From positions 236,654,001 to 236,718,000 of the forward strand of contig CM097883.1 in assembly GCA_044892505.1 (NCBI GenBank): a stretch of 64,000 nucleotides of DNA, in the 5' to 3' direction. A model generated the notes under the pieces. That model did not search any database. It saw nothing but the letters and a program-made list of their open reading frames with translations, and had not been told where the DNA came from. Position 1 is the stretch's first letter. Each line of letters opens with the position of its first letter. Below are positions 1 through 64,000 of the stretch, piece after piece. The translations under genes and the position numbers were made by a program. Source of the stretch: Schmidtea nova (taxonomy: Eukaryota).

Positions 1-687
1 ATTTTCTTAAAAATTACTCAAAATTTCATTTTTCATATATTTAATAATAATTAATTAATTTAAAATTTTATTTTTCAATGATTGTATCACCACCATGAGT
101 ATTTTTATTTTTTAAAGAAATTTTTAAGATCTTTTAAGAATAATATTACTTTAATTGATTATTTCTTCATGAAATATCCATAAAAAATATAATTTCTAAA
201 AAATATATATACGTGGTGTGCTCAATAAATCGTGAGACTAATATAGAAATAATAATAGTAAAAAGATTGATACAGACATATTTAAACTTCAACATATATA
301 GGTAAAGAAAATGTATTTTGTTTTAATAATCAATTATTGTTTAGGTATATTTTTGCGAACATTCAAAAAATGCCTCTGGAAACTATTCAATATCGTAGCG
401 TTATTCCCTTTCTCTTTCTGAAAGGAAAAAATAGAGAAGAGGTTCTTTCTGAACTGAAAGCTGTTTACCAACAAGAGTGCCCATCCACAGCAACAATTTA
501 TCGTTGGTTCAATTACTTTTAGAGTGGTAGAACCTCCGTGGTGGGCGAAGAAAGATCTGGAAGACCCTCAAAAAGTGTTGAAAAAATAACGCAAAAGCTG
601 CAGACAATCGTGAAAAACGAGAGAAAAATAATGACGAGAGAGCTCACAGCCCGTCTAAATGTGAGCAAAGGCACTGTGCATACTCTC

Positions 688-3600
688 TAGTGGCCTGCCG
701 AACTTTGATTTGAACTTCGATTCGGACCAAAGTTCAAACACTTCGGAAACTTCGGACTTCGGCAATAGACCCTGTACGATCCAAATAGTGAAATTTTGCT
801 TGAGCGATAATAAATTATTATTGTTCCGTGATTATTTACATTAAAATTAATGGCGACACGCAAACAATGAAAGTAAATAAAATCTTAGTTGTTGTTCATT
901 TTTCTTTACTATCGATTTTCCTTTCTACGGCTATGTCATACGAACAATGACAAGTCTAGCCTAGCCGTGGCTGTGTCGCTGTGTACACAATAGCCGTTCA
1001 TGTTCATGCATCTCTATTCTCTACACTATAGCAGCCCTATACATCAATCTCCGACTACCCTTAGCATAATCTCGATTGATTCGAGCCACGATAATGGGGG
1101 GGCAGGCGCTTGAATAGGCATGGCTTGCGAGGCTGAGGCTACTGTAATACCACAATCAATTACCGATCGCAATCTAATAGGCCTAATAATAATTTTACTC
1201 TGTCCGAAATTTGTTGCTTGGGCACTATTAGACTTGACTACTGTCAAGAGAGAAATACCACATAATCTACACATTTAAATTAATGTTGAGCACATTTAAA
1301 TTTATTATGTCATCTATCGTCTCTGTATGTCGACTCTCCAATCTTATTGCATGCCTGATGGAAGCAGCACAAGATGCCACGCGCGTGTATGCAGTTCAAC
1401 TGAGTGCATATATCAATGTCATGCACGATGATGTTCGTATACCGTACCTATCGACTTTATCGACAATAATACTTATTATAAAATTATATAGAAATAATTG
1501 TGTCATTTTTCTGTCATAAAATTGTGTGTCATAAATGAATGATTTATTCATTAGGTAAAATATTAGACTGAGCAGAACTGCCAGTTGAGCATCCGATTCA
1601 CTTTCCACATCATCACATGCGAAAATCTCCATAGCTCCATACCCCTCCCCAGTGTACATAATATATATAAAAGCCCATCAAATTTGAAATCGAAAATTTT
1701 AAATATATTTCTTCAACAAAATTAATAAATTAGATTTAAATATTAAAAATAAATGAAATTAAATAATGAGAAGATCAGTAGTCTTTGTGTAAAATATAAA
1801 TGAAAATTTCTAAAATAAAAATAAGTGAAAATAAAAGATATTAAAAAAATATTATCAATTAAATTAATTATTAAATATGTATCATCAATACTAGTAAAGA
1901 GTCCATTTTAATTTGAAATTTGCTTTTATGCTATGAGAAGTAAAATTTGGAATTTCTTTGAAATCAACGCTGTGGATGAATCTTTTGCTAACTGTGGGAC
2001 ATGTAGAATGAAAATGAAACGTGGCGGCAAGGATCCAAGATCATACGGAACAACAACATTAATCAACCACCTACGTTCTAAACATCCGGACAAGTACAAA
2101 GAATATTCACAGGCGTGTGATTCTGCAAAGAAACGACAAGCTGAAGAGGAAGAAAATCAACTCAATGCCGCAGCTAAGAAGCCAAAGCTACAAACTCTGG
2201 ATGCATGTATTGAACGTACACGTCCATTTGAATCGGGTCATCCTCGTCAGATCCTCATAACGAAACTAATTGGTGAGATGATAGCCTTGGATAGTCAGCC
2301 ATTTTCGATTGTCAGTGACGAAGGATTCCGACGTGTTCTGCATCAATTGGAGCCCAGATACGTCATTCCAGACGAGACTTATTTCTCAAGAACAATCATA
2401 CCGGACATGTTTGCTGCAGTGAAGTCGAAAGTCAAGAATCTCATCGGAGATGCCAAACTTCTGTGCTTCACGAGTGATGTGTGGACAACCACCAACAGCC
2501 TAAATGGATTCCTCTCTTTGACAGCACACTGGATCGACAACAATTGGGAACGCAAATTTGTGGTGCTGGCACTTCGAGGAATCAATGGACATCACACCGG
2601 TAAGCTGATTGGAGATACCATATTGGAATTGTTGAATGAATGGGACATTGATGCAGGCAGACGTGGAACCTTCGTTCGCGATAACGGGTCAAGCATGGTG
2701 AAGGCCGCTAGTGTTGCAGGCTTATCAGATCTAGGCTGCTACATACACACGATTCAGTTAGTGGTGGGTGCAGGATTAAAGAAGACGCAAAAGGCTGTCA
2801 TTGACGCAGTTGCAGCTTCCCGCAACATTGTAACCCACTTCCGGCATTCATCATTAGCCAATGATCGACTGGAAGAGATTCAAAAATCTTTTCAGCCGGA
2901 TGCTGCCGGCAACCCATATCCCGTCCACCGCCTGATACAAGATGTACAGACAAGGTGGAACTCCACGTTTTATATGTTGGAACGTTTGATCGAACAGAGA
3001 AAAGCAATAGCTCTCTACAGCCAAGACAACGACGTCACCAATCTGACAAACAATCAGTGGAACTTAATCGAAAGGGTCGTGTCGACATTGCGTCCATTTG
3101 AAGAGGAAACGCGGAATGCTAGTTTGTCAACTGCAACAAGCGGAATGATTATTCCAAGTGTGCGTGTACTTCAGGCAGTTTTGACGAGACCAGCAAAGGA
3201 GGGTGTCGACCCTCAGGGTGACGACCTCGGCATTCAAACAATGCGTGCTGAAATGCTTGCGGATCTCAGCCGCAGGTATGCTAACGTTGAAAATAATAAG
3301 TTGTGCGTGTTATCTACTGCTTTGGATCCAGTGTACAAGCTTCGTCTCTTTAACGCGGAAACTGCTGCCACTGCAAAACAATGGCTTCTGGATGCAATGA
3401 ATGCTGTAACGTTGACGGACAACTCGCGTGATGAAGTGCCAGCAGGCCCAACACCTTCCACATCATCTTCATCAGCCACATCTGCTTTGGATAGCTACTA
3501 CGACGACATGCTTGGAGCTACACAATCCAACTCTACAGATTCCGGTAATCTCCAACAACAGCTCGATGCATATTTAACGGAAGCGTGCAACCAACGACAC

Positions 3601-4344
3601 TCGCCTCCAAAAGATCCAATAGAATATTGGAAATCAAGGCAATACACCTATCCTCAACTTGCACTGGTCGCCAAACAATTCTGTGCTTCTCCTCCTTCCA
3701 GCATGGATAGTGAAAGAACCTTCAGTTTGGCTGGTCTTATATGCGATGACCGTCGATCAAACTTAACACCAGCCAAAACTGAGATGCTTCTATTTTTAAT
3801 GAAAAATCTCGATGCGATCCCTTTTGACTACTAATAAACTAATGAATTCTATTAACTCATCAGACAAGATGTATATATTTATATAAACACTTGTATTTTT
3901 TTATTTTTTCGTTTCACGTTACTTTGCTTGTTGCAAACAGATCTATGTTATATAATTTACATCCATGTTTCAAAAGACAACAAAATGAACACTTCTCAAT
4001 ATCTTGTATTATCACCCATTGTATAATTTTTTCAGTTTTATTGATATGATTCATTTTATTAATTATTAATAAAAATAATATCAAAATTATCAATAATGTT
4101 ACATTTTTTAAATAACTGTTGATAATAAAAGGTAGTTATTACAATTTATTATAATTTTGGTTAGCGTTGATTCCTTTCTTGGTATAATATGCGTCTTGAA
4201 TCGCCGTAGGTCATTGCAGTAGGTACAGGTCCTTAAATTATTTTCGCGCACCAGACATTTGATTCGACTTCGGCTTCGGCCAAATAGTAATTTAAAAATT
4301 TGAACTTCGGACTTCGGCAAAAAAGTCACTTCGGCAGGCCATTA
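688..4344 (+). mobile_element. Full-length hAT (ZBED/Ac-like) transposon
   Basis: 15-bp TIRs TAGTGGCCTGCCGAA / TTCGGCAGGCCATTA (14/15). Perfect 8-bp TSD ATACTCTC at 680-687 and 4345-4352. Confidence 0.95.
1933..3834 (+). CDS. hAT transposase, intact, 633 aa
   Basis: BED finger (IWNFF..CGTC..LINHLRSKH), TSDVWT, RDNGSSM, CYIHTIQL, QTRWNSTFYMLERL, C-terminal dimerisation motif (SSMDSERTFS..DRRSNL). Confidence 0.95.
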   Translation: MRSKIWNFFEINAVDESFANCGTCRMKMKRGGKDPRSYGTTTLINHLRSKHPDKYKEYSQACDSAKKRQAEEEENQLNAAAKKPKLQTLDACIERTRPFESGHPRQILITKLIGEMIALDSQPFSIVSDEGFRRVLHQLEPRYVIPDETYFSRTIIPDMFAAVKSKVKNLIGDAKLLCFTSDVWTTTNSLNGFLSLTAHWIDNNWERKFVVLALRGINGHHTGKLIGDTILELLNEWDIDAGRRGTFVRDNGSSMVKAASVAGLSDLGCYIHTIQLVVGAGLKKTQKAVIDAVAASRNIVTHFRHSSLANDRLEEIQKSFQPDAAGNPYPVHRLIQDVQTRWNSTFYMLERLIEQRKAIALYSQDNDVTNLTNNQWNLIERVVSTLRPFEEETRNASLSTATSGMIIPSVRVLQAVLTRPAKEGVDPQGDDLGIQTMRAEMLADLSRRYANVENNKLCVLSTALDPVYKLRLFNAETAATAKQWLLDAMNAVTLTDNSRDEVPAGPTPSTSSSSATSALDSYYDDMLGATQSNSTDSGNLQQQLDAYLTEACNQRHSPPKDPIEYWKSRQYTYPQLALVAKQFCASPPSSMDSERTFSLAGLICDDRRSNLTPAKTEMLLFLMKNLDAIPFDY

Positions 4345-5129
4345 ATACTCTCATCACTGAAAGTGGTATTCGAAAACTATGTTCCCGTTTTGTGCCACGT
4401 TTCTTAACGGTGGAAATGCGACAACGACGCTTGGAATGCTGCTTGGAGAATCTGCAGATCAGGACCAATGTTGGAGACCGTTTCATTGATAATATCATCA
4501 CTGTGGACGAGACACCGTTGTCCCTTTACGTCCCCAAATCTATAAGAGTGTCTCAAGAATGGAAACTGCCAGGAGAAAGCAGCTCACTGAAAATGCGGTC
4601 CTCAACTTGATACCGAAAGGCTCTCATGCTGACGGTGTTTTGGGACGCCAATGGCATTATTCTGACTGACTTTGCTGAATCCGGCGTGAAGATCAATAGT
4701 TCTTACTACTCCAACATCGTGCAGCAAGCAAGGAAGGCACGATAATGCTCCCATTCACACCAGCAGCGTTTCCATGGCCAAAATTGAGCGTTGCGAGCTC
4801 AATTTGCTTCCCCATCCACCATACAGCCCTGATTTGGCTCCCTCCGATTTTTTCCTGTTTAACCATTTTAAGAAGCATCTGCGGGGCCAGGTATTTGCCA
4901 ACAAACATGATTTGAGAGCAGCCGTGGAGAGTTTTCTGGGAAAAAAGCCTCCAGAATTCTTCAAAAACGCCTTCGAAAACCTCGTTATTCAGTGGGAAAA
5001 TTGTGTCAGTGCAGAAGGAAATTATTTTGAGAAATGATGCCTATTTACCATGCTTGTTCTAAATACAAAGTTTTGTGTTGATATCTTAAGTCTTTCTATT
5101 TTAGTCTCACGACTTATTGGGCGCAAAAA

Positions 5130-5830
5130 AATTATATTCTCAACCCTCCCTTGCGCTGTGTCTTCACTTCCCCTACTTATGGGTTCTCCATTAGCCCCGA
5201 CAATGGCTTCCATTTTTAAAAAACTGTGTACAAAACTGTGTATAACCAACTTTGTACAAAGTTATGTGGATGATTTTTTTGGTTTTTAAGAGTCGTAAAC
5301 ATGTAAGACCTTTTTGAATTACATGAAAAGTTTACATCCGCACATTAAATTCGAAAAGTAACAAAATTTATCTAATCACAATAAGCCAAAATATGTGTTA
5401 GTATTGCCTTATTCTGAGGGCTTTAGAGAATTTAAGCATGAGATATTCAAACATGTAGACAAGGATCAATTTAGGATTGTTTCCATGTCTTGTAAAATTA
5501 GCAGTATATTTTTTAATAAATTTTGTACGCCATTTGGTTTGTGTTCTGAACTCGCGTATCAATTTTCATGAAATGGGTGTAATGCCACATACATAGGAGA
5601 AACTGACCGTCATCTCTGCAACCTAGTTCTTCAACACTGCGGACTGAATGGATTGAATAATATTAGTGATCAATTTAGGAAATGTGTAAATAAAAAAATA
5701 TGTATATCTGATTTTAAGATTATTGCAAAAAGTTTGAGTAATTATTGGGAATGAGTAACTTGTGAGGCATTGTTGATATAGTATTTAAATCCAAAATTAA
5801 TGCTCAAGTGGCTCATTCCACCGATATTTT
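5130..5830 (+). pseudogene. Penelope-like retroelement fragment (RT C-terminus + GIY-YIG)
   Basis: LMGSPLAP, YVDD, LHPHIKF, LVLPY, and CNATYIGETDRHL, broken by frameshifts and stops. Confidence 0.7.
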
Positions 5831-6226
5831 GAATGTGTTTAAGTAATTGAGTGTTTCATGTTCTGAATTGTGTTTTTGTATAAATAATTTTGAGAATTGT
5901 TTTAATTTTTTAATTTTTGTGTTTTAAAAAAAGATTTTTGTTTTCAATTTTGATAAAAAGATAAAAAAATTGTTTTTTAAAAATAATATTTTTTTAATAA
6001 AATTAATTTAAAATTTTAAGATTGAAGAATTTTTCTNNNNNNNNNNNNNNNNNNNNNNNNNNNNNNNNNNNNNNNNNNNNNNNNNNNNNNNNNNNNNNNN
6101 NNNNNNNNNNNNNNNNNNNNNNNNNNNNNNNNNNNNNNNNNNNNNNNNNNNNNNNNNNNNNNNNNNNNNNNNNNNNNNNNNNNNNNNNNNNNNNNNNNNN
6201 NNNNNNNNNNNNNNNNNNNNNNNNNN

Positions 6227-6332
6227 CTATGACAAAAACCCAACCATCTTCGAACCTGTTAAGTTCAATATTGTCAAAGGGCAGAGTAAAAAATTTGTTT
6301 TGGTTTTAGATACTTCCGGAAGCATGGCATCT
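6227..6332 (+). CDS. CLCA: CLCA-like exon (5' end in gap): ..[20 protein letters not shown]
   Basis: MIDAS DxSxS motif; donor GT at 6333, phase 0. Confidence 0.8.
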
Positions 6333-9300
6333 GTAATTTATATTAATTTACATTTATGATTATTATTTATAATTAAATTAATGAAAATAGAATGATAATT
6401 AAAAATAATTTTTTGAATTTTCAGATTATAGATAATATGAAATTGGCTACCGTGGCTTTCTTGGAAGCCCTTGGGGATTCAACATATGTTGGAATTGTTA
6501 AATTTGACTCGAATGCAATTATTCTCTCTTATTTATTGCAAATTGGAACAAATAGGGCAACTTTGATTAAAATTATTAATGGTTTGTTTGCGAATGGGGG
6601 CACAAATATTCCTGATGGTTTGGCAAAAGGTGTTCAGGTAAGATGAATATTTTATGTTTTATTAAAATAACATCAAGTGAAACATTTAATTTCAATATCT
6701 TGATGACATGAAATTTTCATAAAAGAATATTGCTAGGGTTTAATACAACAAGCTCAAATACAAAAATGAAAAGAACAAAAACTTGATAAAAATCAATAAA
6801 AATATAAACATTTAAAAAAATAATAATTAAACCACGAAAATTAATTAAAATTTGGAAAATTTAAAAATATAGATTAAGCAAGGGAAATTGGTATGGGTGT
6901 ATGCTAAATAGTGAGACGAATACAAAAAAAGTAAAATAAAATTAAGGGGGCATCCCTTGAAGAACGAATTAAAAAATTGATAAAAATTATTAAGAGTTAA
7001 TTAGCTAATGGAAAACCTGAGCTAATGGCAAACCAAAACCAATTTAGATTTTGAGTAGAGTGGGAAGCCCGGATGTTCAGCGAGACAGTTTAATTATCCC
7101 AAGGAAAATTAATTTTAAACAGAAACCCGAAAACTAAATTGATGGAAAGGTAATTACCAATTTTATTATTTGTAATGAATTAGATTGGGAAGTCGTCAAT
7201 TTGAGAGACACCCACTAGAGTCTAGTGGGTGTCTCTCAAATTGACGACTTCCCAATCTAATTCATTACAAATAATAAAATTGTTTGTTGAACCCAGCCGA
7301 GTCACCGGTAGAAAATGCTGCCTTGGAACAGCTGGGGTAAATGCTATTTTGTTTTGAATGTATGTATACTTGTGTGCTTGTGTATTTATTAAGTGCTGAT
7401 ACAATATAACAAATAAATGATATAAATATACAACTTTTATTAAAAATGAACAAAGTGAAACAAGTACTCACTGATTCAATGTCACGGATTTAGATGATAG
7501 ATTTCGATTTTCTATTTTCTTATTGAATTTTCGTTTTGGTTTGTAAATTTTTCCTTTCTTTATTCTTACAGATTATTTTTTTCTTTTGATATTTAGTATT
7601 TCTTGATACAAAACTTTTTATTGTCCTTAGTTTTTCAATTCTCTAATCCAATTTCGTGTTGGCAATTCTTATTGTTTTTGGCAATTTGTTTTTTAATCCA
7701 TTTGCTTTATTGATTTATTTTTTGAATTTTTTGCATTTTAATTTTAATTCCTATTTCTTTGGATCAAATTATTTTAGTTTGCTGACAAGCATCGAACATA
7801 GGGGGGACTATCCGGTGTCCGCAAGGACGTCCGNNNNNNNNNNNNNNNNNNNNNNNNNNNNNNNNNNNNNNNNNNNNNNNNNNNNNNNNNNNNNNNNNNN
7901 NNNNNNNNNNNNNNNNNNNNNNNNNNNNNNNNNNNNNNNNNNNNNNNNNNNNNNNNNNNNNNNNNNNNNNNNNNNNNNNNNNNNNNNNNNNNNNNNNNNN
8001 NNNNNNNNNNNNNNNNNNNNNNNNNNNNNNNNNNNNNNNNNNNNNNNNNNNNNNNNNNNNNNNNNNNNNNNNNNNNNNNNNNNNNNNNNNNNNNNNNNNN
8101 NNNNNNNNNNNNNNNNNNNNNNNNNNNNNNNNNNNNNNNNNNNNNNNNNNNNNNNNNNNNNNNNNNNNNNNNNNNNNNNNNNNNNNNNNNNNNNNNNNNN
8201 NNNNNNNNNNNNNNNNNNNNNNNNNNNNNNNNNNNNNNNNNNNNNNNNNNNNNNNNNNNNNNNNNNNNNNTAATTTTCTATAGTTTTAGACGGCGACACA
8301 TTATTTAATATGTTTCAATGTCAGAATATAATAATATTATTGGGTATTAAATAGTAAACTATTCGTTTGTTTTTAAGTTCAAGTTTGCGCGGTGGTGTGA
8401 TCTACAAGTCATTATTACAAAAATACGGTGGTAAGATTGAGTGTCATATTTTATTTCATTTTTAAAGTAGGTATTTTGTAAAAGTTACTTTATTAGTGCA
8501 ATGTTTTTCTCAAATATGATATTCATGTTTAGTATTCTAAAAATGAAACGCTAAGGTTTAAAATTTTCTTTTCAGATGCCACTTCATGAGATCCGTGCAT
8601 AGAATCATGAAGAAAACAGGAAGAGAGTATGCCTTATTTGCTTCAACAAATCAAACTGTAATATCACAGATGTCCTGTTGATACTACTGCATCCTGTACA
8701 GTTGTTTGCTGTAATGATGTTGTCGGACTGATAGACCTAGTCTGTGAGAAGAGAAATTTGGATAAAGAAAATGTTTCCATCAAGATTGAAATTGATACAG
8801 GTGGAGATTTTTTAAAATTCTGTCTAAACATTAGCTATGCTGAAACCATCGAAAAAACCATCACTAATCCGTCAAAGAAACTTATTGAAAAAGCCATGCT
8901 CGATACAAGCGTGAAGAAGCTCATTATCATCGCAATAGCTTATAAGGTTAAAGAAACATATGAGAATGTTCGTTACATTCTACAACTCTTAAAAATTGAT
9001 CAAATAGACTTTCAGTATGTTTACGCGGTGGATCTGAAAATGGCAAACATATTATGAGGACTGCAATCACATTCTAGTGCGTATCCTTGTATGTTTTGCG
9101 AATGTCCAAAGAAAGAATTTTCAAATAACAAGAAAATCAATAACAATTGGAAACTGAGAACGATTGGTGAAATCAAAAAGCAAGCTCAGGATTATGAGAA
9201 CAAGAGAAGAGTATACAACCCTAAAGCATCTGCTAAAGATTTCAAAAGCTGTGTGCACACTCCTATGATTCAAGGCGAGGATAAACAAATGCTGATTGAA

Positions 9301-12300
9301 ATTATTCCTCCGCCGCAGCTTCATTTACTGCTGCGCGTTACAAACAAAATGTTTCATAAACTGCAGTCATCATTTCCTAAAGTAGCTGAACTGTGGCTCC
9401 AACAAATTAGTCTCGTACAACCTCAGCTTCATGGCGGCGAGTTTACAGGTAACATGTGTCATCGACTTCTACATCATGCACCTACTCTCCACACCATTGG
9501 TAAGAAATCTGAAATCATTAAGTTTGCAACAGCCTTTGCAGCATTTAACAGTGTTATTAGTGACTGTTTTGGTCAGGTGCTACATGCTGGTTTTGAAGAG
9601 TCTATAAAAAAATTTGAGACAGCTTATATGGATACGGGCATGTCAATAACAACAGCAGTACACATTGCTTGTGTTCACTTGATTCAATTTTATAAACTGA
9701 AGAACTCCACCCTCGGCCGTTTCAATGAACAAGCATTGGAGGCAGTACATACAGATTTTAATGGCATGTGGATATCAGCTGGCAAAGTTAGTGAAAATCA
9801 TGTCCATTTCAATAAGCACCTTTTGGACACTATTATTCGCTACAATTCTCGACACTTGTAACTGCTATGCTACCATTACATTATAATTACCTTCCTGTCC
9901 ATCTCCATCTTTACCCCCTTGTGTTTAACGAACTGTGCATCTGACAAGTCAACAATAAAGTGTACATATTACATGGATGGCTCATGTCATTGTTCTTATG
10001 TTTTCATGTGAAAAAATGTGCGTACGGTTTAAATAGTTTTGCTTCAATCTCATTTTACAGATTTTTGTCAATTGCTCGTAATAGCTCAATCAGGATTTTG
10101 TAGATATACTGTTTCAACATCTGTACCTAAAGTACTATTAAAAAACACAATTCATTTAGGGGTCGGTTTTTTAAAGTTTAGATGGCCCTTCCGGTACAAT
10201 GTGCGTAGCTTTTATTTTTGGCAACCCAATTGCGCTTGACATCGTTGCAATTGAGTGCCGTTTTTATATTTTTAATACTATTTATCTGGTGGTTCTTTGA
10301 TGTAATCCTAAACTGCGGGACTTTATAAATCTTATTGTTATTGTAAGAGTCATAATAATTTGAATGTTGTAGTCCCGCAGTATCTAATCTAATTCCTTTT
10401 GCTTTTAAGCATTCTTCGTCACCTAATAAACTGTAACACTTGGCCGAAGAAAAACCCACTCTTCATATTTAAAGCCCTTATTTTCATCCTTAAACTTACC
10501 TTTCACAGAATCAAGACTACGAGAAAATAAGGGATGGCTCGGGTCATAGTTTGATGTATCTAAGAGTTAATCCCTAATCATAGCATGCAAAAGAACGGAA
10601 AACTTACAGTTGACAATCTCAAGAAAAACGGAGTCTGTGTCACCTGCTACAATATTTATCTTACAATCGAATTCCTTACTATATTTCTCTAATTCTATAT
10701 ATTGTAGCTCATACATTCTAAGTTTAGATAAGTCTAAAACCGTTTGTCCTATATAACTAGGCCTATCTAAACTCACAGACTCCTTTCTCAAAAGCATGGA
10801 AATGAGATTATTATGAATTTTAGATGATTTTCGAAAATAAGGACTACTGCTATATGTTATTAATTTACGGGCTGTATTGCATAATCGTAGGTTTATGCGT
10901 TTCTTTAGCTTTCAACAGTCTTCCCGTAAAGACTGTTGTTTAACAATTTATAAAAATCTTTATCTAGCTTCGTTATGGAAGAAGCTCCCAAAGCAGTATT
11001 CGTGTCCACGTATTTTTTAAATAGCTTACTCTAGTGAAATTTAATAGCCCTATGAATTTTGTCACTAAAACTCCCAATTTCAAGAACATCTGTAAAAGCC
11101 GCCAATGAAGCACATAATTTTTCTTAGGTAAATGTGTCAAAAGCAACTTTTCCACTTTTGAACCATGTGCACACATCTTTTCAGCGGCTACTGGTAAATC
11201 ATCCAGTAAGTCGTGAATTGATGCCGGTATTTCTAAATCAACTTCTATGGTATAACCATAGTTAAGCTGAAATAAATCTACCGTTGTGCATTCCGACAAG
11301 ATATTTTCAAGTAATTGGTCATGCGTGACCCAAACAAAGTTCCCGTCCGGTAAGTTTTATGAAAGAGCCCAGCCATATAGATTATTAATATCTATGTACA
11401 GCAGCTCTGTACCTGAGCTCGTTTGCACATGATGTTTATTAACGAAAGTGAGGCCGCCTCTGATTCCACCTTCAAAAAAGTTGTACATCTCCATATCGGT
11501 CAAAAGCTCGATAGAAGATTCTAACGTCATTAAAGCAGAACACCAACTCATACCAGGTATGCCTAAAAAATTCAAAGGCTCAAGTTTGTTATGAGCTATA
11601 CTTTTTGTACGAAATTGTTGAAAATAATCAGCCAACAGAAATATGTCAAGTTTCATGTAAACCATCATATAATCAAATAATGAGTTACAAGAATTTTCTC
11701 TCCATATTTCTTTTGCCTTTTCATAATCAACAATATCGACACCTTCCCAAATTGGTGGCAATTCAAGAGTCGACCTCAATACATCTAAAGAAGTGGCAAC
11801 GTCGTAGGGAAAAATCCCCTTACTATTTATCATGTTTCCAGTAAATTCAGAAGAAGTCAGAGGAAAAGATGAAAACGTTTTCACTAAAGAATCTAAAGAC
11901 TGACTAGCGAATTGATAAAAGTCAATGAACTTAACTGTGAGTGATCCGATTCTCGCAAAAAAACTGAGAAACTTTTCACTGGTGACAGTAACACAGCTAA
12001 TGTTCCAAGACTCATATTTTGAAAGGCCGAATTTGATGATATGATGTAAATCATAACCTCTTAAATTGTGAAATACTATAGGCAAAGTGTGTCAATTTGC
12101 CGAGAGATGTTACATTTTTTGCACGCTGCTCCAAGATAAGCACCTGTAAAGTAATCATGATCTTTAACAGGATTTTCTAATACTTTTTCACACAAGTAGC
12201 AGTGTGTTGCATTTGAAAAATTTTGAAAGTCATGATAAGTTAAAATAATAATTTTGTTGGAATTTTTATAATAATAGGGTGTTACAATTTTGCGACTGAT

Positions 12301-27300: not shown

Positions 27301-30300
27301 TAAACAACTATCCAATGTTCAACACATAAAGTAGATGATTGAGTATTGACGACTATGGATTGATTGACATCTAAATAAAGGATTTTGTCTAGTGGATATA
27401 CTCCAATAAATTCATTTCCCAATAAATGTTTTCCAATTCGATTAAACTGAATAGAACTAAATAAATAAATTTATTTGATAAATAATAAAACTAACTCCAT
27501 GACAAATTGTTAATTTTGACTTGTACATTTATAATGATAGTTTAAATCAAAACTGTTCGATTAGTAGTAATTTGAATTTCATTTTCAAATACTCCATTTA
27601 TTATTACATGTATTGGTTCCTCAATGGCTTTAGCGAACTTTATATCCAATCTCAAATTTCCATTTTGAGGTAATTGACTTTGATTTAAATCGAAATCCGG
27701 AGCCAAAACAAATGTAAAGAATGGGTATTTGTTTTTAAAATCGGCAATTGTTTTACCACAATTCAAATTCTTATCTAAATATCCCATATTTCTGACCATC
27801 GACTGCATATATGTAGTACAATAATTATCATTTTCGAAATCTTGAGTATATGTTTCTCGATAATCAGTGTTTTTCGATAGAGATAAGGAAGTTACATTGA
27901 AATGTTGGAATTTCGAACTTGATGCATTATATGATCCATTGTATTAAGTTTCACTTTGAAATGCGTTCAGAATAAAATTAAGCATTCTTCGAACGCCGAA
28001 TATTTGTTCTTTGTAGAAAGATGATGCACCTTTACCAATAGCAAATTGCACGATTTCTTTGGTTTTCATTGTATATTTTGTATGTTTTTAATTAAGTTCA
28101 ACTTGATGTCCAGCTAATACAGATGGTTCAACACGAACACGACGAATCATTAATTTTTCATCAACTAATTGACATTTTCGTGCTCCACTTTTAGAATATA
28201 ATGATAATGCAGAATCAGATCGCTTCAGTCTGATGTGAACATTGACACCTGGCAATAAATATTTCAGTTGATTCATGAAATCCAGTTGTAGAGATGAACA
28301 GATTGTGTATAATTTTAAGCCTTTGATCCAGGCTTTTCTCTCATCAGAATCTCCATATCCCATTAGAGTAAGACAAGTTTCTTTGGTATCACCATTATAA
28401 TTTAAAATAGTTTCGATTATTGCCTTGTTTGCATAAGTATTGTTTCCACCTTCAATCTTTATATTATTAAATCCAAGAATTGCATCATTGAATAGAATAT
28501 GAAAAATAAAATTGTTTGCTATAACATTATCAGTTGCTGATAAATCTTTTTTATCAGAATTTACAACTTTTATTTGAACTGTTAGTAAAGTACCATTCAG
28601 ATCCAAATATTCAGATTGAGATCCTTTAATGTAAATAACCACATCATTTTTACCGTCTGTAATAGAATTCATGGGAAATACTTCTTCAAATGCTCCATAT
28701 TAAATGACTGCTTGAGCAGATGGTCGGTCAAAACGACATAATTCAGATTTACCACAAATCATTTTGCAAATATAGTTCCATCTCCTTTCATTCGATTGTT
28801 TATATACCTTCGATGCTTTTTACGTCTAGGCCCCACTTGTTTCGGTTTGGGTTTAGGTTCATCTTCATTAAACATACTTGTTACACCGGGAATCATACTA
28901 GTCACAGTAGGCAGTACTTTGCCAATTTCAGACAAAGCATTTGTTTTCAATGATGGCAATATCTTCTGATCATTCATGATCACATCTTTGGCAGTTTTCA
29001 AACCAAAACTACCTATTTGCTAAAGAATTTGGAGTGCGAATCGCCCTATAGTTTTTAACCAATCTGGTTCATACTGTTTACTGCAAAATAAGGTAATTCC
29101 CCACCAGTTTGGCTATTACTATACAATGGGATTATATCGGAATTAATCATTTAATTTACGAAAATGTAATGTCAAATGTGTTTTTGAATCGTTTGGAAAA
29201 TTTATTAATTTACCACTATCGTCACGTATATTTATTTCTATATTGTCTATACATGAGTTATAAATGGGTAAATACATTGGATTATTCATTACTATTTGTT
29301 CAACTTCATCCTGTTCATATTTTTCGATCCATACAGATTTCAGTAGAGAAACCAGAGAATCGCCGACAATTATTGGTTCAATAATGTTACTGTAAATGAA
29401 CATTTGTTGATGATGAACAAGTATTTTAGGTTTCACAATCCCATCAATAAGGTTTCTATCTCTAAGTGTTTGTTTATTTAATCCTAAAGTATTCACCAAG
29501 TTTTATCGAATGTAACTTCACTAATATTATCATTGAGACTGAATTGAAACCATTTATTAGTCTCTAGAGGTTTAAAGATATGGGAGCAGTTGAATAATAA
29601 ATATTTAGATAAATCTTCCAGTTGCATTATATACAAATCATTTGCAAATGTAAATGTCTCATCAATTTTTGCATCATAAAATATTGTCATCTTAATATAT
29701 TCTTTCAAATAACTATTTGGTTCAAATAACACGAACTTTAATTGATGTTATTTCAGTGTATTTACAATTTTTAGTTGATTACTTCCTATTCGTTTTATTT
29801 CTTCAATATTTTTAAATGTAATTGTATATGGAAATAAATCACAATTAATATTTAAACAATCATTATTGAAATACATACTACAATGAGTATTCAAATTTTG
29901 GTTAGGAATAGTATAAATTCTTTAAAAATTGTTGATGATGAATAGACCATTCTTTTGTAATCAATCTTACATTGACTATAAAATGGAAATGTGTTGTATA
30001 CAAACATGAAATCTTGCAATGCAACTTCCCAATTACCATCTAAATAAATTGCATTTTGAAGATTGACCATGAATTTACTGGCTTGATTATCTGGGTACGT
30101 TAGTGAAGAGCTATTACTTGGTAATATAGTATAAAAATTCACTTTACTAGGTCTTTTGATGATATATATGACGGGTTTTGATAACCATACCACTTTACGT
30201 AGTATTGTTTATCCTTACCCACCATTTTAGTTTTCAATATATTTTGAATTCTAAATACAGTAAGAGAAGGATTAAATTGCAAATTTTGCTCGAACAATTT

Positions 30301-33300
30301 CCCACTAGCTACATTGTTGTCAGAGTCAGAAATAAAATACATGACAGGGTCTTGGCTAGTATTAATATTTGAGATCTTAAATACCTCATCACTCCAATTA
30401 CTTTATGAATGGCGAAGCGCTAATCGTACTTATTCAAACATGATTACCTATTTCATATTTCTGTTTATTTATAATAGTTTTTACTTAACGAGATCCAGTA
30501 TTTTTCGTTGAAACATCAACAGCTCTGAATCTACTAATACCTTTCTGTTACGAATGATTATAATTATGTATTATTTTTGGCAGTACAATAATCCACCTTG
30601 ATGCACAAAATAACTTTTTATTCGATCTTTTAATGTACCATTAAATTGTTCAACGTGGACTGCTTTGAATTGAGAGAACATTGAATAAATGATTAATCCC
30701 GCCGAAAACTTCTTTAACTTTACTATTGTAAAATTCTTTACCTAAATTATAATAAAATGTATAAAATATGTATATATTCTTACCCAAATCAGTTTGTAAA
30801 TTCTTTGGACTACCGGACTTAAACTTAGTTTTGATTGCAACAGCCACTTCATTTGCTTATTTAGTTTTAGTAGGAATAGTCCTAGCATATCTATTGAAAA
30901 CATCGATACATGGTAAAATATATTTATATCCCTTGTTAATATTTGAATAGGGTATCATTTCCATCAAATCCATTTGCCACTAGTCATTAATGCCATATGT
31001 TTTATATGCTCTTGTTGGAAATCGTTTCAAATTTCGAGTTTGATGTGACCCACCCTGATGAAATAAATTCTGAGTAATAAAAATAACTGTAACCCCTTTA
31101 TGCCTAGCGATTTTTGTGAATACATTATTGAAATCCTTCTCTTAATTAGCTTTTTGATAAAAATCATCAATAATAATTACATCAGCACTTCGTTATGTAG
31201 ACCAGTGGTGGCCAACCAAAATCAATCGAATGGCCAAGTTTTCGGAAAAATAATTATCGCAGCCCACAATAAATTTATTCATTATTTTCAGTAAATAGTA
31301 CATAGTATATGTACAATTTTAATGCAATTGCTGCTTCTCAATTTCCTCCGAGAGTTTGGACAAGTTGATCTCACACTTTGTTAAAGAAATTCTCAACTGA
31401 TCACTAAGATGTTTGTCGGCCAATTGTGTGCGATCTTTGCTCTTGATGCGTTTCATTTTTGAGAATAATGCTTCGCAACGATATGTAGTAGGGAAAACAC
31501 TAATTATCTTCAAGGCAAGAGTATTGAGATTCGGGAAACTTTCATTTGTAACAAACCTTTTGTAAAACTCAATTTTAGGCATTTCGTTGAACCAATGTTT
31601 CAAGTCTTCACGAGCTTGAAGATCAATCAATTCCATTTGATACTCAAATGGGGCTTCGTCAGCCTTAACATGGAATGGTGTTAAAAATAAAGCTAATTCT
31701 GTATTAAATTTATCAAATACAGCGAATCTACGTGGTGCGGTCAAAATGTTTCCGGCCTACCCTACTTAACAAATTGATATTTTAATGGAAATAGGTTTAT
31801 TTTATTGGAAATTTATTGACAATTTCATGTTGAAAATCTTATTGACCTAATCCATTTACTTTATCTGTTGCAGATAGAAATGTCCTTGCAAGTGCATTCG
31901 CTGGAAGAAATTGAGTATCGCAGTGCTATTCGCTTTTGTGTTCTTCTCGGTCAAACCAACCAGGAAACCACGGCAAATCTGAATCGAGCCTATGGCGAAA
32001 AGTGTCCCTCTCAGTCTACCATCAAGTTTTGGATTGCTGAATTCAAACGGGGTCGGCAAAGTGTGTCAGATGAGGAACGAGAAGGTCGACCAACGACTTT
32101 GAGAAATGAAGATGTGAAGGAAAAATTGGAGAAAATGGTACTGGAAGATCGCCGTATAACTACCAGGCAGCTGGAAGAATCCCTACAAATATCACACGGC
32201 ACCGTAGTGCAATTATTGAAAGACCTTAACTTCAACAAGGTGGTGTCTCGCTTTGTGCCTTGCTTTTTGACAACTGAGATGTGCAATAACCGAAAGATTG
32301 CGTGTCTCATGAACCTCGCCATTTACCGCAAGTATGGAGAAAGATTTATCCAAAACATCCTCACTGTTGATGAGATACCGTTGCCCCTACATCAGCCTGA
32401 ATCAAAGCGGAGTCTATGGAATGGAGAAAGCCAGAAGAAGGAAAAGTTTGGAAGTCTCGTTCCGGAATGTCGCACAGACGGGAACTCATGTTTACTGTGT
32501 TTTGGAGTCATAAGGGAGTGATCCTCACCGACTTTCTTGAGAAGGCACGGACAATCAGCGGAGAATATTACGGTAATCTCGTTGAGCAAGCTCGTGGAAA
32601 GTGCCGAAAACCAAATGGTCTCCCTCACTGGTTTCAACATGACAATGCGCCAGTTCACACCAGCCGCATTGCTCAAGCAAAACTCAATGACTGTGGCTTC
32701 GAGATCATTAGCCACTCTCCATACAGCCCTGATTTGGCTCCCTCAAATTACTGCCTATTTACGGAATTGAAGAAGCAACTGCGGGGATAGTATTTCATGG
32801 ATGCAGGCGATTTAGAGGAGGCTGTAAATCGGATTTTTGACCAGATCCCACCCTCATTTTACCATGGGGCATTCGAAGCCCTCCCTGGTCGTTAGCAGAA
32901 GTGTGTCGATGCCGGAGGTAATTGGTTCGAGAAGTAATGGTATTGGTATTGATAAAAATATAGTTGTGGTTTCTTGCTTTTACTTTTTTCTGGAGTAGGC
33001 TAGAAACTTTTTGACCGCACCACGTACGTTGGAAATCAAATTTCAGTTCCCGAAGAATATCTGCATAACGACGAAAAGTTTTTGACCATTAACAACCTCA
33101 AAGTCATTTATTAATGGAAAATACAATGCCACATTATTGTCCAACTGCTTGATCCACAAATCTAGCTTTGCAACGAATGATTGAATTTTTTGAAAGTAAT
33201 CTGTTATGAGCTTTCCTTCTCCTTGCAATTCGACATTAAAGCTGTTGAGTTTTTCAGTGATTTCTACTACGAAACATAGATATAGCAGCTACTGTTCATC

Positions 33301-35769
33301 GTAAAGCTCTTTTACATCATCAGCATTTTCAAGCATGAATAATCTAATTTCTTCATGGATTTCGTAAAATCGTCTGAGTGTCTTTCCTCGACTCAACCAA
33401 CGAATTTTCGAAAAATAAATCAAATCTCCATATTCAGCCCGAATTTCATTCAAATATTCTTGAAATTGTCTATGTTTCAGTGCGCTATGTTTAATTTTGT
33501 TAACAGTTCCAACAACGACAGTCATCGCAGTTCCCATAACAACAATCGGGGCGCACAAATTTATAAATGAAGGAAGCAATGAATCGTGAATAGCTTAGAG
33601 ACATCAATATCGTTCTTTTTCAAATGTTAAAGTAGTAAGACTACAGCACCAATGTTTGTTCCGACCATAGCCAGGGCACCGACAATTTGCTATATGGGCA
33701 TTTACGGTTGGCAAGCGAGCAAACAACAACTTCTATGATATCAACTCCTTTGATCGCGTCTTTTAAGGAATGAAGATCCAACAATTCTTCGTAAATGTTG
33801 AAATATTTGTCAATGCCTCTGATAAAGATTCCTAGTTGTGCTGTGTCACTCAAGTCAGTGCTTTCATCGAAAGATATAGAATAAAACGAAAAGTTTTGAA
33901 TCAAATTATTGAGAGTATTGCTTAATTTATCGGAAATCAAATCTACTCGTCGTGTCACCATTGGTCTGGATAAGCTCAACTGTTTAATCAGCTTGATTTT
34001 ATCAGGAAATAATTCTTCGGCGACAGAAATCATACACTCCTTGATAAATTCACCATCAGAAAATGGCCTCATATTTCTTCCAATAATATGTGAGACCTTA
34101 AAGCTAGCTCTGACAATGCTATTTGCCTCATTAACTGGTTTCTTGAAGATCATTTGCTGCGCTCGTAATTTTTTTTTCAGATTAACTAACTTTGCTTTGC
34201 GTTCCTCACCAATAATTTTAGCAAATGAATCGTGTCGTGAAATATAGTGCTGGTTTAAATTGTAGTCTTTCAAGACACTCACAGTTTTGCGAAAATCAAA
34301 CATAAAGCTGAGATTTTTTTTCGATGAAAAAAATATTTTTCTTCCCATTTCTCTTGAAATTTTCGGTTTGGAGACTCATATTTTCTTTTATTGGAACCTT
34401 CTTCAGATGTCATCTAAAATAATATTAATAATAATTTAATATAATATTTAAAACTAGCAACTGTTACTTACTTTTAAAAGTCCTCAAAAGTTTTGGTGTT
34501 TAAAAATGACTTTTACAAAGCGAGGCAGTATGAATAAACTTTAAACTAAAAACTGAACTCGCAAAGCAACAAATATGGCTTTTTTGATTTTTTGAAAAAA
34601 CTTCACCAGTAATCAGCTATAAATTTATTTAAATTATGAATATGATATTGTCATTTGTTTTTAAAGTAAGTAAAATTGCATATAATTTCATTGATTGAAA
34701 ATTTGCGCGATTAATGTATAGGAGAGATGAAACAACAAAAGCTAGTTTCATATTGTTGTTTCATCTCACCTATTGTAGTGTGTAATTGCAAATTACACAA
34801 AGAAATCACTAATTAATGTATTTGAAAAATTACTTTATTTTAACGGATTTTGTAACACAGTCAATCCCGGTTAATATCGCGTCCTTCGTTCATGAAAAAA
34901 AGTCGATATTGATAATGACGTGATATTATCTGATGTAAAATATTTCTTTTGGTTATTGAAATAAATATAACTCGTTTTTACAATTCAAGTAAACTTAGAA
35001 TCAATTTTTAAAATTAAAAATATGCTTAATTTGATTATAAATTCTAAAAAAGCCAATTATTGAGCTGATGTTTAGAATTACTTTGCGGGCCACATCAAAA
35101 CGTTTAGCGAGACACATTTGGCCCACGGGCCACTGGTTGGCCATGGCTGATCTAGACGACCAATTTTTATCGAATCCCTTTATTATTGTCATTTTAATCT
35201 TACGGAATTGATCTTGAGTCATTCGCTGTTCATTATCAGCTCCCCTGTGCCAATAAATTTTGTTAAATTTAGATTTGAGTAATTTTGATTGTAATAATTT
35301 ACAAACAAATAATGTTTTTAGACTTCCACTTGAACCGACAATTTGAAACACTGCATAATGTCTTAACTCCATTTTCAAAATATTAATAGTTTAGTTATTT
35401 TTTGATATTTGTTTTAATTTATTGTTTAACTTTTAAGAAAATTATTTAAAAAATAATCAATCCTATAATGTTAAGCAACATAAATTACAAAGGAAAATGT
35501 TCTGTTTCTATTATGAAATTACCTAGAGGTAAGTCACAGCAGATTGTAGATAGGAGAGGTAAGTATATCATAATATTTTTCAAGTTGGGGTAAATGTAGA
35601 ATAATGGAATGTAAACAACCTCTTAAAGATGAAGATTTATTATATGAAAAATATGATTTGCAAATACAATCGATTACAGTTACTACAAATATTGGAAAAT
35701 GTGTCAATTTACATGAATTGTCACAAAATCTCTCATGTTCTTATGAACCAGAAATATTTCCGGCATTGA

Positions 35770-35838
<69 letters not shown>

Positions 35839-36633
35839 GAGTTATGAATGTTTAGTATCTTGTTGTTGTTATTATTCATTTTTATTATTATCCGTATTTT
35901 TATATCATCATTATAATTATTACGGCAACGGCATTGTACCCCCCTTTTTCGCTAATTTTTTATTATGATTATTATTATTATTATTTTAGTTAAAATTCAA
36001 GTTTTGAATTTTAAAAGCTTACTATAGTAATAAACTATAGTAAGCTGAAAATTAAAATTTTAAAAATTGATGTTAAATTATTGAGACAAAAGTTGTAAAA
36101 TATAATTTCTACTAAAAGATTATCAAAAGAATCTATCAAAACAGAAACTAAAAGAAAACTTTAAAAGAAAATTAAGAATAAATCAGAGACAGTTGAAAAT
36201 TAAATTACTATCATCCGAAACAAAACTAAAAGAACAGAAGCTAAAAGAAAACATTTATAAAACAAGAATCAATCAAAGAGAAAGTTGAGAATTAAATTAC
36301 CATCTTCCCAAATAAATCTAAAGGAACAGGAGCTAAAAGTTATCAAGAATTTTAAAGTAACTTTTCGTGGTTTTTCTGTTTATTTTTCTTTAATAAATTT
36401 GGTAAAGTAATCAATTGTTTATATTATTTGGTTTTTATTTATATTTTATATATTCCATTATTGTAAAATTTTCCACCATAAGCACTTACACAGCAAACAC
36501 CCCGAGTGTCTACACACCGACATTGTAAGACTCTCTCGGGCACTTCAGTATTTCTTTATACCCGCACTCACTACATAAACATCAAAATATATACAACATA
36601 TATAATATAAAATATACAAACATCATAAGTACG

Positions 36634-36717
<84 letters not shown>

Positions 36718-38860
36718 ATAATTTTTTATGTGTCAACTTATTCAACAGTGGCAAAGCTGTTATACTCGGTATAAAAACGTTAAACTATCAACTTTTGGTT
36801 GAAGTAATAATTAAAGATAACAAATCTGTGATTGATGACTTAGAATTCTTGAAATTTGTGCTACTCGTTACGTAATAAAATACATGATTGTGGTTGATTG
36901 TTAGGAAATAAATACTTCATTTTGATTGGATGAAGGTGTGTACGATTTAACAGTATATATATAACAACATCATTTTCATCACATTTATAACAACAGCAAA
37001 AAAGATGTCTCTTAATAAAACCAATGGTAAGGATTGATTTTTATTTTGAAATTTTTATTAAAGCTTTCTTTTGATTTAGGAAAACTAATGAGCGTTCTGA
37101 TTGGAAAAATGGAGGATCTGTACCCGAAACTTATGCGTGAATTGGTTTACTGCGCTGCGGAGCTCTTGTCATATAAAATATTGGCATTAACTGGAATCGA
37201 TCTCAACAAGGTGTTGATCAACCATCAGCATAATCTGGAAGAAGAAGAATGCAGCGCCAGTATTATCTGTGTCTATAGATGCGAAAGTTGCGTATATAGG
37301 ACTCAGAAATATCACAAATAATTGCTATGAGAGGAGTTAAAAACATTTTAGGACAATAAATATTTTATAGTTAAAATATCTTTTTATTTTGTTTTTTATA
37401 AAGTGTTTTTTCTTAAAACGTACCGAGTTATAAAAAATGTTTTGTAGTTAAAATGTATTTTTATTTTGTTAAATTATTTTTTATAAAATGTTGATACTTT
37501 TGAATATATAATGGAAATATAATGNNNNNNNNNNNNNNNNNNNNNNNNNNNNNNNNNNNNNNNNNNNNNNNNNNNNNNNNNNNNNNNNNNNNNNNNNNNN
37601 NNNNNNNNNNNNNNNNNNNNNNNNNNNNNNNNNNNNNNNNNNNNNNNNNNNNNNNNNNNNNNNNNNNNNNNNNNNNNNNNNNNNNNNNNATTACAATAGA
37701 AAAAGAAATTTATAAATAACTTACAATAGATAGACAAAGAAATTGCAGTAGATATATAATATTATTCAGCAACTTGCATACAAACTCAATTATTAATACA
37801 TAACACATATGCAATAGATTTGCAAGACATGTGCAATCGATTTGCAAGAGATGTTCATGAATCTGATTGGCTGCACACAGACGATGACGAGTATAAATAA
37901 GAAAACAAAAATAGTCTTGTTCGTAAAATGCAAAATCTTTTCACCAAATCGAGTCCAATTAAAATGAAACCTGTTAATAACGATACCAAATCAACTCAAA
38001 ACAAATTTGATTTACGACCGGTTCAGATGTTTCACGATTACCAAATGTTTTTATGGTAAACAAAATCCCATTCAAGGTCCCAAATATGGTAAAGCTGTCG
38101 ACTTCACAATATTTCAACTTAATTGGTCAGATTTATAAAGATGGTAATCAATAAAGTGTTGATGAAAATCAATAAGAAATTATCTTGCAATGAAAGAATA
38201 TTTATCAACAATAGGAACACCGAAATTCATCATGAATTTCAATAAGTTGAATTTATGGATAATGAAAATTGGTGTATTGATATATCCATCCAAGGATATA
38301 AAATCGATACAAAAGAATCAATATCTCCAATTTAGAAAATAAAAGCGGTAGAATTACATAGATGGAATCGCATAAATAAAATTGATGTCGTATATATGTG
38401 TATTTATTAATAAATGTTGATAAATTCTCACTTGTTGTTTTTTTAAAATTGTTTTGTAAAATTTTGTTTTTTGAAAAAAAATAAAGTTTTTATGTTTTTG
38501 AAAGATTTTTTGAATTTTTAAAATATTACTTTAAAAAATTGACCTTAGGGTGACTTTGACCTTAACGTGTCCTCAAAATGTCCTTAAAATTTGACCAAAA
38601 AGTGACCTTAAATTTTTTTTATGACTCATCGTGTCTGTGCAAAAAAGTACGCGGGAGTCACTTGATTTTGATTGATGTACACATGTGACGACGTCATATG
38701 TATTTGTTCCCCCGTCGACACTTCCTCCTATTAAATTTAAATCATTTTAAATTATTAAATAATAAATCATTTTTATTAAATTTATATTTTATTTATAATG
38801 ATCAATAGATAATCAAACACCAATAGAAAGTCACTTATATGTATACAACACCTAATTAAT

Positions 38861-38921
<61 letters not shown>

Positions 38922-41900
38922 ATTAAAATGNNNNNNNNNNNNNNNNNNNNNNNNNNNNNNNNNNNNNNNNNNNNNNNNNNNNNNNNNNNNNNNNNNNNNN
39001 NNNNNNNNNNNNNNNNNNNNNNNNNNNNNNNNNNNNNNNNNNNNNNNNNNNNNNNNNNNNNNNNNNNNNNNNNNNNNNNNNNNNNNNNNNNNNNNNNNNN
39101 NNNNNNNNNNNNNNNNNNNNNNNNNNNNNNNNNNNNNNNNNNNNNNNNNNNNNNNNNNNNNNNNNNNNNNNNNNATATACTATCCCATTCGTTAAAAATG
39201 TATATAAAATTACAAAATATTGACTTTGAAAATCTTATAAAAAGTAATTTATCATTTAAATATTAAGTCTCTTTCGGCTTTGAAGTTTTTACAAATTTTT
39301 TTATTTCCATTTTTAGGCATTAGATTAAAAGAAAATTCTATGCAAAACAACTTTTCTGGACTGTCTTTCTATTGTTTATTACCTTTTTAATAGCAGGGCC
39401 GAAACTGCATGTTGATAGTGACTAAAGCGTTCAATGAAATGTTGTCATATTTTAAATTTATTTATTTTATTTTATTATTTATTTATTATTTATTTATTTT
39501 ATTACTCTTTTTTTACTTTAAGAACTCTAAAAATAATTGTCTTCACATGGATATTTCTATCGTCTATCACAAATTAATAAAAAAAAATTATTTTATATTT
39601 TTTTAGTTTGGTATGTATACATTTGAATTACAATCTCCAAACTATAAACGATTTAAAAGAAACACGGAAGAGTTTACTATGGAAGTAACAGTGTCAGCCA
39701 CTCCATCAAAGAACACAAAAAGAGATATAAGTCCTAAGGGAAGAATATCGACTTCAGAGATTGATGAATTGGGAGACAAAACCTCACTTACAGTAGAGGT
39801 TGATTTAACTACTTGTGGGATATTGGCCAAAGAAAATGTTACAGTTATCGTCAAAATAGACAGTCCTAATAAGCCTTTAAAATCACTGGAAATGTTCGAT
39901 GATGGAATCGGTAATTCTGTTTTATTTAATGTAATAAAAATAAAATAAACATGGTAAAAAAGGGATAGAGAGATTCGACAAATAAATAAATGGTTACAAT
40001 TTTATATTTTATTATTATTAAATAAATTAAAAATTTTAAAATAATTTACATTTGCTTTATTTTGGAATTCTGAATAATTTAACATTTAAAACAAAATAGA
40101 ACAAATGAATTCAGCAGAACTAAGTAACAGGAATTGGCAGCAGTCTGAACCATGATGAGAAGGTTTTGACTTAACTTAAAAAGTCAAAATCGACGACTTT
40201 TTATGGAAAGTGTTTCAAATCATTACGGAATGATGGATCATTGGATATGCGATCAGTCACACGTCCGACATAATTTCTGCATTTCTTTTAAAGGAATTGT
40301 GAAACATTTTTGGGAAAAAATACCTTTATTTATGTCTTTGAATTCTTCATATTTTTCCGAGTTATCGTTTTACAATGATGGTTTATCAAACCTTCAGATT
40401 AATCTTTTGATATTAAATACGTTATACGTGTATTTATAACTTCTTGAATCTTAGCAGCATACTCAATTAATTGTCCGTTTACTGTATAGTTAAAATAACT
40501 AAAAACGATTGCATTTATATTAACATTTTTCACACGGATTTATTCCTATTCTAGAATAGGAAGTTACTAAATTTACAAAATTGTTTTCAGTTCTATTGTT
40601 AGGATTGACCAAATATTTTCACTTTGATGAGTAATATGGGTAATGAGCACAAGTCATTTATCCCTAAACTGTATATATGTTACGTTATAATTATATGAGA
40701 GCAAACANNNNNNNNNNNNNNNNNNNNNNNNNNNNNNNNNNNNNNNNNNNNNNNNNNNNNNNNNNNNNNNNNNNNNNNNNNNNNNNNNNNNNNNNNNNNN
40801 NNNNNNNNNNNNNNNNNNNNNNNNNNNNNNNNNNNNNNNNNNNNNNNNNNNNNNNNNNNNNNNNNNNNNNNNNNNNNNNNNNNNNNNNNNNNNNNNNNNN
40901 NNNNNNCTTTTCCCCAGGTTATTGTTATTTATTTATATAACAACAGTAACGTTCAAAATATTTATTATTGCAGAAAAAAATTTATTAAATTTGATTATTT
41001 TTTTATTTAGGTGACGATGCAATAGAAAATGACAAAGTATTTACCAGAACGTTATACGCACAAGACTTGGGAGATTTCGGATTCTTCAGCTTTAAGTCGG
41101 ATATTACAATTAATAATACCTTAACTGGAGGTAAAATATTATTATTTAACTAGTTGAAATTATGTAAATAATATTAATAATAGATCATTATTATCTCATA
41201 TTTTCGCCTTTGATAATTTCGTTTCTTTTTCAAAGATTTTCATTTCTTATAGAATAAATAAAAATTTTACAAGAAACATTAAAAAACTTTAAATACACTT
41301 TATTCATAATGGATTACAGAAAAATTTCTAACTAAATATTTTTTGAAATAATACTACCACAATGCACGCAACATTAATAGACACAGACAAATAGACAATA
41401 TATTTACGATTTCTTTTGTTAAATAACACGAAATTTAATAAAAGATTATCAGTAATATAGACTTTCCTGTCCACATTTATCCAACTTTTATCAATTCTGC
41501 CCCTTTAAAATTAAAACTTTGTAAGTCGTCAATATAATATATCTTTAAACATGACTTTGCCTTTTTAATACTAGATGCTTTTGCTTTTCGAAAAACAGTT
41601 TATAAACTTATCTATCTAAAAATGTTATTATTCACTTAAGTCAAAAATTAGTGTAATTTATCAAACGCAGATGGGACTTTAACAAANNNNNNNNNNNNNN
41701 NNNNNNNNNNNNNNNNNNNNNNNNNNNNNNNNNNNNNNNNNNNNNNNNNNNNNNNNNNNNNNNNNNNNNNNNNNNNNNNNNNNNNNNNNNNNNNNNNNNN
41801 NNNNNNNNNNNNNNNNNNNNNNNNNNNNNNNNNNNNNNNNNNNNNNNNNNNNNNNNNNNNNNNNNNNNNNNNNNNNNNNNNNNNNNNNNNNNNNNNNNNN

Positions 41901-43241
41901 NNNNNNNNNNNNNNNNNNNNNNNNNNNNNNNNNNNNNNNNNNNNNNNNNNNNNNNNNNNNNNNNNNNNNNNNNNNNNNNNNNNNNNNNNNNNNNNNNNNN
42001 NNNNNNNNNNNNNNNNNNNNNNNNNNNNNNNNNNNNNNNNNNNNNNNNNNNNNNNNNNNNNNNNNNNNNNNNNNNNNNNNNNNNNNNNNNNNNNNNNNNN
42101 NNNNNNNNNNNNNNNNNNNNNNNNNNNNNNNNNNNNNNNNNNNNNNNNNNNNNNNNNNNNNNNNNNNNNNNNNNNNNNNNNNNNNNNNNNNNNNNNNNNN
42201 NNNNNNNNNNNNNNNNNNNNNNNNNNNNNNNNNNNNNNNNNNNNNNNNNNNNNNNNNNNNNNNNNNNNNNNNNNNNNNNNNNNNNNNNNNNNNNNNNNNN
42301 NNNNNNGACTTTGGATCTTGGTAGTTTAAGGATCAACAAAAAGCAAAGTAAAAAGTTTGAAGACAAAATTCCTCCTTCTCAGATTGATGATTTGGTAATT
42401 AATGGGGATTCTAAAACTAAAATATTGAAATTAAATCTAAAAGCCCCTGGAAACGATGGAACGGTTGGCAATAGTAATTATTCTTATTTTGAAATTATTA
42501 ATTTCAAATCTCTATTTAAGAAAAATTGTTATTTTTTGCAGAAATTAATATTATTATGAGCGATTACTAATTCTGAGAATTTAAATATCATAATTTATAC
42601 CGAATTTATTTCAGTTATTTTCTGGAATGTGTTTTAAATAAAAATATAATTAAATATTATCATCATTATCTTTTGGTTTCACTTTAGATATTTTTTTAAA
42701 TTTAATAATTTTCAAATTAATTAAATATTGCCTTGAAACAAGATTAAAAGATTTTATTAAGGAGAGAACTTAAGGAAATGCTAAAATATTTAGAAAAAGT
42801 CAATTAATTTTCAATTATGTTCCAAATAGTTGAGTATTACATTTCAAATGAAAATACATAATTGTAAAACATAAAAATGAAGTATTCATTTTATTAATCA
42901 ATTTTCTTAGACATTTCATCTTTCGTTTTTATTAAACTTTTATCTTGTTTGAGCAGGCCTGGATAACCTGAATCGGATGAAGAGCCAAAAATAAAATGTC
43001 TTTAATTTCATGAGCCGCAAAAAATCCACAAAACAGTTTTTTAAATAAAACTTAATTCATTTATTTAATATACAACATTACAATAAATTTCTAATTTATA
43101 TTAACCTATATCATTTGTTAATATTTTAAAAATCAATACATGTCGAGGTTAGTAAAAAAGAGTACTGATATTGATTTTGGATAAGTTAAATGAAGGGAAA
43201 ATAAAATAATATTTTTAATTACACTGAAAAAGATGTTTAGT

Positions 43242-43272
<31 letters not shown>

Positions 43273-46200
43273 ATTTAATAAATTTTTGATTTTTAGTATA
43301 TTTTAAAAATAATTATAAACTGTTTCGTGAGCCACACATTTTCTTGCAATGAGTAGAGGGTTGGCTAACACTGAGTTAGAGAATAAAATATGTTATATTA
43401 TTTGTATTAATTGAAAAATATAATTAAGTAATGTTAAGCAACACTAAATTAATAGAAGCTTGTAAAAAGATTATTGTCTAACATTACTGAATTACTATTG
43501 TTAATAAATAAAAGTAGATAGAATGATATGTACTCACGTCCTATAAATATTAATTGTTTTTTAAACTTTTTTAATTAACTTAAGATGTAATATTTATTTC
43601 AAGTTTAAATTATTTTGCATTTCAAAATTTATTCTAAGTTTTGATCCAGTCTTTATTTAAAAAATGAAAATTAAAGAAATACATTAAAATGGATATATAT
43701 AAATTTATTTATCAACAACATAGTTTAATTTTTAAATGAACATCAATATAAAGCAGAATCAAGCATCTGTCTATTTAGTCCAGCGATTCCCAAACATTTT
43801 GAAGTCATTGCCCCATGATTCTGAAACCCTTTCACCATTGCCCCCCTCAAACGTAATCATGATATCTGACTGCCTGACCTTCTAACGAATATAAAAAGAT
43901 ACTTAAAAAACAATTACTTGAATCACATTTATTATTTAAAGTAATAAAGTGATCGTTAACTTCGATCAAATTAAATTGACTGAAAAAATAATTGACTTTA
44001 TCATCAATTTTTTTACTTATCGAAAATATTTTTTTGCTTACGAATTTATGTCGAACCAATCAGAACAAAAGCGTTAACGATAGAAGAAAATTACATGACT
44101 TACAATAGAAGTTCAAAAACGTTCAAATAATAGGTTTGTAGCACCGAAAACCTGAGTTAAGCATATAATTGACCGGCATATAATTTAACCTAACGTCCCA
44201 ATGATCCGGTATCGCCCAATTTAGCAAGCGCTGATTTAGTCGGTCTTTATTCAATGCTAAAAATGTTCGTAATAGATTTATTGATAAAAAGAAGATATTT
44301 GAGAAGATATTTAAAAATAATTTTAAATCATAAATGAAAGGTCCAGTCATGAATTCTGAAAAAACAGTTATATATTTTTTAGCTAATAAACAAGAAATGC
44401 ATTATTTATTATGTTGAAAATATCTAAAAAACTAAATTATAAAGAAATAAATAAAATTACCTGGGGGAAAATCGTCATGACGAAGGAGACAGTCAATGGG
44501 AACTCGAAAAAGAAAATGGAAATAAAAATAAATGAGAAATGAGAAAAAGGAGCCAGACAAAAAAAATCAGACAAGAAAACAAAAACAAAGGTCAACACTA
44601 ATTAATTAGTGCAAAAGGAAAAGGAATTTAAATCGGGAAAAACAAAAAACAAAATAATGCACTATCTTGAAAGCCTGTCAAAGATAATAAAAAACAAAAA
44701 GAAAACAGGCCGGAGCGGCAAAAAGGAAAACAGAGAATATCTTGACAGCTGTCAGAGATAACTCCGTGGCAGAAAAATGTCGGGGAATTATGTGGAGGAA
44801 AAATGGTAAATGAAAGATAAACTTAAGTATCTCAAATTGACGAGGTATAAAAGGAGGAAGCATAGCAGAAGCAGTCAGAAGATTTTAAACAGAACATTTG
44901 GCGGGAGAATTGAGTAAAACCCGTTATCATCGATGATTAATCGAAAAAAACTCAACCAGTAAATCCAAGTCAAACCCAGAAGACAACCAGCTAAATTACC
45001 AATTGTTATACCCCTCAGTGGTGAGTGATAGTTCGAACCAAGATTATACAAAGTGCTATTCTTCACCATCGTGTCGTAATAAGCACCGTGTAATCAGTTG
45101 TTGGGCTGTTGATTTTGGTCAATTCAGTGTTAAAGAAATTATTTTTGATATTCAATAAAGTTTCCAGTGTTGTTTGTTATTGTTGTCAATTAAAAGGCAC
45201 GCTTGGAGTCAGATATTTGATTGGTAACTTTTACCATTTCACCAACACCCCAGAACCCAATATATATGATGTTACCATTATTTGTCATTATTAATATCTT
45301 TTATTTTCACCTATAATCTTTTCGTTTCTACTTCATTTTTATAAACATAATAAATCAATTTTGTTACAAGTACACGAATTTTCGCCACAGTCTTTTTCAA
45401 GTGTGTAAATGCCTGTTCCGAAAATTTCAAATAATTTTGAATTTTTTTGCTTATGAGCAATTGTTTAGGTCTTGTGTTCTGTCGGCTACCAAACTCAGTT
45501 TTAAAAACAAACACATTTTGCGACCCTGCTAACTAGTAAAGATTCAATTCAAACATGACTTCTTTGTTGTTTGCTTAAGTCACAAGGCCTATATGCTATT
45601 TCTTGATTTTCTATGAACAAATTCAAACTAAATGAAATATTGGTGATTCCTTGGTAGCAGCATTAAGTATTAAATTAATTAATAAATAAGTAACAAAATA
45701 AGCCTTTGCTGCAAAAATAATTTTATTAAGTGAGAAAATTTTCGATTATCAAATAATCCTCGTCAAACTCTGAGATTGACGAGGATTATTTGATAATCGA
45801 AAATTTTCTCACTTAATAAAATTATTTTTGCAGCAAAGGCTTATTTTGTTACTTATTTATTAATTAATTTAAATGAAATATTACTTAATATATTAAAATC
45901 TCCATTGTTCATTTTCTGGTGGTTAAGCTTTGTCGCGACCCATTTAAACTAAGTCTGTAGCTCACACTTTGAGAACTTTCGATCTAATGAGTTCAAATAT
46001 TTTTTGAAATAAATTAGAAATTCGAAGTTAACTTTAAATTATTAGGGAAATTAAAATAATCTAAAATATCGTCCATTCTTCTATCAAACATTTGAAATCA
46101 ACAACTTACCTCAAATTCGAGTTGAAGCTTGTCTTGAATGGCTATTTTTGAACATAAAATTGGAAATTTCAAAGCCAAATGATAACTGGTTTGTAGAAAC

Positions 46201-49200
46201 TGAAGAAATACTTGACCCTTAACCACTTACATAAAAGGTCAATGATGTAATAAGTGAACTTTAATCTGTCCAAAAATTGTTCAGGTGTTAACTGGGTCAA
46301 AGGTCAAATATTGCATAATATGTTTAAAGTGATTGTTGGTAAAATTTAAAAATTAAATTAATTTTAAATTAAAATTTTAAAGTAAAATTATTATAAAGTA
46401 AAACAGATTTAAATGGTTAAATTTCAAATCTCACAATTTATAAGGTAAATATTTGTACGGAGATTTTAAAGAACTGAATTTAAGAAACAAGATTAAATTT
46501 AAATAGTTTGAATAGATAATAAAGTATTGAGAATTTTACAAAGACAAAAGAATGGCATAATATATAAAAAGTAATGAATGACATAATATCAAAAATAAGT
46601 ACTAAATTTTTGAAAAATCAAAGAGAGGACAAAATTTAAAAATTAAATTATTTTAAAGTAAAATTAATTAATTATGAAATAAATTGCTAACTAAATGTTT
46701 TATCAAAACGAAATAAAATAATTATAATTATAATTATAATTAAAATAATAAATAACAATTAATTTACAAAGAAAACATTTCTTAAGTATTTGCTCTTCTT
46801 TCTTCTTTTCAGAATTCCAGAACATCATATCGTTTACCTTGTAAATTTTCCCCAAATAAATTTATTTAATAAAGGTATTATTTTTTATTGTTGAGATTGA
46901 TATACAATGATGGAAATAAAATTGAGGTAACCCAAAAACATTGTTAAAAACATCAAAATATTTAAATTGCAAAAATTAATTAAAATTTTATTAAACTTAA
47001 AAATTAATATATTCCGGGATAAATATTTATGGTTGAATGCCAAATCATGAGACGAACCCAAATATGAAAGGTTCCGAGGAAAGGTTATTGTGAAATAACA
47101 AACTTATTAAAATTAATTAATTATCAATGAGAAACCTGAGTCAATGGGAAACCCGAGTGATGATAAAAACCCGAAGCACATTGGAGAGTCGAGAGAGCTG
47201 AGAACCTGGGTAATTGCTTAAATAACTTATGATAAACCCAAAAGGGTTGCATGAAAGTTGGAACAATCTAATTTGTTTCATGTACAAATTTTTTCAAAGA
47301 TTCCCAATAATAATTTACTTAATCTTAATTATCCTCTCAATGAAGTATAAAACGGGAGCTGGAAAAGAGACGAACAGCCATTTGGTCTAAGAGATTTAGT
47401 TAAAGCTATAATTAACGAAAGTCTGAAAGAAGTTGAAAGAGGTTAGACAGAAAACCATTATAATGAAACTTTACTTATATTAAAATACTAGAAAAGATGA
47501 TTGGAATTACCTTGTATTATCTGCCTTGTTTTTAATAAAATTCGTTCTCGAAAAGAAAATGCAAATTAGTGATAAATTGCAACTGGTAGTATCAGTTTAA
47601 TAAATTGATCTGTGTTGGGTATTGTTAATCTTATATAAATACAAGGACACTAGGAGTCAGAGTTCAGATCGATCTAATAGCTAAATAAAATAACCCAGCA
47701 TAATTCAGGTATCCTTAACAGGTGAAGAGAACATCTGTGTTGGACAAAAAATAAAATTTAATATAGTTTGTTTAAATAACGCCATAATCTCAACAGCTGA
47801 ACACGCGCAAGAGTTAGATTTAAAATTTCGCAAACGCCTAATAAATTCCCTAAAATATATTATTATAGGTACAAAATTTAAACAAAATCACAAAAAATTA
47901 AAATAACACAAAAGAGTTAACATGAAATTTACATAGGAAATAACAAAAAAAACCTTAAAGAACAAGGCAGAAAACAAGAAAATAAAATATTTATTATCGA
48001 GAAAATACAGGATTTAATTTGAAAAATATAAAATAATGATATTTATAATTAATAAATTTGATTAATCTAGCTCAGCGTTTCCCAAAGTTTTTTCACCGCG
48101 GCACCCTTTTTGATTTCAAATTTTTGACGGAACTCTATTTACAAAAATCAAATGCAAATGTTGCCAGATCTAATTTTTATATAGTGAATGGAATGTAATT
48201 GGCACACATGAAATAGAATGGAAATGCATTTTTGAAGGCAATATCAATGGAATTGAAAAAGAATTTTAAATTGGATCGAATAAAATCGAGAAATATTTAT
48301 TAATCTTTATTTATAAATCTTTTTTTATAAATTATTTATTTACAAAAAGTTCGCGGAACCCCTGCTATCAGTCCACGAAATCCCAGGATTCCGTGGAACA
48401 CACTTTGAGAAACGCTGATCTAGCTAATTGTAATAGAATATTTGATATTTGCTGAGTATATCTGCTGTATTTGAATGCTGGTTTGTTTGTTTGAATAATC
48501 TTGAATATCTGGGTCCTCGTATCATGCCATTTATTATTTATCCCAATGAAACATATGTAGTATGCTCACATGTATTAAATATGTTGAGTTAATATGAAAA
48601 TTGGTAAGAACATCTGACTACACGTACTTTTTTTCAAAATACAACAACACCAAACACAATTAATTTTAATTAAATCACACTACAATCACTAACAAGATTG
48701 TCAAAAACACTTTTAAATTATATCTGCACTTTCCAAGAAAGCGATAAGGTAAGTAATCCTACGGTAGACCACCTTTCTGAAACGCTTTCTGTATTACCCT
48801 GTGATTGATTTGCTTGATCAAACTTCACTCATGTAGTCTTAAATTACTTTTTAGACAACAAAAATAGCCAGATGTATCTTTTTGGTTACAGTCTTTAAAT
48901 TGATCGCCTAATAATTTTCAACTAACCATTTTGAAAGTTTTCTTTTCACTTTTATAGTGGTTTTTTTCTGTAAAAATTATTCGAAATTTTTGCAGGTGCC
49001 TCTAGTGGGCCATCATTAATAATTTGAATTTTTTCATCTCTCGGGTCTACCATTATCACCTAATTCAGCGGTTCCCAACCTTTCTGGTGCTGTGACTCCA
49101 TTATAACATTTGCCAATTTGTGGCAACCCAAACAATAAAATCAATAGGGATGCACTTCAGTTACAGCATTTTTGCAGCGAAATATTATGATAATTATGTT

Positions 49201-52200
49201 TTGGCTTTTAATTATCTGATTTTATTTTATTTTATTTGAATCATAGTATTGTACGTTGCTTCAGTGTTGTGACTATAGGGCCAATGTAGTCAGAGTAGGT
49301 AAGTAGAAGTATCGCTTAAATTTAAAATAATAGTAAGGAACCACTGACTCGCGTAAAAAATTATTTTTCAGAAGGTCTCAGGTGACCCCTGGCAAACTTT
49401 CACGTGACCCACAGGTTTGGAACCGCTGAACTAATTCTTCTTCAAAAATTTATTAATTTATTGACTTTTCAAGTTTCCCATACATCATGGATTTTCTTTT
49501 CGCTCCGGATTTTCATACAATTAATTTGTTTAATGTAATTGAATCATTTTTTGACAAGTCAGGTTTCTCACACAGCTTGGACTTTCCATTAACTAATTAA
49601 GATTTTAATAAACTTGTTTTTTTTATTATCTACTTATATAGACCCTCTATTGATTTTAGATTAATATATTTGCATTCGTCTCATCATTTTACATCTACCC
49701 ATACCTGTTTCCCCGCAAAATTATGATTTTTAATTTTTTAATTTTTAATAAATTTTGCCTTATATTTGGATTTTGCTATTTTTATTGAATTTTACTCAAA
49801 TTTCTGAGCATTTCATTTTCTCTGTCTGTTTAGACCAATGTTTCTTAAACTTTTGACCCGTGCGTTCCCCTTGCAAACATTTTCCAACTCTGTGTACCCC
49901 TTACTGAAAATTGTAAGATTTAATATTAAAAAAAAACTAATCAGGTATTACTATTTTTAATATAGGTTAGGGTTCGAAAATATATACAAGTTATTATAAT
50001 GTTAATATGTGATGTAAAGTAAAGGCATTTTTATGTACGTACAAATCAATTTTTAACATCTTACCTTATTGACGAAAAAAAAATTTTTTTCACAAAAAAA
50101 TAGATATAACACAGACACAATGCGCTCTGTACTCCACAAAAATCAAAATTATACTGATTTCAAGTCTAGATAACTGGCGTATCGTAACGGTCGTGGCGAC
50201 CGTTAAATAAATCACGGAATCTATAAAACGTCACTTTATGTATTTTCACGGAATCTTTAAAACGCCGCAGCAAATTTTAGTCAGTCTATAAAAATAATGT
50301 TTATATATGACAAAAAAACTAGCTACTGGCATCAAGCTAGGGCGATACATTATGAATATTCTTTGAATTATTTTATTTTTACTTTCTTTGGACTTGTACA
50401 TTTCTGCATAGATTATTATGTTGAATAAGTTCGTCAAGAGTCACACTGGGCAAAGTGACGTGTATGGAGAGTCATTGAGACAATGGCGAAAGATGAGTAG
50501 AGATGTTATTTCGTTCGACTTAAAGAATGCTTATTTACAGTTACATGTCGATGAAGAATGTTGGAAGTATCAAAAGGTATGCTATGACGATAAGTTTTAC
50601 TATTTGACTAGCCTACATTCAACCCAAATCCCAGTCTAGTCAAATAGTAAAACTTATCGTCATAGCATACCTTTTGATACTTCCAACATTCTTCATCGAC
50701 ATGTAACTGTAAATAAGCATTCTTTAAGTCGAACGAAATAACATCTCTACTCATCTTTCGCCATTGTCTCAATGACTCTCCACACACGTCACTTTGCCCA
50801 GTGTGACTCTTGACGAACTTATTCAATTCTCGGAAATTCATAACAGGTCGAACTTTATTCTTATTCGGCTGATCCACTGCTATTAATAGAATCGTACCAC
50901 GGACGCTTGATTCGACCGGTACAAGCCATCCTTCTTCTATCCAACGCCTAATCTCTGCATCAAACGGTGCTTGAATATCGTTTACCATCTTATAACAAGC
51001 AATCTTGTTCCACAATATCGCTGGTCCAGACTTTCATTTCCATTTGACGACCCATTTCTTGTCGAATCTAGCTTCGAAATCTTCGTCTATAATATTGATG
51101 ACGATCAGAGAAGAACTTGCTCCAGTGACACGCTTATCACTCAGCACACATACCTTCTCTTTCGAAAAAACGACTCCATCTGTACTAATCAGGACACTCC
51201 CTAATCTTCCAATAATATCCATGCCCAGGATCATCTCAATATCGTAGGTTAATTTTTCGAGAGCCAGACAATTTACTCTTAAATCTATACCTCTAATCAC
51301 CAAGTTTACCAATATATCACAATAACACGACACAGAGGTTCCATTTGCTATCATCACCTCGTCCGTTCTTCTCAACTTTTTGCTTACCAACGAAGCCAAA
51401 ACAACAGATCTTGAGCATCCGGAATCAATCAAAGCATTTGCCTCTTTCCCATCCACTTTAATTGTGATTATTTGCAACGCCATTACTGGCTCAATGGAGT
51501 AGACACCGGCGTAAGTGTTACCCCATTGTCGTTTTTTGAATTCTTGTTTGGACATACTCTAGATATATGATCGGTGCCGTTACAAGACCAACACCTTGTT
51601 CCAAACTTCTTAAAACAACGTTCAGCTAAGTGGCCAATCTTATCACAATAAGAACAACGTTTTACTTTGTTATATACAACGTTGACACATTCAATGTCTT
51701 GAACTTTCGTATTCATCATTGCCCGTGTTATCTGAACAATATCCCCCATTGGCATAGTATCAATCTTTGGAGTAGCCTGCAACAATCTCGACACGTCTTT
51801 TGGTAGTCCTACGACAAAAGCGTTGCTAACGGAGTTCTCATTCTTTTCTGTAAGTTTTGCACGAAATCTTAGATCGGCCAAAAATATATCCACTGATCCT
51901 CCAGTCCGTCTACAATTTCTCATTTTTCCGTATGATAAAAACATACTTGGAGAAAATGCTTTTTCCAATGCATTCTCGATTGCTTCAAAACTAGCCTTTT
52001 CCTTTTCTGATGAATGTTCGTACACGGCATATGCATCGCCTTTCAAAAGAATAAGCATAAAAACTTCTATAGTTTCTATCTTCAACATCTTTACAATTGA
52101 TTTGAGTTGAGCAAACCAGCTTGCAACATTGCCGGTTCCATCGAATTTTTCCAGATATTTCAAAACTTCCATCGATGGCCGCGATAGCTTGTGGTAAAAA

Positions 52201-55200
52201 TAATTAACGAGTTTTTGTATAATTATTATATAACATCAATTGCTTCTAAATATTAAATCTATTTCAAATACAATCAATATTAAAACAATTGAAATTAAAA
52301 AAAACAACAATTAAATTAAGCACAGACATCATTGACAATCTCATTTAAGTTATAGTTACCTTTTAATAATAAAACCCATGGAAGCTTTGCTAGCAATAAA
52401 GTAACATACATAGAAAAGTAGAAGTCACACTTGCCATGATTTATATTAAAAATAAAAAATTGAAACTTGTTCTTATCAAATAGAATACAATGTGATGATT
52501 TAATTATTTTTACGCATTTTAAGTAGTGTAATATGAATAAATATATTCCGGTTTGTCTAAATCAGTTAGAACGATTTTATAAATTAAAGAGCTGCGTTCA
52601 AAAAGCCTTAATAGATGGGAGAAAAGAGATTAATTTCTCATCCAATGAATTCAAAATAATTTCAAATATAATATCTGCTCTAACTCCAATAAAAATAACA
52701 GTTGAGAGTTTATGCTGTGCGAACACCGATTTATATAAGGCTGATATAGCTTTAGAATTTATGTTTGAGGAACTTTCAAAGCAAAATTTCTCACTCAGTA
52801 ATGATCTTAAAAATGCATTATCGAGACGCAGCTATGAGTGGCGGTTTGTATATGCGGACCTTTTTAGCTTTCTTCATATACCTAATGTCCGGAATTTAAA
52901 TTGCGAGGATTATGGAATTTTTGACCAACTCTCAAAAAATTCTTTAATATCCCAAATTGTTAACCTGTTAGAACGTTTATGTGTTAGCGAAGAAATATTG
53001 GACACAATTTCAGATTCAGATACGGAATTAATTGCTGATGACGAAATGGAAATGGAACAGCAACCAGTAGAACCTAGTTCTCTGCAAGAAAGGCTTCACA
53101 AAAGAATTCTGGAACGATACACACAACAAACATCTCAACTACCACAAAAAAAACCCAAGAAGGATTTAATAAAATTAATTCGCGCGGAAGTAAAGTATTT
53201 TGAAAGTGAAGGCATCAAAGGGAAACATATAAGCATCGTACATAATTATTTAAATACCGTTAGGCCCACAAGCGTCGATGCTGAAAAGGCTTTTTCCGCT
53301 GCAGGATTGCTAGTTACGAAAATCAGATCAATGCTTTCCGACAAAAGCGTCGATAATTTATGTTTTTTGAGATCGTATTTTCAAAATATAAAATAATTTA
53401 TTTTTCTATTAACTAATGAATTTTAATTTCTTTCTTTTAATTTTTTAAATTAAAAAACAAATGAATTAATATAATATTTTACTCAATTTTATTTTATTAA
53501 TATATTTTTAATATATATTTCTATTAACTAAAAAAATTTAATTTAATCTCTTTCTTTAATTTTTTAAATAAAAACAAATGAATTAATATAATACTTTACT
53601 GAATTTTATTTTATTAAGATTAATTTACGTTCCCTGTTTAGGGAATATTGTCTAGCTCAATTACCGAAAATTACCGGTATTATCGGTTTCGGTAACTTCC
53701 AATTACCGAATAACCGGTTATGAAGGAAGTGCTTCGGTAATGGACACCATAAATGTAGCCCCATAGATTATGTCTAGTATTTAGAAAAGGTGTTGAGTTT
53801 ACAAAGTGACATTGTTGAAGTGACAGATAGTTATATAGACGACATAATAGTTAACTAGTCATTAGTTTGCGTCTCGGATGTTATAAATCATTTGCAGAAA
53901 TATGGATTAGAAGTGAATTATTCAGAGAAGTTCGATGATGCAAGAGTTTTAGGATTGCAAATAACAATGCGTAACATGGATCGGATTTGGACAAGAGGTA
54001 ATGAGCTTCCTGTTTTGAGGATTGGGCAGGAAGTGTCGAAACGTCAATTATTTTCAATTTGTGGTCAATTGCTTGGTCACTATCCAGTGGCAAATTGGTT
54101 GCTAGTTGCTTGTGGTTTCATAAAACGTCACAGTAGTGGAGAGAAATGGGATGATAAAATTGGGCTTATTGCGCAAAAGATGTTAACTGACACTATTGCT
54201 CGTGTTTCCAAAGACGACCCGGTGCGTGGCAAATGGCATGTGTCAGAACAACTTAACGGTGTACTATGGTGTGACGCAAGTAGCTTGGCTTTGGGTGTTT
54301 GTTTGGAAATTGGAAGTCATGTAGTTGAAGATGCGTCCTGGTTGAGGAAGAAGATTGATGTGTGTCATATTAATTTAGCCGAGCTAGATGCCGTTATTAA
54401 AGGGATAAATGTAAGTCTAGCTTGGGGCCTGAAAGATATCTTAATAAAAACAGATTCAGCCACTGTGAAAAGTTAGGTTACCTCTATATTGCCCAATCAA
54501 GAAAGAGTACGTACACACTGAATATCAGAAATGTTAATTCAGCGAAGATTACAGATAATCAAGGAGTTGCAAGATAGTTTTAATTTAGCTCTTTCGATAG
54601 AGTTACTATCTACAGAGAGGAACAAAACGGATATACTAACGAGAGTACCTAAGACGTGGTTGTACTGGGTAAAGGCTGTAACATCTGTAGTAATTACAAA
54701 AATGGATGACTTAGTAAGGTATCACAATGCTCATAATTTAGACGTTAAAAGAGCGTTGGATCTTGCTAAGAGAAAATTCCCAAATATTACTAAGAAAGAC
54801 GTGCAAGATATCATTAGCAAAGGTGTAGAATGCAGATCTATTGATCCAGCACCGGTTACATGGAAGCACAGGAAGCTTGATGTTGAGGTAAATTGGAAGA
54901 GGATCGCGATCGACGTGACTCACTATAAGGATAAAAGGTATTTAACAATTATCGATTGTGGACCGAGTCGGTTTGCAATTTGGAGGAAGATAGATAGTGA
55001 GGAAGTTGGAGTCATAATTCGAAATTTAGAGCAGATATTTAGGGAAAGAGGTTCACCAGTAGAAATACTCGTAGATAACGCTACATCCTTTCAATCTGGA
55101 GTGATGGATTTGCTGTGCAAGAAGGGGGGGGGGTTATGCGCATGTTCAGATGTGTATATCGACCTGCTGGAAATGGGATAATCAAGCGGAACCATAGAAC

Positions 55201-56598
55201 GATCAAGCGTATGGCAGCACGGTCTGGCGGAGAACCATTGGATATGGTTTATTTGTACAATGTGGCGTTAAGAGACGATGTTGATGAGGACTTGTCTTCT
55301 TCCGACCTAACGTTCAATTACGTATGAAGACACCCAGATGAAGTGGAAGATGTCTTCACGGATCCAGAAAGCAGGTTTACTGTGGGAGAGGCCGTTTTTG
55401 AAAAACCTCCTGATGCAAGATGTACTTCTCGGTGGAATGAAGGAAGAGTGACAAAAGTAAATTCATCTACAAATTTTGAGATTGACGCTATGCCTCGTCA
55501 TGTTTCCGACATAAGAAAAAAAGAGAATTCCACAGAAGACGAATTACAAATGCAAGACACTACCGAGGTTGCAAAGTTAGAAGTTGACGATTCAGTGCGT
55601 AGAAGTATAAGAGTACGAAATCCGCCACGTTACTTGGATGACTATGAACTGACGAGCGATATTGATGACGACATCACGGGGAGATGTGCCTTATTTAATT
55701 TATTGTGTTTAATTTAATTATTGTTTTTTTTTTAATTTCAATTGTTTTAATATTGATCGTATTTGAAATAGATTTAATATTTAGAAGCAGTTGATGTAAT
55801 AAATATTCAAAAACTCCTTAATTATTTTTACTACAATGTCCGACCACCTTAGTAAAAGACATTTGAGATTTCTAAGTTGCAATAATAAAGTCAAAACCGT
55901 CAACAGGGCAGGTGCTTTGATTTGTGTGCAAAAGTAAATGGATATATTTTATTAAATCTAAAAATAATTATTAGAACAAATCCAAAAAAAATAGTAATTG
56001 AAATAAAAAAAAATTTTTCTCTAAGCATTTCTAATTAATAAATCCTCATTAGGAAAATACAATATAAATAAAAATGAAAACAAAAATAATGACAAATGTA
56101 ATCCTTTTGAGGCGGTTCAGTCCCACAGTGCCGTGTACAGTTCACACCGTATGCCGATCATAACAGTACAGAATAAAACTTTATTTCCAAGGTTTTTCAC
56201 TAATTTAAAAATGGAAAATACATTTCTAAATTTTAAGATTTTAATTATTATATTTTAATATTTAATTTAATAATAATATGCTTATAGTTAGTAGATATGA
56301 AATTAAAATTCAATCAAATGAAACAATTACTTTGACAAAAACAGCGTTTGCACAGCCAAAGGAAAGTATTACATTCGAATTAGATTTATCAAAGAATAAT
56401 ATTACAAATCCATTTGAAATATCTGTCAGGGGGGTCGACGACAATTCCAACAATGGAGAATGGTCGAATTCATTTCCATATAATTGGAAATATGAACAAA
56501 TTATGCAAGAAAGTTTTGGTAAAAAAGAGACAGTGAAGCCTCTTGTTTCATTTACATTGTTAATTTTGTGCTATTGGTTTGTGCTGCAAATCATTTAA
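6227..56598 (+). CDS. CLCA: Host CLCA-like (calcium-activated chloride channel regulator) gene, 3' portion, 8 exons; 5' exons not visible
   Basis: vWA MIDAS ([23 protein letters not shown]), then [32 protein letters not shown] and a terminal hydrophobic tail. GT-AG junction phases 0,0,0,0,1,1,1 are compatible wherever both sides are visible. Confidence 0.85.
6425..6637 (+). CDS. CLCA: CLCA-like exon, vWA
   Basis: ttcag acceptor; [22 protein letters not shown]; gtaaga donor. Confidence 0.9.
7158..7282. repeat. Perfect palindrome, 62-bp arms, 1-nt spacer
   Basis: Direct reading: ..cccactaga-g-tctagtggg.. Confidence 0.9.
8576..9861 (+). pseudogene. Chapaev/Transib-like (RAG1-core-related) DDE transposase pseudogene
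   Basis: N-terminal [12 protein letters not shown] zinc motif; [49 protein letters not shown]. Internal deletion and stops. Probable right end near 10186. Confidence 0.7.
10178..13732 (-). pseudogene. Protein-primed DNA polymerase B (Polinton), fragmented
   Basis: [54 protein letters not shown]. Endonuclease VII-like CYLC..DHDYFTG..CKKCN insert. 38-bp tandem duplication near 12510-12580. Confidence 0.9.
14902..14992. repeat. Tandem repeat, ~24-bp unit ggggcataatttcatccctattca
   Basis: About 3.5 copies; shares the GATGAAATTA core with the MULE foldback at 17855. Confidence 0.8.
15767..15817. repeat. Tandem repeat, 20-bp unit tggatgttaattctgcaaat
   Basis: At least 2.5 copies, running into a gap. 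Confidence 0.8.
16100..16443 (-). pseudogene. Putative DEDD/DnaQ-like exonuclease of Polinton A (frameshifted)
   Basis: [14 protein letters not shown].. then LEWYEGQD..; resembles the small DnaQ-like proteins of insect DNA viruses and Polintons. Confidence 0.4.
16487..16628 (-). pseudogene. Adenain-type cysteine protease, C-terminal fragment (Polinton A)
   Basis: [37 protein letters not shown]; colinear with the copy B protease. Confidence 0.85.
16943..17143 (-). pseudogene. TUBB: Beta-tubulin fragment
   Basis: [46 protein letters not shown] versus canonical [49 protein letters not shown]. Confidence 0.92.
17138..17340 (-). pseudogene. TPR-repeat fragment (DNAJC7-like)
   Basis: [44 protein letters not shown]. 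Confidence 0.7.
17374..17493 (-). pseudogene. DDX6: DEAD-box helicase fragment (Q motif + motif I), DDX6-like
   Basis: [25 protein letters not shown] versus DDX6 PIQEESI..GRDILARAKNGTGKSGAY. Confidence 0.8.
17855..18737. mobile_element. Non-autonomous MULE/Foldback element with modular 15-bp repeat arms
   Basis: Arrays of gacgaaattacacaa in opposite orientation on the two arms; both ends start with G; perfect 9-bp TSD CACAATCAT at 17846-17854 and 18738-18746. Centre is a gap. Confidence 0.85.
18790..18990 (-). pseudogene. SMC2: SMC2 N-terminal (Walker A) fragment, frameshifted
   Basis: [59 protein letters not shown]. Confidence 0.88.
19157..19620 (+). pseudogene. rve integrase fragment (Ginger/SCAND3-like)
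   Basis: [40 protein letters not shown]. Confidence 0.8.
20314..20613 (+). CDS. CLCA: CLCA-like exon, vWA C-terminal half
   Basis: tag acceptor; [22 protein letters not shown]; 300 nt, phase 0 on both sides. Confidence 0.9.
20797..21573 (+). mobile_element. 5' fragment of a hAT element with a TTF-type zinc-finger N-terminus
   Basis: cagttgccagg..ccgg-rich left end; ORF 21181-21573 [22 protein letters not shown]. Confidence 0.65.
21820..22053 (+). CDS. CLCA: CLCA-like exon
   Basis: tttag acceptor; [17 protein letters not shown]; gtaagt donor; 234 nt. Confidence 0.75.
22698..24280. repeat. Left TIR of Polinton B (partner 37415-38732)
   Basis: Colinear inverted identity either side of the gaps. 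Contains a 22-bp repeat gtcttgcaaatcgattgcacat x4 (23651-23738), about x2 in the right TIR. Confidence 0.9.
23082..23573 (-). pseudogene. TIR-encoded unknown protein (frameshifted; second copy ~37928-38400, +)
   Basis: RPVQMFHDY..; alternate frame [25 protein letters not shown]; homologous to 57632-58048. Confidence 0.75.
24626..27095 (-). pseudogene. pPolB of Polinton B (N-terminus deleted, many lesions)
   Basis: [41 protein letters not shown]; colinear with copy A. Confidence 0.9.
27125..27500 (-). pseudogene. Adenain-type protease of Polinton B with a predicted 39-nt intron
   Basis: Spliced reading [41 protein letters not shown]. Confidence 0.85.
27542..28762 (-). pseudogene. Major capsid protein (double jelly-roll, Polinton PY)
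   Basis: [69 protein letters not shown]. Confidence 0.85.
28759..29110 (-). pseudogene. Small Polinton core/pX-like protein
   Basis: QTGG.. motif, amphipathic middle, basic RRKKHRR tail; sits between penton and MCP. Confidence 0.5.
29143..30160 (-). pseudogene. Minor capsid/penton (Polinton PX)
   Basis: [24 protein letters not shown] and [36 protein letters not shown]. Confidence 0.8.
30139..31030 (-). pseudogene. Polinton rve integrase + chromodomain, with a 42-nt intron
   Basis: [25 protein letters not shown]..; C-terminal [15 protein letters not shown]-terminus deleted and fused to the ATPase remnant. Confidence 0.88.
31203..35149 (-). mobile_element. hAT (Buster/SPIN, GTF2IRD2-like) element, pseudogenised
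   Basis: TIRs cagtggtggccaacc / ggttggccatggctg; TSD ATGTAGAC / ATCTAGAC (7/8). Transposase pieces [26 protein letters not shown]. Confidence 0.9.
31731..33024 (+). mobile_element. Mariner transposon inside the hAT (pseudogene)
   Basis: TA TSDs; TIRs cgtggtgcggtcaaaa / ttttgaccgcaccacg; [18 protein letters not shown]; frameshift near 32410. Related to the mariner at 212. Confidence 0.93.
35468..36830 (+). pseudogene. TBP: TBP-like gene of Polinton B, frameshifted and interrupted
   Basis: [37 protein letters not shown] [insertion] [16 protein letters not shown]. Confidence 0.85.
35834..36637 (-). mobile_element. Probable solo LTR flanked by (TA)n tracts (35774-35833, 36638-36713)
   Basis: On the minus strand it starts TG, ends near CA, has short imperfect terminal IRs and an internal TATAAA followed by an A-rich polyA-like signal. 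No ORF. Confidence 0.5.
37005..37321 (+). CDS. Cys-rich Polinton protein (spliced; intron 37027-37079)
   Basis: [38 protein letters not shown]; homologous to 61782-62163. Confidence 0.7.
37415..38732. repeat. Right TIR of Polinton B
   Basis: Inverted copy of 22698-24280. Confidence 0.9.
39607..39910 (+). CDS. CLCA: CLCA-like exon
   Basis: ttttag acceptor; [16 protein letters not shown]; phase-1 donor. Confidence 0.85.
40630..40706 (+). mobile_element. Remnant resembling the left terminus of Polinton D
   Basis: agta..aagtcatttatccctaaactgtatatatgttacg versus 60465 agtag..aagccatttatccctaaactatatatattacg; runs into a gap. Confidence 0.45.
41011..41130 (+). CDS. CLCA: CLCA-like exon
   Basis: Phase-1 acceptor; [16 protein letters not shown] matches the CLCA GAD..K.DGVYSRY motif. 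Confidence 0.8.
42306..42473 (+). CDS. CLCA: CLCA-like exon (5' end in gap), FN3-like start
   Basis: [22 protein letters not shown]; phase-1 donor. Confidence 0.8.
45670..45872. repeat. Perfect palindrome, ~97-bp arms, 9-nt spacer
   Basis: Direct reading: ..cctcgtcaa-actctgaga-ttgacgagg.. Confidence 0.9.
48073..48417. mobile_element. hAT MITE (Charlie/Buster type)
   Basis: TIRs CAGCGTTTCCCAAAGT / ACTTTGAGAAACGCTG; perfect TSD ATCTAGCT. Confidence 0.9.
49066..49428. mobile_element. hAT MITE
   Basis: TIRs CAGCGGTTCCCAACCT / AGGTTTGGAACCGCTG; TSD ACCTAATT / AACTAATT. Confidence 0.85.
50421..50826. repeat. Fold-back inverted duplication of the RT segment (191-bp arms, 24-bp spacer)
   Basis: Arms differ at one visible site (DVYG versus DVCG). 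Confidence 0.9.
50612..52330 (-). mobile_element. Gypsy LTR retrotransposon, 5' half (LTR, gag, protease, RT N-terminus), inverted
   Basis: LTR-like 52190-52330; gag 52172-51483 with two CCHC knuckles; protease ALIDSG; [26 protein letters not shown]. Confidence 0.9.
52533..53751 (+). mobile_element. 3' half of a hAT transposon (C-terminal transposase + right end)
   Basis: [51 protein letters not shown]; repeated ttaccg subterminal motifs; ends ..ggtaatggacaccata. Confidence 0.85.
53752..55835 (+). mobile_element. Gypsy LTR retrotransposon, 3' half (RT C-terminus, RNase H, integrase, 3' LTR)
   Basis: NVAP*IM..SYIDDII; WCDASS..INLAEL..TDSA; IAIDVT..VDNAT..GNGIIKR; purine tract ggggaga then an LTR matching 52190-52330. 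Confidence 0.9.
56288..56598 (+). CDS. CLCA: CLCA-like terminal exon
   Basis: Phase-1 acceptor; [23 protein letters not shown]; hydrophobic C-terminus; stop at 56598. Confidence 0.85.
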
Positions 56599-56862
56599 AC
56601 AAATCACATTAAAAACATTTAAAAATAATTTCAATTTGATTTTAAATTAATACAGATGTAATTGGATTATGAATAAATATATTTTGACCAACGAAATTAT
56701 GCGCTGCATTTTCAATCGAATTTGTTTTAATTCTTTTTATCAAAATTATGAATTAACAAGCAATTATGCGAGGGTTCCATTTAGCTTCCAAATCTTAGAT
56801 AGCCTATTAGGCAGTTATGTGCCCTCTGACACATCACAGAACAAAGACATATAAATCATCGA

Positions 56863-56968
56863 TGACTCATAACAAAGAACATGAGTCACCCCTACACCCA
56901 CCCCACATCCGGATGACTCATCGATGACTCATTTCAAATATGAATTTTATGACGTCATCGATGACTCA
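56863..56968. promoter_or_regulatory. Cluster of 5 AP-1 (TGASTCA) sites + 1 CRE (TGACGTCA)
   Basis: Sites at 56863, 56882, 56914, 56925, 56962; CRE at 56950. Confidence 0.7.
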
Positions 56969-57631
56969 TTTCAAATTTTAAATTTGAATGTACAAAGGTT
57001 AAATTAGGTCAAACCTTCAAACAAGGGTATCATTCGAAAGGTCTTGGAGAGGTCTATACAATGGTCAAATCTTCGAAGGTCTATGGTGTGTGCTCAACCT
57101 TCAAGCGTCTTAAACCTTCAAAAATCTTCAAACCTTATAATATACATATCATTCAAAAGGACTTTTAAAGGTGAGTTCAAAGGTCATACCCTTGAAAGGT
57201 CCAAGGTTCAAAATATTAAACCTTATAATATGTATATCAAACAAAAGGTAATAGACAGATGAGTATGGTGTGTATATAAAATTTATCAATCACTATTTTA
57301 TAAAATTTCCTAATCAAATTTTAAAAAGGACATTGCAATGCAGATGCAACGAAACATAGACTAATGAAATATAACTTTTAATAAAATTTTTCTACACGGA
57401 TATCTTGCGTGTGTGTGTGTGTGTTTGAGACAAATAATAGTACGTATTGAACGCGCGTGAAACGCGCGTTCTTCTTCCTTTGTTGTTTAAAACAAATAAT
57501 AGTAGGCATTGAACGCGCGTTCTTCTGCCCTTGTTGTTTAAGACAAATAACAAAATTTATGAAAATTCGAACAATCAAAAACTAAAATTTAAATTACTAA
57601 CATTTATTAAATAACATTTATAAAATAACAT

Positions 57632-58048
57632 TTATGCATATCGTGCACAGTCAATTCTCCAAATTGGAGTTATAACATCCTTTGTATCGATTTTATATCC
57701 CTGAATTATTAAGGTAATAAACAAATTTTCTTGATTCTTGTATTTGATAGATTGGAAAGCATCATGAAAACGGGTTTTTCGGTTGTTGATCCATATAGAT
57801 TCCTTGCAACCTAAATTGTTATTGATTTTGAATAACACTTTTTTTAGAGCAACAAAATCTTCTTTATCAATAATTGCAGCTAAACTGTCATACAATGACT
57901 TTGTTAATTTCACTGAATACGACAAACGAAATGATATTTCTTGTACCAAGAAATAAATTTTATAATCGTAATACATTTGTACTGGTTTCACTTCATTATT
58001 AATTTTTCTTTCTTCAATAATGTTATAAGTTGATTTACGTGCTGGCAT
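57632..58048 (-). CDS. Intact 138-aa TIR-encoded Polinton protein of unknown function
   Basis: Open ORF; conserved with the B TIR gene ([22 protein letters not shown]). Confidence 0.8.
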   Translation of the reverse strand: MPARKSTYNIIEERKINNEVKPVQMYYDYKIYFLVQEISFRLSYSVKLTKSLYDSLAAIIDKEDFVALKKVLFKINNNLGCKESIWINNRKTRFHDAFQSIKYKNQENLFITLIIQGYKIDTKDVITPIWRIDCARYA

Positions 58049-59186
58049 TTTATAAATTGTGACAACATCTTAAAAAATGTCTTTGTATTTCTAGTCACGA
58101 GTGTATGTCTTTGTATAATCAGAATCATGCATTTGTATTGCATATGTTATGCATGTCTTTGTCACGTGTTTTTCTAACTTGTTTTTGTTGTATGTATGTA
58201 ATTGATGCATGTGTGTTTTTAATATTTATTTGTTTAATAAATTCATTTTCAAATTATACCTTTAATAAAAATATCTTATTAAAAACAACTCTAACTAATT
58301 AAAACTTTTTAGAGTCAATTTATAATAACCTATTAAAAAATAAATAACAATTTAACTAATAAAAAGAATTTTTAAAGTAAATTTATAATTACTTATTTAA
58401 AAACTAAATAACATCTTAATACTCACCATAACATCTTTTTAATAAACTTTATTTACTTATAAAAATTGTTATTTAACATATATCCTTTTCTTTAAAATAA
58501 AATTATATAAAAAAAACCTAAATTAAAGAAATAACTTTTACTAAATAAACACTAAAATAAAAATACATTTGTTAATTAACCTACTATAATGGTTGATTAG
58601 TTTATTATAATAATAATGATGTTATTAATAATAAAAATAAAGACAAAATAATTAAAATTGAGAAAAAGTAATAACTTATTAATAATCAAACTTATATTCA
58701 AATAATTTACAACGAAAATACAAAAAATTACAAAAAATACAAAAAAATACAAAAGTTTATTCCAATTGATTATTGATTAATATGTACATTGATTAATATG
58801 CGGATTGANNNNNNNNNNNNNNNNNNNNNNNNNNNNNNNNNNNNNNNNNNNNNNNNNNNNNNNNNNNNNNNNNNNNNNNNNNNNNNNNNNNNNNNNNNNN
58901 NNNNNNNNNNNNNNNNNNNNNNNNNNNNNNNNNNNNNNNNNNNNNNNNNNNNNNNNNNNNNNNNNNNNNNNNNNNNNNNNNNNNNNNNNNNNNNNNNNNN
59001 NNNNNNNNNNNNNNNNNNNNNNNNNNNNNNNNNNNNNNNNNNNNNNNNNNNNNNNNNNNNNNNNNNNNNNNNNNNNNNNNNNNNNNNNNNNNNNNNNNNN
59101 NNNNNNNNNNNNNNNNNNNNNNNNNNNNNNNNNNNNNNNNCGTTAGCAGAGTTTATTAAAATATAATAATAAGGTAACAATAGTAA

Positions 59187-59843
59187 GCCTTCTCCGCAAT
59201 GTTTATTTAAATGAAATATTTCGATCTTTAAAAGATCCTGATCACTCAATGCGAAAATATTTCCAATTGGAGAAAGAAAATATCCAGAAAGAAGTGGAAT
59301 ATCAATTCGAAAGAATTTCGCATTGAGTGATCAGGATCTTTTAAAGATCGAAATATTTCATTTAAATAAACATTGCGGAGAAGGCTNNNNNNNNNNNNNN
59401 NNNNNNNNNNNNNNNNNNNNNNNNNNNNNNNNNNNNNNNNNNNNNNNNNNNNNNNNNNNNNNNNNNNNNNNNNNNNNNNNNNNNNNNNNNNNNNNNNNNN
59501 NNNNNNNNNNNNNNNNNNNNNNNNNNNNNNNNNNNNNNNNNNNNNNNNNNNNNNNNNNNNNNNNNNNNNNNNNNNNNNNNNNNNNNNNNNNNNNNNNNNN
59601 NNNNNNNNNNNNNNNNNNNNNNNNNNNNNNNNNNNNNNNNNNNNNNNNNNNNNNNNNNNNNNNNACCTTTGATCTTTTTTTATTATTATTATCAGTAATT
59701 CTCATAATGACTATAGATCAAATTTTTTTTTTATAAACAATAACACAATATTTCGGCACAGCCTTTATCAAGTGTGTATTTCTTGATAAAGGCTGTGCCG
59801 AAATATTGTGTTATTGTTTATAAAAAAAATTTGATCTATAGTC
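59187..59843. repeat. Two gap-adjacent inverted duplications (59187-59385; 59710-59843)
   Basis: Direct reading. The second involves a dispersed repeat also seen at ~14440-14580 and 60061-60172. Confidence 0.8.
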
Positions 59844-60179
59844 NNNNNNNNNNNNNNNNNNNNNNNNNNNNNNNNNNNNNNNNNNNNNNNNNNNNNNNNN
59901 NNNNNNNNNNNNNNNNNNNNNNNNNNNNNNNNNNNNNNNNNNNNNNNNNNNNNNNNNNNNNNNNNNNNNNNNNNNNNNNNNNNNNNNNNNNNNNNNNNNN
60001 NNNNNNNNNNNNNNNNNNNNNNNNNNNNNNNNNNNNNNNNNNNNNNNNNNNNNNNNNNNNTTCACCTTTGATCTTTTTTATTATTATTATCAATAATTCT
60101 CATAATGTTTATAGATCAAAATTTTTTTATAAACAATAACACACTATTTCGGCACAGCCTTTATCAAGTGTGTACGGCT

Positions 60180-60464
60180 CATTTTGCAAATGTCTTGCTC
60201 GCCATTCCAGCTATTCGGTTATTCTCCTGGACTCTTAGTCTGGATCATTTAGAGGATCATCTATAAAAATGTCACCCCCTGATAGTGCCCATATGCCAAA
60301 GATTTATTTTTAGCAACCCAATTGTATTTGTCATCGTTACATGTCAGTGCTGTTTTGTCATTATTTATGCTGTATAGTTGATGATTTTTGCTGATGATCC
60401 TAAACTGTGGGACTGTCTATATTTTATTATTACTATAACAATCAAAGTAATTCGCATGATAAAG
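60180..60464 (-). pseudogene. pPolB C-terminal fragment of Polinton C
   Basis: [40 protein letters not shown]. Confidence 0.85.
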
Positions 60465-60514
60465 AGTAGGGGATAGTGAGGACACGGGGCCAAGCCATTT
60501 ATCCCTAAACTATA

Positions 60515-60795
60515 TATATTACGTAATAATTATGCAGTTGCCTACCCCCCCACCCCCCACCCCCCAAAAAACGTAATATTATATATTATTACGTAATCAT
60601 TACGTAACCCTTTACGCAATTATTACATAATCATTACGTAATTAGTACGTCATTGTTACGTCATTGTTACGTAACTATTTTGTAACTATTACGTAATTAT
60701 TGTGTATTGATTATGTTACTATTACGTCATTATTACGTAATTATTTACAAAAAAAATAAATTCTTACATAACACGAAATCCCTTACGCAATTGAT
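60515..60795. promoter_or_regulatory. Array of PAR/E4BP4/CRE-type bZIP sites
   Basis: 7 exact TTACGTAA plus TTACGTCA x2, TTACGCAA x2, TTACATAA x2. Confidence 0.7.
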
Positions 60796-61165
60796 GATGT
60801 AATACTGTAATTTAATAATTTTTATTTATTTTTTCATAATTTTTACAAAAAATATAAAATAAATTAATTTTTTCAAATTTTTACCCAAAAATTTCAAAAA
60901 TGCTCGGATTTAAATAATTTTTATACCAATCTACTGGGAATTCAATGGCGAACAAAAAAGGGTCAAAAAGTAAAAACATGAAAAATTGGTCTTCTATGGT
61001 AAATTTAACATGAAAAAACCTTACTTGGTTAAAAATGGTTAAAATTCAAGATCTTTTACATATAAATAACCAGAATTTAACGTACAACAATAAAAAGTAA
61101 TATTAACTAGAAAAACAACAAAAAACACAAAGTATTTAAAAATAAAACTTTATTTAAATAAATCT

Positions 61166-61721
61166 TCAGGCAAATTGTTCATCAGCAGCATCTTCACGCA
61201 CACCCATAACCACATCAATTCCCTTATAATGTCCATAAGCCAGACTAACATTTTTTCCCACCCAAAGTCTTTTGTCGTCAAGATTAGTCAAGGCAATCTT
61301 AGAAGATTTATTAGTAAAGAGTTGATGATTCTTACTAACTATTCTCGACTGATCAACAGAAACTATTGAATTATTATTATAACAATCCAGATACGACTGA
61401 TGATTCAGTTTAGTATCCTTCAATGTTATACCCTTAGCCTTAATGCACTCTTCATCACCTAAAAGACTGTAACACTTTGGCCTAAGGAATACCCACTCAT
61501 CATACTTGAATCCTTTATTCTCGTCTTTGAATTTACCAATGACGGAATCTAGGTTCCTACTGTATAATGGGTGATTCGGATCATAATTAGAAGTGTCAAG
61601 TAAGTTATCTCTTATCATGGCCGGTAAAAGAATATCAAGCTTACAATTTCTAATCTCAAGAAAAAATGAATCGGTGTCACCAGCAACGATGTTAATTTCG
61701 CAGTTGAATTCGTTACGATAT
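61166..61721 (-). pseudogene. pPolB C-terminal segment of Polinton D (open but 5'-truncated)
   Basis: [36 protein letters not shown]. Confidence 0.9.
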
Positions 61722-61781
61722 AAAAAACAATAAAAAACACAATTTTTAAAATTAATCTTTATTTAAATAAATCTTCGGCAA

Positions 61782-62163
61782 TTAATTTGTATTGTAAAGG
61801 TCATCATAGTATGCCTTTCTCATTTCAGCAACCAAGATATGCACAGATTGTTGTCTTTTGAAATCGTGGCAACAAGCACATCCATTGGTGCATGAAACAC
61901 GCATTGATTCCTTACAAACAATACAATTTTCAACGCACTTGACTCCAGCTCCTAGCACCATATCATAGTGCATTTCAAGCAACTCCTCGATATTGATCCC
62001 TGTATATTGGTATATTTTATGTACCAACAACTCGGGGGCGCAATAATCGAGATTATTTTTAATCTTTGGATATAAATCTTGGATCTTCTTGAGAAGTACT
62101 TCGAGCAAATAAACTAAAAGAATAAATAAAAATAAAAATAAAAATACTCTTACTTTTTGACAT
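61782..62163 (-). CDS. Cys-rich Polinton protein (spliced; intron 62114-62153)
   Basis: ATG TCA AAA A/GTAAGA..TTTTAG/TT TAT TTG gives MSKIYLLEVLL..; C-terminal CxxxCxxC..CxxxCxCCH. Confidence 0.8.
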
Positions 62164-62213
62164 TTTCAAATTTTAACAATCAATGAGTAACAATTAATTC
62201 AAACAAAATTTAT

Positions 62214-62648
62214 TTAATTAATTAATGTATTTATTTCATTAATTATATTTTCCACATAATTTTTAAAATCTAAAGTTTTAATTCCAAGCATAACTACTTT
62301 TCCGCTGCCAAAGACATTGACACATACTGGATCAAATTTCTGTAGACGTAATGCTGGGAATATTTCTGGTTCGAACCAACAACGACATTTCTTTTGTAAT
62401 TCATATAAATTAATAAATTTGCCGACATCGACCGTTACAGTAATTGATTGAATCTCTAAATTTTTAATCTTGAATTTCAAATCCCCCGGCTTTAACGGTT
62501 GTTTGCATCCCATTACCCGACACTTGCCAGATTTGAAGAAGATGATGGCGTACTTGCCGCTTCTGTCAATAACTTGTTTCGGTTTGCCACTCGGGAATAT
62601 CATGCCGGGAACTAAACATTTACCTTTATAATTGATGTTGCTCAACAT
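62214..62648 (-). CDS. TBP: Viral TATA-box-binding-protein-like protein, 144 aa, intact
   Basis: Two TBP repeats: IIFFKSGKCRVMG and [37 protein letters not shown] (cf. TBP IQNMV..YEPELFPGL..LLIFVSGKVVLTG). Confidence 0.92.
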   Translation of the reverse strand: MLSNINYKGKCLVPGMIFPSGKPKQVIDRSGKYAIIFFKSGKCRVMGCKQPLKPGDLKFKIKNLEIQSITVTVDVGKFINLYELQKKCRCWFEPEIFPALRLQKFDPVCVNVFGSGKVVMLGIKTLDFKNYVENIINEINTLIN

Positions 62649-62703
62649 TTTTGATTAATTAAACAAATATAAACAATATTAATTAATTAATTAATTAATT
62701 AAA

Positions 62704-63327
62704 ATGGAATTAAGAAATGATGCCGTATATCAAATAGTAGGACCCAGCGGGAGTGGGAAAACCTTGTTTGTATGTAAATTATTACAATCAAAAATGTTTA
62801 AATCGCAATTCAATAAAATTTATTGGCATCGGGGTGCTGATGAAGAACATGGATTGACTCAAGATCAGTTTTGTAAATTAAAAATGACTATTATAAAAGG
62901 TTTTGACAAAAATTGGTCATCTAGATTACAACATGGTTATGTTATAATTATCGATGACTTGTATCAGGAAGCCAATAAAGAAAAAGATTTCAACAATTTA
63001 TTTACAAAAATTGGTAGACACTTGGGTGTTACAGTTATTTTCATTACTCAAAATTTATTCCATCAAGGTGGTAGTCATAGAACCCGGAATTTAAATGTAC
63101 AATATTTGGTTATATTCAAAAACCCCCGAGATGCAACAATTATTGATTTTCTTGCAAGACAAGCATACCCTAATGATAGAAAATTTTTACTTGATTCATT
63201 TCAAGATGCAACTAAAATTCCTCATGGATATCTGTTTTTCGACTTTACACAACAATGTCCTGATGATTTACGTATAAGAACTGATCTTTTCAATGAAAAA
63301 GGTATAACAGTTTATAAACAAAATTGA
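62704..63327 (+). CDS. Polinton packaging ATPase (A32/FtsK-HerA type), intact
   Basis: Walker A GPSGSGKT; Walker B IIIDD; [13 protein letters not shown]; R-N..YLVIFKNPRD; PHGYLFFD. Confidence 0.95.
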   Translation: MELRNDAVYQIVGPSGSGKTLFVCKLLQSKMFKSQFNKIYWHRGADEEHGLTQDQFCKLKMTIIKGFDKNWSSRLQHGYVIIIDDLYQEANKEKDFNNLFTKIGRHLGVTVIFITQNLFHQGGSHRTRNLNVQYLVIFKNPRDATIIDFLARQAYPNDRKFLLDSFQDATKIPHGYLFFDFTQQCPDDLRIRTDLFNEKGITVYKQN

Positions 63328-63350
63328 AATCGTAAAATTAATTAATTAAA

Positions 63351-63500
63351 ATGTCATTCAAAAAAGTCGTTGTTCGACCCGTTATTGGAAAATCCGATAA
63401 ACAACAAAACTTAAAGGTAAAGAAGATGTCATTAAAGAAGATATCATTGAAAAAGAAGTCAAAAATCAAGAAATCAAAGAAGAAATGGATTAAATTATAA
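63351..63500 (+). CDS. 49-aa Lys-rich ORF (putative core/DNA-condensing protein)
   Basis: MSFKKVVVRPVIGKSDKQQNLKVKKMSLKKISLKKKSKIKKSKKKWIKL; same upstream context as the ATPase. Confidence 0.5.
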   Translation: MSFKKVVVRPVIGKSDKQQNLKVKKMSLKKISLKKKSKIKKSKKKWIKL

Positions 63501-63530
63501 ACAAAACAAATTGTGAAAAATCTGCTAATA

Positions 63531-63860
63531 ATGAAAATTGAACGCAGTTTACCATATTTTAATGCCTTGATAAAGGCTCCAATTAATAAACGTATGATAA
63601 TCTTACAGGCTTTTCCCCCATTTGTTATTGATGATTTGCTTGAGGTTATTGTTAATGTAATTCGTGGTAATGTAAATATTAGTAAAGCCAAAAGATTACG
63701 GCTACAAAAACATAAAAGATCACTTTTATCACTAGTCAACACTAAAAATCGTAATCTTATGCGTAAGATAATTTATAAACAAAATGGTGGTTTCCTAGGT
63801 ACATTAATTCCAATAGTATTATCAGCTATAAGTGCAATTTCATCATTAAATGGGAACTAA
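63531..63860 (+). CDS. Conserved Polinton small protein ending QNGG/FLGTLIPIVLSAI
   Basis: Basic N-terminal region, GG-F putative adenain site, C-terminal amphipathic helix. Confidence 0.75.
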   Translation: MKIERSLPYFNALIKAPINKRMIILQAFPPFVIDDLLEVIVNVIRGNVNISKAKRLRLQKHKRSLLSLVNTKNRNLMRKIIYKQNGGFLGTLIPIVLSAISAISSLNGN

Positions 63861-64000
63861 AAATTCAATACCCGATAAACATAATTTAGACTTGAATATA
63901 TTAACATCTTGTTGTAACAATGAAGGAAATATTAACCAAAAAGAAGGTATCCAAAAATCAATTAAAAAAGATTTGGACAAACCCAAAAGATCCCGATGGG

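Follow-up and report, generated by a model that had tools for sequence, protein, structure and literature searches.

A probable short spliceosomal intron at one fixed integrase site across a large Polinton clade in Schmidtea nova

Polinton core genes are generally described as intronless. In the available account of vertebrate Mavericks, intact elements have no introns (PMC8097293), and in that of Caenorhabditis Mavericks the core genes are intronless and introns occur only in host-derived cargo (10.1101/2022.07.12.499685). A first-pass annotation of the DNA studied here had given the same description, which these two sources do state for vertebrate and nematode elements. Cryptophyte PLVs are reported to carry group I self-splicing introns, a different intron class (PMC12220804). 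The literature covered, which leaves aside the founding Polinton papers, Repbase and most subscription journals, contained no conserved spliceosomal intron in a Polinton core gene; for the terms looked up, PMC6431247, 10.1101/2023.08.22.554363, PMC8502044, PMC12721341 and 10.64898/2026.07.28.741278 yielded nothing that bears on such introns. Here, we describe a 42-nt insert in the integrase gene of a Polinton found in a window of 64,000 nt of S. nova DNA (the window being the whole stretch that was analysed), and we follow this insert through the genome and among related elements.

The window copy of the integrase gene lies in a decayed Polinton (22698-38732) that has inverted ends and an AAATTT target duplication at both ends; its features are collected in Table 1. 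All three fetched copies of such elements are about 14.7-16.2 kb long, with terminal inverted repeats (TIRs) of about 1.3-1.8 kb, ends AGT…ACT and 6-bp duplications. The polymerase matches DNA_pol_B_2 (E 9e-27 and 1e-29), the packaging ATPase matches Pox_A32 (E 1e-6) and the adenain-like protease matches Peptidase_C5 (E 9e-6). The rve match on integrase exon 1 (E 1e-7) is just under the Pfam cut-off, the sister family described below gives E 3e-10, and exon 2 has a weak Chromo match; the D, D and E of a retroviral-like DDE integrase align with those of foamy virus integrase. The candidate capsid has no Pfam match, and its first Atlas match (0.98) is to a cluster with 15% DJR-like_dom members, with recognition below the threshold of the tool. 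The described Polinton trait of intronless core genes is absent here, since both the integrase and the protease genes are interrupted.

Table 1. Features of the Polinton in the window (positions are those of the window; strand as read)
Feature	Position	Strand	Remarks
Predicted integrase intron, GTAAG…TTTAG, phase 1	30742..30783	-	Length 42 nt in this copy and 44 nt in the closest others; families range over 40-48 nt
Integrase exon 1 remnant, with both catalytic Asp; 5' 47 codons absent, TAA at 30857-30859	30784..31030	-	
Integrase exon 2, with catalytic Glu and C-terminal chromodomain; frame changes in the window copy	30139..30741	-	
Second predicted intron (39 nt, phase 2), preceded by the five bases that begin with the protease ATG (27498-27500)	27457..27495	-	Donor GTTAGT, decayed copy
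Protease, adenain-like cysteine, exon 2	27120..27455	-	Peptidase_C5 on a young copy
Candidate major capsid protein, remnant	27545..28819	-	One reading frame in 2/3 fetched young copies
ORF after the integrase, remnant; likely minor capsid protein by position only	29146..30208	-	No Pfam match
Packaging ATPase, middle piece	31028..31207	-	First piece at 35151-35390, on the far side of nested hAT and Tc1/mariner insertions
Fragmented TBP-like gene of the element	35465..36872	+	
Further part of the Polinton	24855..27089	-	
Terminal inverted repeat, begins AGTAGG	22698..23831	.	Target-site duplication AAATTT 22692-22697
Other terminal inverted repeat	37714..38732	.	Target-site duplication AAATTT 38733-38738

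Several further features of these elements and of the window were observed. The TBP-like protein of the Polintons matches Pfam TBP (E 3e-14 and 3e-16) and is found in the window at 62202-62654 (-) as well as at the place given in Table 1, and at L032:1958-2443 (-); similar TBP-like ORFs can be seen by eye in the metagenome relatives L151, L152 and L155, and a TBP-like gene is mentioned for a related virus (PMC8502044). The sister family is often an inverted duplication of the block from ATPase to capsid around a single protease gene (L107/L108), with arms that are 99.9% identical and pairs of uninterrupted integrase motifs about 7.2 kb apart. The ORF after the integrase is doubled in tandem in one family and in one metagenome relative (L114:4770-5789, L115:4699-5718 and L152:6605-7684). 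Metagenome contig L152 also carries an ORF at 225-722 (-) that by eye resembles a ubiquitin-conjugating enzyme. The window holds two more Polinton remnants of other families, one at 10200-16620 with polymerase and protease pieces and one at 61220-64000 with the TBP-like gene and an ATPase that runs off the window end. Other transposon sequences lie at 31210-35150, 1912-3834, 19151-19489 and 50600-55200; they include pieces of hAT and Tc1/mariner elements that are nested within the Polinton, a hAT transposase whose frame is open, an rve fragment and an LTR-type retroelement that has both a protease and an integrase.

The minus strand at the insert reads CAA ACT GAT TTG G / GTAAGA…ATAATTTAG / GT AAA GAA TTT TAC, where the slashes mark the borders of the 42 nt, and the insert splits the Gly codon of TDLGKEFY. 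The first-pass annotation had placed it directly after the second catalytic Asp; the insert was confirmed on the sequence, but the split Gly sits two codons past that Asp (D-L-G), which was assigned from the sister-family integrase aligned to foamy virus integrase, where the later Glu aligns too. Read through, the window insert adds 14 residues without a stop, as had been proposed, and this holds for the dead window copy and a small minority of others; elsewhere retention mostly gives a frameshift or a stop. The in-frame length of 42 nt is atypical within its own family. Searching the genome at the DNA level yielded 2,711 candidates; 40 of these were scored, giving 30 loci. The insert is present in all of these best 30, and it is 44 nt long in each of the 29 loci outside the window. 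Because the closest copies carry 44 nt, the 14 additional residues are a trait of the dead window copy, and a frameshift is the family norm. The window integrase itself is a decayed pseudogene, having lost its first codons and carrying an in-frame stop upstream of the insert and frame changes downstream (Table 1). By itself, the window copy cannot separate an intron from a random insertion.

In young copies, the N-terminal part can be read as far as …LQTDLG, and the C-terminal part opens at GKEFYN in a different frame. Of 55 distinct copies among the best-hit loci, 47 (50 of 60 rows) have both flanking frames open, but in different frames; this count is biased to young copies by the use of best hits, and one locus did not fit the pattern. 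A pattern anchored on the exon motifs and allowing an insert of 30-60 nt matched 10,526 sites in the genome, compared with 0 for the reversed control, so that chance does not account for it. When GT…AG ends were required, 10,238 sites (97%) remained, again with 0 in the reversed control, and all of the first 100 listed of the 10,526 sites have these ends. A similar pattern gave 9,893 matches, and lengths and frames were read from the first 100 listed, all within the first 12 Mb of one contig. The lengths among these 100 were 40 nt (24 copies), 41 (8), 42 (16), 43 (28), 44 (18), 45 (5) and 48 (1). In 78 of them the insert is not a multiple of three, and 18 of the other 22 have an in-frame stop as read by eye, so that an unspliced read would shift frame or stop in 96 and pass through in frame without a stop in 4. 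Twenty of the 100 were fetched, and they comprise several families with differing interiors. The insert is thus not specific to one copy: it is family-wide, at the same position in several diverged families. As a separate observation, if each of the about 10,500 integrase sites stood for an element of about 15.5 kb, they would amount to up to roughly 13% of the 1.25-Gb genome, which is an upper bound because many copies are cut down.

Both exons are under strong purifying selection. For nine pairs of intron-bearing copies, dN/dS lay at 0.03-0.15 for exon 1 and at 0.06-0.16 for exon 2, and dS reached about 3. In seven distant pairs, the identity of the intron interiors was no better than that of shuffled sequence, since 24 to 288 of 300 shuffles reached it. 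The ends have U2-type features (a GTRAG-like donor and a YAG acceptor), and ends and position are conserved while the interior changes. Constrained exons, kept ends and position, and a free interior form the signature of a functional intron. Taken together, these comparisons suggest that the segment is very probably an ordinary spliceosomal intron, a short GT-AG intron at one fixed integrase site across a large Polinton clade. The first-pass proposal of a spliceosomal intron that makes the family dependent on host splicing therefore has strong comparative support: the insert is family-wide and mostly frame-breaking, GT…AG is kept and the exons are constrained, with splicing itself predicted from these patterns.

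The same data bear on two other explanations. If the insert were inactivating, the elements that bear it would be non-autonomous and moved in trans by the uninterrupted integrase of the sister family, which is present in the same genome, and the window copy is indeed dead. We consider this very unlikely, as both exons, the downstream one included, are under strong purifying selection with synonymous sites near saturation, and GT…AG ends kept in 97% of copies around a randomised interior are unlike a dead gene. Alternatively, ribosomes could bridge the gap during translation, through programmed frameshifting or ribosomal hopping from one Gly codon to a second, for which the window's family offers the same GGT codon at both ends of the insert. 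However, all three frame classes occur among the insert lengths, the codon landed on varies by family (GGT, GGA, GGC or GGG), the interior is unconserved AT-rich sequence, and the insert in the protease gene differs in phase and lacks matched codons but shares the GT…AG ends, which makes such crossing extremely unlikely.

Related integrases were aligned, and the site is common to several intron-bearing families, while the sister family and all testable homologues are uninterrupted. Among 120 listed homologues, 113 match both exon products, and in every one of these 113 exactly one residue, the split Gly, lies between them; the remaining seven comprise three with an uninterrupted motif, three that start downstream of the site and cannot be scored, and one chimera. 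Because most of these proteins derive from intron-blind gene calling, interrupted relatives would be under-counted in this set. In the S. nova genome, the uninterrupted motif matches 309 times, and these matches include the sister family (80% and 76% identity), which has no insert and the same G/GT context. A related-locus search of metagenome_contigs gave six loci, of which the five that span the integrase site are all uninterrupted; the same search gave no relative in viral_contigs. The exon-anchored insert pattern, a narrow exact-match search, had 0 matches in metagenome_contigs and 0 in viral_contigs.

Two separate trees, one of 72 exon-2 rows and one of 30 exon-1 rows, which were quick searches without a bootstrap or one-clade test, each place the intron-bearing rows on one side of a branch with an SH-aLRT of 92, and in both the sister family adjoins these rows or is unresolved nearby. 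Since the intron-bearing families form one branch, the alignments and trees indicate that the integrase intron was likely gained once. A search for exact intron-less copies of the window's family gave one genomic match, an old decayed copy with 60-69% protein identity, so that intron loss is not seen. Gain by tandem duplication of the G/GT site and its flanks would fit the ends of the intron in the window's family, where its first bases look like those that open exon 2 and its last bases like those that close exon 1. We regard this origin as quite improbable, given that none of 16 integrase introns scored above the highest of 17 unrelated protease introns taken as controls and that the splice consensus and AT-richness explain the resemblance. 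An introner would place the same intron sequence at many unrelated sites; the interiors of the integrase introns differ between families.

The first-pass annotation had missed a further predicted intron, which lies in the protease gene. No family has a start codon in its protease frame, and in all 20 protease starts found, ATG and two bases are followed by a GT…AG insert of 35-40 nt with a predicted border GA/T. This predicted intron also occurs in the sister family with the uninterrupted integrase. Both metagenome Polinton loci that reach the protease carry it as well (39 and 40 nt), and the integrases of these two elements are uninterrupted and 60-62% identical to that of the sister family. 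Since metagenome Polintons with an uninterrupted integrase carry it, the protease intron appears to be older and is not confined to the S. nova genome. A third candidate intron (49-54 nt, phase 1) lies in a small reverse-strand gene; under a strict test, 11 of 24 rows passed, some of these being overlapping loci; further candidates lie in a small gene ahead of the polymerase. The ATPase and the capsid ORF are each in one frame in two of three fetched copies and need no splicing where they are whole, and the polymerase has an open frame of 1350 codons in one fetched copy, with a possible acceptor at its 5' end.

A chaperonin tree of 17 rows groups the host with flatworms, outside those parasitic neodermatans that were sampled (SH-aLRT 95). 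Seven host chaperonin loci contain ten inferred introns, which measure 37, 46, 47, 48, 51, 51, 51, 51, 55 and 110 nt; nine of the ten thus fall within 37-55 nt, and they are AT-rich and GT-AG, in a small sample with approximate borders. The element introns (35-48 nt; integrase 40-48 nt) lie at or below the low end of this ten-intron host sample, whose borders are approximate. About 70 of the 92 chaperonin matches in the genome are near-identical pieces that cover profile positions ~347-488 only and often stand in tandem about 5 kb apart, which suggests that a chaperonin fragment is carried in a repeat family.

In the mechanism that we propose, host RNA polymerase II would transcribe the Polinton in the nucleus, and the major spliceosome would remove the integrase intron, a removal needed for a whole integrase. 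The spliced mRNA would encode an integrase with D and D from exon 1 and E and the chromodomain from exon 2, and the unspliced RNA would give a truncated product without the catalytic Glu in nearly all copies. Most likely, the intron is spliced out constitutively and persists because it can be removed, not as a regulator. The clade likely keeps gaining host-sized introns, because an older intron after the protease start codon was already present. In four contig runs of unrecorded kind from one study, compared with a young copy, genes and spacers were covered alike, and no joint at the intron occurred among the 15 listed of 375, a result that speaks neither for nor against splicing.

The first-pass annotation had suggested that splicing could restrict integrase activity by tissue. 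A regulated switch could be added to the intron reading. The intron would then behave like the third intron of the Drosophila P element: it would stay in the RNA of some cell types, or do so under piRNA control, to give a truncated or repressor product, and would be spliced out only in germ line or in stem cells. In 96 of the first 100 listed copies, retention would break off the enzyme after its second Asp and before its Glu, the P element IVS3 offers a precedent (PMC7776569), and Schmidtea mediterranea Polintons are described as piRNA targets that are de-silenced on differentiation (PMC8532177). On the other hand, the splice sites are close to consensus, no element is conserved in the interior, and similar introns in the protease gene and in a small accessory gene point to general intron gain. 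The frame and stop status of the retained form also vary freely between families, so there is no conserved truncated product, and for this reason we hold regulated retention to be doubtful. Similarly tentative, and in our view unlikely, is a broader proposal that this clade is a host-spliced nuclear resident which gains core-gene introns, that PIWI or cell type operates a P-element-like switch on it, and that intron gain allowed a burst of more than 10,000 copies, among the largest Polinton loads in animals.

Ordinary constitutive introns in Polinton core genes would have consequences for how such elements are found and understood. Polinton core genes are treated as intronless, and "intact" copies have been defined by uninterrupted ORFs (PMC8097293). 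Because "intact" requires uninterrupted ORFs, an intron-blind screen would class the whole clade, with its approximately 10,000 integrase sites, as frameshifted fossils. Conserved introns in the integrase and in the capsid-maturation protease would imply nuclear, host-spliced expression, which bears on whether Polintons live as transposons or as viruses. Within one genome, the clade and its uninterrupted sister family also provide a succession of intron gains that can be dated.

Among described systems, mirusviruses likewise have spliceosomal introns in hallmark genes of a DNA virus lineage, which are read as a mark of nuclear reproduction (PMC12768974), although they belong to an unrelated realm with protist hosts, many of their introns encode homing endonucleases, and Polintons are unmentioned in that account. 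Like Ginger1 (PMC2836005) and the P element with its third intron (PMC7776569), the elements described here have an integrase or transposase gene split by a GT-AG intron, and since Ginger1 and the P element have introns, elements mobilised as DNA can keep them. Unlike the Polinton, however, these two are simple cut-and-paste transposons without a polymerase or capsid, and regulated retention is reported for the P element (PMC7776569), whereas for the Polinton it would hold by analogy only. Dinoflagellate maverick-polinton-like elements also contain sequences of the spliceosomal intron type, but these are described as recognisable mobile introners, mostly acquired after integration (PMC11957031); the intron found here, in contrast, occupies one fixed site, predates the families, has an unconserved interior and was copied with the element. 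With vertebrate and Caenorhabditis Polintons, as far as these are described in the sources cited at the outset, the present elements share long TIRs, a 6-bp target duplication, pPolB, an rve integrase with a chromodomain, an A32-like ATPase, an adenain-like protease and a putative double jelly-roll-like capsid. Unlike them, they have two core genes with what appear to be conserved introns.
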